Positions 1 through 64,000 of a stretch of DNA of 64,000 nucleotides are shown here, piece by piece. Both the position numbers and the translations under genes were made by a program. The stretch is from positions 769 to 64,768 of the forward strand of contig JAGCVL010000006.1 of NCBI GenBank assembly GCA_017962365.1, in the 5' to 3' direction. Numbering within the stretch: position 1 is the first letter of the stretch; every line of letters begins with the position of its first letter. The DNA comes from Candidatus Saccharimonadota bacterium. GTDB taxonomy: Bacteria > Patescibacteriota > Saccharimonadia > Saccharimonadales > Saccharimonadaceae. The notes below the pieces were generated by a model. That model saw nothing but the letters and a program-made list of their open reading frames with translations, had not been told where the DNA came from and made no database searches.

Positions 1-12
1 GGCCTTTTTGTC

Positions 13-1380
13 TTGGCTGCAAAGCCTGGGACATGGGCTTTGATCTCGTGGGTGCTGGTGCTGGCGGCGCTGGTCTATGTCATGCATGACTGGTATCGTC
101 GTAGCGGAACGTTGCGGACGAGGAAGTACTGGCTTTCTTGGGTGCTATTCTTGACTGGGATGGTCCCCGGAGTGGTGGTATTTCTACTTGCTTCTGGCGA
201 GGTGTCCAATTCGGTGGTTTGGATGACCGCTAGTAAAATCTTGGTCGTGGAGATGCTTTGCATTTTCGGGATCCTGTTTATCCAGCGGAATATGGTTGCC
301 ACTAATGACCCTCGATGGAGGAAGGCGAAAGCGTACGCTATCTTTATTGCCATCCTGGTTGCTGTCGTGTTTATAATTGCGAATATTAACTGGGGTGGTA
401 CATCCGATAAGGTAGTCGTCCCGACCGAGGCTCAAGTCGTCCCGACCGAGGCTCAAGTCGTCCCGACCGAGACCCAACTCGCACCGACCGATGCGCAAGT
501 ATCGATTGGGGATGGGCGGGATCCCCGTTTCATCCAGGAGGAGATTCCCCACGAGAACTATCGATTTGTGGCGAATTTCTCTGAGCGTTTGAAAAAGAAC
601 TCAGGGGATACGACCGCGACGGTTCTTGAGGCGTCTGGTCACGATGCCGAGCTGCTTGCGATTTATGCGCGAGTGCTGGGCATTCGTGAAACCAGCCAGT
701 ATGGGGAACTTTTAACGCCGGACGGAACCTATCTAAGCGATGAGGGGATCATTCTCTATCATCAGCTGGAGGGGGTTCTTCTTAGTTGTGAAACGAAGAG
801 AATCGAGGTTCCATCGTCTGGAACAAATACCGGGTATAATAGCGGCCTGAATGTCGCTGAGGAGCCTGGTATTTCTGGAGATCGGAACGGAACGGAGTAT
901 ACCACTCTCTCCGGGGATGTGTTCTACATTCTGGATCGCTGTGGCAACTACGTTTATCCCACCGATCCGCCGGAAGATATCCCCGTTGGGCCCACCGACG
1001 AGGTCTATAACAAAGACCCTACCCTTGGCGTTAAGGTTGGCGGTGATGGAGAGTACCATGCGGACTCGCCAGGCACCAACACTAACGACGGCGTCGGGGC
1101 CACGAGTTCCGCGGCGGACTCTTCGACCAATTCGGGGAGTATGACTGTCACCGAGTATTCGGAGGCGATGGAGGAACACGAAGGAGTTTCTACCGGCCAG
1201 CAGGTTGGTGGCGATCCAAATACTTCGAGTACTCCGACGCCGACTGGTGCCAACGTCGACAATAATGGCGATAATGGCACTGGTAACGGTGGTATTGATG
1301 AACCGACTCCGACGACACCGCCGGAGTCGGAAATTGCAACTGACCCCGTGGGATCAGAGTGGGGAGGTCCCCCGGATTAG
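13..1380 (+). CDS. Hypothetical multi-pass membrane protein with a tandem-repeat linker and a Thr/Gly/Pro/Asn-rich C-terminus. The frame is open back to base 1, so it may be 5'-partial.
   Basis: The N-terminal ~130 aa contain about 4 hydrophobic helices. They are followed by the VVPTEAQ x3-4 repeat and then a low-complexity tail. The start is a TTG at 13 with no upstream stop in frame. Confidence 0.55.
   Translation: MAAKPGTWALISWVLVLAALVYVMHDWYRRSGTLRTRKYWLSWVLFLTGMVPGVVVFLLASGEVSNSVVWMTASKILVVEMLCIFGILFIQRNMVATNDPRWRKAKAYAIFIAILVAVVFIIANINWGGTSDKVVVPTEAQVVPTEAQVVPTETQLAPTDAQVSIGDGRDPRFIQEEIPHENYRFVANFSERLKKNSGDTTATVLEASGHDAELLAIYARVLGIRETSQYGELLTPDGTYLSDEGIILYHQLEGVLLSCETKRIEVPSSGTNTGYNSGLNVAEEPGISGDRNGTEYTTLSGDVFYILDRCGNYVYPTDPPEDIPVGPTDEVYNKDPTLGVKVGGDGEYHADSPGTNTNDGVGATSSAADSSTNSGSMTVTEYSEAMEEHEGVSTGQQVGGDPNTSSTPTPTGANVDNNGDNGTGNGGIDEPTPTTPPESEIATDPVGSEWGGPPD
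415..498 (+). repeat. 21-bp tandem repeat (gtcgtcccgaccgaggctcaa), two perfect copies plus two degenerate ones, in frame
   Basis: Read directly: copies at 415-435, 436-456, 457-477 and 478-498. They encode VVPTEAQ/VVPTETQ/LAPTDAQ. Confidence 0.9.
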
Positions 1381-1450
1381 GTTAGGGCATCTATATTTAC
1401 CCAGCGGATGGGCCCATGAGCGGGACGGCTCAAGTACCTTAGCAAAAAGT

Positions 1451-1470
1451 CCGGCAACTTCGGTTGCCGG
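1451..1470 (+). terminator. Perfect 8-bp GC hairpin (ccggcaac-ttcg-gttgccgg) after the first CDS, with no clear T-tract
   Basis: The inverted repeat with a UUCG-type loop was read directly. Confidence 0.4.
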
Positions 1471-1574
1471 GCTCATCCAGGATTTGAAATTTGAAATGAT
1501 TCGGTTGTTAGACGAATTTTAACAATTCGGCTAGCAAACAAAATGATTGATTATTTTTTAATGAAAGGAATATT

Positions 1575-2834
1575 ATGAATAAAATTTATAAAGCTATTTT
1601 GGCAGTAGCTGCTACAGCGATTGTAGCGGGTGCTACTATGACGCCGATGGCAGTAAGTGCCTTTGGCGATTCAGCTAATGGTCGTCCTACCTATACTCTA
1701 GAGCAAATTAACGCTGGCGAGCTTGGTGACACCATTACTTTTAACTCTATTATTAACGGTAAAATTGGTGACGAACGGAATTTCGTAGGTGCAAGGATGG
1801 CAGGGTCAACTGCTGACTGGAGCACTGATGAAATTACTGTGAAAGATGGCGACACTTTGACGATTCTTCTTTATGTTCACAACAATAGCCCAAAGGGTAT
1901 GGATGCTGTGGCGAAGGACGTGTCGGTAAGCTTCTCGCTTCCTACTACGGTAGGTAAAACTCAGACTTTGATTGGATATCTTAACTCGTCTAATGCTGCT
2001 CCAACGCGGTATTGGGATGAGGTGATGCTTAAATCGTCTGATAATTTCTACGTTGAATATGTAGCTGGCTCTGCGAAGTATACCAACTCGAAACTCGGGA
2101 CGGTGGCACTTTCGGATGCTGTGATTACTTCTGGCGCTACGATTGGTTATGAAGCACTTAATGGTGAGATTCCTGGCTGTTATCAGTACGATGGCCAGGT
2201 AACCATCGAAGTCAAGGTGCATAAGTCGGTAACCGCAAAGTTGTCGAAAGTTGTACGACTTAAAGGCACTAAGGAATGGAGCGAATCCGTTGATGCGAAG
2301 ATTGGCGATGAGGTTGAGTACCAGATTGAGTACAAAAACTTGTCTGCTGAGCAAGTTGATAATGTAATGATTCGTGACGTTTTGCCAACCAATGTCGAGT
2401 ATGTGGCTGGTTCTACGGTGCTCTATAATGCCAATCATCAGTCTGGCATTGCGCTTAGTAGCGACAAAGTAACGACTAGCGGTATTAATATCGGTAGTTA
2501 TGCTCCTCGTGGTAATGCGTATGTGCGATTTACTGCGAAGGTGATTTCGAAGACCCTCGAGTGTGGTGACAACCAACTCGTAAACTGGGCTTCAGCTACT
2601 GTGAATGGCGAGGTGTTTAAGGATGACGCTTCGGTAATGGTGGAACGCGATGATGCAACCTGCCATGAGACGCCAACTCCAGAGCCGACTCCAGAACCAA
2701 CTCCAGAACCGGAGCCAAAGCCGGAAGAGCTTCCTGATACTGGTGCTACCAACATTGCTGGTGCTGCGCTTGGTGCAGGTTCAGTAGTAACCGCTCTTGG
2801 CTACTACATTGCTAGCCGAAAAAAGTTAATGTAA
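1575..2834 (+). CDS. Sortase-anchored (LPXTG-type) cell-surface protein with repeated beta-sandwich (DUF11-like) domains
   Basis: It has an N-terminal signal peptide (MNKIYKAILAVAATAIVAGATMTPMAVSA) and a PTPEPTPEPTPEPEPKPEE stalk. The C-terminal sorting signal is LPDTG, a hydrophobic stretch and an SRKKLM tail. Confidence 0.8.
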   Translation: MNKIYKAILAVAATAIVAGATMTPMAVSAFGDSANGRPTYTLEQINAGELGDTITFNSIINGKIGDERNFVGARMAGSTADWSTDEITVKDGDTLTILLYVHNNSPKGMDAVAKDVSVSFSLPTTVGKTQTLIGYLNSSNAAPTRYWDEVMLKSSDNFYVEYVAGSAKYTNSKLGTVALSDAVITSGATIGYEALNGEIPGCYQYDGQVTIEVKVHKSVTAKLSKVVRLKGTKEWSESVDAKIGDEVEYQIEYKNLSAEQVDNVMIRDVLPTNVEYVAGSTVLYNANHQSGIALSSDKVTTSGINIGSYAPRGNAYVRFTAKVISKTLECGDNQLVNWASATVNGEVFKDDASVMVERDDATCHETPTPEPTPEPTPEPEPKPEELPDTGATNIAGAALGAGSVVTALGYYIASRKKLM

Positions 2835-2864
2835 GTTGACCGCTTCACGGGTGGTCTAATACAG

Positions 2865-2897
2865 AAAACGACTAGGAGAAATCCTAGTCGTTTTTTG
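2865..2897. terminator. Bidirectional hairpin (aaaacgactagga-gaaa-tcctagtcgtttt) between the LPXTG gene and folD; it overlaps the folD stop codon
   Basis: A 13-bp perfect stem with an A-run on the left and a T-run on the right. Confidence 0.7.
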
Positions 2898-3672
2898 CTG
2901 CGGCGTGGATGACGTGATCGAAAAGACAGGTAACGGTGAGTGGACCGACACCGCCTTTTTCCGGGGTGATGGCGGCGAGGTCAGTGCGATTTCTAACTTC
3001 TGCGGCGAGGTCGCCTTTTAAGACGCCTTTATCAGAGGCGGTACCGGCATCGATGACGACGGCGCCTGGGCGCACCATAGAATCAACAATCAGCCCCGGT
3101 ACGCCCGTTGCTGTGATGATTATATCATACTGATTAAGCTTTGTCAAGTCAGAGCCACGGTGAAAGAGAGTGACGTTGTAATTTGAATCTGTAAACATCT
3201 TGTAAAGTGGGGCGCCGACGAGTTTGCCGCGACCAACGATGGCGATCTTGGCGTTTTGTAATTTGATGTCGTAGCCGGCGAGGAGCCAGTTGATGGCGGT
3301 GGCGGTGGCGGAATCGTAATTTCCGTTTTCAGAAAGGCCGTCAACGTCTTTTTTGGGAGCGATGAGGCTTGTTATTTCGTCAGTCTTATCTTTATTGATA
3401 AGAGGAAGTTGGATGATGATGCCGTCGATGGTTGGGTCGCTATTTGCGTGGATAATCTCCTCTCGGAGCGCGTCCGGTTGAACGTAGACATCCACTACTT
3501 CAATGCCGATATCTTCGCCGTATTGCTTTTTTAAATTAACATATTTGGTAATCACTGGGTTGTCGGAATCGCGAAGGATGAGGAGCTTGGGCTTTTTGGA
3601 CATTTGACGGACTTGGGCGGCCTGGCGCTCCTTAATAAAACCTGCGAGTTCTCTACCGTCTAAGATTTTCAT
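2884..3672 (-). CDS. folD: Bifunctional methylenetetrahydrofolate dehydrogenase/cyclohydrolase
   Basis: The N-terminus MKILDGRELAGFIKERQ, the GRGKLVGAPL dinucleotide-binding motif, PGGVGPLT-like GGVGPLTV and the length all fit FolD. Confidence 0.9.
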   Translation of the reverse strand: MKILDGRELAGFIKERQAAQVRQMSKKPKLLILRDSDNPVITKYVNLKKQYGEDIGIEVVDVYVQPDALREEIIHANSDPTIDGIIIQLPLINKDKTDEITSLIAPKKDVDGLSENGNYDSATATAINWLLAGYDIKLQNAKIAIVGRGKLVGAPLYKMFTDSNYNVTLFHRGSDLTKLNQYDIIITATGVPGLIVDSMVRPGAVVIDAGTASDKGVLKGDLAAEVRNRTDLAAITPEKGGVGPLTVTCLFDHVIHAAAKND

Positions 3673-4763
3673 ATTTCGTTTGGTTCCTGCTCTAATTGAT
3701 AGCCAAATTTATCATGGACGGATTTTATGATTTCGGTGCGGGCAGCAGCAAGGTCGTTGTAACTTGTGGCAGATTCATTGATGAGGACGAGGGCGGCAGC
3801 GTCGCAGACGCGGATGCCGTGGAGGAGTTTACCTTTGAGGCCGCATTGTTCGATCAGCCAGCCGGAGTTGATTTTGAGGCCGTCGTGACCGTGGTAAACT
3901 GGGATATTTTTGGCTTCGGCGGCTTCGGCTTCATCTTTGGTGAGGTAGATGTTCTTGAAAAATGAGCCGGCGGAAGCTTTTTTAGCTGGGTCGGGGAGCT
4001 TGTCGCTCCTAATAATGGAGACGATGTTGCGAATACCGGCAGGGGAGAAGTCGGTACAGTGGTGCTCATCGATGTAGCGTTCGATAGAGTTGTAAAAAGG
4101 GCGGGACATAGTGCCTGGTTTTAACTCTAGAGTGATGGAAATGACGAAATATTGGCCTTTTTTGGTGGAATTTAAAATAGAACGGCGGTAGGAAAAGCCG
4201 AAATCGGATTTTTGCAGGGTTTTAAAAGATTTATTTTTGATGTCGTAAACTTCGGCGGAGAGGAACGTGTCGGCGAGTTCTTGGCCGTAGGCGCCGATGT
4301 TTTGGACTGGAGCAGCGCCGGCAGTGCCGGGGATTTTACTCAAGGCTTCGATGCCGGTGAGGCCACGCTCGGTCGTATAGGCTACGACGGCGTCCCAGTC
4401 GGTACCACCGAGGGCCGTTATTTGGACGGGTCCTGAGGGGAGCGGGTCCTGCCGGCCCTTGTCCTCCCCCATCTTCGCGAAGCTCAGCTGGGGGTCCCCC
4501 TCCAGGGCCGTCACCCGCTCCCCTGGGACGACATCCCGAATACCGGTCATGGTGTTGCGGATGATGACGCCACCAAAGCCGTCGTCTTTTGCGATGGTGT
4601 TGGCGCCGCCACCGAGGATGTAAAACGGGAGGTTTTTTTCGGCAACAAAATCAAAAGCAGGTGTGATATCGTCTAGTTTTTCGATATCGATGACATATTT
4701 TGCGGGTCCACCAAGACGCATCGTGGTGAGCTCGGATAAGGGTACATTTTCGCGAATTTTCAT
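3669..4763 (-). CDS. murB: UDP-N-acetylenolpyruvoylglucosamine reductase carrying a 31-codon GC-rich insertion
   Basis: Motifs MKIRENVPLSELTTMRLGGPA, ILGGGAN and IPGTAGAAPVQNIGAYGQE are present. There is an ATGA overlap with the folD start. Confidence 0.9.
   Translation of the reverse strand: MKIRENVPLSELTTMRLGGPAKYVIDIEKLDDITPAFDFVAEKNLPFYILGGGANTIAKDDGFGGVIIRNTMTGIRDVVPGERVTALEGDPQLSFAKMGEDKGRQDPLPSGPVQITALGGTDWDAVVAYTTERGLTGIEALSKIPGTAGAAPVQNIGAYGQELADTFLSAEVYDIKNKSFKTLQKSDFGFSYRRSILNSTKKGQYFVISITLELKPGTMSRPFYNSIERYIDEHHCTDFSPAGIRNIVSIIRSDKLPDPAKKASAGSFFKNIYLTKDEAEAAEAKNIPVYHGHDGLKINSGWLIEQCGLKGKLLHGIRVCDAAALVLINESATSYNDLAAARTEIIKSVHDKFGYQLEQEPNEI
4436..4524. repeat. GC-rich palindromic insertion element, in frame within murB (divergent family member)
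   Basis: Terminal 12-bp inverted repeat aggggagcgggt (4436-4447) / acccgctcccct (4513-4524). Central palindrome cttcgcgaag at 4473-4482. An 8-bp direct repeat agggccgt occurs at 4411-4418 and 4504-4511. Confidence 0.75.
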
Positions 4764-5116
4764 ATGGAATAATTATAGCATAAATTGGGGGAATATTTTA
4801 GCATGGGGAAAGACATTTTGCAACCCCCCACTTGGATTCGTCGTGGTGTGGGGTTGACTGGTGATTTTTGGTGTGCTAATAAGAGTGCTAGGAAATAGGG
4901 CGGACGCTGTTTAAAAATATGGTTTGGAGAAAGGAGGTTTTATGAAGATTGGTATTGAAGAAATAAAAATTAATATCAAACTTAAAATCTCTCCTCGTAA
5001 GAAGAGAGATTAAAACCAACTAATTTAATCCTACCATACACCGGTGCTATAGTCAATGCCCTATTTCCTATTTTGGCAAAATATAATATAATTGTAAAGA
5101 AGAAAGGTAATACAAT

Positions 5117-6142
5117 ATGGCAAAGAAAGATGCGGTGGTGGAAAATGAGGGGAAGAATGACGGCAAGAATGAAGCTTTGAAGCTGGCGATGGCGCAGATT
5201 ACAAAGCAGTTTGGCGACGGGGCAATCATGAAGCTCGGGGAGACACCGAGGATGGATGTGGAACTTTTGCCATCGGGGTCGCTTTCGCTTGATTTGGCGC
5301 TTGGTGGCGGTTGGCCGAAGGGGCGGATTATCGAAATTTATGGTCCGGAGTCATCTGGCAAGACGACTTTGGCGCTTCATGCGATTGCAGAGATTCAAAA
5401 ACAGGGCGGGCAGGCGGCGTTTATTGATGCGGAGCATGCGCTCGACCCGGCATACGCGAAGAAGATTGGTGTAAATACGGCAGATCTTTTGATTTCGCAG
5501 CCAGATAATGGCGAGCAGGCGCTAGAGATTTGTGAGACTTTAGTGCGGTCCAATGCGGTAGATTTGATTGTGGTGGACTCGGTGGCGGCACTTGTCCCGC
5601 AGGCTGAGATTGACGGCGATATGGGTGATGCACAGATGGGTTTGCAAGCGCGGCTAATGTCGCAGGCGATGCGAAAACTCACGGGTATCATTTCTAAGTC
5701 GCGGGCGACAGTGATTTTCATTAACCAGATTCGGATGAAGATTGGTGTGATGTTTGGCAACCCGGAGACGACAACTGGTGGTAATGCCCTCAAGTTTTAT
5801 GCGTCGGTGCGAGTGGACATTCGGCGGATTGGGCAGATTAAGGATGGGGAAAATATCTCCGGTAACCGGACGAAGATTAAGGTAGTAAAGAATAAAATTG
5901 CGGCGCCATTTAGGACGGCAGAGTTTGACATTATGTATAATGAGGGGATTTCAAAATCTGGCGACGTGCTAGATCTTGGCGTGCAATATGGCGTACTAGA
6001 AAAAGCCGGTGCGTTCATCAAATACAATGGTGAAACTTTAGGTCAAGGACGTGAGGCGGTGAAGAAATTGTTCCGCGAAAAACCAGAGCTGATGGAAGAG
6101 ATTGAAGCTAAAGTACGCGAAAAAGCCGCAATGGAGGAATAA
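5117..6142 (+). CDS. recA: Recombinase A
   Basis: Walker [19 protein letters not shown] and [32 protein letters not shown] are present. Confidence 0.97.
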
Positions 6143-6700
6143 ATGCATCACGACGAGACGTGGCAGATTTTTAAGCCGAACGGCGAATTAGTGGTTGATA
6201 GAGGGTGGGATTCGGCTTTGGGGAATCCGGAAGAGACTGGGTCTGATGCGATTGTTGGCGTAACGGTGGTGTTTTTGTATCGTCGAAATAAAAATGGCGA
6301 ACTGGAACTTTTGTGGCAGAAAAGGTCTGCGAAGGTTGACCGGTTTCCGGGAGATTATGATATTTCGGCGGGTGGTCATGTTAATTTTGGCGAAACATTG
6401 ACTGACGCGGCCATTAGGGAAGCATGGGAAGAAATTGGCGCGAAGGTTGATGTGGAGGATTTAAACTTTATAGCAGTGCGAGCTTTTGGTAAGAACCGTT
6501 TTGCATGGGTTTATTTGATAGATTGGACGGATCGGGCGGAAGATTTTTGTTTTAATGATGAGGAAGTTTCGGAAGTAAAGTGGGTGCCGTTTGCTGAAAC
6601 GGAAGAATTCCGAGAGAGGAATGCAAAAGCTCCGCTCAAAGAAGAAAAGCTGCTATTTGCAGCTATGGAAGAGTGGTTTTTGCGAAATGGATATCTATAA
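6143..6700 (+). CDS. NUDIX hydrolase
   Basis: It contains the Nudix box GGHVNFGETLTDAAIREAWEEIG and starts immediately after the recA stop. Confidence 0.8.
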   Translation: MHHDETWQIFKPNGELVVDRGWDSALGNPEETGSDAIVGVTVVFLYRRNKNGELELLWQKRSAKVDRFPGDYDISAGGHVNFGETLTDAAIREAWEEIGAKVDVEDLNFIAVRAFGKNRFAWVYLIDWTDRAEDFCFNDEEVSEVKWVPFAETEEFRERNAKAPLKEEKLLFAAMEEWFLRNGYL

Positions 6701-7466
6701 GATAAAGGATTTTAAAACGGCGAGCGGGGAGCTGGTTTTTGATTCTAAAGAGAATGATGATAAAAAAGTTGTCGGGCGTGGCAAGCTAATAATTACCGAG
6801 TTGAAGGCTGGCGTAAAGAATCCAGAACGAGTAAATGTATATATTAATGGGAAATTTTCCTTTTCGCTTGATATAGCGCAGGTGGTGGAATTTAAAATTA
6901 GGGTTGGTGCGGAAATTTCCGAAGAAAAATTGAGCGAGCTTAGGTCGGCATCGGATTTTGGGAAATTGTACCAGAGAACGCTTGAGTGGGTGCTTGTTCA
7001 GCCACGTTCAGTAAGGGAGGTGAGAGAATATCTTGCAAGAAAACTCAGGAATAGCCTTCGAGGACCTTCCGCGACTAACGAGGAGCGGTGGAGCGAAGTC
7101 CCGCCCGTAACGACGGGCCGGGACGAGCGCGTCCGAGGGGGCTATTCTGAGTTTTCTGACGAAATAATTTCACGTTTGCTTACTAAGGGATACCTGAATG
7201 ACAGGACTTTTGCGGAGTGGTATGTGGAAAATCGGTTTGTGAAGAAGGGGATTTCGAAAAAGAGATTAAAAATGGAGCTCATGAAGAAGGGGATATCGAA
7301 GGAAATTATCGACGAAGTGCTGGACGTGAGGAGTGACGAAGAAGAGATTGATAAAATGATTGCAAAAAAGCGAGCAAAATATGATGACGAAAAACTAATT
7401 CAATATCTGTGCCGGCAGGGTTTTTCGTACGATTTGGTGCGTGAAAAAGTGGCGGAGTTAAATTAA
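6687..7466 (+). CDS. recX: RecX-like regulatory protein with an extra N-terminal domain and a GC-rich in-frame insertion
   Basis: RecX-type helical repeats are present (VREVREYLARKL, ISRLLTKGYLNDRTFAEWYV, ELMKKGISKEIIDEVL, LIQYLCRQGFSYDLV). It lies in the recA neighbourhood. The start was moved to the ATG at 6687 (MDIYKIKD). Confidence 0.7.
   Translation: MDIYKIKDFKTASGELVFDSKENDDKKVVGRGKLIITELKAGVKNPERVNVYINGKFSFSLDIAQVVEFKIRVGAEISEEKLSELRSASDFGKLYQRTLEWVLVQPRSVREVREYLARKLRNSLRGPSATNEERWSEVPPVTTGRDERVRGGYSEFSDEIISRLLTKGYLNDRTFAEWYVENRFVKKGISKKRLKMELMKKGISKEIIDEVLDVRSDEEEIDKMIAKKRAKYDDEKLIQYLCRQGFSYDLVREKVAELN
7039..7158. repeat. GC-rich palindromic insertion element, in frame within recX
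   Basis: AT-rich inverted arms agaaaactcag(g)aatagcc (7039-7057) / ggctattctgagttttct (7141-7158). The GC-rich core contains the hairpin cccgt-aacg-acggg. The reverse complement of the core aligns with the der and truB copies. Confidence 0.8.
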
Positions 7467-8056
7467 GATTCGTCGTCGGTCTTGGCTGGAGATGGAGAGA
7501 GCTCTGATTTACGGAAGGGGTTGACGAAATTTGGTATAAAATCTTCTTTTTCGGCGCGAGCACGGATGGTTTTTTCTTCGTCTCTTACGACGACTTTGTA
7601 GTCGGTGATTTCGACAATTTCGGAGCGAGGAATGGTAAGTTCTGGGCTAACGAAAGATTTAACCAGCGGGCGTTTGACAATGATTTGTTGGACGGTGAAA
7701 TTGTCGTCGGTGACAGTGTAATCGATGATTTTGCCGAGCTTGGTACCTTTTTTGGTCTCGACTTTGAGATCAATGAGGGAGAAGTTTAGTTTTAGGACTT
7801 TTTCAATCTGTATGACGTCGGCGGGGCCGATGAGGTCGTCGGAAGAATTGATGACGCAGCCAAACTTGGAATACTCACGGATGGATTTGGCGTCGAGAAT
7901 GTCTTCGTCGCGACTTATGAGGGGGCCGGAAAGGCGGAAAGCGATGATTTTAAGGCTATCCGGGTCTACGATGGGGGCAGAAATATATCCGATGGGTCCG
8001 GAAGATTGGATGCTTAGAATGTTGGTGCCGATAAGGCGAGAAGCTGTTATTAACAT
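7463..8056 (-). CDS. Hypothetical protein, probably two PRC-barrel-like domains
   Basis: LIGTNILSIQSSGPIGYISAPIVDPDSLKIIAF and LGKIIDYTVTDDNFTVQQIIV resemble PRC-barrel repeats. This is a weak call made from memory. Confidence 0.45.
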   Translation of the reverse strand: MLITASRLIGTNILSIQSSGPIGYISAPIVDPDSLKIIAFRLSGPLISRDEDILDAKSIREYSKFGCVINSSDDLIGPADVIQIEKVLKLNFSLIDLKVETKKGTKLGKIIDYTVTDDNFTVQQIIVKRPLVKSFVSPELTIPRSEIVEITDYKVVVRDEEKTIRARAEKEDFIPNFVNPFRKSELSPSPAKTDDES

Positions 8057-8063
8057 AACCTAA

Positions 8064-8771
8064 TTATAGCACAGAAGCGTCTTTGATGTCGTATTTTCCA
8101 ACTTTGGTGCGGCGAAGAGCGGTGAGGTAGGCGCCGGTGCCGAGAGCTTTTCCGATATCTTCGGCGAGAGCTCTAATGTAAGTTCCGCTTGAGACTTCGC
8201 AACGGATTTTTAGTGTCGGATAGTTATATTCTAAAATTTCAATATTATAAATAGTGACTTCACGTGTCGGAGTTTCAAAATCTTTGCCAGCGCGAGCAAG
8301 CTTATAGGCTCTCTCGCCATTAATCTTTATGGCGCTGAAAGCTGGGACTTTTTGATTGATTTTACCAATAAAACTCTGGAGACAAGATTCAATTATATTC
8401 AGCTCGGGGCGCGTCGCTCGCTCCCGTCGCCACGGGGCTCGCGCGCTAATCCTCGCCTTGCCAGGCTCCGGACCCCCTTCGCTTGAATATAATTGAATCT
8501 CGCCTTCGGGGTCGCCGGTGGAGGAGGTGTAACCGAGTTTTAGCTCGGCGATGTATTCTTTGTCGAGCTTTAAGAATTCATTGGATTTTTTGGTCATTTT
8601 GCCAGTAAGGAGGATTAAAAGGCCGGTGGCGAAAGGATCGAGAGTGCCGGTGTGGCCGACTTTGACTTTGTGGCCGAGTTCGGTTTTTAAACGTCCGCGG
8701 ACTTTGGCGACGACGCCAAAGCTGGAAATGCCAGCGGGTTTATCAATAAGAATTATTTGATTTTCATCCAT
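8064..8771 (-). CDS. truB: tRNA pseudouridine(55) synthase carrying a GC-rich in-frame insertion
   Basis: LIDKPAGISSFGVV, the catalytic-Asp motif GHTGTLDPFATGLL and PAFSAIKINGERAYKLAR are present. The start was set at MDENQ (8771), because the longer ORF overlaps rpsO. Confidence 0.88.
   Translation of the reverse strand: MDENQIILIDKPAGISSFGVVAKVRGRLKTELGHKVKVGHTGTLDPFATGLLILLTGKMTKKSNEFLKLDKEYIAELKLGYTSSTGDPEGEIQLYSSEGGPEPGKARISARAPWRRERATRPELNIIESCLQSFIGKINQKVPAFSAIKINGERAYKLARAGKDFETPTREVTIYNIEILEYNYPTLKIRCEVSSGTYIRALAEDIGKALGTGAYLTALRRTKVGKYDIKDASVL
8385..8500. repeat. GC-rich palindromic insertion element, in frame within truB
   Basis: Perfect 17-bp inverted arms agattcaattatattca (8385-8401) / tgaatataattgaatct (8484-8500). 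The core gctcggggcgcgtc...cccgtcgccacggg...gcgctaat...gctccggacccccttcgc is about 80% identical to the der copy. Confidence 0.85.
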
Positions 8772-8777
8772 TGCATA

Positions 8778-8799
8778 ATTATAACAGATGTGATATAAT
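8778..8799. promoter_or_regulatory. Back-to-back extended -10 boxes for truB (minus strand, 8778-8786) and rpsO (plus strand, 8791-8799), each 6 nt from its ATG
   Basis: The minus strand reads TGTTATAAT-tatgca-ATG and the plus strand reads TGATATAAT-gaggca-ATG. Confidence 0.6.
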
Positions 8800-8805
8800 G
8801 AGGCA

Positions 8806-9072
8806 ATGATAACAAAAGAGAATAAAGATAAGGCTATTGCCAGCGTCGCTCGAGATAAGAAAGATGTTGGTTCTCCTGAAGTACAAGTGGCTATTCTTAC
8901 GGCTCGCATCAAAGAGGTGACTGAGCACGTTAAGAATAACAAACATGACTTTATGGCCAAAAGAGGTCTGATGCAGATGGTCGGGAAGCGCAAGAAGCTT
9001 CTCAAGTACCTCGAGACGACTGATTTTGAGCTATACAAGAAGACTGTCGCCAAGCTCGGACTTAGGAAATAG
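8806..9072 (+). CDS. rpsO: 30S ribosomal protein S15
   Basis: GSPEVQVAILTARIKEVTEHVKNNKHDFMAKRGLMQMVGKRKKLLKYL is typical of S15. Confidence 0.95.
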   Translation: MITKENKDKAIASVARDKKDVGSPEVQVAILTARIKEVTEHVKNNKHDFMAKRGLMQMVGKRKKLLKYLETTDFELYKKTVAKLGLRK

Positions 9073-9083
9073 TAAAAAAGGAA

Positions 9084-9113
9084 AAACCCGTCGGTAAAAC
9101 CGGCGGGTTTTTG
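9084..9113 (+). terminator. Rho-independent terminator after rpsO
   Basis: The hairpin aaacccgtcgg-taaaa-ccggcgggttt is followed by a T-run. Confidence 0.8.
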
Positions 9114-9128
9114 ATTTTAATGTGCGGG

Positions 9129-9455
9129 TCAGAAGCCAAGATTGGTATTATCCATGGCTTCCTGAAAAGCCTCAAGGAAGTTTGATATGTCTCGATACGT
9201 TAGGTTGTTTTTTTCGAAACTAACTAACACGTCGAAAATATCTCCTCTTTTGGGATTTGGCTTTACCTCGAACGTAGCATTCTCGTCCGTGAGAATGGTT
9301 GTTCTGAAGAAAGCGTTGCCGATGGTGGCAGCCAAAGGATGACCAGACAAAGTCTTTTCATCATTTTGCTGCCGGAAGGATTTAATCTTTATCTCGAGCT
9401 TACGGATTGTCCGCTTATCGTCGAGGTGGTACTCGACGTGAACAACATTGACCAT
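9129..9455 (-). CDS. Hypothetical protein (108 aa) on the opposite strand between rpsO and pnp
   Basis: It has a clean ORF with a strong upstream SD on the minus strand (aagggggtgaaaaaATG). I recognise no family. Confidence 0.55.
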   Translation of the reverse strand: MVNVVHVEYHLDDKRTIRKLEIKIKSFRQQNDEKTLSGHPLAATIGNAFFRTTILTDENATFEVKPNPKRGDIFDVLVSFEKNNLTYRDISNFLEAFQEAMDNTNLGF

Positions 9456-9498
9456 TTTTTCACCCCCTTAGGATCAACTCTTTCTATTATATCACACT

Positions 9499-9527
9499 TT
9501 GCAAAAAAAGTCAAGGGGTGGTATAAT
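9499..9527 (+). promoter_or_regulatory. Sigma70-type promoter for pnp (TTGCAA-17-TGgTATAAT) with a leader of about 85 nt
   Basis: The -35 box is at 9499-9504 and the extended -10 at 9519-9527, with 17-nt spacing. Confidence 0.6.
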
Positions 9528-9611
9528 GAAAACAACATTAACAATAGAGAAGACGGCAGATATGGGGCAAGGGGCCTATACCTGAAGTTTTCTCTAAGAA
9601 AGGATATTTTC

Positions 9612-11789
9612 ATGGAAATTATAAACCCAATGGGCAAGAAGACTGTCCAAGTGTCTACCGATTGGCTGGGGCGGAAATTGACACTCGAGGTAAACCGAGT
9701 CGGGTTTAGGACGACTTCGTCGGTCCTAGTAACCTATGGCGATACCGTAGTACTCGGGAGCGTAGTTGTAGGGACGAAGCCGGTAGTGCAGGACTTTTTT
9801 CCATTATCAATTGACTACGAAGAGAAGTATTATGCGGCCGGTAAGATTTCGTCGTCGCGATTTATTAAGCGCGAGGGGAAACCGGCAGATGAGGCGGTGC
9901 TCGTAGGGCGGCTAATTGACCGACCGATTCGGCCACTTTTCCCGAAGGGCTATCGGCAGGAAGTACAGGTGGTCTGCACGGTGCTTTCGATGGACCCGAA
10001 TTTTAGGCCAGACTGCGTAGCGATGATTGCGGCAAGTGCGGCTTTGATGAATGCTGGTGTGCCATTTGATGGACCAGTGGCGGGGATTCGGATTGGGCGA
10101 ATTGGCGGAGAATTTAAGGGATTCCTAAGCCATGAAGAGCGAGAAATTTCACCGATGGATCTTGTGGTAGCTTGCAAAGACGGCAAGATTATGATGGTGG
10201 AAGCTGGTATGAAAGAAGTACCAGAAGAGACGATTATTGAAGCGATGCACTGGGCGGTGAAAAATGTCCAGCCAGCACTAGATTTGCAGAGGGAGCTTGC
10301 CAAGCTAGTGGCGGCGCCGGAGCAGGAATATGAATTAGTCTTGCCGGACGAAGCAGTGATTGAAGAGGTTGCTAAGTGGACCGAGGGGAAGTTTGGTTCA
10401 AAGATTCGTGGCAACGTGATGGAACGCGCGCATATTTTGGATGATATTAAATATGCAATGCATGATGAGTTTGCGCTTTCTAAGGGTGAGGGTGAGACTG
10501 ACAACGAAAAAGTTGCGTGGTATGATGAGAATTTGCGTGATGTGTATGACCAGGCGTTTGAGCTTGCGGTGTTTAAAGAAGTGCGTCGCGGTATTGTAGA
10601 AGAGGGTATACGTCCAGATGGACGAAAGCTGAACGAGGTGAGGCCTTTGTCGTCGCAGGTGTCGATTTTGCCGCGAGTACACGGGTCGTCGCTCTTTACG
10701 CGTGGTGTGACGCAGGCGATGAATATTGTAACATTGGCACCTTTGTCGTATGCACAGGAAGTGGATACGATGGAAGTGACTGATGGTAAGAGGCGCTATA
10801 TGCATCACTACAATGCGCCGTCATATACGGTGGGTGAGCCAGGTCGGATTGGGTCGCCTGGGCGACGTGAGATTGGGCATGGCTATCTTGCAGAGCGCGC
10901 ACTTTTGCCAGTTTTGCCATCTGAAGAAGAGTTCCCTTATGCGATTCGCTCGGTGACTGAGATTATGTCGCAAAATGGTTCTACTTCAATGGCAGCGACC
11001 TGCTCGTCTTGTATGGCTTTGATGGATGCTGGTGTGCCTCTCAAGCGGCCAGTGTCTGGCGTGGCGATGGGCCTCATGGTAGATGTGCCAAAAGGTACGC
11101 CGATTGAAACTTCGGACATTGATAAGGCATATGTATTGACGGATCTTATGGATGCAGAAGATTTTGCAGGTGATATGGACTTTAAGGTGACTGGTACGAC
11201 CGAGGGTGTGACGGCGCTTCAAATGGATATGAAAGTTCATGGTCTTCCGGTAGAAATCATGGAAAAGGCTTTGAAACAGTCGCATGAAGGTAGAATGTTT
11301 ATTCTTGATCATATCCTAAGTGTGATTCCGGAGCCGAAGAAGCAGATTTCGGAATATGCGCCGCGGATTGAAAAGTTGATGATCAATCCAGATAAGATTG
11401 GTGCGGTGATCGGTAAGGGTGGTGAGACGATTAACAAGATTACTTCAGAAACTGGTGCAGAAGTAAATATTGAAGACGACGGCCTCGTGACGATTTCTGG
11501 TAATGACCCGGAGAAGATTGCGAGAGCGCTAGAGTGGGTAAAATCTTTGACCGAGGAACCAGAAGTTGGGAAAGTTTACACTGGTACAGTGGTAACAATT
11601 AAAGATTTCGGGGCATTTGTAAATATTATGCCAGGGATTGATGGAATGCTTCATATCTCGCAAATCGTAGAGGGGAAGAGGCTAAAGAGCGTAGAAGAAG
11701 TACTCCACGTGGGCGATAAAGTAAAGGTGCGCCTAGTCGCTATTGACCACGGAAAGTTGTCGCTCAGTATGATTGGGGTGGAGCAATAA
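9612..11789 (+). CDS. pnp: Polyribonucleotide nucleotidyltransferase (PNPase)
   Basis: It has two RNase PH domains, a KH motif (IGKGGETINKI) and an S1 motif (GKVYTGTVVTIKDFGAFV). The start was trimmed to MEIINPMGKK. Confidence 0.95.
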   Translation: MEIINPMGKKTVQVSTDWLGRKLTLEVNRVGFRTTSSVLVTYGDTVVLGSVVVGTKPVVQDFFPLSIDYEEKYYAAGKISSSRFIKREGKPADEAVLVGRLIDRPIRPLFPKGYRQEVQVVCTVLSMDPNFRPDCVAMIAASAALMNAGVPFDGPVAGIRIGRIGGEFKGFLSHEEREISPMDLVVACKDGKIMMVEAGMKEVPEETIIEAMHWAVKNVQPALDLQRELAKLVAAPEQEYELVLPDEAVIEEVAKWTEGKFGSKIRGNVMERAHILDDIKYAMHDEFALSKGEGETDNEKVAWYDENLRDVYDQAFELAVFKEVRRGIVEEGIRPDGRKLNEVRPLSSQVSILPRVHGSSLFTRGVTQAMNIVTLAPLSYAQEVDTMEVTDGKRRYMHHYNAPSYTVGEPGRIGSPGRREIGHGYLAERALLPVLPSEEEFPYAIRSVTEIMSQNGSTSMAATCSSCMALMDAGVPLKRPVSGVAMGLMVDVPKGTPIETSDIDKAYVLTDLMDAEDFAGDMDFKVTGTTEGVTALQMDMKVHGLPVEIMEKALKQSHEGRMFILDHILSVIPEPKKQISEYAPRIEKLMINPDKIGAVIGKGGETINKITSETGAEVNIEDDGLVTISGNDPEKIARALEWVKSLTEEPEVGKVYTGTVVTIKDFGAFVNIMPGIDGMLHISQIVEGKRLKSVEEVLHVGDKVKVRLVAIDHGKLSLSMIGVEQ

Positions 11790-11796
11790 CTAAATA

Positions 11797-11821
11797 AAAG
11801 CTCCCTCTAGGGAGCTTTTAA
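11797..11821 (+). terminator. Rho-independent terminator after pnp
   Basis: Hairpin aaagctccc-tcta-gggagcttt. Confidence 0.75.
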
Positions 11822-11844
11822 AGATATGTTATAATATATAATAT

Positions 11845-13692
11845 ATGGAAAAAATCCGGAATTTTTGTATTATTGCGCATATTGATCATGGGAAGTCGAC
11901 AATTGCTGATCGGATGATGGAGCTTACCGGTACGGTAGAAAAACGTGAGATGAAAGAACAGCTCCTAGACTCAATGGAGCTAGAGCGAGAAAAAGGTATC
12001 ACGATTAAACTGACACCGGTGACGATGAAATGGAAAGGGCATACACTGAACCTGATTGATACGCCGGGGCATGTGGATTTTTCGTACGAGGTATCGCGGT
12101 CGCTTCAGGCGGTAGAGTCAGCCGTATTAGTGGTAGATGCAACGCAAGGGATTCAGGCGCAGACGTTGGCAAATGTGTATCTTGCGATTGAGCAAGACCT
12201 CAAGATTATTCCAGTAATAAATAAAGTTGACTTGCCGGCGGCAGACGTGGAGGGCACGGCGGCGCAGATTATGAACTTGCTCGGATGTTCGCGCGAAGAA
12301 ATCATTGAGGCATCTGGTAAAACAGGATTCGGAGTAGATAAAATATTGGATGCGGTAATAAGTAGAGGGCCTGAACCAAGGGTTGTTTCTCGGGATGGGT
12401 CGCTTGGCCTCAGATCTTCCATTACTAAAGCATTGATATTTGATTCGTATTTTGATGATTATCGGGGGGTAGTGCTGTATGTGAGGATTTTTGAGGGGGA
12501 GATAGCGAAAAATGCAGAGATTTTAATGATGGCGGCGGGGACAAAGGGGCTGGCACTTGAAGTTGGGATTTTGACACCAAAGATGAAGTCGCAGGAGAAG
12601 CTAAGCGAGGGGCAGATTGGCTATATCGTGACGAATCTTAAGACCACGCGTGAGGCAAAAGTGGGTGATACAGTGACGTTAGCTAAGGGATTGGCGATAA
12701 AAAAGGATGAGGGCGGAACGGAAGTATTTGACACAAGTGGCAAAAAACTTGAGCCGCTACCTGGTTACAAAAATGTGTTGCCGTTTGTATATGCAGGTTT
12801 TTTCCCGGTGTCAAATGATCAGTATAAGGAATTAAAGGAGGCGATTGAAAAATTGTCGCTTTCGGATTCGGCGCTTCGGTATGAGCCGGAGAATTCACCG
12901 GTCTTAGGGTTTGGGCTTCGGATTGGATTTCTAGGTCTACTTCACATGGATATTATTAAGGAAAGGTTGGAACGGGAATTCGGATTAGATTTAATTGTGA
13001 CAAACCCGAGCACAAATTATGAAGTAGTGATGAATAATGGTGAGGTGCTAGAAATTAAATCCGCAGCGGATTTACCGGATGCGAGTGAAATTCGCGAGAT
13101 TCGGGAGCCGTGGGTAAAAGGTGAAATTATTGTACCGAAGCCAATGATTGGCAATGTACTAAATCTTATTAATGCTAAACGCGGGCATCAGACTAGCGTG
13201 TCATATATCGAAGAGCGAGCGGTGATTGATTTTGAAGCGCCGATGGCGAATCTTTTGACGGATTTTTATGACCAATTAAAATCGGCGACTAGTGGATACG
13301 CGTCGTTTAATTATGAATTAAATGGTTATCGGGCGGATGATTTGGTGCGGATAGATTTTCTGGTGGCTGGACACAAAATGGATGCACTTTCGGTGATGGC
13401 GCATCGGTCGGAGGCGGATGGAATTGGCCGCGAAGTGACAAAGAAATTAAAAGAAGTGATACCGCGTCAAAATTATGAAGTGGCTTTACAGGCGGCAATC
13501 GGGGCTAGGGTGATTGCGCGTGAGACGATTGGCGCGTATCGTAAGGATGTGACGGTAAAGATTCATACGGGCGACCGTGATAGAAAAGCGAAGTTGCTTG
13601 AAAAACAGAAGCGTGGTAAAGCGCGAATGAAGCGGTTTGGTAAAGTAGATATTCCGAGCGAAGCATTTACTGTAATGTTGAAACGTGATTAA
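11845..13692 (+). CDS. lepA: Translation elongation factor 4
   Basis: G motifs AHIDHGKST, DTPGHVDF and NKVDL are present, along with the LepA-specific C-terminus (KKLLEKQKRGKARMKRFGKVDIP). Confidence 0.95.
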   Translation: MEKIRNFCIIAHIDHGKSTIADRMMELTGTVEKREMKEQLLDSMELEREKGITIKLTPVTMKWKGHTLNLIDTPGHVDFSYEVSRSLQAVESAVLVVDATQGIQAQTLANVYLAIEQDLKIIPVINKVDLPAADVEGTAAQIMNLLGCSREEIIEASGKTGFGVDKILDAVISRGPEPRVVSRDGSLGLRSSITKALIFDSYFDDYRGVVLYVRIFEGEIAKNAEILMMAAGTKGLALEVGILTPKMKSQEKLSEGQIGYIVTNLKTTREAKVGDTVTLAKGLAIKKDEGGTEVFDTSGKKLEPLPGYKNVLPFVYAGFFPVSNDQYKELKEAIEKLSLSDSALRYEPENSPVLGFGLRIGFLGLLHMDIIKERLEREFGLDLIVTNPSTNYEVVMNNGEVLEIKSAADLPDASEIREIREPWVKGEIIVPKPMIGNVLNLINAKRGHQTSVSYIEERAVIDFEAPMANLLTDFYDQLKSATSGYASFNYELNGYRADDLVRIDFLVAGHKMDALSVMAHRSEADGIGREVTKKLKEVIPRQNYEVALQAAIGARVIARETIGAYRKDVTVKIHTGDRDRKAKLLEKQKRGKARMKRFGKVDIPSEAFTVMLKRD

Positions 13693-13710
13693 GTATGATA
13701 TAATAAGCTT

Positions 13711-14478
13711 ATGATAAATAAGCTAAAATGCAAGTTGAAACGTGGGGATACATTGATAGAAGTGACTATTGCGATCGGGATTTTTTCGATGATTGCAATT
13801 ATGGCTGTGCTAGTGGTGAATACTTCGATTTCTGGTACGCAGGCTGCACTTGAAAACACCGTAACTAGAGAAGAGATAAATACTCAAGCTGAGGCACTTA
13901 GATTTATTCAGGCAGCATATGTGGCTGATAAGAATGAAAATAATGAAGAGTCTAGTAAGTACGGTAAACTTTGGCAGGAGATGGTGAGTCTAGCTAGGGA
14001 GCTAGGGAAAGATGAGGTCGATGATGCAAATTTCTTAAATTATCGTCCTGCAACTTGTAGTGACCTGTATGGTGAAAATGGGATTAAACGGCAAGGGGCT
14101 TTCATTTTGAATGTGAGGGCGCTTGATTCGGATGATGTGGATGATATTCTAGTGTCTATTGAAAAGAAGCCGGATATTTTCCAGGCGACTACCTCGTATC
14201 CTAGAATTATATATAAATATGGTGATGGTACGGTGGACTATGGTGAAGTTTTGTATAGTCCAGCTGGTAGTGATGCGGCGATAGATGGCGTAGAGGGGAT
14301 TTATATTGTGGCGGCGAGAGATAAAAATAGCACCAATATAATTTCCGATGATGGCGTAAAACCAGCGTCGGCATTTATTGATTTTTATATTAGAACTTGT
14401 TGGTATACGATGAATGCACAGCGTCCATCGACGATTTCGACTGTGGTGAGACTTTATAATCCAGATTATCAAAACTAA
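13711..14478 (+). CDS. Type IV prepilin-like protein (N-terminal cleavage/methylation-type motif)
   Basis: KRGDTLIEVTIAIGIFSMIAIMAVLVV resembles the G-(F/T)TLIE plus hydrophobic helix signature. Confidence 0.65.
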   Translation: MINKLKCKLKRGDTLIEVTIAIGIFSMIAIMAVLVVNTSISGTQAALENTVTREEINTQAEALRFIQAAYVADKNENNEESSKYGKLWQEMVSLARELGKDEVDDANFLNYRPATCSDLYGENGIKRQGAFILNVRALDSDDVDDILVSIEKKPDIFQATTSYPRIIYKYGDGTVDYGEVLYSPAGSDAAIDGVEGIYIVAARDKNSTNIISDDGVKPASAFIDFYIRTCWYTMNAQRPSTISTVVRLYNPDYQN

Positions 14479-14500
14479 AAAAGCAGCCGTAAGGCTGTCT

Positions 14501-14575
14501 TGGTCTGGGATACCAGGCTCGAACTGGCGACCTCACGCCCCCCAGGCGTGCGCGCTACCACTGCGCCAATCCCAG
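14501..14575 (-). tRNA. tRNA-Pro (anticodon GGG), CCA encoded
   Basis: Hand-folded cloverleaf: acceptor CTGGGAT/ATCCCAG, anticodon stem CACGC/GCGTG, loop CTGGGGG, T-loop TTCGAGC. Confidence 0.9.
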
Positions 14576-14584
14576 TCATTTTAG

Positions 14585-14660
14585 TGGTCTGGGTGACCTG
14601 ACTTGAACAGGCGACCTCGGCGTCCCGAACGCCGCGCGCTACCAACTGCGCCACACCCAG
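14585..14660 (-). tRNA. tRNA-Pro (anticodon CGG), CCA encoded
   Basis: Hand-folded cloverleaf: acceptor CTGGGTG/CACCCAG, anticodon stem CGGCG/CGCCG, loop TTCGGGA. Confidence 0.9.
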
Positions 14661-14667
14661 AAATAAA

Positions 14668-14743
14668 TGGTCTGGGTGACAGGACTTGAACCTGCGACCT
14701 CAACGTCCCAAACGTTGCGCGCTACCAACTGTGCTACACCCAG
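14668..14743 (-). tRNA. tRNA-Pro (anticodon UGG), CCA encoded
   Basis: Hand-folded cloverleaf: acceptor CTGGGTG/CACCCAG, anticodon stem CAACG/CGTTG, loop TTTGGGA. Confidence 0.9.
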
Positions 14744-14807
14744 ATATATTCATTATATCACAAAACTATAAAATATGGTAGAATAGAAATATTAAGGAGA
14801 TAAAAAA

Positions 14808-16736
14808 GTGGTAAGACAAAAGCCGAATGTGAACGTAAATGGCAGTGCCCTAAATGCTGGCAAATCCAATACCGTACGAAGTACGATGTTTTTCTTTATA
14901 ATGATTTTGTTTGCGGTGGCGATAGTAATAAATATGAACGGCAAAGGTACGGCTACAAAGACCGAGGTGCCAATTTCTGAAGTAATACAGCGCGCAAATG
15001 ATCCAGAAGGAAATATTGCAAAGATTACAGTTTCTGGTGATGCGCTCGAGATTACCTTGAAGGGCAAAGATGAGCCAACCGAGACATCACGAAAGGATGC
15101 ATCTGGGACTTTATATGATCAAGGTTTGAAGAATTATTGTGATGGCATGGATGGTGATGAGCTAGCTAAGTGTCAAGAGACTTATCCAGTGATTGAATAT
15201 AAAGAGGATGTAAATGTGTGGGGAGCGGTGCTCGATGTGGCGTTGACGGTGTTGCCGATTATTGCGATTGTGGTGTTTTTCTCTTGGATGATGCGGCAAG
15301 CAAATGCGGCAAGCGACAAGTCTTTGTCATTTGGTAAAGCGAGAGCGCAACTTTATGGTCCAGATAAAAAGAAAGTGACATTTAACGATGTGGCTGGTAA
15401 TGAAGCGGCGAAGCAGGACTTGACTGAAATTGTGGATTTTTTGAAAAATCCTAAAAAGTACGAAAAGTTGGGTGCAAAGATTCCGCGGGGAGTTTTACTG
15501 GCTGGTGACCCGGGTACTGGTAAAACTTTGATGGCGCGAGCAGTGGCTGGAGAAGCAAGTGTGCCATTCTTCTCGATTTCTGGTTCGGAATTTGCGGAGA
15601 TGTTTGTGGGTGTTGGTGCTTCGAGGGTGCGAGATTTGTTTTCCAAAGCCAAGAAAAATGCGCCGTCGATTATCTTTATTGATGAGATTGATGCGGTGGC
15701 ACACAAACGTGACGCGAGGGGCGGAGCTGGTCGCGAAGACGAACAGACTTTAAATCAGATTCTCGTGGAGATGGATGGGTTTGATAATGATTCTGGCGTG
15801 ATTGTGATGGCGGCGACAAACCGAGTTGATATGCTTGATAAGGCACTCTTGCGGCCGGGACGTTTTGACCGACATGTCAATGTGACTCTGCCGGAAAGGA
15901 AAGACCGATTGGAAATTTTGAAGGTGCATTTTAAGGGTAAGCCAGTAGAAGCGGATGTGGACCTTGAGGCGCTTGCGAAGAAAACAGCTGGGTCGAGTGG
16001 TGCGGATCTTGCAAACATTGCAAACGAGGCAGCGATTACGGCGGCGCGTGGTGGACACAAGGCGATATCGAATGCGGATCTGACGGAGGCGTTTGAGCGA
16101 GTGGCGATTGGGCCAGAGCGAAAGTCTAAAGTGATGAATGAAAAAGAGCGCAAGATTACGGCTTATCATGAGGCGGGACATGCGGTAGTGGGGCATGTAT
16201 TGCCGGATTCCGATCCAGTGCACAAGGTGACGATTATCCCGCGTGGTTCGACCGGTGGCGTGACGTGGTTTTTGCCACCAGAAGACAGAAGCTATAAAAA
16301 TATATATGAGTTGAAAGATATATTGGCGCGAGCGATGGGTGGACGCGTGGCTGAAAAGTTGATTTTCGGGACCGATGCGATTACGACTGGTGCGTCTTCG
16401 GATCTTAAGAATGTGGCTGAACTAGCAAAATCGATGATTGTGGAGGAAGGTATGGGCAAAGAGCTTCGTAACCAAGTATTCCCAAGCGAAGCGACTGGAT
16501 ATTATACGATTGCGACTTCGAAACCTTATTCCGAAAAGACTGCAGAAACGATTGATGCTGAAATTAAAGTATTAGCAGATGAAGCTGCAAAGCGGGCGGA
16601 AGAAGTTTTGAAAGCAAATAAGAAAGTATTAGATAAATTGGCAGAAGAATTACTTGCGCATGAGACTTTGGAAGAAAAAGAGCTAGAACCGATTTTGAAA
16701 GAAGCTAAATTACCAACGGTTGCTAAATTACATTAG
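14808..16736 (+). CDS. ftsH: ATP-dependent zinc metalloprotease FtsH
   Basis: Walker A GDPGTGKT, the AAA SRH region and zinc motif HEAGHAV are present. The GTG start has an AAGGAG SD 8 nt upstream. Confidence 0.95.
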
Positions 16737-16744
16737 GAGGTGCC

Positions 16745-19120
16745 ATGGAAAGGCTACTAAAATATTTTGAGCCAGAGAAATATATTTTGAACCTTAAAGT
16801 TGATAAACAACAAAAATATATTGGCGGCGAAGTTACGGTTTTTGGTGAAGCGAAAAATGAGCTTGTAAGATTTCACGCCGTGAATATGAAGATTAAAAAA
16901 GTCTTAGTGGATGATATTCAGACGAAATTTGAACATAAGGATGACTTATTAAATCTTAATATTAAGTTTTCAAAACATGATGATAAGTTTTTAAAACATA
17001 AGATTACGATTTTTTATGATGGGAATTTGAATGAAAATATGGAGGGGGCGTATTTGTCAACATATGAATATGATGGGCATGAAGAAAAAATTGTAGCGAC
17101 GCAGTTTGAGAGCCACTATGCGAGGGAAGCGTTTCCGTGCATTGATGAGCCGGCAGCAAAGGCAGTATTTGAAGTTTCTATCGCTGTGCCGGATGAAGAT
17201 GATATGGTGCTATCCAATATGCCGATGGGCGAGCCGACACCGCGGATGTCAACTTATCTACTAGCGTTTGTGGTGGGGAAGTTTCATGGGAAGACGGTGA
17301 CAAATAGTCATGGGGTGGAGATTACGACCTATTGTGCGCTTAATCAAGATGTGAACTCGGTGGACTTTGCAAATGAAATTGCGGCGCGGTCGCTCGAGTT
17401 TTATGATGATAATTTCGGTGTGTCATATCCGCTGAAAAAATGTGTACAGGTGGCGTTGCCGGATTTTGAAGCAGGGGCGATGGAGAACTGGGGGCTGGTG
17501 ACTTATCGGGAGTCGATGCTGCTTGCGGGGGAGTCGGCGACGATTGGTACGAAGAAAAGTGTGGCGCTCACGGTAGCACATGAGCTGTCGCATCAGTGGT
17601 TTGGCGATCTTGTGACGATGAAATGGTGGGATGATTTGTGGCTTAATGAATCGTTTGCGAGCGTGATGGAATATTTTGCCGTAGATGCGGTGCATCCGGA
17701 ATTTAAAATTTGGGAAGGATTTTTCACGGGCGATGCGCTAGCGGCGCTGAGGCGAGATTGTCTTTCTGGCGTGCAGTCGGTGCATCAGGATGTAAATGAC
17801 CCGGCGGAGATTGCAACGCTGTTTGATGGGGCAATTGTGTATGCAAAGGGGGCGAGACTAATGCTAATGTTGATTCGGCTGATGGGCTGGGATGATTTTT
17901 GCAGGGGACTTAAGAACTATTTTGAAAAATATCAGTATGGGAATACTTGCGGAGATGATTTGTGGGCAGCAATGCAACCATATGCGAAGTTTGATGTGGG
18001 CGAGATGATGCATGCGTTTATTGATCGACCTGGATATCCAGTAGTAAAGAATGAAGGTGTGGATTTTGATAAGATTTCACAGAAGAGATTTTTGCTGGAT
18101 GGGGAGATGGTAAAAACGGATTGGCCTTTGCCGGAGATTCGTGAAGACATGAGCGGGCATTATATCTTGCAATTGTCGGAAGCGGAGTTCAAAGAGAGAC
18201 TAGAAAGATTTGATGAGCTTGGGTTGGAAGAAAAATTACGGTTACTCATAGATAGAGACTTGTTGGCGCGAGCGCTTGAGGTGCCGTATGAATCACTTTT
18301 GCCATTGATTTTGAAATTCCGCAAAGAGTCGAATGCTGCAGTGTGGGATATTATTTTGACGATTGTGTCGGGAATGAAGATTTTCTTTGATGCGGGGTCT
18401 GAGGAAGAAAAAGAGTTTAAGAATTTTGTAGGCGAGTTGGTAGCTTTCAAGTTGAGCGAAATTGGGTTAAAGACGCGTGATGACGATGATGAAAATACGA
18501 TACGGCTGCGGTCTGTGCTTTTGGCGCTAGATTTTTATGCGGAAAAATTGGGTGACCTAGAAAAACTTGCTGGAATGTATAATGAGGATTATACGGCACT
18601 CGATGCGGAAATACGTGGTGACATACTTAGCGCGAAGATGTATTTGGAGCCAGATATGTATGATAAGTATTTGGAAGATTACGAGAAGATGGCCGATCCG
18701 GAGATTAAGTTCGAGCTACTATTTGCTATGACTTTGTCACATGATAGTGGGGTGCTGACAAAAACAATGAAGCTACTTCGTCAAATCGAAATAGTAAAAC
18801 CGCAAGACCAATTGTATCTTTTTGTGTGGCTTTATCGTAACCCGATTATTAAAAAACAAGTGTTTGAGTGGTTGACGCAAAATTGGGAATTTGTTGAAGG
18901 TTTGGCTGGTGATAAATCGATCGAAAGTTATCCTAGATATACGGCAAGCGGTGTGAGGACGGAAACAGAATATGATGCGTGGCATGAATTCTTTGAGCCA
19001 ATGAGTAAAAATCCGGCACTTTCGCGGGCGATTGAAGTTGGTGAAAATGAAATTAGGGCAAGGCTAAGGCTGATTCAGAAAAATCAAGTCGCCATACACA
19101 ATGCGCTTAAAAAATTTTAA
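16745..19120 (+). CDS. pepN: M1-family aminopeptidase N
   Basis: GAMENWG is present, together with HELSHQWFG...WLNESFA (HEXXH-18-E). Confidence 0.85.
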   Translation: MERLLKYFEPEKYILNLKVDKQQKYIGGEVTVFGEAKNELVRFHAVNMKIKKVLVDDIQTKFEHKDDLLNLNIKFSKHDDKFLKHKITIFYDGNLNENMEGAYLSTYEYDGHEEKIVATQFESHYAREAFPCIDEPAAKAVFEVSIAVPDEDDMVLSNMPMGEPTPRMSTYLLAFVVGKFHGKTVTNSHGVEITTYCALNQDVNSVDFANEIAARSLEFYDDNFGVSYPLKKCVQVALPDFEAGAMENWGLVTYRESMLLAGESATIGTKKSVALTVAHELSHQWFGDLVTMKWWDDLWLNESFASVMEYFAVDAVHPEFKIWEGFFTGDALAALRRDCLSGVQSVHQDVNDPAEIATLFDGAIVYAKGARLMLMLIRLMGWDDFCRGLKNYFEKYQYGNTCGDDLWAAMQPYAKFDVGEMMHAFIDRPGYPVVKNEGVDFDKISQKRFLLDGEMVKTDWPLPEIREDMSGHYILQLSEAEFKERLERFDELGLEEKLRLLIDRDLLARALEVPYESLLPLILKFRKESNAAVWDIILTIVSGMKIFFDAGSEEEKEFKNFVGELVAFKLSEIGLKTRDDDDENTIRLRSVLLALDFYAEKLGDLEKLAGMYNEDYTALDAEIRGDILSAKMYLEPDMYDKYLEDYEKMADPEIKFELLFAMTLSHDSGVLTKTMKLLRQIEIVKPQDQLYLFVWLYRNPIIKKQVFEWLTQNWEFVEGLAGDKSIESYPRYTASGVRTETEYDAWHEFFEPMSKNPALSRAIEVGENEIRARLRLIQKNQVAIHNALKKF

Positions 19121-20055
19121 GATTTGACGATGGTGCCAGCGTGTCCGGCGAGGGCTGTTTTTAGATTTTCAATATTGGTGATGATGCCGATGCGGGATTT
19201 TTTGGCAAAAATAGCGGCGGCTTCAACTTTTGGTAGCATGGAGCCGGCTTTGAAATAACCATACTTTGTCAGATTTGCGATTTCTTTGGCTGTGACTTGA
19301 TGTAGGGCCTGTTGGTCTGGCAGGCCATAATTAATATAAACATTTGGTACGGCGGTGACGGAGACGAAGATGTCGGCTTTTACGAGTTCGGCAAGTTTTT
19401 CGGCGGCAAAATCTTTATCAATGACAGCATCGATGCCTTTTAGACGCTTTGTGATTTTGGTGCGATAAACTGGAATACCACCGCCGCCAGCAGCGATGAC
19501 GATGATGCCACTAGAAACCATTTCGGTGATGGCTTTTTTCTCGACGATGTCGATTGGTTTTGGCGATGCAACTACGCGACGCCAGCCGCGGCCGGAGTCT
19601 TCTTTTACGGTCCAGCCTTTTTCGCGGGCGAGCTTTTTAGCCTCGGATTCGGAATAGAATTGGCCGATTGGTTTGGTTGGGTTTTTGAATGCAGGATCGT
19701 TTCGGTCAACTACAACTTGCGACACTACAGTGGCGACTTCGGTAGATTTGCCGCGCTTTAAGAAAGCGTTACTGATGGCCTGGGTGAGCCAGTAGCCGAT
19801 TTGGCCTTGGCTCATAGCGACTGCCGTCTCGAGTGGCATGGCTGGAGCTTTGTCGGTCGCGGCGGTCTCTTCATGGATTAAAATATTGCCAACTTGTGGG
19901 CCATTGCCGTGAGCGATGACGATTTCGTAGTTTGATGCTAGATCGGCGATGATTTTGCCGACGCTTTCAGCAACTTTTTTTTGAGCTTCAGCAGTGGCTT
20001 CGCCGTTTTTTTGTAAGGCGTTGCCGCCGAGTGCGAGTACTACGCGTTTTTTCAT
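19117..20055 (-). CDS. arcC: Carbamate kinase
   Basis: VVLALGGNAL and HGNGPQVG are present and the length is typical of carbamate kinase. The start overlaps the pgi stop (ATGA). Confidence 0.9.
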   Translation of the reverse strand: MKKRVVLALGGNALQKNGEATAEAQKKVAESVGKIIADLASNYEIVIAHGNGPQVGNILIHEETAATDKAPAMPLETAVAMSQGQIGYWLTQAISNAFLKRGKSTEVATVVSQVVVDRNDPAFKNPTKPIGQFYSESEAKKLAREKGWTVKEDSGRGWRRVVASPKPIDIVEKKAITEMVSSGIIVIAAGGGGIPVYRTKITKRLKGIDAVIDKDFAAEKLAELVKADIFVSVTAVPNVYINYGLPDQQALHQVTAKEIANLTKYGYFKAGSMLPKVEAAAIFAKKSRIGIITNIENLKTALAGHAGTIVKS

Positions 20056-21206
20056 TGGACCTCCATGAGTTTTTTAAGTTCGGATTTATAGGCTTCTACT
20101 CCCGGCTGGTCAAAAGGATTGACGCCGAAAAGTTTTGCGCTGATGGCGCAGGCCATTTCGAAGAAGTAAATGAGCTCGCCGAAACCGTATTCGTCGTAGG
20201 ATGGGACATCGAGGGATAAGACTGGGATGCCGCCGGCGGAGTGAGCTTTTTTGACGGCTTCTACGACTTTGGAATTTAGGTCGTCGGTAGGGAAGTCTAT
20301 GATGGTTTCCCAAAGATTGCGCCGACCGTCTTGCATAAATTGACCGAGCGAATGTAGGTCGGTGGAGTAAACAACGCTGGCTGGCCAAATGCCTTGTCCG
20401 TTTTTGCCTTCACTTTCGCCAAAGAGCTGCTTTAGCCATTCGTTGAAATACATGGTGGCTGGCTCAAAACTGGCGAAAACTTCGGTGTCATAACCGCGCT
20501 CGCCAAGATCGTGACGCATAAAAGCGTACTTTAAAATTGGGTTTTTGGCGAATTTGGGGTCTGATTCGTCTAGGCTTTTGGCCATCTCGTAGGCGCCGCT
20601 AAGAAGTGCGTCGATGTCTATACCGGCAGCTGCGAGCGGAAGCAAACCGACAGCTGAAAATACCGAATAGCGTCCGCCGATATTGTCTGGTACGACGAAT
20701 CTTTTGTAGCCTTTTTCTACGGCTTCGTCGTGGAGGGTGCCGTGGGTTGCGTCGGTGGTGGCGTAGATGCGCTTGAATGCTTCTGACTCGCCATATTTTT
20801 CGATTAATTTTTCCTTGAAAGCGTTGAAGGCAATGGCTGGCTCCAAAGTGGTGCCGGATTTTGAGATGACGTTGACTGAAAAATCTTTGCCTTCTATAGC
20901 GGCGAGGGATTTATCTAGCTCGCGGTGGCTAAGGGAATTGCCGGCATAGATGATGTCGATGTCTTTTTCGCCAAGTGCTTCGATGATGGCGCGGTGTCCG
21001 AGGTAGGAGCCACCGATTCCGATACAGACTAGAACTTCGGACTCAGAGCGGATTTTTTCGGCGGCTTTTTTGATGCGCGCGAGTTCTTTTTGGTCTATTT
21101 CAAGTGGTAAATTAGCCCAGCCGCCCATTGGGTCAGCTTTGATTAATCCGATGAGCTCTTTTGCTCTGGCTTCATTGACTTTGGTTTCGAAATTTACATC
21201 TATCAT
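20052..21206 (-). CDS. pgi: Glucose-6-phosphate isomerase (short form)
   Basis: IGIGGSYLG, RYSVFSAVGLLP and ESEGK motifs are present. Confidence 0.88.
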   Translation of the reverse strand: MIDVNFETKVNEARAKELIGLIKADPMGGWANLPLEIDQKELARIKKAAEKIRSESEVLVCIGIGGSYLGHRAIIEALGEKDIDIIYAGNSLSHRELDKSLAAIEGKDFSVNVISKSGTTLEPAIAFNAFKEKLIEKYGESEAFKRIYATTDATHGTLHDEAVEKGYKRFVVPDNIGGRYSVFSAVGLLPLAAAGIDIDALLSGAYEMAKSLDESDPKFAKNPILKYAFMRHDLGERGYDTEVFASFEPATMYFNEWLKQLFGESEGKNGQGIWPASVVYSTDLHSLGQFMQDGRRNLWETIIDFPTDDLNSKVVEAVKKAHSAGGIPVLSLDVPSYDEYGFGELIYFFEMACAISAKLFGVNPFDQPGVEAYKSELKKLMEVQ

Positions 21207-21338
21207 AATGCCTCCATTGGTATCATTATAGCAGATTGTGGGGGTTTGTGGTAGAGCTTATATTGACTTTTTAGGCCAAATGTGATATAATGGAAAGATA
21301 GGGGCGTAAATTAACCAACGAACAGGGGAGGTGATAAT

Positions 21339-21656
21339 ATGCATGAGTTCGTAGTGCGATTTGATGGTGAGATGCCGCGCGAAGAAGTGGAGAAGTTCTT
21401 GTCGAAGAGCGAGAACAACGACCGTACAGTGTACGTGATAAATGCGTACACCAAAGAAGTAAAAAATAAAGACGGTATTTATGATCAGAGAAAGTGGGGG
21501 GATTTCGTTGTGTTTATATACAATGGAGATGATAATATGAAAATATTATCCTTCATGAGGGATTATGCGGGCATAGACCCGAAAAACCCACACTTGCAGC
21601 CACATCCGCACTTTATTGATTATTACGACAATTGTTATCAAAAAAAAGAAATTTAA
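21339..21656 (+). CDS. Hypothetical protein (105 aa)
   Basis: The ORF has a GGGGAGG SD upstream. I recognise no family. Confidence 0.5.
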   Translation: MHEFVVRFDGEMPREEVEKFLSKSENNDRTVYVINAYTKEVKNKDGIYDQRKWGDFVVFIYNGDDNMKILSFMRDYAGIDPKNPHLQPHPHFIDYYDNCYQKKEI

Positions 21657-21662
21657 CCCCTT

Positions 21663-21692
21663 AGCCTCGGAGTGCTTTACCCCGAGGCTTTT
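21663..21692 (+). terminator. Terminator hairpin (agcctcgg...ccgaggct + TTT)
   Basis: The inverted repeat was read directly. Confidence 0.65.
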
Positions 21693-21712
21693 AAATGCTA
21701 TAATTATAGCAT

Positions 21713-21800
21713 GCCCGCTTGGCGGAATTGGTAGACGCGCTAGCTTCAGGTGCTAGTGGCCGCAAGGCTGTAAGAGTTCAAATCTCTTAGTGGGCACCAG
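21713..21800 (+). tRNA. tRNA-Leu (anticodon CAG), long variable arm, CCA encoded
   Basis: Acceptor GCCCGCT/AGTGGGC, anticodon stem CTAGC/GCTAG, loop TTCAGGT, T-loop TTCAAAT. Confidence 0.9.
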
Positions 21801-21805
21801 GTGAT

Positions 21806-21828
21806 CACGCACTATGTGCGTGTTTTTT
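21806..21828 (+). terminator. Terminator after tRNA-Leu (cacgcac-tat-gtgcgtg + T6)
   Basis: Read directly. Confidence 0.75.
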
Positions 21829-21841
21829 GTGTTTCTAAAAC

Positions 21842-21870
21842 TTGAAAAAAGCGTAAACGTGATATATAAT
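21842..21870 (+). promoter_or_regulatory. Sigma70-type promoter of the arc operon (TTGAAA-17-TATAAT)
   Basis: The -35 box is at 21842-21847 and the -10 box at 21865-21870. Confidence 0.6.
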
Positions 21871-21921
21871 GGAAGGTAAAAGAAGGGCATCACATGAAAA
21901 TAAATAGAAAGGGTGGCAACG

Positions 21922-22914
21922 ATGAATTTTAAGGGGCGAGATTTTTTAAGAATTCTTGATTTTAGTGAGGGGGAATTGCACCATATGCTAGACGTGGCGA
22001 AGAAATTTAAAGAGATGAAGCGCGCGGGGCAGAATCATAAATATTTTCCAGAAAAAAATATCGTGATTGTGTTTGAAAAGACCTCAACCAGGACGAGGTG
22101 TGCGTTTGAGGTAGCTGGGTATGACCTTGGAATGGGAGTGACCTATCTTGATCCGACGGGATCACAGATGGGGCACAAGGAATCAATCGCGGATACAGCT
22201 AGGGTGCTGGCTAGGTTTTATGATGGGATTGAGTTTCGTGGATTTAAGCAGGAGACGGTAGATACTTTGGCAAAATATGCCGATGTGCCGGTATGGAATG
22301 GCTTGACCGATGCGTGCCATCCGACTCAGGCGCTAGCTGATTTTATGACGATGGAAGAAAAATTGGGCGATCTAAAGGGCAAGACTTTGGCGTTTGTGGG
22401 CGACACTCATAATAATGTGTCGAACTCACTGATGGCGATGAGCGCAAAAATGGGCGTAAACTACATCGCGTGTGGTCCGGTGGATAGGCGGCCGTCTGAT
22501 GAGGTTATCGCGGCATGCCAACCGATTGCTGAGAAAAACGGCTCCACGATTACGATTACAGACGATGTGCATGCGTTGGATGGGAAAGCGGATGCGATTT
22601 ATGCCGATGTATGGCTATCACTTGGTGAAGATAAAGAAAAATGGGGCGAGAGAATTGAACAACTGAGGCCGTACCAAGTAAATATGGAAATGATGAACCG
22701 AGCGCGGCCAGGTGCGATTTTCTTACATTGTTTGCCGTCATTTCACGACACAAATACTTCGATTGGGCAAGATATTTTTGAGAGATTTGGACTTTCGGAA
22801 ATGGAAGTGACAAATGAAGTGTTTGAGTCGGAACGATCGGTGGTGTTTGATGAAGCGGAAAATCGCATGCACACAATTAAAGCGGTGATGTATTTAACTT
22901 TGTGGGATAAATAA
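21922..22914 (+). CDS. arcB: Ornithine carbamoyltransferase (catabolic context)
   Basis: STRTRCAFE, HPTQALAD and FLHCLP motifs are present. The ATG at 21922 is preferred over the GTG at 21913. Confidence 0.9.
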   Translation: MNFKGRDFLRILDFSEGELHHMLDVAKKFKEMKRAGQNHKYFPEKNIVIVFEKTSTRTRCAFEVAGYDLGMGVTYLDPTGSQMGHKESIADTARVLARFYDGIEFRGFKQETVDTLAKYADVPVWNGLTDACHPTQALADFMTMEEKLGDLKGKTLAFVGDTHNNVSNSLMAMSAKMGVNYIACGPVDRRPSDEVIAACQPIAEKNGSTITITDDVHALDGKADAIYADVWLSLGEDKEKWGERIEQLRPYQVNMEMMNRARPGAIFLHCLPSFHDTNTSIGQDIFERFGLSEMEVTNEVFESERSVVFDEAENRMHTIKAVMYLTLWDK

Positions 22915-22923
22915 AGGAGGAAA

Positions 22924-24153
22924 ATGAAAAACGTAATTACAAATTTTAGCGAAATCGCACCACTCAAAAAAGTATTGATGCATCGGCCGGGTGATGAATT
23001 CTTAAATCTGACGCCGAATACTTTGGAAAGGTTACTATTTGATGATATTCCGTATCTGAAAATTGCGCAGCAGGAGCATGATGCGTACGCGAATGCCTTG
23101 AGAGCAGAAGGCGTGGAAGTCGTGTATCTTGTAGACTTAGTCGCGGAAGCGATTGAAGCTGGCGGGAAGACCGTGCGACGTAAGTTTTTGGAGCAATTTA
23201 TCGCGGAAGCTGGGGTGACTTCGCCAAAGATTGCGAGACATTGTTATGAGTTTTTGAATAAAATTCGTGACACGAAAGATATGATAAGAAAATGCATTGC
23301 TGGGATTGACATTTCTGAGCTTAAAAAACTTGGGAGTGTGTCTGGGTTTTATGCGACGAGGGATACGGGGCGGATGATAATTGATCCGATACCGAATCTT
23401 TATTTCCAGCGCGACCCGATGGCGACGATTGGGCATGGTGCAACGCTTCACAAAATGTGGTCGGTAACGCGGACGAGGGAGTCGATCTTCATGGAATATG
23501 TTTATCAGTATCATCCATTTTATGATGACGTGAAGTTGTATTACGATCGGAACGAGCCATATTGCATTGAGGGTGGTGATATTCAGGTGCTATCGAAAGA
23601 AGTGGTGGCGATCGGGATTTCACAACGGACGGAGCCGGATGCGATTGCAGATTTTGCGAAGAGATTATTTAAAGATAAGTCGAATGCATTTAAGTATGTG
23701 CTCGCGATTGATATTCCGGACGAGAGGAGCTTTATGCACCTTGATACCGTGATGACACAGGTGGATGTAAATAAGTTTGCGGTGCAGGATGCGATTATGG
23801 ATATTTCGACGATTTATGAAATCACGGCCGGTAAAGGTGGCGAGGTTGAGATTCTTGAGATTCATCAAAGCCTTGCAAAAGTACTAGAAAAATATTTGCA
23901 TTTGAATCATGTAGAATTAATTAAATGCGGAAATGGTCGCAGGATTGATGCCGAGCGTGAGCAGTGGAGCGACGGAGTAAATCTCCTTTGTATTCGTCCG
24001 GGCGTGGTGGTAGCGTATGATAGAAATTATGTTACGAATGAGACTTTAAGGAAACACGGAGTCAAAGTGATAGAACTTCCAAGTTCGGAGCTTTCGCGCG
24101 GGCGAGGGGGCTCGCATTGTATGTCAATGGCGCTGGTGCGGGAGGAGGTGTAA
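22924..24153 (+). CDS. arcA: Arginine deiminase
   Basis: The length is about 409 aa. FQRDP and MHLDTVMTQVD are present, as is the C-terminal catalytic Cys motif GGSHCMSMAL. Confidence 0.93.
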   Translation: MKNVITNFSEIAPLKKVLMHRPGDEFLNLTPNTLERLLFDDIPYLKIAQQEHDAYANALRAEGVEVVYLVDLVAEAIEAGGKTVRRKFLEQFIAEAGVTSPKIARHCYEFLNKIRDTKDMIRKCIAGIDISELKKLGSVSGFYATRDTGRMIIDPIPNLYFQRDPMATIGHGATLHKMWSVTRTRESIFMEYVYQYHPFYDDVKLYYDRNEPYCIEGGDIQVLSKEVVAIGISQRTEPDAIADFAKRLFKDKSNAFKYVLAIDIPDERSFMHLDTVMTQVDVNKFAVQDAIMDISTIYEITAGKGGEVEILEIHQSLAKVLEKYLHLNHVELIKCGNGRRIDAEREQWSDGVNLLCIRPGVVVAYDRNYVTNETLRKHGVKVIELPSSELSRGRGGSHCMSMALVREEV

Positions 24154-24209
24154 AGGTATTAGATCATATATAATTATTTATTAAAATATTAAAGTTAAAG
24201 GAAAAGGAA

Positions 24210-25967
24210 ATGTTTAGAAAGAAAAATCGGAGTAAGAAGCGCAGTAGGGCGATGCTCTCAGCGTATTCGATTATTATGATTTTAATCATCTTGCTTGGGA
24301 TTTTGTCGCACGTGTTACCTAAGGCGCAGTACGCACCGATTGTAGATGGCGATACTGAAGCTAGCGTCGACGTAGGTCCTGGCGAGTGGGAAGGTGAGAT
24401 GCCGGAAGGTGGGGCGGCTGCTTTAGAGGGTGACTTGACTGAGGAACCTGAGATGCCAGAAAGTTTGTCACATGAAATGTCCGAAAAAGTGACACCATCC
24501 GAAGTGGTGGACGCGGCACCTGTGCTGGTAGACGAAGAAGTTACTGCCGACAAAGAGGCCGTAACCGAAGAAACGACGGCTGAGGCTGAAGTTTATGATT
24601 CGAAGGCTGCCTGTGAGGAAGTTTACGGTGAAGATGGCTGTGCAATCGTGGATGGCTCTGGTGTTGAAGGCGCGGAACTTTATCAAGTTTTGATGGCCCC
24701 AATACTTGGCTTTGCGGATGCGATTGATGTCTGTATCTTCATCATGATGCTTGGCGGATTGCTCGCGGTAGTAGCTAGGACCAAGGCGCTCGAAACCGGG
24801 ATTAAGCTTTTGGTACAAAAATTGCACGGTAAAGAATATTTATTAATCGTACTTTTGATGTTTATCTTCTCGATACTCGGTACAACTTACGGGTTCCTAG
24901 AAGAAAGCGTTGGGTTCTACGTGCTAATCGCGGCAACGATGTTTGCGGCAGGACTAGATCCGTTAGTCGGTGTTGCGACGATTTTGCTCGGTGCTGGTGC
25001 TGGTGTGCTTGGGTCCACAATTAACCCATTTGCGACTGGCGTAGCGCTTTCGGCAATGAAAGATGCTGGGATTGAGTTTAATCAAGGTACAGTGATCTTG
25101 ATTGCTGTGGTCTTGTGGCTTACGACACTTGCGATCGCTGCATTCTTTGTAATTAAATATGCAAAGAAAGTACAAAAAGATAAGGGTTCAACATTCCTCA
25201 GCTTACGCGAACAGGCCGCGGCTGAAAAAGCCTATGGCAAGTTCTTGAAATCTCAGGATGACGCCTCAAAATTAACTGGCAAACAAATTGCTACACTCAT
25301 CGTATTTGGAATTACTTTCCTTGTGATGATTGTTGGGTTTATCCCATGGGGTGAATTTGGAATCACATTCTTTGATTCATGGACCGGCTGGCTCACTGGA
25401 TCTTCACTCGGTAACTGGTGGTTCTACGAAGCGGCTCTTTGGTTCTTGATCTGCGCGATTATCATTTCGATTATCAATCGCCAGGGTGAACATGGATTCG
25501 TGGATGCATTCGTGGATGGTGCCGATGATATGATTGGCGTTGCCCTAGTTATTGCAGTGGCGCGTGGTGCATCGGTTTTGATGTCTCAGACTGCACTTGA
25601 TAACTTTATTGTAATCAACGCAGCAAACGCGTTAGCTTCAATGCCAGAAATGGCGTTTGTGCCATTAAACTATTTGCTCCATGTGGTGTTGTCGGTCTTG
25701 GTGCCGTCATCATCTGGGCTTGCAACTTTGTCTACGCCAATTATCGCACCAGTGGCTGCGCAGCTTGGTTATAGTACCAACGTAGCAGCGATGACAATTG
25801 TGTCGGCAAATGGTCTTGTCAACTTGATTACGCCAACTTGTGGCGCGATCATGGGCGGTCTTGCACTTGCGAAAGTTGACTATTCAACTTGGTTTAAGTG
25901 GGGAATTAGGGTAGTTGCATGTATTGCGGTAGTAAATATCGTTATATTATGCCTATTCTCGCTATAG
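24210..25967 (+). CDS. YfcC/DcuC-type (C4-dicarboxylate anaerobic carrier family) transporter, a putative arginine/ornithine antiporter
   Basis: It is polytopic and has the YfcC-like blocks GSTINPFATGVA and SSSGLATLSTPIIAP. It sits immediately downstream of arcA. It has an unusually long acidic first loop. Confidence 0.7.
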   Translation: MFRKKNRSKKRSRAMLSAYSIIMILIILLGILSHVLPKAQYAPIVDGDTEASVDVGPGEWEGEMPEGGAAALEGDLTEEPEMPESLSHEMSEKVTPSEVVDAAPVLVDEEVTADKEAVTEETTAEAEVYDSKAACEEVYGEDGCAIVDGSGVEGAELYQVLMAPILGFADAIDVCIFIMMLGGLLAVVARTKALETGIKLLVQKLHGKEYLLIVLLMFIFSILGTTYGFLEESVGFYVLIAATMFAAGLDPLVGVATILLGAGAGVLGSTINPFATGVALSAMKDAGIEFNQGTVILIAVVLWLTTLAIAAFFVIKYAKKVQKDKGSTFLSLREQAAAEKAYGKFLKSQDDASKLTGKQIATLIVFGITFLVMIVGFIPWGEFGITFFDSWTGWLTGSSLGNWWFYEAALWFLICAIIISIINRQGEHGFVDAFVDGADDMIGVALVIAVARGASVLMSQTALDNFIVINAANALASMPEMAFVPLNYLLHVVLSVLVPSSSGLATLSTPIIAPVAAQLGYSTNVAAMTIVSANGLVNLITPTCGAIMGGLALAKVDYSTWFKWGIRVVACIAVVNIVILCLFSL

Positions 25968-25981
25968 AAGGCAGATAGCAA

Positions 25982-26015
25982 AAAAAGAACGGGTTTAATA
26001 AAACCCGTTCTTTTT
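25982..26015. terminator. Bidirectional terminator (aaaaagaacgggttt-aata-aaacccgttcttttt)
   Basis: A 15-bp perfect stem that includes the A and T runs, between convergent genes. Confidence 0.8.
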
Positions 26016-27606
26016 ATCTGATGGTGATTAGTGATGGATCCCAACTTTGTGGAAGGTCTTGCTCGGTAAAACCAAAGAGACTTGCCAAAGTGGAAGCGAG
26101 ATTGGAAAGGCCGGGATGACTTAGGCCAGAATAAATATATTTAGTGCGGTTTGTGGTGTTGTCGTAAATGATGAACGGGACTTTATTAATAGTGTGGGCG
26201 GTCTTTGGTTGTCCGTTTTCGTCTAATAATTCTTCGGCGTTGCCATGATCGGCGACGATGACGAGTGCTCCACCTAGTTCGTCAACTTTTTTGGCAAGGC
26301 GAGCAAGGGATAAATCGATTGATTCTAGAGCTATGATTGTTGCATTGACGTCGGCAGTATGACCGACCATGTCGCCACCAGGATAATTTATGCGGATGAA
26401 ACGAAAATCATTCATGCGTTTTAAGGCCTCGTCGGTGATTTCGGCGCTTTTCATCCACGGGCGGGTCTCAAATGGCTCAGTGTAAGATTCTATACAAACG
26501 GATTCTTCGCTGGGATGTTTTTCGTAGCTATTACCATTGAAATAGTAAGTAATGTGTCCAAATTTGACAGTCTCACTGATGGCGAGACTAGGAATTTGGT
26601 GGTCTCCAAGAAAATGAGAAAGTGTCTCGTCGAATTTAATAGGTTCGACAAGGCGATGCTCTGGGATGTGTGCGTCAGAATTATATTCGCACATACCGAC
26701 GAAGTAGACTTGATTTGGGTTGTAATTTCCGCGACTAAAATATGGGAAATATTTACACGTGAAGGCCTGGGCGATTTCAACAGCACGGTCGGCACGAAAA
26801 TCAAAATAGATAAAAGCATCGCCGGGTTTGACTTTACCGATGGGTTTTTCGTCTGAGTCAACTATGACGAAGGCCGGCATGTATTGATCTTGCATATTTG
26901 GATCAATGCGACGTAAAGTAGTGATGGCTTCTTCGGCTGAGTGAAAATAATAATTTGCCTCGCCATTTACCATGGCGTCCCAACCACGAGCGACGACTTG
27001 CCAGTCATTTTCGTAGCGATCTGCGACATAAACCATGCGTCCGCCGCCATCGGCAATTTTGATGTTGGCGTCTTCAAAGTTTCTGATGAATTCCTCGAAC
27101 TTTTTTACATAGGTGAGGGAAGATTGTGGGGCAACATCGCGACCATCAAAAACAGGATGAATGCGAATGTTTTTGACGCCTTCTTCGTAGGCTTTAGTTA
27201 TCATTTTGGTTAGATGACTCATGTCGCTATGTACTCCGCCATCTGAAAAAATGCCGGAAAAATGTAAAGTGTGACCATCTTGCGTTCGGCGAATGGCTTC
27301 TTTCCAGGCGGGTGAATCAAAAATTCGTCCAGTGGTGAATTCATTATTGATCCTAGCGATGCCTTGTGGAACGGCTTTACCGACGCCCATGGTATTGTGC
27401 CCAACTTCGGAATTTCCCATTTGATTTGGAGTGAGACCTACGGATTCGCCGGAGGCGTCAAGCGCGATATGAAAATATTCACTGGCGGCTTTACCGAGGA
27501 ACGGAGTGCGAGCACGAGAAACCGCGTTGCCGGGACCATCGGGTGCAAGGCCCACCCCATCAAGAATTGCAAGAATTATCGGCCCATCATACGACAATTT
27601 ATTCAT
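26014..27606 (-). CDS. gpmI: 2,3-bisphosphoglycerate-independent phosphoglycerate mutase
   Basis: ILDGVGL, NSEVGHNTMG and ADHGNAE motifs are present. Confidence 0.92.
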   Translation of the reverse strand: MNKLSYDGPIILAILDGVGLAPDGPGNAVSRARTPFLGKAASEYFHIALDASGESVGLTPNQMGNSEVGHNTMGVGKAVPQGIARINNEFTTGRIFDSPAWKEAIRRTQDGHTLHFSGIFSDGGVHSDMSHLTKMITKAYEEGVKNIRIHPVFDGRDVAPQSSLTYVKKFEEFIRNFEDANIKIADGGGRMVYVADRYENDWQVVARGWDAMVNGEANYYFHSAEEAITTLRRIDPNMQDQYMPAFVIVDSDEKPIGKVKPGDAFIYFDFRADRAVEIAQAFTCKYFPYFSRGNYNPNQVYFVGMCEYNSDAHIPEHRLVEPIKFDETLSHFLGDHQIPSLAISETVKFGHITYYFNGNSYEKHPSEESVCIESYTEPFETRPWMKSAEITDEALKRMNDFRFIRINYPGGDMVGHTADVNATIIALESIDLSLARLAKKVDELGGALVIVADHGNAEELLDENGQPKTAHTINKVPFIIYDNTTNRTKYIYSGLSHPGLSNLASTLASLFGFTEQDLPQSWDPSLITIR

Positions 27607-27627
27607 ATGTATTATTATAACATAAGT

Positions 27628-28854
27628 CTAATGGGTAAGGGATTCGAATTTGGAGATTTTGGTGGAGATCTTTTTGGGGCTACGATTTTTGATGGCGATA
27701 TGGGACATCTTTGCGACGCATTCTGGATGTTCCAGTAGATCGGAGAGGGCGGCAGCCATAGACTCTGATGACGGGTCTTTTGATAAAATGTAGCTGTCTT
27801 TTGGTAAAATTTCTTGCATGTCTGGGTCGGCAATGAAAGCCGGAGCGCCAGAAACGACAGACTCTACTAGGGTCATACTATAGTTGTCAAAATTATATGA
27901 AGCGAGAATGTCCAAATGCGCTTTAGTTAGGGCTTGCCAAACTTTGTCATGCGGGGTGGCGCCATGAAAAGTGACTGGCAATTTGTAATTATAGACATAT
28001 TTTTTAGCTTTAGCTAGGTCTGGACCATCGCCGTAGACATCTAGATGAAAGTTTGTTTTAGTTTCGGATAAAATTTTGATGGCTTGGAGAAATTCCAGAA
28101 TGCGTTTTTCGCCAGAGAGGCGCGAGTGCCAAATCATGCGAAGAGTTTCGTTGGATTTAAGTGTTCGTGGTGGGATGTTCTGCTCGCATAATGCGTCGGC
28201 GAGTCCGTGAGGTAAAACTTCAAAAGGTTTAGTGACGCCGTAATGTTGGAGTTTTTTGCGAAAATGTTCGGATGGTGAGACGACAAGGTCGGCATAGTTT
28301 GCGTGGTTTACCATAAGGGTCCACATTTTGGCCTTGGCAGTGGTGTCGGCAAGGTAATCGTCGCGATGGACCTTTATGCGGTGTGGAATATACCAAGAAT
28401 GAAACCAGTTTAGAAGTATAGCCACGATAGTGCGAAAACCGTAGGGAATGAGGCGGTCTTCACCCACATCTTCACGCCCGTGCATGACTTGGATGGATTT
28501 AATGTGGTATTTTTTTGCGAGATGTAAGCCAGCAATGGAGCAACCGGCTTCGTAATGTATGTAATATATGTCAAAATCTTTGATTTCTGGATGGGTGCGT
28601 GACAATTCGCGTTCGATAATCTTTGGACGTCTAGCGATAGGGGTGATGCCATGCCCGATAATGCGACAGGATTTGACTGGGTAGACGTGATTTTTAGCGA
28701 GTTTTTTTAGCTCAGATTCGTTTCTGCGGTAGCCACTTGAAAAAACATAGACGGTGTGACCGCGGCGTTCGAGCTCTTCTTTGTCGGCGTTGATTGAGCT
28801 GACTATGCCGCCAGTGAGGTCTAAATAACAGTCGGTGAAAATAGCAATTTTCAT
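27628..28854 (-). CDS. GT-B fold glycosyltransferase (family 4-like)
   Basis: MKIAIFTDCY...GG is at the N-terminus and an E-x7-E-like region (MTLVESVVSGAPAF) at the C-terminus. Confidence 0.72.
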   Translation of the reverse strand: MKIAIFTDCYLDLTGGIVSSINADKEELERRGHTVYVFSSGYRRNESELKKLAKNHVYPVKSCRIIGHGITPIARRPKIIERELSRTHPEIKDFDIYYIHYEAGCSIAGLHLAKKYHIKSIQVMHGREDVGEDRLIPYGFRTIVAILLNWFHSWYIPHRIKVHRDDYLADTTAKAKMWTLMVNHANYADLVVSPSEHFRKKLQHYGVTKPFEVLPHGLADALCEQNIPPRTLKSNETLRMIWHSRLSGEKRILEFLQAIKILSETKTNFHLDVYGDGPDLAKAKKYVYNYKLPVTFHGATPHDKVWQALTKAHLDILASYNFDNYSMTLVESVVSGAPAFIADPDMQEILPKDSYILSKDPSSESMAAALSDLLEHPECVAKMSHIAIKNRSPKKISTKISKFESLTH

Positions 28855-28949
28855 AGTTTGATTATATCATATGCTTTCGTGGTGGGAAGAATAAGTAAAA
28901 CTAGCAAAATGCTATTGTAAAAAATAAGCTACCAGAGTATAATGGGATT

Positions 28950-30653
28950 ATGGTTAAAATAGGCAGAGCCATAGTTGGTGTACTGGCGGTCATACTAGTG
29001 GGGTCGATAGGCGTTTTTTACCGTGTTCATACTGATGATTCCGCTAATGCTGCGACGTCCAATTTGACCATGTCGGCGACGATTGAACCATCTATGACCA
29101 TGACACTGAGCGATGCCAGTAAGGTTATAGACGTAAAGCCAACTAGTGAGGGTACGTTTGAGGCGACGAGTGTTGATGTGGGAGTGGTCAGCAATGGTTC
29201 AATAGGGTTTACGCTTACTATGACACCGTCTAGCACTTCGCTTGTTGGTGCCTCTGGTACTATACCGACTTTATCGGCGACTAGTAGTTGTAGTGGTAAC
29301 AGTTTTAGCTGTTCAAGTAATAATGGTTTTGGCGCTGGCCGTTGGGGGGTTGCCATAAGTAATGATTTTTATAGACCGGCCGCGGAGATAGTTTTGGCGA
29401 ATGTGTCGGATCCTTCGACTGGCACAATAGCTCTTTCCAATACGATCCATTTTGGAGTTAATCTTGATTTAACTTCGGCAGTTGATAGCTATAGTACCAC
29501 GATTGCCTTTACTGCTGTTCCGATTACGATAAATTATAAGGCGTCATTTGTGTTTGATAGCGGCATCGATAGCGTGGTCGTAAAGAGTCTTGATGGAGCT
29601 TCGGTTGTTGCGACAATATCGTCTTCAGGCGATTTTGTGGAATTGGATTATGCCAACAGTTATATTATTGCACCGAATTATGCTACTGGTCAGGGTTTGG
29701 ATTCTATGAGTTTGACCGGTGGTGGTACGCTCGTGGGCAATATTCTAACGATGGGCACAACTAGTACCACTGTTGAGGTGTCAAGTAAGAATACCACTAC
29801 GCCGATAAAGAGTATTGAGGATGTAAATTATATGCAGCAGTTTGCGTCAATGACACCAACGGAGCTTGCGAATGTAAAAAGTAGTATGACTCTCGATACC
29901 CAGTATCAATTGATAGATAATCGTGACAATAAAGCTTATTATATTGCCAAGTTGGCAGATGGAAATGTGTGGATGACGCAGAACCTCGATCATTACATAG
30001 TGAATACTCCTAACTTTTACACCTATTACAATACGGATATTGGGCACGGATATATTGTAGACACCACTGCGACATGGACTGGTGTCGCTACGCGTACGAC
30101 TAGCGATACGACTTGGAATAGTTCGAATACTTTGCCGGAGTCATACGATCCTGGTAGCGTTTGTTGGGATGGCATACTGGATGACTATGGTCTTGGCCTT
30201 AACGAAAGGACTCAAAGTTGCAGAGAGGGCGTTGCTGGTCATGATAGTATCGGAATTTATTATAACTGGACGGCGGCGGCGGCGTTGTCTAACTCTGCTG
30301 GTTATATAAAATCCATTGACATTGATCAGTCGATCTGTCCGGCGGGGTGGAGGTTACCGACATATGAAGGTGACAAATCTTACCAGAATTTAATAAGCTT
30401 CATCAGTGTTCGTAGACCAAATTCGGTGATACCTTATGACGCTCCGTTATATCTTGCGTATGGTGGTGGTTGGCGTGGGAGTTCGCGTTTTGTTGGGTAT
30501 AACGGGCAATATTGGACAGCGATGGTTGTTGATGACGGCAATGGCGTTTCGGAAAATGCATATCAGTTCGTTGCCTATTACGTTAATAACACCAATTCTC
30601 AAGCGATCGAAGAACGCTCTACCGGATCTTCGGTGCGTTGTGTGGCGCGCTAG
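28950..30653 (+). CDS. Secreted protein with a C-terminal FISUMP (Fibrobacter succinogenes major paralogous) domain
   Basis: It has a signal anchor. The C-terminal blocks are DGNVWMTQNLD, CPAGWRLPT, GQYWTA and SSVRCVAR. Confidence 0.65.
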   Translation: MVKIGRAIVGVLAVILVGSIGVFYRVHTDDSANAATSNLTMSATIEPSMTMTLSDASKVIDVKPTSEGTFEATSVDVGVVSNGSIGFTLTMTPSSTSLVGASGTIPTLSATSSCSGNSFSCSSNNGFGAGRWGVAISNDFYRPAAEIVLANVSDPSTGTIALSNTIHFGVNLDLTSAVDSYSTTIAFTAVPITINYKASFVFDSGIDSVVVKSLDGASVVATISSSGDFVELDYANSYIIAPNYATGQGLDSMSLTGGGTLVGNILTMGTTSTTVEVSSKNTTTPIKSIEDVNYMQQFASMTPTELANVKSSMTLDTQYQLIDNRDNKAYYIAKLADGNVWMTQNLDHYIVNTPNFYTYYNTDIGHGYIVDTTATWTGVATRTTSDTTWNSSNTLPESYDPGSVCWDGILDDYGLGLNERTQSCREGVAGHDSIGIYYNWTAAAALSNSAGYIKSIDIDQSICPAGWRLPTYEGDKSYQNLISFISVRRPNSVIPYDAPLYLAYGGGWRGSSRFVGYNGQYWTAMVVDDGNGVSENAYQFVAYYVNNTNSQAIEERSTGSSVRCVAR

Positions 30654-30685
30654 TATTGATATTTGCTCGTGATATAATATTTGAT

Positions 30686-31327
30686 ATGAGATATTTAGCC
30701 GATATGTTAACTTTCTCGCGACTAATATTAGCGGCAGTGCTACTTATGGTAGGTATATTTGATATTGGCGCGGATGTTGGCGTGGGGTTCGTGATTTTTA
30801 TGATTGCTGAACTTACAGATGCGTTTGATGGTACGCTTGCGACTAGATATCCATTTCCGAGGAGTAAAATGCCGAAGTATCGTAAATATGCGGCGAAGTA
30901 TGATATGATTGCTGATGCTTTGCTAGCGCTTGCTGCGATGGTGTTTTTTACTTTGCGAGTAAATTTGGCGGCGGGATTTACAATAGCTGTTTCGTACGTA
31001 GTGGTCGCTTTGATAATTGACCTAGTGGTGTACGGAAAAATATTTGGCCATCCGGATGATTGTGTGCCTACTTCGCTGATGCAGCGAAATTTTATGCTTG
31101 CGAAGAAAATTATTATGATAAGACGAGCGGTGTATCTTTTGTTGATGTCGGCGGTAGCTGTCTGGATGCTATGTGTGTCGGGTTGGGATTTGATGACAAA
31201 AATAATAATTGCCGTGATTGCGGTAATCATCACGATATTTTTGTGGTTTTTCTTGTCGGAGAGAAGGCATCATATTTCGCGAGACGCGGTGGATATTGAG
31301 AAAAAACTTGCTAGGAAAAACAAATAG
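30686..31327 (+). CDS. CDP-alcohol phosphatidyltransferase-family membrane protein
   Basis: DAFDGTLATR...YDMIADAL resembles DG-x2-AR...D-x3-D, and there are multiple TM helices. The start is set at MRYLADML, 7 nt after TGATATAAT. Confidence 0.55.
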   Translation: MRYLADMLTFSRLILAAVLLMVGIFDIGADVGVGFVIFMIAELTDAFDGTLATRYPFPRSKMPKYRKYAAKYDMIADALLALAAMVFFTLRVNLAAGFTIAVSYVVVALIIDLVVYGKIFGHPDDCVPTSLMQRNFMLAKKIIMIRRAVYLLLMSAVAVWMLCVSGWDLMTKIIIAVIAVIITIFLWFFLSERRHHISRDAVDIEKKLARKNK

Positions 31328-31356
31328 ATCTATACCCAAAATGGTATAATGTAACT

Positions 31357-32025
31357 ATGGATTTAAATGATGAGCTAATGCAATATATTGTTGGTTGCAT
31401 TTTTCCTAAGTATGAAAAATACTATTCTCACGGAATGACTCATATCAATAGCGTAATTACAAATATGATGATGCTCGCCGACTATTACGGCCTAGACAAG
31501 AATATGGCCTACACGATTGCTAGCTATCATGATATTGGCTTAAATATAGATAGAGAAAACCATGAAAAAGAATCTGCGAAAATACTGAAGAATGATAGCA
31601 AGTTAAAGAAGTTTTTTACTGAACCGCAAATCGGAACCATGGCGGAAGCTGTTGAAGACCACAGAGGTTCAAGAAAAGAAAAACCTAGAAATATTTATGG
31701 AGAATGTCTTTCCGACTCTGACAGAGACTTCGATGTTTCAATTCTAGCAAAGAGACAATTAGCCACCTCTCTTAAAAACTATCCGCAATTAGAGACTTTT
31801 GAGGATCACTTTGAGCGTTGTTATGAATATATATGTAGACGAATTAATAAGAGTGGCGTGTTTAACCTTTGGACCAGTAATCCTATTCTAATAGAGAGAA
31901 GAGACAAGTTTCAAAAAGAGTATCTAAATAAGAACTATGCTCGGAGTATTTATAAAAAAGAGTGGGACAGAATATCTAACGATGGAACAAAAGAAAAAAT
32001 CATAAATTATTATGAAGATTATTAG
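31357..32025 (+). CDS. HD-domain phosphohydrolase
   Basis: H...HD (SYHDIGL) and a later DHRGS are present. Confidence 0.6.
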   Translation: MDLNDELMQYIVGCIFPKYEKYYSHGMTHINSVITNMMMLADYYGLDKNMAYTIASYHDIGLNIDRENHEKESAKILKNDSKLKKFFTEPQIGTMAEAVEDHRGSRKEKPRNIYGECLSDSDRDFDVSILAKRQLATSLKNYPQLETFEDHFERCYEYICRRINKSGVFNLWTSNPILIERRDKFQKEYLNKNYARSIYKKEWDRISNDGTKEKIINYYEDY

Positions 32026-32218
32026 TTAGAGTTTTTTAGACAGAACTGTTGGGGATTTAACAGAATTGCAAAGAGTAGGAATAGATTGCGAATTATTTTA
32101 TAAATCGTTTAGTGGGGGCGAATTGGGCAGGCATTAACAATTTATAGAGAAGATTTACGAATGAAATTAAATTGTGAGTGTGCTATAATAAAACATAAGG
32201 ATAAACGAAAGGGTGATA

Positions 32219-32881
32219 ATGGAACAAAACTCAGACACTAGCGCGCCAATAGCGCCAGTAGTAGAAAATAATAAGCAAAATGGTGGCAATGGATTAAAAA
32301 TTGCCATAGCAATTGCATGCATAGTGGCTGTTTGCGGTATGGGGTTTGGCGCTTATGGCGTAATGCAAGTTTCTGATAAAGATAACCAAATCTCCAATCT
32401 GAAAACCCAAATAGAAAAACTCGAAGCGGTTGAAAAAAATGAAGGGCCAACCATTACAGATATAGATATTGATGAAAGTAATGATGGCGAGTCTTTCTCT
32501 GCCAACATTTTAACTAATATAAAAAATCTTGGAGATTCAACCTATGGTTTTAAGTCAATAAATTCTGGAAATGGCACAGTTTATGCATATATAAATAGCA
32601 ATGGTGATTTGATTTTGGAGAAAGACAAAAAATACACAGTCGCGTCAAATGTTATATTCGCAGATTTCCTATGGGAAGGTAATGGCGGTGCACCTTCGCT
32701 TTACTTCGTAAAAGACAATGGTTCGGTTGGGGTTGTTAAAAATGTTACCTATGACACCGAAAGTCCTACTCCAGAAGAAGTTGCTATCGCTTCTAAAGCA
32801 GTGTCTGTAAAGAATATTACGACACGAGCCGGTCACAAAGTTGTCGTTATAGATATTGACGGGAATTTTGTAAATTTGTAA
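32219..32881 (+). CDS. Hypothetical single-pass membrane protein with a coiled-coil segment (paralog of 51988-52668)
   Basis: It has a TM helix (LKIAIAIACIVAVCGMGFGAYGV) followed by QISNLKTQIEKLE. An SD (AAAGGGTG) precedes the ATG at 32219. Confidence 0.55.
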   Translation: MEQNSDTSAPIAPVVENNKQNGGNGLKIAIAIACIVAVCGMGFGAYGVMQVSDKDNQISNLKTQIEKLEAVEKNEGPTITDIDIDESNDGESFSANILTNIKNLGDSTYGFKSINSGNGTVYAYINSNGDLILEKDKKYTVASNVIFADFLWEGNGGAPSLYFVKDNGSVGVVKNVTYDTESPTPEEVAIASKAVSVKNITTRAGHKVVVIDIDGNFVNL

Positions 32882-32892
32882 TATATAAAAAG

Positions 32893-32921
32893 CACTCGTG
32901 GTTCAACCACGGGTGTTTTTT
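32893..32921 (+). terminator. Rho-independent terminator (cactcgtgg-ttcaa-ccacgggtg + T6)
   Basis: Read directly. Confidence 0.75.
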
Positions 32922-32937
32922 GTGACCTGATTGTTTA

Positions 32938-32968
32938 GGGTATTAACAGACGATTTTATAGAGGTAAA
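32938..32968 (+). repeat. Composite motif GGGTATTAACAGA-N5-TTATAGAGGTAAA (copy 1)
   Basis: It is near-identical to 33624-33653. Shorter TTAACAGA copies are at 32051, 33031, 33111 and 33716. Confidence 0.8.
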
Positions 32969-33206
32969 AAGGCAGCTTTTGTCCCATTTTTTACGTAAAA
33001 TCGGTACAAGATTACACCCTAGAACCTGCAGGGTACTTAACAGAAATTTACCACTAAAAAATCGGCCAAAATGCCGAGTTTCTTATAATCTGGTGGGGCT
33101 CAATTAACCAGGTTTTAACAGAACACAGAAAGAGCATGGGGGAATCCACAAAGTAAGTCCGTTACTATGTTATAATAATATTATATATAATAAGGAGAAC
33201 CGTAAA

Positions 33207-33578
33207 ATGGAAAATTTACCAAGAACACCAGAACTGACGCCAGAGTCAGAATCAACAAGAAGTCTCTCCGAAATGCCATCATTCAAAGAGCACATGGCTT
33301 CTAGGGAACAGGCGAGAATTACGCCCGAAGCAAAGGAAAGAATCCTTCAGGCCGCAGTCTATAGAGATGAAGCATCTCGAAGAAGGCTTGATTCTGCCGC
33401 CGAAAAAGGTTTGTCCGTTGATGAACAAGATAGAATTTTAGATAAAGAAATTGCAATAGAAGATGCTGACAAAAAATTGATCGAAGATTTAGCTTCAGAT
33501 GATGGCACTGTCGCATCCATGGAAGAAAAACTAAAAGACAGTATTGATGCTGTAAATGAAGCTACTAAAGGTCTCTAA
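33207..33578 (+). CDS. Hypothetical acidic protein (123 aa)
   Basis: The ORF has an AAGGAG SD. No family was recognised. Confidence 0.45.
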   Translation: MENLPRTPELTPESESTRSLSEMPSFKEHMASREQARITPEAKERILQAAVYRDEASRRRLDSAAEKGLSVDEQDRILDKEIAIEDADKKLIEDLASDDGTVASMEEKLKDSIDAVNEATKGL

Positions 33579-33623
33579 TAATAGTTTTGACGAATATAGA
33601 GTGGTCTGAGTACACCAATATAA

Positions 33624-33653
33624 GGGATTTAACAGAAAAATTATAGAGGTAAA
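33624..33653 (+). repeat. Composite motif GGGATTTAACAGA-N4-TTATAGAGGTAAA (copy 2)
   Basis: Direct comparison with 32938-32968. Confidence 0.8.
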
Positions 33654-33773
33654 TTGCGTTTTTTGGCATGTTTTTGGCGCAAAAATAGCACAAAAATAGC
33701 CCTTTATTTTGATAAGGGATTTAACAGACATTTACAGATTACGAAATAGTTGGAAACAACTTCATAACCCGTT

Positions 33774-33860
33774 TGGTGGGCGAGAAGGGACTTGAACCCT
33801 TACGACATTGCTGTCACTAGATTTTGAGTCTGGCGCGTCTACCAGTTCCGCCACTCGCCC
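33774..33860 (-). tRNA. tRNA-Leu (anticodon CAA), long variable arm, CCA encoded
   Basis: Acceptor GGGCGAG/CTCGCCC, anticodon loop CTCAAAA, T-loop TTCAAGT. There is one mismatch in the anticodon stem. Confidence 0.85.
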
Positions 33861-33939
33861 GATTAGGAGTTGCTAAGGGGGGTTGGCGACTCCTGGGGTA
33901 ATTATAGCACATTTTGCCTAGATATGCTATAATTTTGAT

Positions 33940-35106
33940 ATGGATTCTGATAATGGTGGGCAGATTTTGGATTCGCAGCGTAAAGCTGCGGCAGAGATTG
34001 CTAGGCGCAAAGTGCTTGCAGCTTATGGCAAGACCGTCAGTGAAGCCCAGCCAAATGTCGTAAATGGGTCTAGTGCTTATGCTGCACCTAATAGCTCACA
34101 CATGAAGGAAGAGCCGATAAATTCGCGCATTAATTCGGAATCGTGGAAGCGATATCATTCGGAGTGGCAAAACTATTATCAGAAATATTATAGTAATTAT
34201 TATTCTAATGCAGCGAAGCAGTATATTGCGAAAGAGCGACTAAAAGACACTAGGGCTCAGGCGGAAGAAGATGATATCGTGTACGCTTTGGCGCATGCTG
34301 GCGGACGAGAAAAGCCGACTGAGGGTTTGAAACTTCGGGATGATATTCGTCGCAAAGCAACGGATAACGCTAAGAAAACTAGAAAGCTTAGAAAATTTAT
34401 ACCAATCATGGCGGGGGCCATGGTGACACTTTTAATTTTATTTTTGCAATATAATCGTTTAATTTTTGCGCCAATTTATGCATATGTGTCACCAGGTAAT
34501 GCGCCGGCGAGTGAAATTGAAGCTCTGGACCCGACAATTACGCAAACCGTCTCGGCTGATCCGCGACTCATTATCCCAAAACTTAATGTTGACGTGCCGA
34601 TTAGGTTTGGGGTGCCGCTTTCTGGCGTAATGGCAGCGATGAATAATGGTGTGGCGCATTATAGAATTGCTGGGGCATCTGCATATCCGGGCGAGATTGG
34701 TAATTTTATTATCACTGGTCATTCGGCTGGCGATGTGTATAGTTCGAATCCATATAAATATATCTTTTCAGGGTTGGAGCGGCTAGAAGAGGGCGATCTT
34801 ATATATGTAAATTATGAATCGGTACGCTATACTTATCGGGTGACGAATAAGACGGTGGTTGAACCATCCGATGTTGATGCCCTAGTGGTCAGCACGGATA
34901 AACCACTTATTACTTTGGTGACATGTACGCCGCTTGGTACGTCACGATATCGGTTACTGGTGACTGGCGAACAAATATCACCAGACTACGAGGGGTCCAG
35001 TAAACAGGAAAGTGTGACGCCGGAGGAATCTTCTGAGTCAGAGGAGCTACCGTCAAATGAGCCATCTTTCTTTGAAAATATTTGGAAATTCTTGACTGGA
35101 CAATAA
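33940..35106 (+). CDS. Sortase (transpeptidase) with a long N-terminal cytoplasmic extension and a TM anchor
   Basis: It has catalytic His in ITGHSAG, the TLxTC-type motif LITLVTCTP and a downstream Arg (SRYRLLV). Confidence 0.85.
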   Translation: MDSDNGGQILDSQRKAAAEIARRKVLAAYGKTVSEAQPNVVNGSSAYAAPNSSHMKEEPINSRINSESWKRYHSEWQNYYQKYYSNYYSNAAKQYIAKERLKDTRAQAEEDDIVYALAHAGGREKPTEGLKLRDDIRRKATDNAKKTRKLRKFIPIMAGAMVTLLILFLQYNRLIFAPIYAYVSPGNAPASEIEALDPTITQTVSADPRLIIPKLNVDVPIRFGVPLSGVMAAMNNGVAHYRIAGASAYPGEIGNFIITGHSAGDVYSSNPYKYIFSGLERLEEGDLIYVNYESVRYTYRVTNKTVVEPSDVDALVVSTDKPLITLVTCTPLGTSRYRLLVTGEQISPDYEGSSKQESVTPEESSESEELPSNEPSFFENIWKFLTGQ

Positions 35107-36267
35107 TTATTTGGTGATGATTTCGCGAATGATGTTGCCGTCACTAAAATAATATAGCCATTTATTGTCCGTAATGGTGACTGGGAAGTCAGCGGCGACG
35201 CTACCTGAAAGTTCACGGCGATTTTGGCCATCAAAATCATAGACGATAAGTTTGCCGTCGTTGATAGCGTAGAGCATGCCACTAGTTAGCCAGTCGTAAT
35301 CAGTAGAATCAAGCGACCAGTTAATGATTTTTAAGATTTCCATATCTAAGACAGAAACGTTGGTGTCGGACTGCATAAAGACAAAACTTCCGCCGTTGCC
35401 AATTTTTAAGGTTTCGGGGACGAAGTCTAGCTTGGTGGAAATGATGAGCTCCGGAGAATCTTGGGATTTTTTATAAAGATTAAACAAGTCGTCCGTCAGT
35501 AACACGCTGTATGTTTCGTCGTAAAAATGGAAAATTTCTCCTGGAAGAACTGGCTCGTCCGCTGGCTTTTCTGGCTCTTTTATGAAGGAGATTTCTGAGT
35601 TACGCCAATTGATTTTGTAATGTTTGCTATTTATAGTGGCGGTAAGATTGTTGTTAATATCCCATTTTAAGGCCGGGAGAGAATTGGCAGTGATGGGTGA
35701 CTTAGCATCCGGATCGGTGGATTTTAAATTAAGAAGGTCTAGCTTGGTAGATTCTGGTCGGTCGGAATTTAGTTGTAGAATAGTATAACTAGTAGTATTG
35801 TCTCCGAGTAGCAAATAATTATGGTTGGGTGAGACTAGGGCGGTAGTAAAATCTGTGGCTTTATAGTAAATACTTTTTTCGCGCTCTAATAGAAAAAGAC
35901 GAGGATAATTGACGCGGTAAAGTAACCCCTCAGAAATATTGATGGTTTTTTCCCATGAATCGTAGCCGTCTTTTTTGAGGACAACATGGTGTTCGCCACT
36001 TGATAAGACTTTGCTTGTGTTGGTGCGTTGGAGCCAAGCGGTCTCACCATCGATTTCAATATCTGCGCCAGTGGGTACGGAATGAATTTGGAGCATGCCT
36101 TGACGTTCAACTTTGAAATCGGCGTTTAGCCAGTATCCGGAAGCAAGAAATGCCAAAATAATTACCGTAATGATGACGGTCAAAAACATAATAATTTCTG
36201 AAGTGATAACCCGTAGGCTTTGCCGGCGGGCGCGAGCTTCTTCATCCATAATTACATCATAACACAT
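35107..36267 (-). CDS. PEGA-domain membrane-anchored protein
   Basis: It has a TM helix followed by IHSVPTGADIEIDGE...HHVVLKKDGYDSWEKTINI (PEGA-like). Confidence 0.6.
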   Translation of the reverse strand: MCYDVIMDEEARARRQSLRVITSEIIMFLTVIITVIILAFLASGYWLNADFKVERQGMLQIHSVPTGADIEIDGETAWLQRTNTSKVLSSGEHHVVLKKDGYDSWEKTINISEGLLYRVNYPRLFLLEREKSIYYKATDFTTALVSPNHNYLLLGDNTTSYTILQLNSDRPESTKLDLLNLKSTDPDAKSPITANSLPALKWDINNNLTATINSKHYKINWRNSEISFIKEPEKPADEPVLPGEIFHFYDETYSVLLTDDLFNLYKKSQDSPELIISTKLDFVPETLKIGNGGSFVFMQSDTNVSVLDMEILKIINWSLDSTDYDWLTSGMLYAINDGKLIVYDFDGQNRRELSGSVAADFPVTITDNKWLYYFSDGNIIREIITK

Positions 36268-36338
36268 TTTATAAATATTACCAGTATTGTGCTTTTTAGC
36301 ATAGGCATATATAATATATATGTTATAAGTGAGGTAAT

Positions 36339-37034
36339 ATGTCCCAAGACGCGAAACAACATGGCGTGGTTATGCATCGAAAGGTTCAGCTTTCTGATGT
36401 GCGTTGGCGGGACGATGTGAGGCCTGTAAGACGAAACGAAGCAAAGCGTGTAATAGCTGACCCAGTAGTGGAGCCGATGACGGAAGATGAGCTAATGCAA
36501 GATATGATTAATGATGTGGCTAAAGGACGGCAGTCGTTAACGACGCAGAAGAAGATGCGGAAACATTCGCAAAAAGGTTTCGGAATAAAGAAGATAGCCT
36601 TGGCGTTTGTAGTGGCCGTGATTGTTATGATTGGTATCGTTCATTTGGTAAATATGAGTACACCGGATGTTTCACTAAAGATGACGGCGATGCAGAATGG
36701 GATTAATGCGATTTATCCAGAGTATACGCCACGGGGATATGCGTTATCTGATATTACTTCGGAAAATGGCAAGGTGACGCTAAATTTTAAGAATGCGGAA
36801 AATGGTGCCAGCTATTCATTAGTAGAAGAAAATGTAAATAATGCCAGGTTATTAAACGAATATGTGGATAGCGTGTTCGGTGAAGAATATGTAAAATTAG
36901 ATGAGCATGGAACAGTGGTCTATATCGGCGATGGTGGCGCGGCATGGATGAATGGTGGAGTTTTATTTAAACTAAAAATTACATCTGGGTCTTTGACGCG
37001 GAAACAGATTATGTCGATTGCGACAACGAAATAA
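36339..37034 (+). CDS. Hypothetical single-pass membrane protein (possibly a DUF4367-like C-terminus)
   Basis: It has a central TM helix (IALAFVVAVIVMIGIVHLV). The family call is weak. Confidence 0.45.
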   Translation: MSQDAKQHGVVMHRKVQLSDVRWRDDVRPVRRNEAKRVIADPVVEPMTEDELMQDMINDVAKGRQSLTTQKKMRKHSQKGFGIKKIALAFVVAVIVMIGIVHLVNMSTPDVSLKMTAMQNGINAIYPEYTPRGYALSDITSENGKVTLNFKNAENGASYSLVEENVNNARLLNEYVDSVFGEEYVKLDEHGTVVYIGDGGAAWMNGGVLFKLKITSGSLTRKQIMSIATTK

Positions 37035-37053
37035 TTGTGGTATAATTTTAGGC

Positions 37054-38493
37054 ATGAAAGCTGTTACTCGTTTTGCGCCGAGCCCGACCGGCTATATTCA
37101 CATCGGGAATGTTCGTTCTGCTATTTATCCATATTTGTTGGCGCGCCAGACTGGTGGGAAGATGATCCTTAGGATTGAAGATACCGACAGGGAGCGTTAT
37201 GTAGAGGGTGCAACCGAGCTGATTGAGGATACTTTGAAATGGTTGGGACTAGATTGGGATGAGGGACCAATTGTGGGCGGGCCAAATGAGCCGTATTTCC
37301 AAAGTGAAAGAAAAGATTTGTATCTTGAATGGGCGATGAAATTAATGGAGAGTGGTAGAGCGTATGCTGACCCGACGTTGCCAGAAAAAATTGACGAATA
37401 TCGTAAAGAATGTAGTGCCGCTAAGCGCCCGTTTCTTTATCGTAACTATCGACCGAAAGAGTTTGTGGATTGGGAGCCAGGGATGCCGATTCGGTTTTTG
37501 TCGGAGCCACGCGAGTACGAGTGGCATGACGAGGTGATGGGTGATATGCATACTGGACCAGAAGTGCTAGACGATATAATTTTGATTAAAAAAGATGGAT
37601 ATCCGACGTATAATTTTGCACATATTGTGGACGATGCCGAGATGGGCGTAACTCATGTGATGCGCGGGGTGGAATATTTGTCGTCGACGCCAAATTATTT
37701 GGCTTTGTATGAAGCTTTGGGATTGAATCGTCCAAAGCTGGTGTCTTTGCCGCATATTTTGGCTCCAACTGGAAATAAAAAACTAGGGAAGCGTGATGGG
37801 GCAAAGTCGGTGACCGAGTATCGCAATGATGGGGTGCTCGCTGAGGCGATGCTGAATTACTTAGTGGGTCTTGGCTGGAATGATGGTACGGAGCAGGAAA
37901 TTTACACAAAAGAAGAATTGGTTGAAAAATTTTCACTAGACAGGATTCAGACTTCTGGGGCACGTTATGATGAAACTAAATTATTGTGGTTAAATGGGCA
38001 GTGGATTCGGAGAATTTTTGACACTGAGGGCGCGCAGGTGTTATATGATCGCACGGTTAATTTCTGGCCAGAAGAAGCGGATGGATATACGGAAGAATAT
38101 CGGTTGAAGGTATTGTCGATTATCTACGATAGACTTAAGACTTTGTCTGATTTAAAAGAAATGACAAAATATTTCTTTGTTGATCCAGAGATTGATGTCG
38201 ATATGATTGTCGGAAATAAGTTTTTAAAGAAGATGTCGGAGGCTGAAATTGAAGATTTGATGAAGGTGGTGATTCATAAGCTGTCGGATGTAAAGGATTG
38301 GAATGCGGATGAGTTACAGAAAGTGTTGAACGAGCTATTAGTCGAGACTGAGAAGAAACCGGCAGAGCTATTTTCGTTGATTCGGATTGCGGTGTCATTT
38401 GCGGCATTTTCGCCGGCGCTTCATTTGACTTTGGAAGTGCTAGGCAAAGATGTGACGCTTGCGAGATTAAACGCGGTGGCGAGAGCGATATAG
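37054..38493 (+). CDS. gltX: Glutamyl-tRNA synthetase
   Basis: PSPTGYIHIGNVRSA (HIGH) and KLGKR (KMSKS-like) are present. The start was trimmed to MKAVTRFAPSPTG. Confidence 0.93.
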   Translation: MKAVTRFAPSPTGYIHIGNVRSAIYPYLLARQTGGKMILRIEDTDRERYVEGATELIEDTLKWLGLDWDEGPIVGGPNEPYFQSERKDLYLEWAMKLMESGRAYADPTLPEKIDEYRKECSAAKRPFLYRNYRPKEFVDWEPGMPIRFLSEPREYEWHDEVMGDMHTGPEVLDDIILIKKDGYPTYNFAHIVDDAEMGVTHVMRGVEYLSSTPNYLALYEALGLNRPKLVSLPHILAPTGNKKLGKRDGAKSVTEYRNDGVLAEAMLNYLVGLGWNDGTEQEIYTKEELVEKFSLDRIQTSGARYDETKLLWLNGQWIRRIFDTEGAQVLYDRTVNFWPEEADGYTEEYRLKVLSIIYDRLKTLSDLKEMTKYFFVDPEIDVDMIVGNKFLKKMSEAEIEDLMKVVIHKLSDVKDWNADELQKVLNELLVETEKKPAELFSLIRIAVSFAAFSPALHLTLEVLGKDVTLARLNAVARAI

Positions 38494-38628
38494 GGGGGGC
38501 GGGAGTAAGGATTTTGCAGAGCAAAATCCTTTCCTTTCTGCGTCATTCGGCGTAAGAATAATAAATTATTCTTACGCAATCATTTCCTTGAAAGGGCGAA
38601 CCCTATGGGTTCGCCTCCCGGTCAAAAA

Positions 38629-38675
38629 CAGAATTAAAAAAAAACGAATCCTTCGGATTCCTTTTTTTAATTCTG
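38629..38675. terminator. Long AT-flanked bidirectional hairpin (cagaattaaaaaaaaacgaatcc...ggattcctttttttaattctg)
   Basis: Read directly. The right arm abuts or overlaps the tRNA-Glu 3' end. Confidence 0.7.
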
Positions 38676-38750
38676 GTGATTCCGGCGGGAGTCGAACCCG
38701 CGATTTTCTGGATGAGAACCAGACGTCCTAGACCACTAGACGACGGAACC
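38674..38750 (-). tRNA. tRNA-Glu (anticodon CUC), CCA encoded
   Basis: Acceptor GGTTCCG/CGGAATC, anticodon stem TCTGG/CCAGA, loop TTCTCAT, T-loop TTCGACT. Confidence 0.88.
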
Positions 38751-38789
38751 GTGACGACAGTCTACCTTACCATTATAGCACAAAATCTC

Positions 38790-39950
38790 TTAAAAATCAA
38801 TACTTCCGTAATTTGGTACTGCTTCTACGAAAGTTTGACCTGGGGCTAGTGCAATTTCGACGCCGGACTCATCGTAAAATTTGATTTGGTCAGCGACGGT
38901 GTTTTTCTCCCAGCGTCCTTTGATGGCGTAACCATTTTGGAATACATAAGCCTCGCCTGATCCTAGCGTTGTAATATCTTCATGGTAGTTGTCCCAGGCT
39001 TTTTTCTCAGATACTACCATTGCGACTACTACGGTAGGTGAAAGTTGTTTCAATGTGCAGGCGCTTTCTGGGTTTACTTCGCCGAGGTTGGAATCTGGGC
39101 AAGTATATATTTCGTGAGCCATGCCATTTTGGTAGCTTCTGAGATATGAATTGGTGGTTAAGTCATACTTGTAGTTTACATTGAAGCTAGCGATACCACC
39201 AAAATGGACTGAGATATCCGTCACTTTTGGCGTTAATGTTGAGGTGTCGGAGTCGGCTGCTTCGACAATCGATAACTTGGTGGCGATATTTTGATCGACT
39301 AGGTCTTGTTTTGACTCTTTTGGTGTCATCCTGGTGAAGCCGTGAACTTCTGAACCGCCGTAGCCGCGGTCTGTGTTCATGGTTGAAAGAAGTGTGGAGG
39401 TTGTGAAAAGATTATTCCACAAGCGGTTGCCGGCTGACCCACGATACATGTAGGTGTAATTTTCGGTCAAATCTTTGTAACCGCCGTTTCGTACTGCCGC
39501 TAAGGCGTCGTCTGCGCCGCCGGCATGCACGATTGTGCAGTCAAATGGGGTGTCCCACTGTAAATAATACAGACGGAGTGAGCGAATTGGGCCAATTACT
39601 GCACTAGTGGGCGCCTGGTAAATTGCCGCAAATCTTGTGATGCCGGCTTCGGCGATGGCTTCAAATACGACGCCGGCTTGGTCTAGGCCGGCTTGTGGGC
39701 GGGCGCCATCCATGCCATTTGGTGTCTGTATGCAATAAGTCGGGGCGGTTTTTTGGTCGGCGGAGATTTTGAGGCCGGTCAAATCGCTGTATGTTGAGGT
39801 ATCGGTAGAGGTGGATGGTATTTGTGGGAAGGTGAGCCCCAAGACTTCTGGCTCAGGTTGTAATAATGCTACGATTAGGCAGACAATTCCACCTAGTAGG
39901 CTTACTACGCCGACGATTGTTAATATTAGCCATTTTTTACTCTTTTCCAT
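38790..39950 (-). CDS. DUF3048 (YerB-like) secreted or membrane-anchored protein
   Basis: It has a signal anchor. GARPQAGLDQAGVVFEAIAEAGITRFAAIY and IGPIRSLRLYY resemble DUF3048. Confidence 0.6.
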   Translation of the reverse strand: MEKSKKWLILTIVGVVSLLGGIVCLIVALLQPEPEVLGLTFPQIPSTSTDTSTYSDLTGLKISADQKTAPTYCIQTPNGMDGARPQAGLDQAGVVFEAIAEAGITRFAAIYQAPTSAVIGPIRSLRLYYLQWDTPFDCTIVHAGGADDALAAVRNGGYKDLTENYTYMYRGSAGNRLWNNLFTTSTLLSTMNTDRGYGGSEVHGFTRMTPKESKQDLVDQNIATKLSIVEAADSDTSTLTPKVTDISVHFGGIASFNVNYKYDLTTNSYLRSYQNGMAHEIYTCPDSNLGEVNPESACTLKQLSPTVVVAMVVSEKKAWDNYHEDITTLGSGEAYVFQNGYAIKGRWEKNTVADQIKFYDESGVEIALAPGQTFVEAVPNYGSIDF

Positions 39951-40021
39951 ATTTTTCCCGCAAATTAATAGTTCTTATTTTTATTTTAGCATAAAAATAA
40001 AAGTTGTGTTATAATAAGCTT

Positions 40022-40960
40022 ATGGTCAAGAAAAAAATGCTGAAGGCGGTAATACTTAACAGTCTCGCAGTGGTTTTCTTGTTGCCTGCAATACATGGTG
40101 ATGGCGTCGTTTATGGCGTGTCTAGTGGTATAACTCGTCTAGATGGTACTTCTTTTAATGTTGATATAAGAGAATTTTTATCGGTGAATGTTTTGACGCC
40201 AGAGACATGGGCGAGTGGTACAATTAATGAGTTTCTCACGAACAAAGTGGGATTTAGCGTTCTTACCAATAATCCTGCCGGGTTTATTGCCACGATGCAG
40301 TCTTCTGCTATGTTGCCAAATCTGGTAAATCTGACGGACAGTACATATGTCATGCCTACGATTGCGACCGCGTCTGTCACCATAGATGATGCTACTGATA
40401 GTGGAGATGATTTTCCAGCAAATCGGTGGGGATACGGCATAGTAAATGGTAATGCCGCTGCGCCATTAACTTACTATCCGATGGTAGGCAGCAATGATTA
40501 TCCGATAGAAATTGCAAGCTCAAATGTTGCCACAAATGAAATTACTAAAGATATCTATTTTTCTGCTAAGGCTGATGGTACGGTGGCGTCCGGCACTTAT
40601 GCAAATAGTGTGATTATTAGTGTTGTGTCTGGGGTTGCTCCTGATCCGATTGATGATCCGATCGACGAGCCGATTATTGATCCAGGCGAACCGATTATCC
40701 CTGGGCCTGGGCCTGATATACCTATTGTTATGAGCGTCAACCCTCAGCCGGGCTTGATGTCGGTCACGACTTCGTCGTCATATGCAAAACCGGCTGGCGT
40801 AAATGATACTACTATATCTAATGTCAATGAGGGGGTGCCACTTGCTGCTGGGATAGCTGTGGCAGCGGGTGTTTCCGCTGCGGCAGGTGTGATATTCTTT
40901 GTTATTGCCAAACGTCGTCGCAAAGATGAAGACGATGATGATGGTACGGAAGATTATTAG
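40022..40960 (+). CDS. Surface protein with a C-terminal membrane anchor and a charged tail; its N-terminal domain is related to that of 28950-30653
   Basis: It has a signal peptide and a proline-rich stalk (PDPIDDPIDEPIIDPGEPIIPGPGPDIP). The C-terminus is GVPLAAGIAVAAGVSAAAGVIFFVIAKRRRKDEDDDD. Confidence 0.55.
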   Translation: MVKKKMLKAVILNSLAVVFLLPAIHGDGVVYGVSSGITRLDGTSFNVDIREFLSVNVLTPETWASGTINEFLTNKVGFSVLTNNPAGFIATMQSSAMLPNLVNLTDSTYVMPTIATASVTIDDATDSGDDFPANRWGYGIVNGNAAAPLTYYPMVGSNDYPIEIASSNVATNEITKDIYFSAKADGTVASGTYANSVIISVVSGVAPDPIDDPIDEPIIDPGEPIIPGPGPDIPIVMSVNPQPGLMSVTTSSSYAKPAGVNDTTISNVNEGVPLAAGIAVAAGVSAAAGVIFFVIAKRRRKDEDDDDGTEDY

Positions 40961-41022
40961 GTAATAGGTCTGAGCTACGATACCTTTTTGGCATTTTCTT
41001 GAAAATATGGTATAATTAAGAT

Positions 41023-42447
41023 ATGAAAAAATTACCAATAGTAGCATTGATTGGCCAGACGAATGCGGGGAAATCTTCGCTTCTTAATCGGATGGCGCGG
41101 AAAAATATTGCGATTGTAGCGAGGGAAGAGGGTACGACGCGCGATAACGTGATGGCGACGATCGATGATGCTTTTATTTTGGTAGATACGGCTGGTCTTA
41201 AAGACCCAACGGATGATTTTGAGGCGTCGATTCAGGATCAGATTCAGGATGCGATAGAAGCGGCGGATGTGATATTGGTGGCACTAGATTCTACGAAGTA
41301 TTTCGATCATCGTGATAAGAAAATTACAAAAGATGCTTTGAAATCTGGGAAACCAGTGTTTTTGGTTCTTAATAAATGTGATCTCGGCGAGTCGTTGCCG
41401 ATTGAGGAGTTTAGGGCTCTTGGTATAGCGCCAGAAAATATTTTTTATACTTCGGCAACAACGGGTGTCGGGATTAAGGAACTCAAAGCTGGGGTTCTGG
41501 CAGATATTTCTCGCTCGGGGGCGCGTCCGGCCGGCCCGTCGCCACGGGCGGCCGGCGCTAATACTCGCGCTGCCGCGCTCCGTACCCCCCTTCGCCAAGA
41601 AATATCTACCACTCCCGCTCTGAAGATTGCTTTGATTGGGCGGCCGAATGTGGGGAAGTCGTCATTATTTAATACGCTTGGCAAAAAGCAGCAGGCGATT
41701 GTGTCGAGTCGGCAAGGTACGACGCGGGATGTCAATCGGGTGACGGTGAAATATAAAGGTCGGGAGATTGAGATTTTGGATACAGCTGGACTTCGGAAAC
41801 CAGGCAAACGTGAGGTGGGGATTGAAAAGTTTTCAGCAATACGGACACTTGCGGCGATTGAGGAAGCGGATATTTGTTGCCTTTTGGTGGATTCGACCGA
41901 GCCACATTCGAAACTTGACCAGTCGCTCGCGGGACAAATTGTGGAAGCCGGGAAGGGAATTATGATGATTGTGACGAAGGCGGATTTACTTGAAAATGCC
42001 GAACCGACGAATTTTTATGGTGAAGAGAATATTGGCAATCGGACGGCGGCGGATTTCTTGCTAGACGCCCTCGAAAAGGATTATGATTTCTTGCCGTATG
42101 CGCCAGTGATACTTACAAGCTCGGAGACCGGGATGAATGCGACAAGGATTTTTGAAATGGCGCTTGAGATTGACGCGGCGCGGCATATGGAAGTAAAGAC
42201 TTCGGAGCTAAATAAGATTTTGAATGATGCGATTGTTGCTCACGCGCCGGCAGGTCTAAAAGATACTCGTCCGAAGCCGAAATATATCGTGCAGACCGAT
42301 ACTTGTCCACCGTGGTTTGTGGTGCATGGACACGAACTTGGGCTTCTTCACTGGTCGTGGAAGCGGTATTTGGAGCGAAAAATTCGGGAAAAGTACCCAT
42401 TTATTGGTACGCCAATCATGTTTTCATACCGTTCAGATGATAAATAG
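41023..42447 (+). CDS. der: Ribosome-associated GTPase Der/EngA with a GC-rich insertion in the inter-G-domain linker
   Basis: It has two G domains (GQTNAGKSS / DTAG; GRPNVGKSS / DTAG) and a KH-like C-terminus. Confidence 0.92.
   Translation: MKKLPIVALIGQTNAGKSSLLNRMARKNIAIVAREEGTTRDNVMATIDDAFILVDTAGLKDPTDDFEASIQDQIQDAIEAADVILVALDSTKYFDHRDKKITKDALKSGKPVFLVLNKCDLGESLPIEEFRALGIAPENIFYTSATTGVGIKELKAGVLADISRSGARPAGPSPRAAGANTRAAALRTPLRQEISTTPALKIALIGRPNVGKSSLFNTLGKKQQAIVSSRQGTTRDVNRVTVKYKGREIEILDTAGLRKPGKREVGIEKFSAIRTLAAIEEADICCLLVDSTEPHSKLDQSLAGQIVEAGKGIMMIVTKADLLENAEPTNFYGEENIGNRTAADFLLDALEKDYDFLPYAPVILTSSETGMNATRIFEMALEIDAARHMEVKTSELNKILNDAIVAHAPAGLKDTRPKPKYIVQTDTCPPWFVVHGHELGLLHWSWKRYLERKIREKYPFIGTPIMFSYRSDDK
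41498..41611. repeat. GC-rich palindromic insertion element, in frame within der (best-preserved copy)
   Basis: Inverted arms tggcagatatttct (41498-41511) / agaaatatctacca (41598-41611). The 87-nt core is about 80% G+C by hand count. Internal hairpins are ccggccggcccgt-cgcc-acgggcggccgg and gcgc-taatactc-gcgc. Confidence 0.85.
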
Positions 42448-42545
42448 TGTGATATAATTAGATTAAGTGGGAGCTTCAGGAGGTGAAAAAGGTTTTTAAG
42501 CTCTCATTTTTGTAATTTAAGTACTTTAAAAAGGAGTTGGTCAAA

Positions 42546-44177
42546 ATGTTAGATCTGAACAGGAATTTTTTCGTGATTGATACGAATGTCCTAGTGTCTT
42601 ATCCTGACATAATCCCTAATGGGGGTGGTGAGACGAAGATTTTCGACAATCCGATAGTGGACATGACGGATGCGCATATTGTGATTCCGTCGGCCGTAGT
42701 AAGAGAACTTTCAAGTTTCAAGAAAGAAAAATCTGAGCGCGGCGAAGTGGCCAGAGTGCTACTTCGGCGACTGAGAAGACTTGTGGAAAATAAGATTCAC
42801 GGCATGGATGAAAACTATCATCTGGAATCTCCAGTGGAATTGTCGGATGGTAGACTGATGTCGATTTTGCCGGTACACGCGGATTTTAAAAAGCGATTTC
42901 CTTTCCGTCCATCCGAGGACGATATGGATGGGCAGATTATCCTAGCAACGCTCACGACGATGTATTTGGTGGAGAACCTCGAGTCGGGGTTTGATGGCAA
43001 ACATGAGTCGATTGATCTTGCTGATTCATCTTCTCGGCTGGGCGTGACTTCGGATAAAGTTACATTACTTACTAATGACAATGGACTTGCTATCAGGGCC
43101 AGAGCGCGAGGGATTAAAACTTCGCGGTATGGCTATAGCATACCGGATCCGTATACTGGTCGACGAGAAGTCGTAGTGCCAAACGAGATTTTTAACGAGT
43201 TTTGGAAAGAACGGCGACTGGATCGTGATTTATGGGAAGCCTATTTTCCGGACGAAGCACCATTGGTGGCAAATGAGTTTATCTCGATGAAGCCCGAAGA
43301 TATGAAGAGTATCACTTTGCCCGAGGATTATGTTAGGGGAAATGATGAGTTTTTCTGTCATATCGGACGCTATGATCAGAGAGAAGATGCAATTATGGGG
43401 TTAAGGTATATCCAGGATGCTCCATATGCAATTCGCAGCGAAGGTCAAGCTATGTATACGGAGGCATTACTGAATCCTGATATCGCGGTGGTTATCTGCA
43501 CCGGGCCGGCTGGTTCCGGTAAGACTTATCTTCCGACGATATATGGACTTCAGGCCTGCGCACGGAAGATTTATATCGATGTCGTGGTGGTGCCTTGCTC
43601 GAACACTGGGAATCGCGGAGCTTTGCCGGGTGGCCTGAACGAGAAGATGATCCTGGATACTGGACCTATCAGGAACGCAATCCGGAATTATCTATTGAAA
43701 GAGACCGCGCATTTCAGAAATAAGCGCGAGAAGCAGATTGATTATTTCGCATATGCTACGGTCGATGATCTCATGAAAGACGTCGGTGACGACGAGGATG
43801 AATATGAGCATCCGATAGATGCCAAGGTGAATGCTATTTGGGCAAAGTATTTCCGGAATATCCCGGTAGAGAGTGCGCGCGGACTGGATTTTTCGGCCGA
43901 GTTGATTCTCTATGATGAATTCCAGGATCAGAGCCCCTCCCAAGCCGATATGCTGGTGAAGCGAATTGGCGAGTGGGGCAAAGTAGTCATCACTGGCGAT
44001 ATCAAGCAAATTCATGCTCCATACGTGGATGAGTATAACAACGGCATTACGTATGCGACCAGTCTGCTCTACGATTTTCCGATGGTGGCAAGGGTGTCTC
44101 TGCTCAAGGACGAGGTCGAACGACATCCTCTGGTAAAGATGATTGCAGAACGTCAGGCTAAACAGAAAGCGTTCTAA
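42546..44177 (+). CDS. PIN-domain/PhoH-like ATPase fusion (PhoH2/YlaK type)
   Basis: It has an N-terminal PIN-like motif (FVIDTNVLV), Walker A GPAGSGKTY and a PhoH C-terminal region. The ATG at 42546 follows an AAAGGAG SD. Confidence 0.8.
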   Translation: MLDLNRNFFVIDTNVLVSYPDIIPNGGGETKIFDNPIVDMTDAHIVIPSAVVRELSSFKKEKSERGEVARVLLRRLRRLVENKIHGMDENYHLESPVELSDGRLMSILPVHADFKKRFPFRPSEDDMDGQIILATLTTMYLVENLESGFDGKHESIDLADSSSRLGVTSDKVTLLTNDNGLAIRARARGIKTSRYGYSIPDPYTGRREVVVPNEIFNEFWKERRLDRDLWEAYFPDEAPLVANEFISMKPEDMKSITLPEDYVRGNDEFFCHIGRYDQREDAIMGLRYIQDAPYAIRSEGQAMYTEALLNPDIAVVICTGPAGSGKTYLPTIYGLQACARKIYIDVVVVPCSNTGNRGALPGGLNEKMILDTGPIRNAIRNYLLKETAHFRNKREKQIDYFAYATVDDLMKDVGDDEDEYEHPIDAKVNAIWAKYFRNIPVESARGLDFSAELILYDEFQDQSPSQADMLVKRIGEWGKVVITGDIKQIHAPYVDEYNNGITYATSLLYDFPMVARVSLLKDEVERHPLVKMIAERQAKQKAF

Positions 44178-44239
44178 TCCATTTTGACTCCTATCCCCCG
44201 TTTCTTAAAAGCGGGGGATTTTTATGGTATAATTTAGAT

Positions 44240-44755
44240 ATGAAACTAGTAGTAGGGCTTGGGAATCCAGGGGTGCGGTATAATTTTACGCGGCACAATA
44301 TAGGGTTTTTGGCGCTTGATTTTTACGCGAAGAAGCATGGTCTGGAGTGGAAAAATGAGTTGTCAGCTCTGGCGTGTCGGGAGGGCGATACGTGGTTTGT
44401 AAAGCCGCAGGATTATTATAATATGAGCGGAAAAGCGGTGGCGGAGTTTATGCGGTATTATAAAATTGCGGCGGCGGATGTTTTAGTGATTTGTGATAAT
44501 TTTGATCTTGAGTTTGGGGTTTTGAGATTCCGGTCGAAGGGTTCGGCTGGTGGGAATAATGGACTAAAATCGGTAGATGCGGCGCTCGGGACTTCGGATT
44601 ATCCGAGGCTTCGGATTGGGACGGGGAACAACGAACTGAAGACGAAGCTCGGGGCGGTGGATTTTGTATTATCGCGGTTCACAGATGAAGAGAAGGCTAA
44701 ATTGCCGGAGATTTTGGGTGCGGTAGAGGGGGAGATTGAGAAGTTTGTGCGGTGA
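44240..44755 (+). CDS. pth: Peptidyl-tRNA hydrolase
   Basis: VGLGNPG..Y..TRHNIGF and GGNNGLKS motifs are present. Confidence 0.93.
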   Translation: MKLVVGLGNPGVRYNFTRHNIGFLALDFYAKKHGLEWKNELSALACREGDTWFVKPQDYYNMSGKAVAEFMRYYKIAAADVLVICDNFDLEFGVLRFRSKGSAGGNNGLKSVDAALGTSDYPRLRIGTGNNELKTKLGAVDFVLSRFTDEEKAKLPEILGAVEGEIEKFVR

Positions 44756-44790
44756 AGCGACGCTGAGGTCTATTTTTTGATGTCAAAAAA

Positions 44791-44827
44791 GCCTCAGGTA
44801 AGGGTGGGCATCACCTGAGGCTATTTT
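44791..44827 (+). terminator. pth terminator (gcctcaggt-N13-acctgaggc + TATTTT)
   Basis: Read directly. The left arm can alternatively pair with ctgagg at 44763-44768. Confidence 0.7.
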
Positions 44828-45123
44828 GGCCCTCTAACGCTTCTCTTTCTATACCGGGAGAGACCCCGGAGCGTAAGCCCACCTCACACAAATTGGGGCC
44901 CGCCGGTTAGAGGGATTGCTAAGCCTTCGAAATTGAGTCCTTTCAAAGTGGAGGTAATACTTATAAACAACAAACCATGAAGAAATTTATTGTCCGAAAG
45001 GGTTTCAAAAGCTCGCAATTTCTGCTATACTAGTAAAGTATAGCGAAATTATAACTTATTTAGGTGCGGTGTGATATGCTTTTTGCATATCAACTGTCCT
45101 TATTATATCACAGGAGAAAAAAT

Positions 45124-46050
45124 ATGTCAACACTTTTTTCATACTTTTTTGAAAAAATCAACCAAATTGCACCCCTGGAGAGTGATTTTACAGAGGTGTT
45201 AGAGTCCATTGCGGTTAAGCCTAAAACATTGTATTATTATGGAAAAATGCCAGAAAATGTGGTAAAAAATGGGGTTTTAACGCGGCCGAAGACGGTGGCG
45301 ATTGTGGGGTCGAGGCATAATACGAAATATGGGGAGGAAGTGGCATATAAATTAGGGTATGGACTGGGAAAACGAGGTGTAGTGGTGGTGTCGGGGCTAG
45401 CTTTTGGGATTGACTCAATTGGGCATCGGGGGTGTCTGGATGCAGGTGGGGTGACGGTGGCAGTTCTGGGGACGAGGATAGACAAGATTTATCCGAAGGC
45501 GCACACGGCGCTCGCAAAGGAGATTATAGAGAAGGGTGGGGTGGTGATGAGTGAATATGGCATATCTGACAATCTGGTCGCGAAAGTGAGTTTTTTAGAG
45601 AGAAATCGGATTATCGCGGGGCTAGCTGACGTGGTGGTGATAGTGGAGGCGGCGGAGCAGTCGGGGTCCCTCAATACGGCGGCGCATGCTTTGGCACAGG
45701 GGCGGGAGGTGTTTGCAGTGCCGGGGAATATTACGAGTCCGTATTCCAGGGGGTGCAATAAGCTGATTTCTCAGGGTGCGATTCCGTATACTGAGCCAGA
45801 TGATGTACTAAGAGTGCTTTTTCCGGAGGAGTTTTTGAAGAAGCGGAAGAAGCTAAAGCAGATGGATTTATTTGGGGATACAGATGCCGAGACAGCGGTG
45901 CTTACGGCGATGGCGGCGGGCATGAGGAGTGGGGATGACATTATGAAGTGTGCGCTTTTGCCACCAGAAGTGTTTAATCAGGCGATTACGATGCTCGAGA
46001 TAAAGGGGCGGGTGAGGGCGCTTTCGATGAACAATTGGAGTTTGGCGTAA
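45124..46050 (+). CDS. dprA: DNA-processing protein DprA/Smf
   Basis: VAIVGSRHNTKYG, SGLAFGIDSIGHRG and QSGSLNTA are present. The ATG at 45124 follows a CAGGAGA SD. Confidence 0.85.
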   Translation: MSTLFSYFFEKINQIAPLESDFTEVLESIAVKPKTLYYYGKMPENVVKNGVLTRPKTVAIVGSRHNTKYGEEVAYKLGYGLGKRGVVVVSGLAFGIDSIGHRGCLDAGGVTVAVLGTRIDKIYPKAHTALAKEIIEKGGVVMSEYGISDNLVAKVSFLERNRIIAGLADVVVIVEAAEQSGSLNTAAHALAQGREVFAVPGNITSPYSRGCNKLISQGAIPYTEPDDVLRVLFPEEFLKKRKKLKQMDLFGDTDAETAVLTAMAAGMRSGDDIMKCALLPPEVFNQAITMLEIKGRVRALSMNNWSLA

Positions 46051-46100
46051 CTAATGCTTATTTTGCGGTAATGTTTGACTGATGTGGTATTATTATATAT

Positions 46101-48368
46101 ATGGCTAAGAATTTGGTAATAGTAGAGAGCCCGGCGAAGGCGCATACGATCGAGAAGTATCTCGGGTCGGATTTTAAGGTGCTGGCGAGTGTGGGGCATA
46201 TTCGGAAAGATACGAAGGTTGATAAAAATACTTTTGATGTGACATATGAGATTGATCCGGGGCATAAGTCTATTATTACGGAGCTAAAGCGTGAGGTGAA
46301 GGCGGCGGACAAGATATGGCTCGCGACGGATGAAGACCGTGAGGGTGAGTCGATTTCGTGGCATCTTTTGGAGGTGCTAGGGTTGCCTGGGGATACGGCG
46401 CGGATTACTTTTCATGAGATTACGAAGCCGGCGCTTGAGGCGGCAATCCTAAATCCTAGAGCGGTTGATATGAATATGGTATCTTCGCAGCAGGCGAGGC
46501 AGACGCTTGATATGCTGGTGGGGTATGATTTGTCGGACATAGTGCGACGAAAGGTGCCGGGGGCGATTTCGGCGGGGCGGGTGCAGTCGCCGGCGCTGAG
46601 GCTCGTAGTGGAGCGAGAAAAAGAGATTGAGAAGTTTGAGAGTAAGTTTAGTTTTAAGATTTCTGGTGAGTTTATATCGGGTGCGAGTTCGATTTTCTTA
46701 GCTTCCTATGATGGAAAAGCGCCGGAAAACGAGGATGACGTAAAAGATTTACTCGCAAAACTGTCAAATGAAGAATTTACGGTGATGGATGTTGAGGAGG
46801 CGGAGGGGGTGAAGCCGAATCCGGTGCCGTTTACTACGGCGGCGCTTCAGATTGAGGCAAATGCGAAGCTTGGGTTTTCGTCGCGGACGACGATGAGCGC
46901 GGCACAGGGGCTTTATCAAGCCGGGTTGATTACATATCATAGGACAGATTCTTTGAATTTGTCTTCGCAGGCAGTGGCGGCGATGGCTGGATATATCAAA
47001 GCAAATTTTAGTGAGCAATATTTGAAGACAAGGCATTTTAAGACGAAGGATGCTTCGGCGCAAGAGGCACATGAGGCGATTCGTCCGACGGATATTACAC
47101 GGACGGCGGCTGGTAAGAATGATTTTGAGAAGAGGCTTTATCAGTTGATTTGGGCGCGGACGCTGGCGACCCAGATGGCAAATGCCAAGGTGGCGAAGAC
47201 GATGATTCGCTTGAGTCATGATTTCGTGGCGAAGGGCGAAGTGGTGGTGTTTGACGGTTTTTTGAAAGTTTATGGGAAGAGTAAGGATTTGGAGCTTCCG
47301 AGAGTAGCTAAAGGCGACGAAATGGAGTGCTTGAAGCTAACCGCGAAGCAGACTTTTGCGAAACCACCAGCAAGATATACCGAGGGGTCACTAGTGAAGA
47401 AGCTCGAGGAGCTCGGTATTGGACGGCCATCTACGTATGCCTCGATTATGACGGCGATTCAGGCGCGAAATTATGTAGAAAAGGGTGAGTCGGAAGGCTC
47501 TGAGCGCGAAGTGGTAGAGTTTGTGGCGGAAAAAGGCAATGTAGAGCGAACTTTGGTGAAAGAAAAATTTGGCGCGAATAAAGGAAAATTGATGCCGACG
47601 CCGATTGGCGAGTTGGTGTCTGGATTCCTCACGGATAATTTTAAAAATATTGTGGATTATAAATTTACGGCAAATATTGAGAAAGATTTGGACCTCGTGG
47701 CAGCAGCGAAGCTGGAACGGGTGAAGATGTTGAAAGATTTTTATGGGCCATTTCGCGATACGGTACTAACGGCAAATGGAGTAGAAAGATACAATAACGC
47801 TCGGCTACTTGGTCATCATCCTGAAAATGGCAAGCCGATTTATGCGAAAGTTGGAAAGACTGGCGGATTTATCCAGCTAGGCGACAATGAAAAAGAGGCG
47901 GGCGAGAAGCCGCAATTTGCGCCACTTCCAAAACGAAAATCTGCGAAGACGGTGACCCTGGAGCAGGCTTTGAAGCAGCTGGCTCTACCTGCACTTCCGA
48001 GAAATCTCGGCAAGGCTCCGGATGGGGCGGAGATTATCGCGGCGAATGGGCCGTTTGGGCCGTATCTTAAAGGTGGTAAATATAATATACCAATTAAGGA
48101 TTTTGACCCATATACGATAAGTTTGGAAGAGGCGCTACCGCTTTATCAGAAAAAAGTGGATTCGATGATTGCGGACTGGGGCGAAGTGCAGATTATTAAT
48201 GGTGCGTATGGGCCATACGTGAAAGGTCCTGGACGGCGCAATAATGTAAAAATTCCAAAAGATGTAGATCCAAAGACCGTGACTGAGGCACAGGCACGGG
48301 AAATGTTAGCAAATAAACCAAAAACAGCTTCGAAAACGAGGCGGGGAGCGAGAGGTAAACGAAAATGA
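46101..48368 (+). CDS. topA: DNA topoisomerase I
   Basis: It has the Toprim motifs LVIVESPAKA and ATDEDREGE and the catalytic Tyr region ITYHRTDS. The basic C-terminus lacks obvious Cys4 zinc ribbons. Confidence 0.95.
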   Translation: MAKNLVIVESPAKAHTIEKYLGSDFKVLASVGHIRKDTKVDKNTFDVTYEIDPGHKSIITELKREVKAADKIWLATDEDREGESISWHLLEVLGLPGDTARITFHEITKPALEAAILNPRAVDMNMVSSQQARQTLDMLVGYDLSDIVRRKVPGAISAGRVQSPALRLVVEREKEIEKFESKFSFKISGEFISGASSIFLASYDGKAPENEDDVKDLLAKLSNEEFTVMDVEEAEGVKPNPVPFTTAALQIEANAKLGFSSRTTMSAAQGLYQAGLITYHRTDSLNLSSQAVAAMAGYIKANFSEQYLKTRHFKTKDASAQEAHEAIRPTDITRTAAGKNDFEKRLYQLIWARTLATQMANAKVAKTMIRLSHDFVAKGEVVVFDGFLKVYGKSKDLELPRVAKGDEMECLKLTAKQTFAKPPARYTEGSLVKKLEELGIGRPSTYASIMTAIQARNYVEKGESEGSEREVVEFVAEKGNVERTLVKEKFGANKGKLMPTPIGELVSGFLTDNFKNIVDYKFTANIEKDLDLVAAAKLERVKMLKDFYGPFRDTVLTANGVERYNNARLLGHHPENGKPIYAKVGKTGGFIQLGDNEKEAGEKPQFAPLPKRKSAKTVTLEQALKQLALPALPRNLGKAPDGAEIIAANGPFGPYLKGGKYNIPIKDFDPYTISLEEALPLYQKKVDSMIADWGEVQIINGAYGPYVKGPGRRNNVKIPKDVDPKTVTEAQAREMLANKPKTASKTRRGARGKRK

Positions 48369-48802
48369 TGCCGACACAAGCACAGATCGTGGTGATACAA
48401 GATAGATGTGATGCGATACATGAAGAGCTTAAAGTTTTGCAGCGGAATGATTCCAGGGCGCGGGTGTACCTCGGGCGGTATTATGAGACGATTTTAAATC
48501 GTTTTATCACACCTTTGAATGTGAGGCTGGTGGAAAATAATTTATCATCTACGAGTTTTATTAATAATCAGAATGATTTTAATAAGGCGCGGACGAATTT
48601 TATGATTGATTATGTGGAATATCAGAAGGGGCTAGAGGATTTGGTGGCGACGGATTGCAAGGAAAATCCAGAGCAGTTTTATGAAAAATTGGTCGATGTG
48701 CGGACGAAACGCGCGACGGTTGCAGATGATACGGCGAGACTTAGAAAGTTAGCTGGAAGACATCTGGATCTTGTAAAAGAATTGAAAGTGAGTGGACTAT
48801 GA
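48365..48802 (+). CDS. Hypothetical helical protein (145 aa), translationally coupled to topA
   Basis: There is an ATGA overlap with the topA stop. No family was recognised. Confidence 0.5.
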   Translation: MMPTQAQIVVIQDRCDAIHEELKVLQRNDSRARVYLGRYYETILNRFITPLNVRLVENNLSSTSFINNQNDFNKARTNFMIDYVEYQKGLEDLVATDCKENPEQFYEKLVDVRTKRATVADDTARLRKLAGRHLDLVKELKVSGL

Positions 48803-49134
48803 CAAAAGGCGGCAAAAATTTAGTAATACTCGGCGTGGCTTCTGTGGTAGTAGCGATTGCGACGACTAGTGCATCGCTTGCGATTTATCATAATTCGGGG
48901 GATATTTATCTAGATCGTTCGCGCCCAGGGTATTTACCAGACAAGGAAGAGATAGAAGAGGAGCCGGTGGAGGAAGATTATTCTTTGGAGAAGAGTGGTC
49001 TGGTGACAGAGCAGGTGATAGACGAATATTTAAAGGCCTACGAGATAGAGCTTGAGGCGATGGACTCTTATAAGGAGCCATTTACGTCTGACGCGCTTAG
49101 CGATGAAAAGTTGGGAATACCAGCGGCGGAATAG
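48799..49134 (+). CDS. Hypothetical single-pass membrane protein (111 aa)
   Basis: It overlaps the previous stop by 4 nt and has the TM helix LVILGVASVVVAIATTSASLAIY. Confidence 0.5.
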   Translation: MTKGGKNLVILGVASVVVAIATTSASLAIYHNSGDIYLDRSRPGYLPDKEEIEEEPVEEDYSLEKSGLVTEQVIDEYLKAYEIELEAMDSYKEPFTSDALSDEKLGIPAAE

Positions 49135-49206
49135 TGGCCTGGTAGCTATATTTTATTGATTTGGTCGACTTATGATATAATGGTAAAAAATAAGCGAGGA
49201 TTTTGT

Positions 49207-50043
49207 ATGACTGCAAAAATTACGAAAGCGATTATTCCAGTAGCTGGATGGGGGACGAGAAGACTTCCGATTACGAAGGTGATTGAAAAATCAATGCTTC
49301 CGGTAGGAAACCGACCTTTGGTGGATTATTCGGTGCAGGAGCTGATAAAAGCCGGCGTGAAAGATATTTATATGGTGGTGTCCAATGTGGAGCCGTGCCA
49401 AGTGAGGGCGTTTTATCAGGACAATTTGGCGCTCAATCGGTATTTGGTAGATAGGGGTAAAGAAGATAAGCTCGAGAAGGCAAAGACTTTGCCGGATGAT
49501 GTGAGAATGCATTATGTGGCGCAGGATCCATCGGCAAAATATGGTACGGCGGTGCCGATTGCAATGGTGGTGGAAGAATTTAAGATTGACGAACCGGTAT
49601 TGGTGTTTATGGGTGATGATTTTATTTGGAACCCAGGTGGTGAGTCGGCGGCGGAGGCGCTAGTTAAGGCTTCTGGCGGTACAGAGGCGGCGATTTTGGG
49701 CGTAGAAATTCCAAAATCTGAAGTAGAAAAATATGGCGTGTTGTCGGTAGAAGACGGTAAACTTTCTTCGGTAGTGGAAAAGCCGAAGCCGGAGAATGCG
49801 CCGTCAAATTTGATTAACGTATCAAAGTATGTAATGACGCCAGATCTTTTGAAGCGGATTGTGAAATATGTTAATGAGAATGATTTTGGCCCAACGGATC
49901 AAGAGTATATGGTGACGGACCCGATTGATGAATTCATTCGCGATGGTGGCGTGATGAAAGTGGCTGCTACGTCTGGGGAATACCTAGACGGTGGTTCAGT
50001 TGAGGGTTGGGTGCATGCAAATGAAGTTGTTTGCAAACAATAG
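49207..50043 (+). CDS. galU: UTP--glucose-1-phosphate uridylyltransferase-like nucleotidyltransferase
   Basis: AIIPVAGWGTRRLPITK...MLPV is present. The start is set at MTAKITK. Confidence 0.72.
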   Translation: MTAKITKAIIPVAGWGTRRLPITKVIEKSMLPVGNRPLVDYSVQELIKAGVKDIYMVVSNVEPCQVRAFYQDNLALNRYLVDRGKEDKLEKAKTLPDDVRMHYVAQDPSAKYGTAVPIAMVVEEFKIDEPVLVFMGDDFIWNPGGESAAEALVKASGGTEAAILGVEIPKSEVEKYGVLSVEDGKLSSVVEKPKPENAPSNLINVSKYVMTPDLLKRIVKYVNENDFGPTDQEYMVTDPIDEFIRDGGVMKVAATSGEYLDGGSVEGWVHANEVVCKQ

Positions 50044-50062
50044 TAAATAAAAAAATACAAAC

Positions 50063-50166
50063 GGTTCGCTCACGTCTGATTAAAAAAATAATTTCAGGCA
50101 GGGCTGTGCTGGTATTTCAGTACCATGCTCGCCCTGTGAAATTATTTTTTTAATCTGGTTCGCTCA
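50063..50166. mobile_element. MITE-like element: a ~78-bp near-perfect hairpin (50078-50155) flanked by the 10-bp direct repeat ggttcgctca. It probably also serves as a bidirectional terminator.
   Basis: The direct repeat is at 50063-50072 and 50157-50166. The arms gattaaaaaaataatttca (50078-50096) and tgaaattatttttttaatc (50137-50155) are perfect complements. Confidence 0.5.
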
Positions 50167-50179
50167 AAGTTTATATTTT

Positions 50180-51898
50180 TTATTTACTATTACTTTCTGC
50201 AAGTTCTTTTGCCATGCGTTCGAGTTTCCTAAAGTCGGTTTTGTTGGCGCGAGTTAGGGGGAGCTCGTCGAGGAAGACAACTTTCCTAGGGATCTCGTAA
50301 TCTTTTAAAGTGATTCTGCGTTTGCCAATATAGAAAGGCTCGGTGGCGTCTTTGGCGATTTTGCGACGAGTATCGTTGTTTTTGCCAATGCCGTCGTTTA
50401 GGACGACGAAAGCGCAGGAGACCCAGCCGAGTTTTTTATCTGGCATTTTGACGACATAGCAAGACTTGACGATTTCGTTTCTGGCGACTGCGGCGCGGAC
50501 GACCTCGTAGTAGACTTTAGCGGGGATAGTATTGATAAAGAAAGTAGCGCGACCAACAAGGGTAATGAAGCCGGTCTCGGAAACCGAGGCGAGGTCGCCG
50601 GTCGTGATGAAGCGTTTTTTCTTGATATATTTGAATTTTTCTTCGGTGAGTTCGGGGCGGTTAAAATAGCGAGAAAGGGTGTGTTTGCCGGAAACATGGA
50701 GGATGCCGGTCTGACCAAAGCTGAGTTCTTTGCCGGTTTCTGGGTCTATGACGGCGACATGTGCGCCGGGGACGACTCGTCCTACTGTGTCTGGGTGATA
50801 GGTGGAGCCGACAGCAACAGTGATGGAGCCGAGACATTCGCCGACGCCATAGCCGTTGCACATTTTAACGGTGGCACCGTGTTGCTTAAAGAATTCAGTA
50901 ATTTCTTCGGAGGCTTGTTTTTCAAGACGTTCGCCGCCAGAGATGCACATTTTGACACTTGAAAGATTTTGATCTTCTGGTAGGACTTTGGGGAGTAATT
51001 CATAGAAAAGCGGGACGGTTTGGAGGACACTAATGTCTTTACTTAGATAATATGGAAAATTATCTTCGGAGATGTCTGGCGTAAGAATGACAGAGCTACC
51101 ACCGATGATAGGCGTCATGACGGAAGTCCAAAAGCCGTAAGGGCAGTCGAATTTGACAAAGGAAAACCAGGTTTTGATGTTTTTGTCCCACATTTTAATG
51201 CCAGAGGCGGCTTTGGAGAAAAGAGCGGCGGCGATGAGGGCTTTGTTGGTGAAAACCATAGGCTTTGGACCGGAGGTGGAGCCAGAAGTGAAAGTGATAA
51301 TAGCTTCGTTGTTGCCACCAAAAATATTTTTGGGAATGTGGCCTTTAAATTTCTCGGCGATTTTAGTGATAGGTTGTTTGCCAAGATGAATGTGGTCGAG
51401 AGCGGAAGTCTCAATAGCTTCGGTCTGAGTCTCATCTGGGTCACCGTGGTCTACAAAATAGCCGTCGAGATTGATGACGTTTTCGATGGACTTAGCGTCT
51501 TTTTTTAGCTCCTTGATGCGCTTGTCATTGTATTTATAGGTGACGACGAGTTTAGAATTGAATTCTTCAATGTAATGTAAGAGGACATCGCGAGGAGTTT
51601 TCTCGTCAAGAAAGCTAACGATGGCGCCGATTTTGTTGGCGGCGAGGAAAATCAGGACGTTTTCATACATGCTACGACCGGTGGCGACCAGGATGATGTC
51701 GCCTTTTTTAATGCTGAGCGCGAGAAAGGCTTTTGCAAGGATTTTGCGGTCGTGTTTTAACTCTTTTCTGGTGAAATCGAATTCTTTCTGATTAACGACT
51801 GTATTGTTCCAGTGGCGGAAACTTGATAGATTATAAAGCGCTGAAATACTTAGTGGTGGAACGATGGGGTCTTTTTTTTGATTCTTGATTTTTAGCAT
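50180..51898 (-). CDS. AMP-dependent synthetase/ligase (acyl-CoA synthetase-like)
   Basis: It has the AMP-binding motif FTSGSTSGPKP, TGD and a C-terminal lysine region. Confidence 0.75.
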   Translation of the reverse strand: MLKIKNQKKDPIVPPLSISALYNLSSFRHWNNTVVNQKEFDFTRKELKHDRKILAKAFLALSIKKGDIILVATGRSMYENVLIFLAANKIGAIVSFLDEKTPRDVLLHYIEEFNSKLVVTYKYNDKRIKELKKDAKSIENVINLDGYFVDHGDPDETQTEAIETSALDHIHLGKQPITKIAEKFKGHIPKNIFGGNNEAIITFTSGSTSGPKPMVFTNKALIAAALFSKAASGIKMWDKNIKTWFSFVKFDCPYGFWTSVMTPIIGGSSVILTPDISEDNFPYYLSKDISVLQTVPLFYELLPKVLPEDQNLSSVKMCISGGERLEKQASEEITEFFKQHGATVKMCNGYGVGECLGSITVAVGSTYHPDTVGRVVPGAHVAVIDPETGKELSFGQTGILHVSGKHTLSRYFNRPELTEEKFKYIKKKRFITTGDLASVSETGFITLVGRATFFINTIPAKVYYEVVRAAVARNEIVKSCYVVKMPDKKLGWVSCAFVVLNDGIGKNNDTRRKIAKDATEPFYIGKRRITLKDYEIPRKVVFLDELPLTRANKTDFRKLERMAKELAESNSK

Positions 51899-51987
51899 AT
51901 TATCTCCGATTTAAAATGTACAGGACCATTTTAACATATTTGTGGTATAATAATAAGCATAAGCATAATTTTTGAAAGGAAAATAAA

Positions 51988-52668
51988 ATGGAACAAGGAA
52001 ATGGTGTGGGGGCTGGTCAGACGGGGGTCGTCGGTGGTGCTAATCCGATGGGGGCTGAGCAGGTAGTATCAGAGCAGGTGACGGTGGCGCAGGTAGAGCC
52101 AGCGGCGCCAGTAACTCCAGTAGAGCCAGTGGCTCCTGGGTCTATGGTGGCAGAGCCGAAAGCATCAAAGAAGGGTCACGGAATGGCGATTGGGCTAATT
52201 TTCTGTCTTTTGCTTGCGGCTGGTGGGGTCGGCTTTGGTGTCTGGGCGTGGATGGATGGAAATACGCAGAAGGATGCGCTGAATTCGCAGATTAATACTT
52301 TGAAAAAACAAAATAGCGATTTATTGAGCCAGATATCAGAGTTAAACGAAAAAATTGCGGAACTTGAGAATGACGATGCGGATGAGGCGGTGCCGGAGAA
52401 TGGAAATGCCGATAGTGGCGAGAGTACGAGCAACAATAATACTTCCGTGATAAGGGGCGAGGTGGTCGATGGTGTATTTTATGTGAAAGACAGCAGTGGT
52501 AATATTTTGGCACAAAGTAGCAAAACCGATATTACCGAGGTGGTGTCTTGCGATAGCATAGAAAATGGTAGTGCCATGAAATGTTCCGTGACGGCTTCTG
52601 ATGGTAGTGGATGGTTTATTTACAATGTGTCAGAAAAGACTTTGACATCAAGCTTTGATGCGAATTAG
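51988..52668 (+). CDS. Hypothetical single-pass membrane protein with a coiled-coil (paralog of 32219-32881)
   Basis: It has a low-complexity N-terminus, a TM helix (AIGLIFCLLLAAGGVGFGVWAW) and the coiled-coil segment LNSQINTLKKQNSDLLSQISELNEKIAELE. Confidence 0.55.
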   Translation: MEQGNGVGAGQTGVVGGANPMGAEQVVSEQVTVAQVEPAAPVTPVEPVAPGSMVAEPKASKKGHGMAIGLIFCLLLAAGGVGFGVWAWMDGNTQKDALNSQINTLKKQNSDLLSQISELNEKIAELENDDADEAVPENGNADSGESTSNNNTSVIRGEVVDGVFYVKDSSGNILAQSSKTDITEVVSCDSIENGSAMKCSVTASDGSGWFIYNVSEKTLTSSFDAN

Positions 52669-52733
52669 GGTTTAATTGTAAAAACAATAACTCTATTCGG
52701 AAATCTAAGCTATAACAGATAGAATTTCATGAA

Positions 52734-52760
52734 TTAGCACTCTTGACTGAAGAGTGCTAA
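52734..52760. promoter_or_regulatory. CIRCE operator (HrcA binding site), an exact match to the consensus
   Basis: TTAGCACTC (52734-52742), a 9-nt spacer (ttgactgaa) and GAGTGCTAA (52752-52760). Confidence 0.85.
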
Positions 52761-52771
52761 TTTGCTACAAT
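52743..52771 (+). promoter_or_regulatory. clpC promoter TTGACT-17-TGcTACAAT; the -35 box lies inside the CIRCE spacer
   Basis: The -35 box is at 52743-52748 and the extended -10 at 52763-52771. The ATG is at 52781. Confidence 0.7.
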
Positions 52772-52780
52772 GAGGGTATT

Positions 52781-55249
52781 ATGCAAGCGGAATTTAGTGA
52801 AATAATGAGTCATTTGTCTGAAAACGCGCGGTTTGCGCTACAAAAGGCAGATTACTATGCAAAGAGATATAATAATGGTTATATGGGGACCGAGCATCTC
52901 CTCATGGGCATCATGGCGATGGATACTTCGACGGGTGCCAGGATGCTCCGCGATGAGGGGGCGACAGTGGATGATGTTGAGAAATCGCTAAATAAGGTAG
53001 CGGTGGAAGTGCCAGGGAGCGATATGGCGATGATGTCTTTGTCGGAGCCGGTGATTTTGACGTTTCGGATGGCGCAGAATTTTGTGATTGAGCAAGGTCT
53101 AAGCGTGATTGGGACGGAACATATGCTTTTTGCTCTCCTATCTCAGCCGAACTCTAGAGCGTCTTTAATTCTCCAAGGTCTGAAAGTTGATAACAATAAG
53201 GTGCTGGACGAGATTGAATCGCTGGTGGAAAAGCAGACTAAGGAAGAGCAATTAAAAGCCGAGAAGGCGAAATACGTCAAGAGTTCGAATTTGAAGTTTT
53301 TGAAGAAGTTTGGCAAGGATTTGACGGAAGAGGCGAAGCTCGGACATCTCGACACGGTGATTGGGCGCGAGAATGAAATTGAGCGGGTGGTGACGGTGTT
53401 GTCTCGGCGCACGAAATCTAACCCAGTATTGATTGGTGAGGCTGGTGTCGGTAAAACGGCGATTGTGGAAGGTCTTGCGATGCGAATCGTGAAAAACGAA
53501 GTGCCAGGAAATTTGATTGGTAAGCATATTTACCAAGTGGATTTGTCGGGGCTGGTGGCTGGTACGAAGTTCCGCGGGGAGTTTGAGGAGCGGATTAAAG
53601 GCATCATTGACGAAGCGGTGGGGGATGATACGGTGCTGCTATTTATCGACGAGATTCATCTACTTTGTGGGGCGGGAAATTCGGAAGGTTCGATGGACGC
53701 GGCGAATATTTTGAAGCCGGCGCTCGCGCGTAACCAAATCAATTTGATTGGTGCGACGACGCTCGATGAATATCGCAAAACGATTGAAAAGGATAAGGCT
53801 CTCTCGCGTCGGTTCCAGACGGTGATGGTGGAGGAGCCTTCGGCGGCGGTAACGCTTCGGATTCTCAAGGGCATCAAGAAGCATTATGAAAAGCATCACG
53901 GTGTGACGATTCCGGATGAGGCGCTTGAAACTGCGATTGTGATGTCTGAGCGGTATATTAATGATAGATTTATGCCAGATAAGGTGATTGATGTGGTTGA
54001 CGAGGCGTCGGCGATTTGTAAAGTAGCGGCCGACAAAAAAGGTGGTGGTAAGTATAAGAAGATGAAAATTGAGCTGAAATCTTTGGAGGAAAAAATCACC
54101 GAAGCGGCGGAGGCAGAAGATTATGAAAAGGCTGCAGAATATAAAACTGAGGCTGCGAGGTTGTCAAAAGAAATTAAAAAGCTCGAAAAGTCTGGTGTGA
54201 AAGAAACCGTGACGCCGAAACTTTCGGAAGAAAATTTGGCGACGGCGGTGTCTTTAAAAACCGGAATTCCGGTATCAAAAGTGCATGGTTCGGAAATGAA
54301 GATGCTGATGGGGCTTGAGGATGAACTATCAAAGTCGGTAATTGGGCAGAAAGAAGCGATTGATGCGGTGGCGAAAGCGATTCGGCGCGGAAGGTCTGGG
54401 ATTGCGGATTCGAGGCGGCCGATTGGTTCTTTCCTATTTATGGGCCCGACTGGTGTAGGTAAGACGGAGTTAGCTAGGGTGATTGCGCGGGAAGTTTTCG
54501 GCGGCGAGAATGCTTTGGTAAAAATCGATATGAGCGAGTTTGGCGAGAAACATAATGTGTCGCGGCTCGTGGGTGCGCCGGCGGGATATATTGGCTATGA
54601 CGATGGCGGAAAACTAACTGAAGCGGTGCGACGAAAACCTTACTCGGTGATTTTGTTTGATGAGATTGAAAAGGCGCACCCAGATGTATTTAACTTGCTG
54701 TTGCAGATTTTGGAAGATGGCGTACTGACGGATGGTCAGGGTAACAAAATTAAGTTTAATAATACGATCGTGATTTTGACATCAAATCTCGGGTCGGCGG
54801 ACATGTACCGCGAGGGTGAACTTGGGTTTACGGCTAAGACGGCGAAGGACAAGAAGGCATTGGCGGAAGAATACGAAGAGAACAAGTCTTATGCGATGAA
54901 AGCGCTGAAGAAAGTGATGCGTCCGGAATTAATCAATAGGCTGGATTCGATTTTGGTATTCCATGCGCTAACTAGGAGCGACGTGGAAAAGATTTTTGAC
55001 AATTTGATTGATGATCTCAAACGGCGTCTCGCGACGAAGGGCGTGGGGATTAAAGTAAACGAGAAAGCGAAGAATTATTTGATCGAGAAAGGTTACGACC
55101 CGAAAAACGGGGCGCGGCCACTCAGACGTTGTATTGAGGATGAGGTAGAGTCGCTACTTTCCGAAAAGTTGATTGCGGGAGAGCTTACTAAAGGCGATAT
55201 TCCAGTTCTAAAATATAGCAATGGTAAATTGAAGTTAGAAAAAGCATAA
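52781..55249 (+). CDS. clpC: ATP-dependent Clp protease ATP-binding subunit ClpC
   Basis: It has N-terminal Clp repeats, two Walker A motifs ([18 protein letters not shown]), a UVR-like segment ([16 protein letters not shown]) and an LGF ClpP-docking loop. It is adjacent to clpP. Confidence 0.9.
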
Positions 55250-55266
55250 TAATGAAAGGAGAAAAT

Positions 55267-55848
55267 ATGAAAGATTATCTAGTGCCGACGGTGGTGGAAG
55301 AGACCAATAAAGGCGAGCGAGCGTATGATATCTATTCGCGGCTTTTAAATGACCGAATTATATTTCTTGGCGAGGATGTGAATTCGCATACGGCGAATTT
55401 AGTGGTGGCGCAGCTATTATATCTTGCACACGAAGACCCAAAGAAGCCGATTAAACTTTACATTAATTCACCTGGCGGGTCGGTATATGATGGACTGGCG
55501 ATTATTGACACGATGAATTATATCGAGCCGGATGTGGAGACGATCGGGATTGGCTTGCAGGCGTCGATGGGCGCGATGCTTCTTTCGTGTGGCGCAAAGG
55601 GTAAGAGATATTGTCTGCCGAATGCGCGAATTATGATTCATCAACCATCTTCTGGAACGGAAGGAAAGATTACGGATCAGGAAATTATGTTGAGGGAAGG
55701 TGTATTCTTGAAAAAGCGGCTGGCGGAGATTTTTGCAAAGAATACCGGTAAAGATTTGAAGCAGGTGGAAAAAGATATGGATCGCGATAATTGGATGAGT
55801 GCGGAAGAAGCAAAAGCATACGGAATTATTGACGAAATTATAAAATAA
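55267..55848 (+). CDS. clpP: ATP-dependent Clp protease proteolytic subunit
   Basis: [19 protein letters not shown] (Ser) and IMIHQP (His) are present. The ATG at 55267 follows an AAAGGAG SD. Confidence 0.95.
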
Positions 55849-55863
55849 GTTTATACTTAAAAT

Positions 55864-56244
55864 ATGAAAGCGCCAAAAATTCTAATAACAGCTGGAATAG
55901 CGATGGCGATTGCTGTGGTGGCCTTGATAGGTACTGTGGGGGCAAATACATCGCGGACGGTGGGGGAGCTTGATATTGCGTTAACCGAAATAGAAACTGA
56001 TAAAGTAATCGCGCGCACGAATAGTCTCGAGGCGGTAAATGATCCTAGTGGCACTGGGTATGCGGCGCCGCTTGGTGAGAATAGGACTGTTGGTTCCGGG
56101 ATTGATAGATCGAGCGAGAGTAGAGTGCTTGCTACTGCGGTTGGCGTGCAAGGCATGGTGGCTGGTATGCTAGCGGTATGCTTACTGATTATTATTTCTT
56201 TGGTTGTGAAATATTGGCGGAATGCCCGTAGTCTGGGATTATAA
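55864..56244 (+). CDS. Hypothetical small membrane protein (N- and C-terminal hydrophobic segments); its 3' end overlaps tsaB by 53 bp
   Basis: TATACT lies 6 nt upstream of the ATG. The C-terminal hydrophobic stretch is followed by KYWRNAR. Confidence 0.45.
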   Translation: MKAPKILITAGIAMAIAVVALIGTVGANTSRTVGELDIALTEIETDKVIARTNSLEAVNDPSGTGYAAPLGENRTVGSGIDRSSESRVLATAVGVQGMVAGMLAVCLLIIISLVVKYWRNARSLGL

Positions 56245-56524
56245 TTTGATGCTTTTCGCCGCGGTGGTCGTACAAGGGGATTTTTAGCTCGTGTGCTAAA
56301 GTATTAACGACCGTGGCACCAATGCGAAGACCGGTAAAAGAGCCAGGGCCGGACATAAAAGTAATTTTTGCAATATCTTGCCAGGTTTTATTATTCTCTT
56401 CAAGTTTATCTTTGATGAAAGCGAGGAGTTTTTCGGCGAGGTCGTGGCCAGAATCCCATTCGTAGGCTTTGTCGTCTAATTTTAAAATCGTCGTTGGTGT
56501 TGATGTATCAAGGTAGAGTTTCAT
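56192..56524 (-). CDS. tsaB: tRNA t6A biosynthesis protein TsaB, short form (N-terminal domain only, 110 aa)
   Basis: LYLDTST and the GPGSFTGLRIG motif are present. It is coupled to tsaE. Confidence 0.7.
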   Translation of the reverse strand: MKLYLDTSTPTTILKLDDKAYEWDSGHDLAEKLLAFIKDKLEENNKTWQDIAKITFMSGPGSFTGLRIGATVVNTLAHELKIPLYDHRGEKHQIIIPDYGHSANISQPKK

Positions 56525-56922
56525 TTGATAGTGACCTCCCGAAAATTATCGTCAGTATACTGTATATTTATAATGGTGTGATTTTCTGGAAGGAGATTCG
56601 CTACGGATTCGCCCCATTCTATGATGACGATTTTGCTGTCGTCGGCTAAATTTTCGGCGAGGTCGTCGACCATGAGTCCAGGGTCCGAGAGGCGGTAAAA
56701 GTCGTAATGGATGAGAGTTTTACCGTCTGGCAAAGCATAAGATTTGGAAATGGTGAAGCTAGGGCTGGTAATTTCGGATGTAATGCCGAGGCCTTCCGCG
56801 AGACCGCGTGTAAAAGTAGTCTTGCCGGCGCCAACATCACCGACGAGCTCAATAACGTGAGGGCAATTTTTGGCAAAGTTTTCGCCGAATTCTAACATAT
56901 CTTGCTCGGATTTTATAATCAT
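56521..56922 (-). CDS. tsaE: tRNA t6A biosynthesis ATPase TsaE
   Basis: GDVGAGKTTFTRGLA and HYDFYRL are present. Confidence 0.88.
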   Translation of the reverse strand: MIIKSEQDMLEFGENFAKNCPHVIELVGDVGAGKTTFTRGLAEGLGITSEITSPSFTISKSYALPDGKTLIHYDFYRLSDPGLMVDDLAENLADDSKIVIIEWGESVANLLPENHTIINIQYTDDNFREVTIK

Positions 56923-56924
56923 TA

Positions 56925-56937
56925 TATAATTATACCA
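56925..56937. promoter_or_regulatory. Overlapping divergent -10 boxes for murC (plus strand, TATAAT 56925-56930) and tsaE (minus strand, TGGTATAAT = complement of 56929-56937)
   Basis: Each box is 6 nt from its own ATG, and the two start codons are 14 bp apart. Confidence 0.6.
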
Positions 56938-58232
56938 TGAAAGTGTATATTTCGGGGATTTCAGGTACGGGGATGGGGCCTCTAGCGCTCTTTGCGGCGA
57001 ATGCTGGCATAGAAGTAGTGGGGTCGGACCTCGCCAAGGGGGCGATTTATGATGAATTAATGAGGGCGGGGATTCGGGTAAAGATTGGGGTGCAGGATGG
57101 AGAGTTTTTAAAGTCGGAGATTGATGGACTAAATTGGTTTGTGTATACCTCGGCTTTGCCGGAAAATCACCCGGAGCTTATGGCGGCGCGTGAGGCGGGG
57201 GTGAAGATAAGTAAACGTGATGATTTTACGGCATATCTCGTGGATAAACTCGGTCTTAAGATGGTGGCGGTGGCAGGGACGCATGGCAAGACTACTACGA
57301 CGGCGATGACTATTTGGGCGTGTCTGAAATTGGGCTTACCAGTGTCATATGTGGTGGGGACGACGCTTGGATTTACAGTTTCCGGGGCATATCATGATGG
57401 GGATAAGTATTTTGTGTATGAAGCCGATGAATATGATCGGAATTTTTTGAAATATCATCCGTGGTTAGCGGTTATTCCGAGCGTGAGCTATGATCATCCG
57501 GACATTTATCCAACGGTTTCGGATTACGAGGCGGCGTTTTTGCAATTTAAGTCGCAGAGTGAGATGGTGATTGAAAATACGGCTGATGGGATTGTCGGCG
57601 GCGAAGTGATGTTTTTGCCGGAAGATTTTAAACTGGCTGGTGGGGCGCGAAGGATTGATGCGGCGATGGCGGCAAATGCAGTAATGAGGATGCTAAGATT
57701 GGAGCATAATGATGGACTTGTGACTGATGATAAGAAGATGGAAGTGACTCGGATTTTAAATGAATTTCCTGGAGTGGGGAGGAGATTTGAAAAGTTAGCC
57801 GATGGATTATATACGGATTATGCGCATCATCCGGAGGAGATTGTGGCGACGATTGAGATGGCACGAGAGCAGGCGAAGATTGATGACAAAAAAGGCGTAG
57901 TGGTGGTGTATGAGCCACACCAGAATGCTAGGCAGACTGAAGTAAAGGATGGGTACCGTGAAGCGTTTGTGGGGGCGGATAAGATTTTTTGGTTACCGAC
58001 ATATCTAGTGCGGGAGCCGGAAGGGGTGCCGATTTTGTCTGCTGAAGAGCTGGCTGGTGGACTAGTGAATGAGGAAGATGTGTGTCTGGCGTGGCTATCA
58101 CGTGGGCTTGCGATAACGATTCGCGAAGAGTTGGCGGCTGGAAATCTGGTGCTTTTGATGACGGCGGGTCCGGCAGATGCATGGATGCGTAGGCTGGCGG
58201 CGGGCGAGAGCGTGGACGAGCTGGCGCACTGA
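56937..58232 (+). CDS. murC: Mur ligase family protein, MurC-like (UDP-N-acetylmuramate--L-alanine ligase)
   Basis: It has an N-terminal Rossmann-like segment (ISGISGTGMGPLA...GSD) and the P-loop VAGTHGKTTTT. MurC and Mpl cannot be distinguished by eye. Confidence 0.68.
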   Translation: MKVYISGISGTGMGPLALFAANAGIEVVGSDLAKGAIYDELMRAGIRVKIGVQDGEFLKSEIDGLNWFVYTSALPENHPELMAAREAGVKISKRDDFTAYLVDKLGLKMVAVAGTHGKTTTTAMTIWACLKLGLPVSYVVGTTLGFTVSGAYHDGDKYFVYEADEYDRNFLKYHPWLAVIPSVSYDHPDIYPTVSDYEAAFLQFKSQSEMVIENTADGIVGGEVMFLPEDFKLAGGARRIDAAMAANAVMRMLRLEHNDGLVTDDKKMEVTRILNEFPGVGRRFEKLADGLYTDYAHHPEEIVATIEMAREQAKIDDKKGVVVVYEPHQNARQTEVKDGYREAFVGADKIFWLPTYLVREPEGVPILSAEELAGGLVNEEDVCLAWLSRGLAITIREELAAGNLVLLMTAGPADAWMRRLAAGESVDELAH

Positions 58233-58299
58233 TTTTTGCGATCATTTATTGCAGTTATTTGGCTTGTGATTTTGAACGTGGTTATGTTATAATGGGGTT

Positions 58300-58815
58300 A
58301 TGGTAAAACATAGTAAGGTAGATGGCACAAAAACAAAAAGTCGTGTTGGTTTAATAGCGATGCTCGCAACGCTAGTCGTCGCGATAGTGGCGCTGGTGGT
58401 GGGGATTGTAGTGGTAAATCTTGATGGTAATAGGCAGGGTGATGTTGGGGAATTATCTTCGACGACGCAAATGGAAATTGAACGGGAATTTCAAGATGTG
58501 GTAATGTCTGGCGATCTTAATTCTGGCATTAAATATTTGAATGACATATTAGAGAATGGATATACTGAAGGTGGAGCAAAACTGTCTGAGCGGGATGTTT
58601 TTGCGACCAGGCTTTCTCTTGCTAATTTATGTATAGATGCATTGCGATATGATGAATCGTTGAAAATTTTAGATGAGCTTGAGGCTTCTGAGTTGTCAGA
58701 ATATGATTTGGGACAGGTATATAGTGCATATATAAGTCTGTATAATGCGATTGGTGATTTTGATAAATTGGAAGAATATATAACTAAGTTTGAAAGAATA
58801 GGAGGAGAGCAATGA
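58300..58815 (+). CDS. Hypothetical membrane-anchored helical (TPR-like?) protein
   Basis: It has the TM helix LIAMLATLVVAIVALVVGIVVV. Its stop shares an ATGA overlap with the next gene. Confidence 0.5.
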   Translation: MVKHSKVDGTKTKSRVGLIAMLATLVVAIVALVVGIVVVNLDGNRQGDVGELSSTTQMEIEREFQDVVMSGDLNSGIKYLNDILENGYTEGGAKLSERDVFATRLSLANLCIDALRYDESLKILDELEASELSEYDLGQVYSAYISLYNAIGDFDKLEEYITKFERIGGEQ

Positions 58816-61800
58816 AAAAAAAGATTTTTTTAGTGATGGCGATTTGCGCTCTTGCTTGCTCTGTGTTTATTGGCAGCTTATTGTCTCAAGATGTTTTCGC
58901 TGAAGGTGCAGTTGTGCCTGGAAGCGGGGGAAATTTTGGTCAGACATGCGTGAATTATTGTACTACTCATATTGCATGGCTGTATCACAGATGGGACGAA
59001 GACACGTCTCTTTCCGATGTTTCGGAATTGATAAGTGGTGCTCATCAGATTGTTGGGTATGCTGGTAGCGTTGGCGGGACTGGCGGTGCAATTATCCCCG
59101 CTTTATGCGCTAAGACCGGTGGGTATTATAGGCTTGCATTTTATAGACAAAATGGTCCGGAGAAATTAAGCAATGGCATAGTTTATCAAAAAGGACAACA
59201 ACTCGGCGTCTTAAGCCTCGAAGGTTTAAAAACTATCGCTCCGAATACATTTAATATTGATACTGGATATGTTACCGGCGTTAAGATATACGGGTGGGAT
59301 GATGCAAAAGCGGCCTTTGAGACAATGAAGGAATATGATGTAGCGCACGGCACTAATTATACCAGTGGATATGATTGGTCGACGAGCAGTGGTTTGGGTG
59401 CGTTTTGTTTTACGCCCGATACTGATGGATTGGAAAATCGGGTTTACTATGGCTCGTCAAACGTTGCGGTTAATCCGCCAAAGAGTTCTGGCGCCGTATG
59501 GAAAGGGACTGGGATTACGAGTACGCAAAAAGATGTCGCTTATGGTCCATCGGTGATTAATGTTGGCGATACGGCGACGATGACTTTTTCACATAAAGTT
59601 TTAGCAAATAAGGAAACTAATAACGTAGCGTGGAGGGTGGACAGAAATTGGGATAAGAGTAGTGGATATACCCCTATTTCTTCTGCGTCTTCTAGTGGCA
59701 CAGCTAACTTAACTATAAAGGAAGACAACTATTATACTCAGGGAAGTACTGATTATTATGATGGTACATATTATTATACTATGCGAGATGTATATAGTGT
59801 CACGTTTGATACTCCGGGCACTTATACGTTTTGTGAAAGCCTAACGGTAAATAATGCGGGGGAATATATCACTAAATCATGTGCAGTGGTAGAGGTGAAG
59901 CCGGTTGAATATTATACGGAGTCAAACGTAGCAGTAGGAATGCCCCATGTTGATACTACTCACGTAACAAAAACACCAACCGTTGTTACCGATCAATTAG
60001 CATATTTGAAGGTTGGAGATGAAGCCCCAGTTACATTCTCGCATGTGATTTTCTCTTCCGCAAAAGTTAATGAAGTTCAGTGGTTGGTTAATAGAAACTT
60101 TAATATTTGTAGTAATAATACAAATAATGATAGATGTACGCTTACTTCACGGAGCAATGTCGGCGATGTAAATAACCCAAGCGCAGATCCAAAATTGAAT
60201 AACGGAAATAGTGGATTTAGTAGCGTAGTGGCTAATGTATCAAAATTGACAGAAGCAAGTGGTGTGACCGTTGATGGGAAGGAGTTGTGGTACTCGCCTC
60301 AGAGCGTAGGTGGTTCATATATCGGAAGGCCATATACTGATAATGGCGGCGGACATTGGTTTAGCTGGCGAGATATTTATTGGGCAGTATTTAAGAAGGT
60401 TGGTAATTATAGCGGTGATGGCAATAATTTGTGTGAAAGATTGTCCATACCCGGAAGTGGCAATGAGATGACGGGGGCTTGCTCTAATGTTAAAGTACCA
60501 TACAACTTCAAGAATAGCGCTTCAATTGAGCTTGGTGAAGACATGGTACAGGTTGGTGGCACGGTAGAAATTGAAAGTGCTACGGTTACGGTTGGTAAGA
60601 AGCCAAATCCTGATGTGTGGTGTGCAAACTGGGTCAGTACGGGTGAGAGGAGTGGTTATTGTCCTGATGAGTATGCTACTCAGGTAGATAATGCGACGGT
60701 AAAATTGATAAAGTATTCTGCGTCGTCACAGAGTGGCTCGGTAAGAGAGAATTATGGCAACTATGATTCTGATTTATGTGCTCAAGGTGTGATTGGCGGT
60801 TCGTCAACTGGATGTGAGATTGAAACTCAAGAAGGAATTTACCTAAATCAAAATAACAATACGGACGGGGTAACTAATGGTGTCCAAGGTATTGATTTGT
60901 CAGAAAGAACTGTCAATGCAGAAGCTGGTAAATATTATTGTGTAAGATTGGCAATTTACCCATACACTAGTGGCGACAATACCAATGTGGATGACAAAGA
61001 GGGGAGTCATTCTTGGTACATTTCCGCGCCGAGTTGTGTACAAGTTGGTAAGAAACCAACTTTCCAGGTGTGGGGCGGAAGTGTCTATTCGGCAGGGCCA
61101 ATTAGAACAAATTCATTTATCAGGACGATTGAAGGTGAGAAGAAAATGTTTGGTTCGTGGGGCGAGCAAAGCGTAGTGGCGAGAGGGTTAGTGAGTGGAT
61201 TTGCGTCTGGAGCCGCAACTAGTAAAGGTTCTGACATTAATTTCTGTAAATACCAGACACCACTTACATTCATGAATGCAAAGAAGGATATAGCGGTAAC
61301 GGGTATGTGCAGTGATAATCAGATTGGAAATGCCAATATTCCAGCTGATATGTCTGGCAAGGATGCAATTAAAAATTACTGGTGGATACCTACTGTCCCA
61401 GTAGGCGATGGAAACTCTTTTGTGGAAGAGATTACTACTGGTGGTGAAAAAATAAAATATAGGTATAGCTCTGGTGATATGACAATAGATGGATATGACA
61501 ATATAACTGACGGTACATATGTAGTACGCTCTGATAATGGAAATATCTACATAAATGGAAATATAAGTTATGCTGATAAAGTATATCAAAAAGCTAGCGA
61601 AATACCAAAGATGATAATATATGCAAAGAATATATATATCGGTTGCGGAGTGAATAGAGTTGATGCAATATTGATTGCGGATGGCAAGATTGATACCTGT
61701 GCTAATGGTAATGGGATTAATCCTGGCATAGATGAAGAAAGTCGCTCAAACCAGCTTAAGATTAATGGGATATTGATGGCTGGGCAGGTGGTATTTAACC

Positions 61801-61958
61801 GGACTTATGGCGGTGGTAGTGGTCTTGGTGCTACAACTCCAGCAGAAATCGTAAACTATGACACATCTGCTCTTCTTTGGGGTAGAGGCAGTGCCGAAGA
61901 TAATGACAATAGCTTACTCACGGTTGTGTATCAGCAAGAGCTTGCGCCAAGATATTGA
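58812..61958 (+). CDS. Large secreted protein (1048 aa) of unknown function with three Cys-pair modules
   Basis: It has a signal peptide (MKKKIFLVMAICALACSVFIGSLLSQDVFA). The blocks YY(G/T)xSNVAV...TFSH...N(N/E)V(A/Q)W(R/L)V(D/N)RN...CExL...C..V.V are repeated. Confidence 0.6.
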   Translation: MKKKIFLVMAICALACSVFIGSLLSQDVFAEGAVVPGSGGNFGQTCVNYCTTHIAWLYHRWDEDTSLSDVSELISGAHQIVGYAGSVGGTGGAIIPALCAKTGGYYRLAFYRQNGPEKLSNGIVYQKGQQLGVLSLEGLKTIAPNTFNIDTGYVTGVKIYGWDDAKAAFETMKEYDVAHGTNYTSGYDWSTSSGLGAFCFTPDTDGLENRVYYGSSNVAVNPPKSSGAVWKGTGITSTQKDVAYGPSVINVGDTATMTFSHKVLANKETNNVAWRVDRNWDKSSGYTPISSASSSGTANLTIKEDNYYTQGSTDYYDGTYYYTMRDVYSVTFDTPGTYTFCESLTVNNAGEYITKSCAVVEVKPVEYYTESNVAVGMPHVDTTHVTKTPTVVTDQLAYLKVGDEAPVTFSHVIFSSAKVNEVQWLVNRNFNICSNNTNNDRCTLTSRSNVGDVNNPSADPKLNNGNSGFSSVVANVSKLTEASGVTVDGKELWYSPQSVGGSYIGRPYTDNGGGHWFSWRDIYWAVFKKVGNYSGDGNNLCERLSIPGSGNEMTGACSNVKVPYNFKNSASIELGEDMVQVGGTVEIESATVTVGKKPNPDVWCANWVSTGERSGYCPDEYATQVDNATVKLIKYSASSQSGSVRENYGNYDSDLCAQGVIGGSSTGCEIETQEGIYLNQNNNTDGVTNGVQGIDLSERTVNAEAGKYYCVRLAIYPYTSGDNTNVDDKEGSHSWYISAPSCVQVGKKPTFQVWGGSVYSAGPIRTNSFIRTIEGEKKMFGSWGEQSVVARGLVSGFASGAATSKGSDINFCKYQTPLTFMNAKKDIAVTGMCSDNQIGNANIPADMSGKDAIKNYWWIPTVPVGDGNSFVEEITTGGEKIKYRYSSGDMTIDGYDNITDGTYVVRSDNGNIYINGNISYADKVYQKASEIPKMIIYAKNIYIGCGVNRVDAILIADGKIDTCANGNGINPGIDEESRSNQLKINGILMAGQVVFNRTYGGGSGLGATTPAEIVNYDTSALLWGRGSAEDNDNSLLTVVYQQELAPRY

Positions 61959-61976
61959 TGTGATACAATATTTTAT

Positions 61977-63329
61977 ATGAAAGTGCGGAGTCAGTTTGTT
62001 TGTCAGCAATGTGGTGCTTCTTATACAAAGTGGGTCGGGCAGTGCACTAATTGTCAGTCTTGGAATTCGCTAGTTGAGCAGGTAGTGGATACTGGTGCCA
62101 GTGGTGGAAAATCGGCGATTGAAAAAGGCAGAGCGTCCGGTAAGAAACTAGATTTTGTAAAACTGTCTTCGGTGGTGCCAAGCGATGCGAAAGCTAGGCT
62201 TTTGACTGAGTTTGAGGACTTAAATACGGTACTTGGCGGCGGGATATTGATGGGGTCAGTGTGTTTACTTGCTGGTCAGCCTGGGATTGGAAAGTCTACG
62301 CTTCTGATGCAAATTTGTGCAGAGATAGCGAAAGGCCATGACGTATTATATATCTCCGGTGAGGAGTCGGCGGGGCAGGTAAAGTTGCGCGCGGAGAGGC
62401 TTGGGGCGAAGTCGGAAAGGCTGAATTTTGCGGCATCGACATCGGGGAATGATATTGCGAAAACGATCGAGGGTGGTGAGTTTGATCTTGTGATTGTAGA
62501 TTCAATACAGACGCTCGCGATGGATGAGATTTCTTCGGCTCCAGGTACCGTGTCGCAAGTGACAAATTGTGGGAATTTGATTATTCGAGCGGCGAAAGCT
62601 ACCGATACGGCAGTGGTGATAGTGGGGCATGTGACAAAGGATGGTACTTTGGCGGGGCCAAAAGTGCTAGAGCATCTGGTGGACGTGGTGCTTCAGTTTG
62701 AGGGTGATAGATATGGCGGATTTAAGACGGTGAGAGCGGTAAAGAATAGGTTTGGTTCGACCAATGAGGTGGCGATTTTTGAGATGCTGGGAACCGGGCT
62801 TCGCGAAGTGCAGAATCCGTCGGCGGCGCTTCTAGCTGAGAGAACAAATACTGATGGATCGGTGATACTTGCGACGATGGAGGGGAATCGGCCGATTTTG
62901 GTGGAAATTCAGGCGCTTGCTACGTCGACTAATTTTGGCTATCCGAAACGGACGGCGAGTGGCTTTGATCTTAATCGGTTAAATTTGCTAATAGCAGTGC
63001 TTGAAAGGCGAACCAAATTAAAGCTGTCTGATAAAGATATATTTATCAATGTAGTAGGCGGAATGAAATTAAATGATTCGGCGGCGGACCTTGCGATTTG
63101 TATGGCGATTGCGTCGGCGGTAGCGGGGCGAAAATTAGGTGAAGAGTATGTAGTATTTGGTGAGGTGGGGCTTGGCGGTGAGATTCGCTCGGCGTTTCGG
63201 GCAGACCAGAGGATTGCAGAAGCAAAAAAGTTAGGGTTTTTGCATGCGATTGGGCCGTCTACTGTGCATGATAAATTTGTAATACCAGCAAAAGATTTAC
63301 GCGAAACATTAATAAGGTACGTAAAATGA
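61977..63329 (+). CDS. radA: DNA repair protein RadA/Sms
   Basis: It has the zinc finger CQQCGASYTKWVGQCTNCQSWN, Walker A GQPGIGKST, KNRFG and a Lon-like C-terminus. Confidence 0.95.
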   Translation: MKVRSQFVCQQCGASYTKWVGQCTNCQSWNSLVEQVVDTGASGGKSAIEKGRASGKKLDFVKLSSVVPSDAKARLLTEFEDLNTVLGGGILMGSVCLLAGQPGIGKSTLLMQICAEIAKGHDVLYISGEESAGQVKLRAERLGAKSERLNFAASTSGNDIAKTIEGGEFDLVIVDSIQTLAMDEISSAPGTVSQVTNCGNLIIRAAKATDTAVVIVGHVTKDGTLAGPKVLEHLVDVVLQFEGDRYGGFKTVRAVKNRFGSTNEVAIFEMLGTGLREVQNPSAALLAERTNTDGSVILATMEGNRPILVEIQALATSTNFGYPKRTASGFDLNRLNLLIAVLERRTKLKLSDKDIFINVVGGMKLNDSAADLAICMAIASAVAGRKLGEEYVVFGEVGLGGEIRSAFRADQRIAEAKKLGFLHAIGPSTVHDKFVIPAKDLRETLIRYVK

Positions 63330-63850
63330 GGATTTTAGGGATTGATCCGGGACTTGGTAGGTGCGGATTTGGATTGATCGAGACATCTTCCCGAAGTGGA
63401 GCTTCGGCACTAGATTTTGGTGTGGTGACGACGACGGTGGACATGGATTTACCAAACCGGTTGTTGGAATTATATGATTCTATTTTGGAGGTGTTCGAAG
63501 AAACAAAACCGGAAGTGGTGGCGATTGAAAAATTGTTTTTTGCAAAAAATATTACGACTGGGATTGCGGTGGCGGAGGCGAGAGGGATTGTGTTACTTGT
63601 GGCAGCTAAGAAGGGTCTCCCGGTATATGAGTACACACCGAATGAAATCAAAAAGAGTTTGACTGGGTACGGGGCGGCGACGAAGACGCAGATTTCGGAG
63701 ATGGTGCGAGTGCATCTTGGGCTAGAGAAGAAGCCGAAGCCGGATGACGCGGCAGATGCGCTAGCGGCAGCGATAACATGCAGTTTCCTATACATGACTG
63801 GTAAAAATGATGGTTATAAGTTTTCTAATTCTAGAAAGGAGAAAAAATGA
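63326..63850 (+). CDS. ruvC: Holliday junction resolvase RuvC
   Basis: MRILGIDPGLGRCGFG and the DAADALAAAI motif are present. Confidence 0.93.
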   Translation: MRILGIDPGLGRCGFGLIETSSRSGASALDFGVVTTTVDMDLPNRLLELYDSILEVFEETKPEVVAIEKLFFAKNITTGIAVAEARGIVLLVAAKKGLPVYEYTPNEIKKSLTGYGAATKTQISEMVRVHLGLEKKPKPDDAADALAAAITCSFLYMTGKNDGYKFSNSRKEKK

Positions 63851-64000
63851 TAGCACATATTAGGGGTGTAATTTCGGAGAAATTTGGGAATGCCTTGATT
63901 GTGGATGTGGGCGGTGTAGGGTATGAAATGACAGTAGCACTGTCGGATTTTGAGAGCGTTAATTTGGGCGAGGAGCGGAAATTTTACACGTACCATGCGG
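63847..64000 (+). CDS. ruvA: Holliday junction helicase subunit RuvA (3'-partial at the window end)
   Basis: The ATG at 63847 overlaps the ruvC stop (ATGA). The translation MIAHIRGVISEKFGNALIVDVGGVGYEM is typical of the RuvA N-terminus. Confidence 0.8.
   Translation, partial: MIAHIRGVISEKFGNALIVDVGGVGYEMTVALSDFESVNLGEERKFYTYHA

Follow-up and report, generated by a model that had tools for sequence, protein, structure and literature searches.

Palindromic G+C-rich elements lying in frame in conserved genes of Saccharibacteria, with arms that differ at every locus

Results

Palindromic elements of two families in the window

The stretch of DNA that we analysed (the window) is 64,000 nucleotides of Candidatus Saccharibacteria DNA with a G+C content of 45%. 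It holds three copies of one repeat family (family 1), in der, truB and recX, together with one copy of a second palindromic family (family 2) inside murB (Table 1). The original prediction had put the tally at four to five copies and had counted the murB segment as the fourth of the same family; the actual tally is three copies of family 1 and one of family 2, as the murB segment belongs to a different family. Two further G+C-rich stretches, near 46.5 kb and near 58.2 kb, gave no match to the der/truB element by blastn, family profile or core motifs, and the search for flanking inverted repeats reported none at either stretch. An nhmmer profile built from 110 copies detected the der and truB copies and missed the divergent recX copy, and the copies in the window were therefore located by motif.

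Table 1. Palindromic elements and the folD target site in the window
Feature	Position	Strand	Details
Family-1 element in der	41498..41611	-	linker between the two GTPase domains; arms 41498-41511 and 41598-41611; core 41512-41597
Family-1 element in truB	8385..8500	-	arms 8385-8401 and 8484-8500; core 8402-8483; gene truB 8064-9053, minus strand
Family-1 element, divergent subtype, in recX	7040..7155	+	arms 7040-7056 and 7140-7155; core 7057-7139
Family-2 palindromic element in murB	4419..4511		ends GGGTCCTGCCGG...CCGTCACCC; own core
Empty target/pseudo-site in folD, GACGCGCTCCGAGAG	3460..3474	-	codons D-A-L-R-E of native helix; mimics family-1 3' end
Left half GTGGATG (within GTGGATGTCTAC) of host inverted repeat	3484..3495, approximate	-	window/L124/L127 alignment

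The arms of the der copy (tggcagatatttct / agaaatatctacca) are complementary at 13 of 14 positions and enclose a core of 86 nt and 80.2% G+C, close to the earlier hand count of 87 nt and about 80%; the remainder of der has 46.6% G+C. The der open reading frame (41023-42447) continues through the copy, which encodes SRSGARPAGPSPRAAGANTRAAALRTPLRQ. The better-folding (“strong”) strand of this copy is the minus strand, making the element antisense to der, and no target-site duplication was found around it by eye on the sequence. At the related locus L119, where the flanks are 94% identical, the identical core is present in inverted orientation. The truB arms are perfect over 17 bp (agattcaattatattca / tgaatataattgaatct), the strong strand is the truB sense strand, and the copy is unchanged in L124, where it is identical. 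In recX, where the strong strand is again the sense strand, the arms are aaaactcaggaatagcc / ggctattctgagtttt and hairpin B has CCCGTAACGACGGG at its tip, with a hairpin A unlike that of the other two copies. The same recX site in L124 has a different core in the opposite orientation within the same outer arms (aaaactca/tgagtttt). A simple flip was considered for this difference and rejected; the core subtype differs and the flanks have diverged, and the change is an allelic replacement.

Blastn aligned the der core with that of truB at 77% identity across 83 nt (E = 2e-12), and der with the reverse complement of recX at 74.5% identity across 51 nt (E = 8e-4); global core identities among the window copies are 77%, 63% and 60%. 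The predicted core homology of der with truB and, in reverse complement, with recX is thus borne out, and the nucleotide similarity between copies survives proper alignment statistics. Arm to arm, the three copies measure 114, 116 and 116 nt; since the arms overlie host codons, this length does not have to be divisible by 3.

The 93-nt murB segment is bounded by an 8-bp direct repeat, AGGGCCGT (4411-4418 and 4504-4511). The segment is absent from two relatives approximately 96% identical to the window, a polymorphism that, after comparison with a distant MurB (L024) and with members of the 90%-identity cluster, may be either an insertion or a deletion. Family 2 was also found at the unrelated loci L083 and L056. 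Its outer motif, GGGTCCTG...CCACCC, was considered as a known structured RNA or as a murB coding motif, and both were rejected; as the loci are non-orthologous and some are intergenic, the motif is the shell of the second family.

A two-hairpin core closed by locus-specific arms

Family-1 units, of which there are more than 100 copies, measure 100-125 nt from arm to arm and can fold into a long hairpin. Their conserved core of approximately 65-85 nt (70-80% G+C) comprises two covarying hairpins. The stem that closes it has 12-22 outer bp that are different at each locus, giving a three-helix unit of about 85 nt. Every window copy folds as the predicted outer stem with two internal hairpins, an arrangement borne out in every copy, with RNA fold z-scores of -4.2 to -8.5 against dinucleotide shuffles. 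There are 11 covarying pairs in hairpins A and B, the latter having about 15 pairs; the stems covary while the loops and bulges are conserved. The invariant unpaired nucleotides are the GGCA loop, the GGA/GA internal loop and GACG (CGTC on the other strand). The last of these, beside hairpin B, is present in 110/110 copies, in a set selected with a filter that required G[CT]GTC nearby and that removed only chance matches in G+C-rich genomes. Conservation stops at the P1 stem (approximately GGGG/CCCC with CGAG); outside this stem the arms are locus-specific. For 97 of 110 copies one strand folds better than the other, and mismatches within the arms are more often G.U on the better-folding strand (89 vs 47). 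The cores fall into several discrete subtypes that are met again at other loci and in other genomes, and copies have also undergone internal deletion and secondary insertion at the hairpin-B tip.

Family 1 is abundant in Saccharibacteria

A 25-nt core pattern, CCCGTCGCCACGGGNNNNNNGCGCT, matched at least 118 loci. Approximately 105 of the matches listed were in Saccharibacteria/Nanosyncoccus, with the same core lying between arms that differ per locus, and the remaining dozen or so were chance hits in G+C-rich taxa, without the element. Among the matches listed, the element was therefore seen in Saccharibacteria/Nanosyncoccus only, and the expectation of further copies was answered by more than 100 of them. 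Among pairs of copies at different sites within a genome, 8% have near-identical cores (97% or more), as against 0.3% of unrelated pairs, which speaks for ongoing copying.

Searches of Rfam with the window and eight loci, at the gathering score and also at E up to 10, returned nothing on the elements: tRNAs alone reached the gathering score, and the best match on an element had E = 1.3. Curated RNA covariance models for ribozymes, group I/II introns, riboswitches and sRNAs gave no element match, and a tRNA/tmRNA search returned ordinary tRNAs only. The phage collection contained no match to the element, and the single hit among the IMG/VR viral contigs lay in G+C-rich DNA and was due to chance. 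A non-systematic look at the gene tables of the loci retrieved by protein look-up saw no transposase beside the copies.

Reading frames through the elements

Long ORFs contain 93 of 120 copies (at least 78%), in either orientation, which confirms the proposed in-frame insertion of a repeat family in conserved genes. The host genes of palindromic elements include der, truB, recX and folD, and the copies are placed mostly within genes, at permissive loops and linkers. Genic copies are always in frame and stop-free, while none of the 27 copies that were not classed as genic splits a gene, most of them lying at gene starts or between genes. Relative to the host gene, the strong strand is sense in 43 cases and antisense in 50. 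Orthologs of the truB site carry a copy in all six frames, or deletion scars, or no copy, and the element DNA is read there as unrelated peptides. Because all six frames are used at this site and no gene is split, the reading frames show copies that are predicted to be translated through, whatever the frame and orientation of their insertion. The inserted peptide has no conserved sequence; the segments in linkers and loops encode Pro/Gly/Arg/Ala-rich, probably disordered peptides. Peptides predicted from the inserts include SRSGARPAGPSPR and EGGPEPGK.

Arms and core orientation between relatives

Arm complementarity within a copy averages 13.3/18, compared with 9.5/18 for orthologous sites in other species and 8.1/18, the background level, between unrelated copies (p = 8e-37). 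In L031 and L037 the arms remain complementary though the host codons have diverged, and the window and L119 differ by a compensatory A>G / T>C change in the arms. Subtracting empty from filled lengths gives +29 aa and +25 aa for der, about the core alone, and +22 aa for truB, somewhat below its 82-nt core, so that the arms add no extra length. These comparisons show a predicted closing stem made largely of host sequence, whose arms overlie native codons on both sides and co-evolve per lineage. The original prediction had described the outer arms as locus-specific, which they are, their sequence differing at every locus. It had also read them as a hint of an unusual insertion mechanism; here the locus specificity stands, but the arms bear no transposase signature, as they overlie native residues and co-evolve. 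The core orientation is flipped in 40 of 96 orthologous pairs, and such alignments show a core that inverts between its arms on short time scales.

A fresh insertion in folD

L127, which is approximately 96% identical to the window and 97-99% identical to L124, carries a new family-1 copy in folD, exactly at the pseudo-site of Table 1, where both the window and L124 are empty. Every other FolD ortholog is as long as the empty allele, which is therefore the native state. In L127 a 66 nt core stands in place of 9 nt of host sequence, and the 3' end of the element is native host sequence. The 15-mer at this site is the only non-element match (≤2 mismatches) to the element end in the 64-kb window, with 0.06 expected. 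In the empty allele the pseudo-site lies between the halves of an inverted repeat of the host, 6-7 bp long (GTGGAT(G)...ATCCAC), which in the filled allele is lengthened to a 12-bp arm pair. The alignment contains no target-site duplication flanking the L127 copy; there is a one-sided 12-nt tandem duplication. No donor was found among the loci compared, the best match being 91%. This is the only polarised insertion, those in der, truB and recX being old; the homology-anchor rule thus has one clear example, together with the ambiguous murB segment and a weak overlap at the truB site (native CCnGAr vs element CCCCGAG).

Discussion

The elements described here combine a conserved core with arms that belong to the locus, and there appears so far to be no sign of a classic cut-and-paste transposon. 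We consider it moderately probable that family 1 is a selfish DNA cassette, RPE-like (Rickettsia palindromic element-like), non-autonomous and specific to this lineage, and that template switching anchored by microhomology copies it in, builds the arms and flips the core. In this model, a donor copy would be copied replicatively into a new site, by way of template switching or gene conversion, with the copying anchored by microhomology between the host site and the element ends and a pre-existing short host inverted repeat providing the preferred setting. Further switching between the arms would then extend and homogenise them, one flank being overwritten by the complement of the other, and would flip the core, while selection would retain only in-frame, stop-free outcomes. 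Template switching between inverted repeats is the best explanation for the locus-specific arms. Published behaviours of such switching are arm homogenisation, arm extension and spacer inversion (PMC8604942), and the homogenisation, extension and core inversion seen in family 1 between close relatives fit them.

The model has points against it as well. The invariant unpaired nucleotides, the invariant CGTC tag and the strand asymmetry are what would be expected if an HUH/RAYT-type transposase recognised a single-stranded hairpin. In addition, long-distance ectopic template switching is less documented than local switching between inverted repeats.

An element of MITE/REP type moved in trans, for example by an IS200/IS605-family (RAYT-like) tyrosine transposase acting on a CGTC-tagged single-stranded hairpin, would find its targets by base pairing with the element, and the arms and flips would be secondary consequences of a strong hairpin. 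We regard this as rather unlikely. The invariant CGTC (GACG on the strong strand) beside hairpin B resembles that of CGTC-tagged REPs and RPEs (PMC3733652), and the conserved loops and bulges with covarying stems, the asymmetry between strands in core and arms, the direct repeat around the murB family-2 polymorphism and the recurrence of discrete core subtypes would all suit such a transposon. Set against these are the folD insertion, which lacks a flanking duplication, replaces host nucleotides and uses approximately 15 nt of native sequence as its element end, the lack of terminal inverted repeats common to the copies, and gene tables in which, on that non-systematic look, no transposase adjoins a copy. 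The CGTC REPs, moreover, are themselves without a known dedicated transposase (PMC3733652).

A functional structured RNA on the better-folding strand, be it a regulatory or protein-binding module or an element excised from mRNA with the arms as its processing stem, is in our judgement very unlikely. The strong strand does present a GNRA (GGCA) tetraloop, tandem G.A motifs (CGAG/CGAG and GGA/GA) and covarying stems, with a G.U bias in its arms and the low fold z-scores reported above. Covariation in a DNA palindrome, however, cannot tell RNA from DNA, no Rfam family matched, ribozymes and introns included, and the strong strand is antisense about as often as sense and flips between close relatives. 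Genic copies also keep frame and openness and split no gene, neither of which an excised RNA would need; the RNA-level function in host mRNA raised by the original prediction is thus improbable, given random orientation and the use of six frames. Least credible of all is the view that the segments are ancestral or adaptive protein linkers whose nucleotide similarity is incidental or compositional. Their position in linkers and loops and their composition would agree with it, but the nucleotide homology joins unrelated genes and extends across more than 100 loci, and at one site the same DNA yields unrelated peptides in six frames. Distant Der, TruB and FolD orthologs have native-length loops without the segment, so an ancestral linker is not upheld, and presence/absence polymorphism occurs at 96-99% genome identity. 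The six-frame usage and this polymorphism effectively refute the linker explanation.

A stronger version of the template-switching model is possible, and we offer it tentatively. Family 1 might be a transposase-independent element, a self-folding two-hairpin module that enters end-mimicking sites within short inverted repeats by microhomology-anchored switching, recruits host codons into its stem, flips, and so keeps changing the loop peptides of essential CPR proteins. If true, some of the smallest genomes known would have a distinct mode of DNA mobility and, with it, an inbuilt source of variation in protein loops. Homology- and hairpin-driven copying of this kind could, if it occurs, extend to RPEs and CGTC REPs, which are likewise without a transposase. 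Metagenome data offer natural before-and-after states (the fresh insertion, presence/absence polymorphism, exact flips, scars and nested insertions), and the mechanism of spread is now directly addressable. The elements inflate and diversify the conserved marker proteins Der, TruB, RecX, MurB and FolD, and they affect alignments, phylogenies, gene calling and structure prediction in Saccharibacteria; their polymorphism could serve as a strain-level marker.

Comparison with known systems

For 25 years palindromic repeats lying in frame have been regarded as a peculiarity of Rickettsia and a small number of other lineages, and we know of no established mechanism for their spread. Judged from its DNA, family 1 is an independent, abundant family of this kind in the Candidate Phyla Radiation, and a full-text literature search found no prior description of it in Saccharibacteria/TM7. 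RPEs, named by the original prediction as the closest precedent, retain that place as a repeated palindrome lying in frame in functional genes. Both are palindromic repeats of approximately 100-150 bp in a reduced-genome, host-associated bacterium, both lie in frame in functional genes where they are thought to be translated, in loops that tolerate extra peptide, and truB is an RPE host gene in R. conorii too. We know of no mobilising enzyme for either. RPE ends are borne by the element itself, whereas the outer stem of family 1 is locus-specific, co-evolving host sequence, and its copies have no palindromic ends in common. Family 1 differs further in its phylum (CPR/Patescibacteria), in a core of about 80% G+C within a 45% genome, in a core that flips at the same site between relatives, and in a fresh insertion with end-homology to its target. 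Given this composition and phylum, sequence homology of family 1 to RPE families is unlikely.

In bacterial MITEs (Correia/NEMIS, ERIC, RUP, Nezha), which are mostly intergenic, terminal inverted repeats are common to the whole family and insertions have target-site duplications. They share with family 1 a small, non-coding, repeated and foldable nature; family 1, unlike MITEs, is without family-wide terminal inverted repeats, and its polarised folD insertion is without a target-site duplication. The GC clusters and palindromic GC-rich elements of fungal mitochondria resemble family 1 as mobile repeats that form hairpins, are richer in G+C than the genome around them and in some cases lie in frame within protein genes, and also in being without an encoded transposase, as far as we are aware. 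They are organellar and eukaryotic, with short defined target duplications, and we know of no report of locus-specific, co-evolving arms in them.

CGTC REPs (Di Nocera et al. 2013, PMC3733652) are single hairpins of 20-40 nt with a CCA tail, a 4-5 nt loop and 8-9 bp stems that begin with A/T; most lie outside genes and many occur as dimers, and some RPE families also carry the CGTC tag. In family 1, as in these REPs, an invariant CGTC lies immediately 5' of an imperfect stem-loop (hairpin B, weak strand), stem sequence is heterogeneous within a conserved structure, and some REP copies are intragenic too. Unlike the REPs, family 1 is mostly intragenic and has three helices. Coding palindromes of Nematomorpha mitochondria share with family 1 the feature that both arms of the palindrome encode protein (PMC6649704). 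Short inverted repeats under template switching (Ripley model; PMC8604942, PMC5941160) have a local spacer of a few nucleotides, and the likeness to family 1 extends to arm homogenisation, one-step extension, reversible spacer inversion and multi-nucleotide changes in coding DNA. The spacer of family 1 is instead a conserved cassette of approximately 65-85 nt common to more than 100 loci, and an extra step of copying between loci is therefore needed.

Results

A G+C-rich core with flanking arms had been described within der, set in an ORF that reads through it, and this description holds: the arms are tggcagatatttct / agaaatatctacca, der outside the element core has 46.6% G+C, and its ORF runs uninterrupted through the element. 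The proposed core homology was likewise borne out, with 77% identity to the truB copy over 83 nt (E = 2e-12) and, in reverse complement, 74.5% identity to the recX copy over 51 nt (E = 8e-4). All three copies are predicted to form a long outer stem around two hairpins, a fold far above that of shuffled sequences. The original prediction of four to five copies in the window stands only in part: our motif scan found exactly three copies of this family, family 1 (der, truB and recX), and the palindromic element in murB belongs to a different one.

Features of the window
Feature	Position	Strand	Description
murB family-2 element	4411-4530	minus	own ~44-nt core, ends GGGTCCTGCCGG...CCGTCACCC
recX copy of family 1	7040-7155		
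truB copy of family 1	8385-8500		
tRNA-Pro genes	14501-14743	minus	three in tandem (GGG, CGG, UGG) in 243 nt
ORF upstream of der	40004-40960		N-terminal hydrophobic segment, Pro/Asp/Ile-rich repeats, C-terminal hydrophobic anchor, acidic tail; probably a surface protein
der copy of family 1	41498-41611		core 86 nt, 80.2% G+C
A+T-rich nested palindrome	50039-50191		apparently intergenic; perfect 16-bp outer arms aatagtaaataaaaaa / ttttttatttactatt around inner hairpin ttaaaaaaataatttcaggcagggc...gccctgtgaaattatttttttaa; unrelated to the G+C-rich families

From 110 aligned copies we derived a structure consensus with a conserved block of ~65 nt. Described on the strong (better-folding) strand, it comprises the 5' strand of the closing helix P1, (U)UCGAGGGG; hairpin A, whose 3-bp outer and 4-bp inner stems are separated by a GGA/GA internal loop and end in the invariant tetraloop GGCA; a variable linker of 4-5 nt; hairpin B, with ~15 bp and the tip CCCGUGGCGACGGG, then an invariant GACG; and the 3' strand of P1, CCCCGAGAA. 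Compensatory changes occur at 11 pairs of the core, and the strong strand is the more stable in 97/110 copies, by a mean of 8.9 kcal/mol. Beyond P1, every copy has arms of 12-22 bp that are complementary within the copy and unrelated across loci.

The Der, TruB and RecX homologs carry the name Candidatus Saccharibacteria. When one genome per prokaryotic species was scanned with a 25-nt core pattern, at least 118 loci matched; among the matches listed, ~105 are from Saccharibacteria or Candidatus Nanosyncoccus, mostly ruminant-gut metagenome assemblies, and the remainder are chance matches in genomes rich in G+C, where the element is absent. Rfam, the phage collection and IMG/VR gave no relevant match, and no account of elements of this kind from the phylum turned up in full-text literature searches.

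Long ORFs contain 93 of 120 copies, the others lying mostly at gene 5' ends or between genes, and none of the 120 splits a gene. In 43 genes the strong strand is the sense strand, in 50 the antisense strand. At the truB site, the tip of hairpin B is read in all six frames across lineages (PVATG, RRHG, PSPR, PVTTG, RGNG and PWRR), and therefore what is conserved is the DNA, the peptide being incidental. This six-frame usage rules out a protein-level role, and translation of the mRNA must run through the element.

In most relatives, Der, TruB and RecX contain an element at these same positions, in either orientation and with differing core subtypes, internal deletions ("scars") or secondary insertions at the hairpin B tip; distant lineages have short native loops there. 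Filled sites exceed empty ones by 29 and 25 aa in der, approximately the core alone, and by 22 aa in truB, slightly under its 82-nt core. Native residues align with both arms, which therefore add no DNA of their own. At L119, a related locus with flanks 94% identical to the window, an identical der core lies inverted between arms that carry a compensatory change relative to the window, and flipped cores were seen in 40/96 orthologous pairs. Arm complementarity is 13.3/18 within a copy and 9.5/18 against the opposite arm of an ortholog, near the background of 8.1/18. In L031 and L037 the left arm consists of homologous host codons, and the right arm follows the left in each species. The family-1 stem is host sequence that evolves in concert and permits flipping of the core.

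Scars were found at the truB site of L141, L147, L135 and L136, and in the proteins P0285 and P0297 (RecX) and P0142 and P0201 (TruB), leaving element-derived codons in loops of near-native length; because native length is nearly restored, apparently empty sites can be secondary. Insertions of ~35-80 nt lie exactly at the hairpin B tip in L125:1001-1876 (recX, flanked by duplicated CGAC) and L126:1001-1759 (truB), with others in P0019, P0029, P0075, P0093, P0136, P0148, P0150, P0292 and P0312, and this tip seems to be a hot spot of further insertion. In recX (window 6990-7200 versus L124 ~10300-10520), L124 has a diverged allele in place of the element and ~100 nt of downstream coding sequence; its core is of another subtype and lies in the opposite orientation, and both alleles have the outer arms aaaactca/tgagtttt. 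Between genomes 96% identical, such a difference looks like the product of allelic recombination within the population.

Over 11-14 kb, the close relatives L124 and L127 share ~96% identity with the window, and they are 97-99% identical to each other. A family-1 copy in folD is present in L127 and absent from the window and L124, and the empty allele is native, as its length in this part of the protein equals that of FolD in nine other Saccharibacteria. The empty allele reads gaagta GTGGATGTCTAC gttcaaccg GACGCGCTCCGAGAGGAGATTATCCACGCAAAT, and the filled allele gaagtg TTGGATGTTTGC GTGGATGTCTAC, then 66 nt (TCGAGGAG, hairpin A, hairpin B) and GACGCGCTCCGAGAGGAGATCATCCACGCAAAT, with 9 host nt replaced. 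The 3' end of the copy (element consensus GACGCGCCCCGAGAG) is the native codons D-A-L-R-E, and its P1, GGAG/CTCC, is fitted to the host. The perfect 12-bp arm pair grew out of a 6-7 bp host inverted repeat, GTGGAT(G)...ATCCAC, by a duplication of 12 nt on one side; comparison of the window, L124 and L127 revealed no flanking duplication. The native folD 15-mer is the sole non-element match to the element end, at up to 2 mismatches, in the whole 64-kb window (expected, 0.06).

The murB element (93 nt, 31 codons), absent from both L124 and L127, is bounded by an 8-bp direct repeat, AGGGCCGT, and its family also occurs at unrelated loci. Whether the event is read as gain or loss, native sequence beside the junction equals one element end. 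The adjoining host codons hold a cluster of 4 substitutions (gggacgac versus agggatac). Some family-1 cores (L001, L014, L032, L056, L077, L105, L110, L111 and L118) are enclosed by an outer motif, GGGTCCTG-arm-core-arm-(C)CACCC, that looks like a family-2 shell holding a family-1 core, which suggests nesting or core exchange between families.

Discussion

Family 1 is a selfish repeat family resembling the Rickettsia palindromic elements (RPEs) and translated through by its hosts. Core identity is 85.3% between orthologous sites, 85.0% between different sites of one genome and 81.4% between unrelated pairs; identities of 97% or more are reached in 6%, 8% and 0.3% of these pairs, respectively, and in one genome, UBA1235, the cores of three different sites are identical. 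We regard this pattern as a sign of continuing copying.

New copies are probably made from a donor by gene conversion or by template switching anchored in microhomology, at sites that mimic element ends within short host inverted repeats; local template switches would afterwards lengthen the arms, make them uniform and turn the core around. Published work on template switching at inverted repeats describes homogenisation, extension of the arms in one step and reversible inversion of the spacer, and the arms and cores of family-1 sites behave in this way (PMC8604942). The main rival invokes a trans-acting transposase of single-stranded DNA for which the CGTC-tagged hairpin would be the recognition site, a possibility favoured by the invariant unpaired nucleotides and by the strand asymmetry, including arm mismatches of G.U versus A.C at 89 to 47 (p = 4e-4). 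Random orientation, core flips and strictly preserved reading frames speak against an RNA-level role in the host mRNA. With before-and-after states available in nature, the old question of mechanism becomes testable.

The closest known elements are RPEs and the CGTC-tagged short hairpin repeats (REPs), which have the in-frame lifestyle and CGTC tag in common with family 1 (PMC3733652). Family 1 nevertheless differs from RPEs, whose ends are element-borne, from REPs, which are single short extragenic hairpins, and from small non-autonomous transposons (MITEs), with their family-wide inverted repeats and duplications. We rate family 1 as a further form of a known general type, in a phylum new to it.

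What the first reader, a model, noticed from the sequence alone, without database searches (positions are those of the whole stretch)
52734..52771. Exact CIRCE (HrcA) operator sitting on the clpC-clpP promoter
- **Observation.** TTAGCACTC-N9-GAGTGCTAA is reproduced perfectly. Its 9-nt spacer (ttgactgaa) contains the -35 hexamer TTGACT of a textbook promoter (17-nt spacing to TGcTACAAT).
- **Why it is unusual.** CIRCE/HrcA classically controls groESL and dnaK operons. In Firmicutes clpC and clpP are normally under CtsR.
- **Interpretation.** An HrcA-controlled Clp protease would be a rewired heat-shock regulon in a reduced genome.
Basis: partly seen in the sequence, partly recalled or inferred. 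Interest (0 to 1): 0.62.

Follow-up and report, generated by a model that had tools for sequence, protein, structure and literature searches.

The report
HrcA operator on Saccharibacteria clpC-clpP promoter
A perfect copy of the bacterial heat-shock operator CIRCE is built into the promoter of the clpC-clpP protease operon of this ultrasmall Saccharibacteria genome and is kept in all 80 related species examined, so this lineage very probably controls its main protein-degrading machine with the chaperone repressor HrcA.

Summary
TTAGCACTC-N9-GAGTGCTAA lies at 52734-52760. The -35 box TTGACT sits inside its spacer, 17 nt upstream of TGcTACAAT. The clpC start codon follows 9 nt after the -10 box, and clpP follows clpC in the same operon.

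The organism is a ruminant-gut Candidatus Saccharibacteria (CPR), not a Firmicute. All 80 related species carry the same operator at the same place. The arms are almost invariant, while the flank and the 3' part of the spacer drift freely. Where clpP has been separated from clpC by 3 kb, it has its own CIRCE promoter.

A metagenome scan for this operator-promoter design found it in front of hrcA, dnaK, groES, groEL, dnaJ, clpB, hsp20, clpP and clpC. The HrcA proteins of the phylum are short, about 235 aa. They keep the winged helix and the GAF-like domain but lack the inserted domain of the solved HrcA.

No CtsR box is present.

Verdict: a real, conserved HrcA operator on a Clp protease operon. 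It is a new variant of a known system and of moderate interest. Precedents exist: lon in Mycoplasma and clpP in Streptococcus salivarius.

The parts
52734..52742 (+). CIRCE left arm TTAGCACTC
   Evidence: Exact match. It carries 1.4-2.0 bits per position across 81 unique orthologous promoters.
52743..52751 (+). CIRCE spacer ttgactgaa. Its first six bases, TTGACT (52743-52748), are the -35 box.
   Evidence: In relatives the first 5 spacer positions are conserved as TTGAC or TTGCA, and the last 4 vary freely at 0.1-0.7 bits.
52752..52760 (+). CIRCE right arm GAGTGCTAA
   Evidence: Exact match. It carries 1.2-2.0 bits per position across relatives.
52763..52771 (+). Extended -10 box TGcTACAAT, 17 nt after the -35 box
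   Evidence: TG precedes the -10 in 43 of the scored relatives.
52778..52781 (+). Predicted transcription start (inferred). The mRNA would be leaderless or have a leader of at most 3 nt.
   Evidence: The start codon lies 9 nt after the -10 box here. It lies 6 nt after it in 40 relatives and 7-11 nt after it in 33, counting the window. No RNA data cover the 5' end.
52781..55249 (+). clpC (822 aa): Clp_N, AAA+ D1, UVR-type middle motif, AAA+ D2, D2-small, LGF ClpP-docking loop
   Evidence: Pfam scan and motif check. The identical protein occurs on 5 metagenome contigs. Small metatranscriptome pieces lie inside the gene.
55255..55261 (+). Shine-Dalgarno AAAGGAG for clpP, in the 17-nt gap after the clpC stop codon
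   Evidence: Sequence read. There is no promoter or second CIRCE between clpC and clpP.
55267..55848 (+). clpP (193 aa, alternative start 55252), co-transcribed with clpC
   Evidence: Pfam CLP_protease, E = 3.5e-76. Gene callers used the start at 55267.

Best explanation
The inverted repeat at 52734-52760 is a working operator for the heat-shock repressor HrcA. It is fused to the core promoter of a clpC-clpP operon. The -35 hexamer lies inside the 9-nt spacer, and the right arm ends 2 nt before the extended -10 box. A bound HrcA dimer would therefore cover the -35 region and most of the promoter spacer and keep RNA polymerase off. When unfolded proteins titrate the chaperones that keep HrcA active, HrcA would leave the operator. 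In Bacillus that chaperone is GroEL/ES. The ClpC unfoldase and ClpP peptidase would then be made together with the chaperones, from an mRNA that is leaderless or nearly so. The operator, the promoter geometry, the operon structure, the conservation and the existence of cognate HrcA proteins in the phylum are shown here. HrcA binding, heat induction, the transcription start and the presence of hrcA in this particular genome are inferred.
For: The match is exact and unique in the window.

All 80 related species, with ClpC 70-97% identical, carry CIRCE at the same place, most of them about 45 nt before the clpC start. In an anchored comparison of 81 unique promoters the arms carry 1.2-2.0 bits per position. 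Most of the 60-nt upstream flank carries 0-0.4 bits, and the 3' half of the spacer carries 0.1-0.7 bits. Several species have symmetric changes in both arms, such as CTAGCACTC...GAGTGCTAG.

The operator always overlaps the -35 box, in two layouts: 66 with the -35 at spacer positions 1-6 and 15 with TTGACA straddling the right arm.

In L078 and L081 clpP lies 3 kb from clpC, and in L080 and L082 about 1.1-1.2 kb. In all four it has its own CIRCE promoter. In about 20 other species with a 1 kb gene between, clpP has only a ribosome-binding site.

A metagenome scan for TTAGCACTC-TTGAC-N4-GAGTGCTAA returned loci with 74 scorable downstream genes: HrcA 27, DnaK 12, ClpP 5, ClpC 4, GroES 3, Hsp20 2, ClpB 2, DnaJ 1, GroEL 1.

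The HrcA-like proteins hit Pfam HrcA and HrcA_DNA-bdg and PDB 1STZ. Each of two searches capped at 8000 candidates found all 8000 to be relatives, and several are labelled Candidatus Saccharibacteria.

Of 9 Saccharibacteria hrcA loci reached through the protein rather than the operator, 7 have CIRCE upstream.

No CtsR box lies upstream of clpC.

In the cultivated relative TM7x, the gene next to radA that is annotated 'Clp protease ClpX' changes in the same direction as groES, groEL, dnaK, dnaJ and grpE (supplement of PMC10768705). This is weak evidence.
Against: hrcA was not found in the window or within 10 kb of clpC in any relative. The rest of this genome could not be searched. I did not reach an HrcA from the window's own family: every hrcA locus retrieved comes from a Saccharibacterium whose LepA is only 54-66% identical to the window's. 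Two lineages (P0140, P0141) have hrcA without CIRCE upstream. There are no heat-shock, binding or transcription-start data. The one metatranscriptome that holds the locus shows only three small low-depth pieces inside clpC. The phylum's HrcA lacks the inserted domain of the solved protein, so how it pairs on a palindrome is unknown.
Confidence: 0.85

Rival explanations
1. The palindrome is bound by a regulator other than HrcA, for example an unrelated repressor that took over the CIRCE sequence in this lineage. HrcA, if present, would act elsewhere.
For: hrcA was not shown in this genome. The phylum's HrcA is atypical because it lacks the inserted domain.
Against: The site is the exact consensus for HrcA. 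The same site precedes hrcA itself and the classical HrcA targets dnaK and groES in the phylum. The DNA-binding winged helix of the short HrcA aligns with 1STZ residues 15-99 and keeps the conserved SSATIR and QPHTSAGRIPTDKGYR motifs.
Confidence: 0.05
2. The inverted repeat acts as a nucleic-acid hairpin: a terminator or stabiliser for the upstream gene (51988-52668), not as a protein operator.
For: As RNA the region folds stably: -20.7 kcal/mol, z = -3.9. The repeat lies 66 nt after the upstream stop codon.
Against: No U-tract follows the stem. In relatives the upstream gene and flank differ completely, while the repeat stays tied to clpC and to its -35 and -10 boxes. Selection keeps the base identities, not just the pairing. 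One-sided changes occur at the stem ends (for example L032 and L033). The promoter inside the repeat means the clpC mRNA does not contain the hairpin.
Confidence: 0.04
3. The match is a chance or relic sequence without function.
For: None beyond the fact that a single site in a single genome is not proof.
Against: Only 0.02 matches are expected per window. The site is conserved in 80 of 80 species against a flank that is almost entirely unconserved.
Confidence: 0.01

Closest known systems
Class I heat-shock regulation by HrcA/CIRCE in Bacillus subtilis (hrcA-grpE-dnaK-dnaJ and groES-groEL operons)
   Same: The 9-N9-9 operator sequence is identical. hrcA is autoregulated in an hrcA-grpE-dnaK arrangement in Saccharibacteria. 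The expected logic, from established knowledge, is release of the repressor when chaperones are busy (Mogk et al. 1997, as cited in PMC7737663; consensus as given in PMC3842655).
   Different: The target here is a ClpC-ClpP protease operon. The operator encloses the -35 box, whereas in Bacillus, from my own knowledge, it lies at or after the transcription start. It is therefore not part of the mRNA. The transcript is probably leaderless. The phylum's HrcA is about 235 aa, against about 340 aa, and lacks the inserted domain.
HrcA regulon of Mycoplasma pneumoniae (genome-reduced Mollicute)
   Same: In a reduced genome HrcA controls proteases as well as chaperones: lon, pepA and pip together with dnaK, dnaJ, clpB and groEL/ES. 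A CIRCE element lies upstream of lon (PMC7737663).
   Different: Mycoplasma pneumoniae has no ClpP system. There the protease under HrcA is Lon. It is a different phylum, and as far as I know its HrcA is the canonical long form.
Dual CtsR + HrcA control of clpP in Streptococcus salivarius (Chastanet and Msadek 2003, J Bacteriol 185:683)
   Same: It is a clpP gene with a CIRCE element. I know this paper only from its title, as cited in PMC3842655, and from my own memory. The paper itself is not held.
   Different: There CtsR is the main Clp regulator and HrcA an addition. Here no CtsR box is present and both clpC and clpP depend on the single CIRCE promoter.
CtsR regulon (class III heat-shock genes: ctsR-mcsA-mcsB-clpC, clpP, clpE) of Firmicutes
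   Same: The same genes, clpC and clpP, are placed under a stress-released repressor.
   Different: No CtsR heptad repeat lies upstream of clpC in the window or its relatives: only two weak matches, in L060 and L074. No ctsR, mcsA or mcsB lies next to clpC.

Membership tests
CIRCE operator (HrcA-binding site) | 9-bp inverted repeat TTAGCACTC, 9-nt spacer, GAGTGCTAA | tested here: met
   Exact match at 52734-52760, unique in the window.
CIRCE operator (HrcA-binding site) | It lies in the promoter or 5' region of a stress gene, and its position is conserved | tested here: met
   It overlaps the -35 box of the clpC promoter. The position is the same in 80 of 80 relatives.
CIRCE operator (HrcA-binding site) | The cognate hrcA gene is in the same genome | not testable with these tools
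hrcA is not in the window or in the clpC flanks of relatives. HrcA is abundant elsewhere in the phylum.
CIRCE operator (HrcA-binding site) | HrcA binds the site and transcription rises on heat shock or loss of HrcA | not testable with these tools
   This needs a gel shift or footprint and RNA measurements. The only RNA run gives three small pieces inside clpC.
Classical class I heat-shock operon (groE or dnaK) | The controlled genes are groES-groEL or hrcA-grpE-dnaK-dnaJ | tested here: not met
   The controlled genes are clpC and clpP.
CtsR regulon | A tandem heptad CtsR box (A/GGTCAAA-N-A-N-A/GGTCAAA) upstream of clpC or clpP | tested here: not met
   No match in the window. Among the 80 relatives there are two weak matches at 2 mismatches.
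CtsR regulon | ctsR (with mcsA and mcsB) is encoded, usually just upstream of clpC | tested here: inconclusive
   They are absent next to clpC: the upstream genes are an unknown 226-aa protein and an AMP-binding enzyme. The rest of the genome could not be searched.
ClpC-type Hsp100 unfoldase (partner of ClpP) | Clp_N domain, two AAA+ modules, a short UVR-type middle domain, and a hydrophobic-Gly-Phe loop for docking on ClpP | tested here: met
   Pfam domains. Walker A motifs at residues 219 and 555, and LGF at 681-683.
HrcA protein family (short form found in Saccharibacteria; not encoded in the window) | N-terminal winged helix plus a C-terminal GAF-like domain | tested here: met
   Pfam PF03444 and PF01628. 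The profile aligns to 1STZ residues 15-138 and 235-329. The model has pLDDT 89.6. Foldseek's best hit is 1STZ_A, with TM 0.81 on the query.
HrcA protein family (short form found in Saccharibacteria; not encoded in the window) | The inserted domain between the two halves of the GAF-like domain (1STZ residues about 139-234). Its depositors described it as the dimerising domain; that is from my memory, not checked here. | tested here: not met
   About 9 residues stand in its place. The TM score normalised on the target is only 0.61. Pfam PF01628 matches only profile positions 106-215 or 107-215 in the two closest Saccharibacteria proteins, and from position 83 or 72 in two others.

The most novel reading that the evidence does not exclude
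In Saccharibacteria, and perhaps much of the CPR, a minimal HrcA may be the single master regulator of the whole protein-quality-control network. This HrcA has a winged helix and a GAF-like domain but no inserted domain. It would act through an operator built into the core promoter, often of leaderless genes, and would govern chaperones (hrcA-grpE, dnaK, dnaJ, groES/EL, hsp20, clpB) together with the ClpC-ClpP protease. Protein degradation and refolding capacity would then be set by one sensor. ClpCP might close the loop by degrading unfolded HrcA.
Probability: 0.35. Interest if true: 0.6.

Novelty: new variant of a known kind. Interest (0 to 1): 0.45.

Why it matters
Regulation in CPR bacteria is almost unstudied. 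The paper library holds no paper that treats HrcA in Saccharibacteria, Patescibacteria or the candidate phyla radiation: the few that contain both words are on unrelated topics. This locus offers a concrete regulon that can be tested. One recognisable operator would tie the only ClpP-based protease of an ultrasmall epibiont to the chaperone stress sensor. It shows how a reduced genome can run proteostasis with one repressor where Firmicutes use two or three. It also gives a clean promoter model for the phylum: a -35 box inside the operator, an extended -10 box and a leaderless start. This model could help annotation and genetic tool building in cultivable Saccharibacteria. It is an extension of a well-known system, not a new principle.

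Tried and rejected
- **hrcA near clpC.** tblastn with 12 diverse HrcA queries found nothing in the window or in the 80 relatives' loci.
- **Reaching the HrcA of the window's own family.** I ran three homology searches, one representative search, cluster look-ups and nine contig look-ups. All recovered Saccharibacteria hrcA loci, but only from lineages whose LepA is 54-66% identical to the window's.
- **Laying the metagenome runs that hold this strain** on hrcA references. On L155 the hrcA part was too divergent to attract contigs at 80% likeness, and only conserved dnaK segments were covered.
- **Transcription start from RNA.** One metatranscriptome holds three short pieces inside clpC only.
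- **Viral contig scan** for the operator found 0 hits.
- **First structure model,** from 26 close sequences, was unusable at pLDDT 51. A more diverse alignment fixed this.
- **Rejected readings:** terminator hairpin, because there is no U-tract and the repeat stays linked to clpC, not to the upstream gene; CtsR control, because there is no box; a chance match.

Full report
**1. The observation**

The window holds one exact copy of TTAGCACTC-N9-GAGTGCTAA, at 52734-52760 on the + strand. Even with three mismatches allowed it is the only match in 64 kb. Shuffled sequence gives 0.02 matches per window.

The spacer, ttgactgaa, starts with TTGACT (52743-52748). Seventeen bases later comes TACAAT (52766-52771), preceded by TG. 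The consensus scan lists this as a 10-of-12 promoter with an extended -10 box.

The first ATG in frame is at 52781, nine bases after the -10 box.

**2. The genes**

The ORF from 52781 to 55249 encodes an 822-aa Hsp100 protein. It has Clp_N, two AAA+ modules, a UVR-type middle motif and the D2-small domain. It also has an LGF loop at residues 681-683, which is the ClpP-docking tripeptide. It is therefore ClpC-like and not ClpB-like.

Seventeen bases after its stop codon, behind an AAAGGAG ribosome-binding site, starts clpP (55267-55848; Pfam CLP_protease, E = 3.5e-76). There is no promoter-like site of comparable quality and no second CIRCE between the two genes. They form one operon.

Upstream lie an unknown 226-aa protein and, on the other strand, an AMP-binding enzyme. 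No ctsR, mcsA or mcsB is present there.

**3. The organism**

The ClpC protein finds its closest relatives (70-97% identity) in 80 species-level genomes. Almost all are labelled Candidatus Saccharibacteria or Candidatus Nanosyncoccus, and most come from ruminant guts. The identical protein occurs on metagenome contigs from gut samples.

So this is a CPR bacterium with a reduced genome, not a Firmicute.

**4. Conservation**

Every one of the 80 relatives has a CIRCE element with at most 3 mismatches upstream of clpC. In 73 of the 81 promoters, counting the window, it lies about 45 nt before the start codon. No other CIRCE occurs in the flanks of up to 10 kb on each side, except in front of clpP in four species.

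I compared the 81 unique promoter sequences anchored on the element:
- the two arms carry 1.2-2.0 bits per position;
- most of the 60 nt upstream carry 0-0.4 bits, with only the two bases next to the left arm reaching about 1 bit;
- the last four spacer positions carry 0.1-0.7 bits.

This is the footprint of a protein-binding site, not of shared ancestry. Some species changed both outer positions symmetrically (CTAGCACTC...GAGTGCTAG). Others changed only one side.

Two layouts exist. In 66 promoters, including the window, the -35 box (TTGAC or TTGCA) occupies spacer positions 1-6. In 15, which include the loci labelled Nanosynbacter and Nanosyncoccus nanoralicus, TTGACA straddles the spacer and the right arm, which then reads CAGTGCTAA. 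In both layouts the operator covers the -35 box.

**5. clpP follows the operator**

The arrangement of clpP in the 80 relatives:
- In 49 relatives clpP is adjacent to clpC, as in the window.
- In about 20 relatives a 1 kb gene for a membrane protein with an HExxH motif sits between them. There clpP has a ribosome-binding site but no promoter or CIRCE, so the operon has three genes.
- In four relatives clpP has its own CIRCE promoter with 0-2 mismatches: L078 and L081, where 3 kb separates the genes, and L080 and L082, where about 1.1-1.2 kb does.
- In six relatives no clpP was found in the locus (in at least three the locus ends at or within clpC), and one hit was partial.

Keeping the operator when the operon is split argues that control of both genes is under selection.

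**6. The regulon and the repressor**

I therefore scanned the metagenome collection for the operator with the -35 box inside it: TTAGCACTC-TTGAC-N4-GAGTGCTAA.

Of the 74 scorable downstream genes:

| Downstream gene | Count |
|---|---|
| HrcA-like | 27 |
| DnaK | 12 |
| ClpP | 5 |
| ClpC | 4 |
| Zn-ribbon | 4 |
| GroES | 3 |
| Hsp20 | 2 |
| ClpB | 2 |
| DnaJ | 1 |
| GroEL | 1 |
| other or unknown | 13 |

The HrcA-like proteins are short, mostly 217-245 aa. They hit Pfam HrcA and HrcA_DNA-bdg. Each of two homology searches capped at 8000 candidates found all 8000 to be relatives, and several are named Candidatus Saccharibacteria by NCBI. The third search found 6055 relatives.

Typical loci read lepA-(gmk or adk)-CIRCE-hrcA-grpE-dnaK-dnaJ. 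Nine hrcA loci were reached through the protein and not through the operator. Seven of them have CIRCE upstream. Two lineages (P0140, P0141) do not.

None of these loci belongs to the window's own family: their LepA is 54-66% identical to the window's. Whether hrcA is present in this genome therefore remains an inference. The inference rests on the near-perfect conservation of the operator arms across the 80 relatives.

**7. The short HrcA**

A profile of 36 short HrcAs aligns to the solved Thermotoga maritima HrcA (1STZ) in two blocks: residues 2-124 to 15-138, and 134-233 to 235-329. About 96 residues of 1STZ are thus replaced by about 9.

An AlphaFold model built on that alignment is confident, with pLDDT 89.6 and pTM 0.86. 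Its best structural match is 1STZ_A, with TM 0.81 normalised on the query but 0.61 on the target.

The short form therefore keeps the winged helix and the GAF-like domain and lacks the inserted domain. From memory, the 1STZ authors called this the dimerising domain. I could not check that, because no paper describing the HrcA domains was found. How the short form pairs on a palindrome is open.

**8. Mechanism**

The -35 box lies inside the operator, and the right arm ends 2 nt before the extended -10 box. A bound repressor must therefore compete with RNA polymerase for the promoter. This geometry is shown; the competition is inferred.

The start codon follows the -10 box by 6 nt in 40 relatives and by 7-11 nt in 33 sequences, counting the window at 9 nt. 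It follows by 55-81 nt, with a ribosome-binding site, in six scored relatives; a seventh, L014, also has a long leader but was not scored. Most of these mRNAs are therefore probably leaderless.

Unlike the Bacillus case, as I know it, the operator is not transcribed from this promoter. It cannot act on mRNA stability.

The signal is assumed to be the classical one, in which chaperone availability sets HrcA activity (Mogk et al. 1997, as cited in PMC7737663).

**9. Rival readings**

A hairpin role is unlikely. The RNA fold is stable. However, no U-tract follows it, the upstream gene differs between species, and base identity is conserved, not just pairing.

Control by CtsR is not supported, because there is no box.

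A different protein binding the same consensus cannot be excluded without biochemistry. It is unlikely, because the same site precedes hrcA and the classical HrcA targets.

**10. What is known**

HrcA control of proteases in a reduced genome has a precedent in Mycoplasma pneumoniae, where it controls lon, pepA, pip and clpB (PMC7737663). A CIRCE-controlled clpP is reported for Streptococcus salivarius, together with CtsR (Chastanet and Msadek 2003). That paper is cited in PMC3842655 but is not itself held.

The library has no paper that treats HrcA in Saccharibacteria, Patescibacteria or the candidate phyla radiation. Three papers contain both 'HrcA' and 'Saccharibacteria' and one contains both 'HrcA' and 'Patescibacteria', but the ones listed are on unrelated topics. 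None contains 'HrcA' with 'candidate phyla radiation'.

In TM7x transcriptomes the chaperone genes and a Clp ATPase gene next to radA move together (PMC10768705 supplement). clpB and clpP also rise together (bioRxiv 2022.03.25.485537). This is weak, circumstantial support.

Earlier notes of this scan describe the same arrangement in many other Saccharibacteria genomes. I used them as leads. Here I re-derived independently the conservation, the regulon census and the missing domain of the short HrcA.

**11. Verdict**

This is a real, strongly conserved HrcA-type operator fused to the promoter of a clpC-clpP operon. It is a lineage-wide trait of host-associated Saccharibacteria and not a peculiarity of this genome. 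It is a new variant of a known regulatory system and of moderate interest.

Confidence in the functional reading is 0.85. What remains is to show hrcA in this genome and to obtain expression or binding data.

Noticed in passing
L149:9300-10250 (hrcA), also L117, L125, L155, L204, L221-L227: Saccharibacteria and other CPR contigs encode a short HrcA of about 217-245 aa. It lacks the roughly 96-residue inserted domain of the solved HrcA (1STZ residues 139-234). NCBI labels these proteins only 'transcriptional regulator', 'DeoR family' or 'HTH domain-containing protein'.
   Followed up: yes
L084:1-72, L101:1668-1739, L105:192-264, L152:2905-2978 and 8 other dnaK loci: All 12 Saccharibacteria-type dnaK promoters found carry two CIRCE elements in tandem, 45-47 nt apart start to start. 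One covers the -35 box and the other lies just after the -10 box. Some hrcA promoters (L115, L125, L204, L221, L226) also have a weaker second element.
   Followed up: partly
L082:12512-13522, L078:14594-15691, and about 20 further relatives (for example L044, L055, L070): In many relatives a gene of about 335-365 aa lies between clpC and clpP, inside the CIRCE-controlled operon. It encodes a membrane-anchored protein with an HExxH motif (AHELLHAAWD). The window lacks it.
   Followed up: partly
window 52766-52783, and the same place in L004-L083: The clpC start codon lies 6-11 nt after the -10 box in 73 of 81 promoters, which suggests leaderless mRNAs. Seven relatives (L010, L014, L028, L030, L040, L050, L080) instead have a long leader (55-81 nt in the six scored); those shown carry a ribosome-binding site.
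   Followed up: partly
L006 (CAVDHS010000004.1): A contig labelled 'Bulleidia sp.' carries a Saccharibacteria clpC (86% identical to the window's) with the CIRCE promoter. This is probably a binning error. It could conceivably hint at an epibiont-host pairing.
   Followed up: no
L087, L090, L116, L143: The same CIRCE-with-TTGAC design precedes small FmdB-type zinc-ribbon genes (Pfam Zn_ribbon_8) on contigs that do not look like Saccharibacteria.
   Followed up: no
L216:9900-10711, L219:6860-7711: Two Saccharibacteria lineages with near-complete long-read contigs (about 0.7-0.9 Mb) have a stand-alone hrcA after lepA. It has no CIRCE upstream (at most 4 mismatches allowed) and no grpE-dnaK after it.
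   Followed up: partly
window 19117-24153: Judging by their N-terminal sequences, these genes look like an arginine deiminase pathway: carbamate kinase on the - strand, ornithine carbamoyltransferase and arginine deiminase. This would fit a Saccharibacteria lifestyle. I did not check it with family models.
   Followed up: no
window 8097-16736: The window reads truB(-), rpsO, pnp, lepA, a pilin-like gene and ftsH. Other Saccharibacteria have ftsH-murJ-lepA-(gmk or adk)-hrcA. The hrcA neighbourhood has therefore been rearranged in this lineage.
   Followed up: partly
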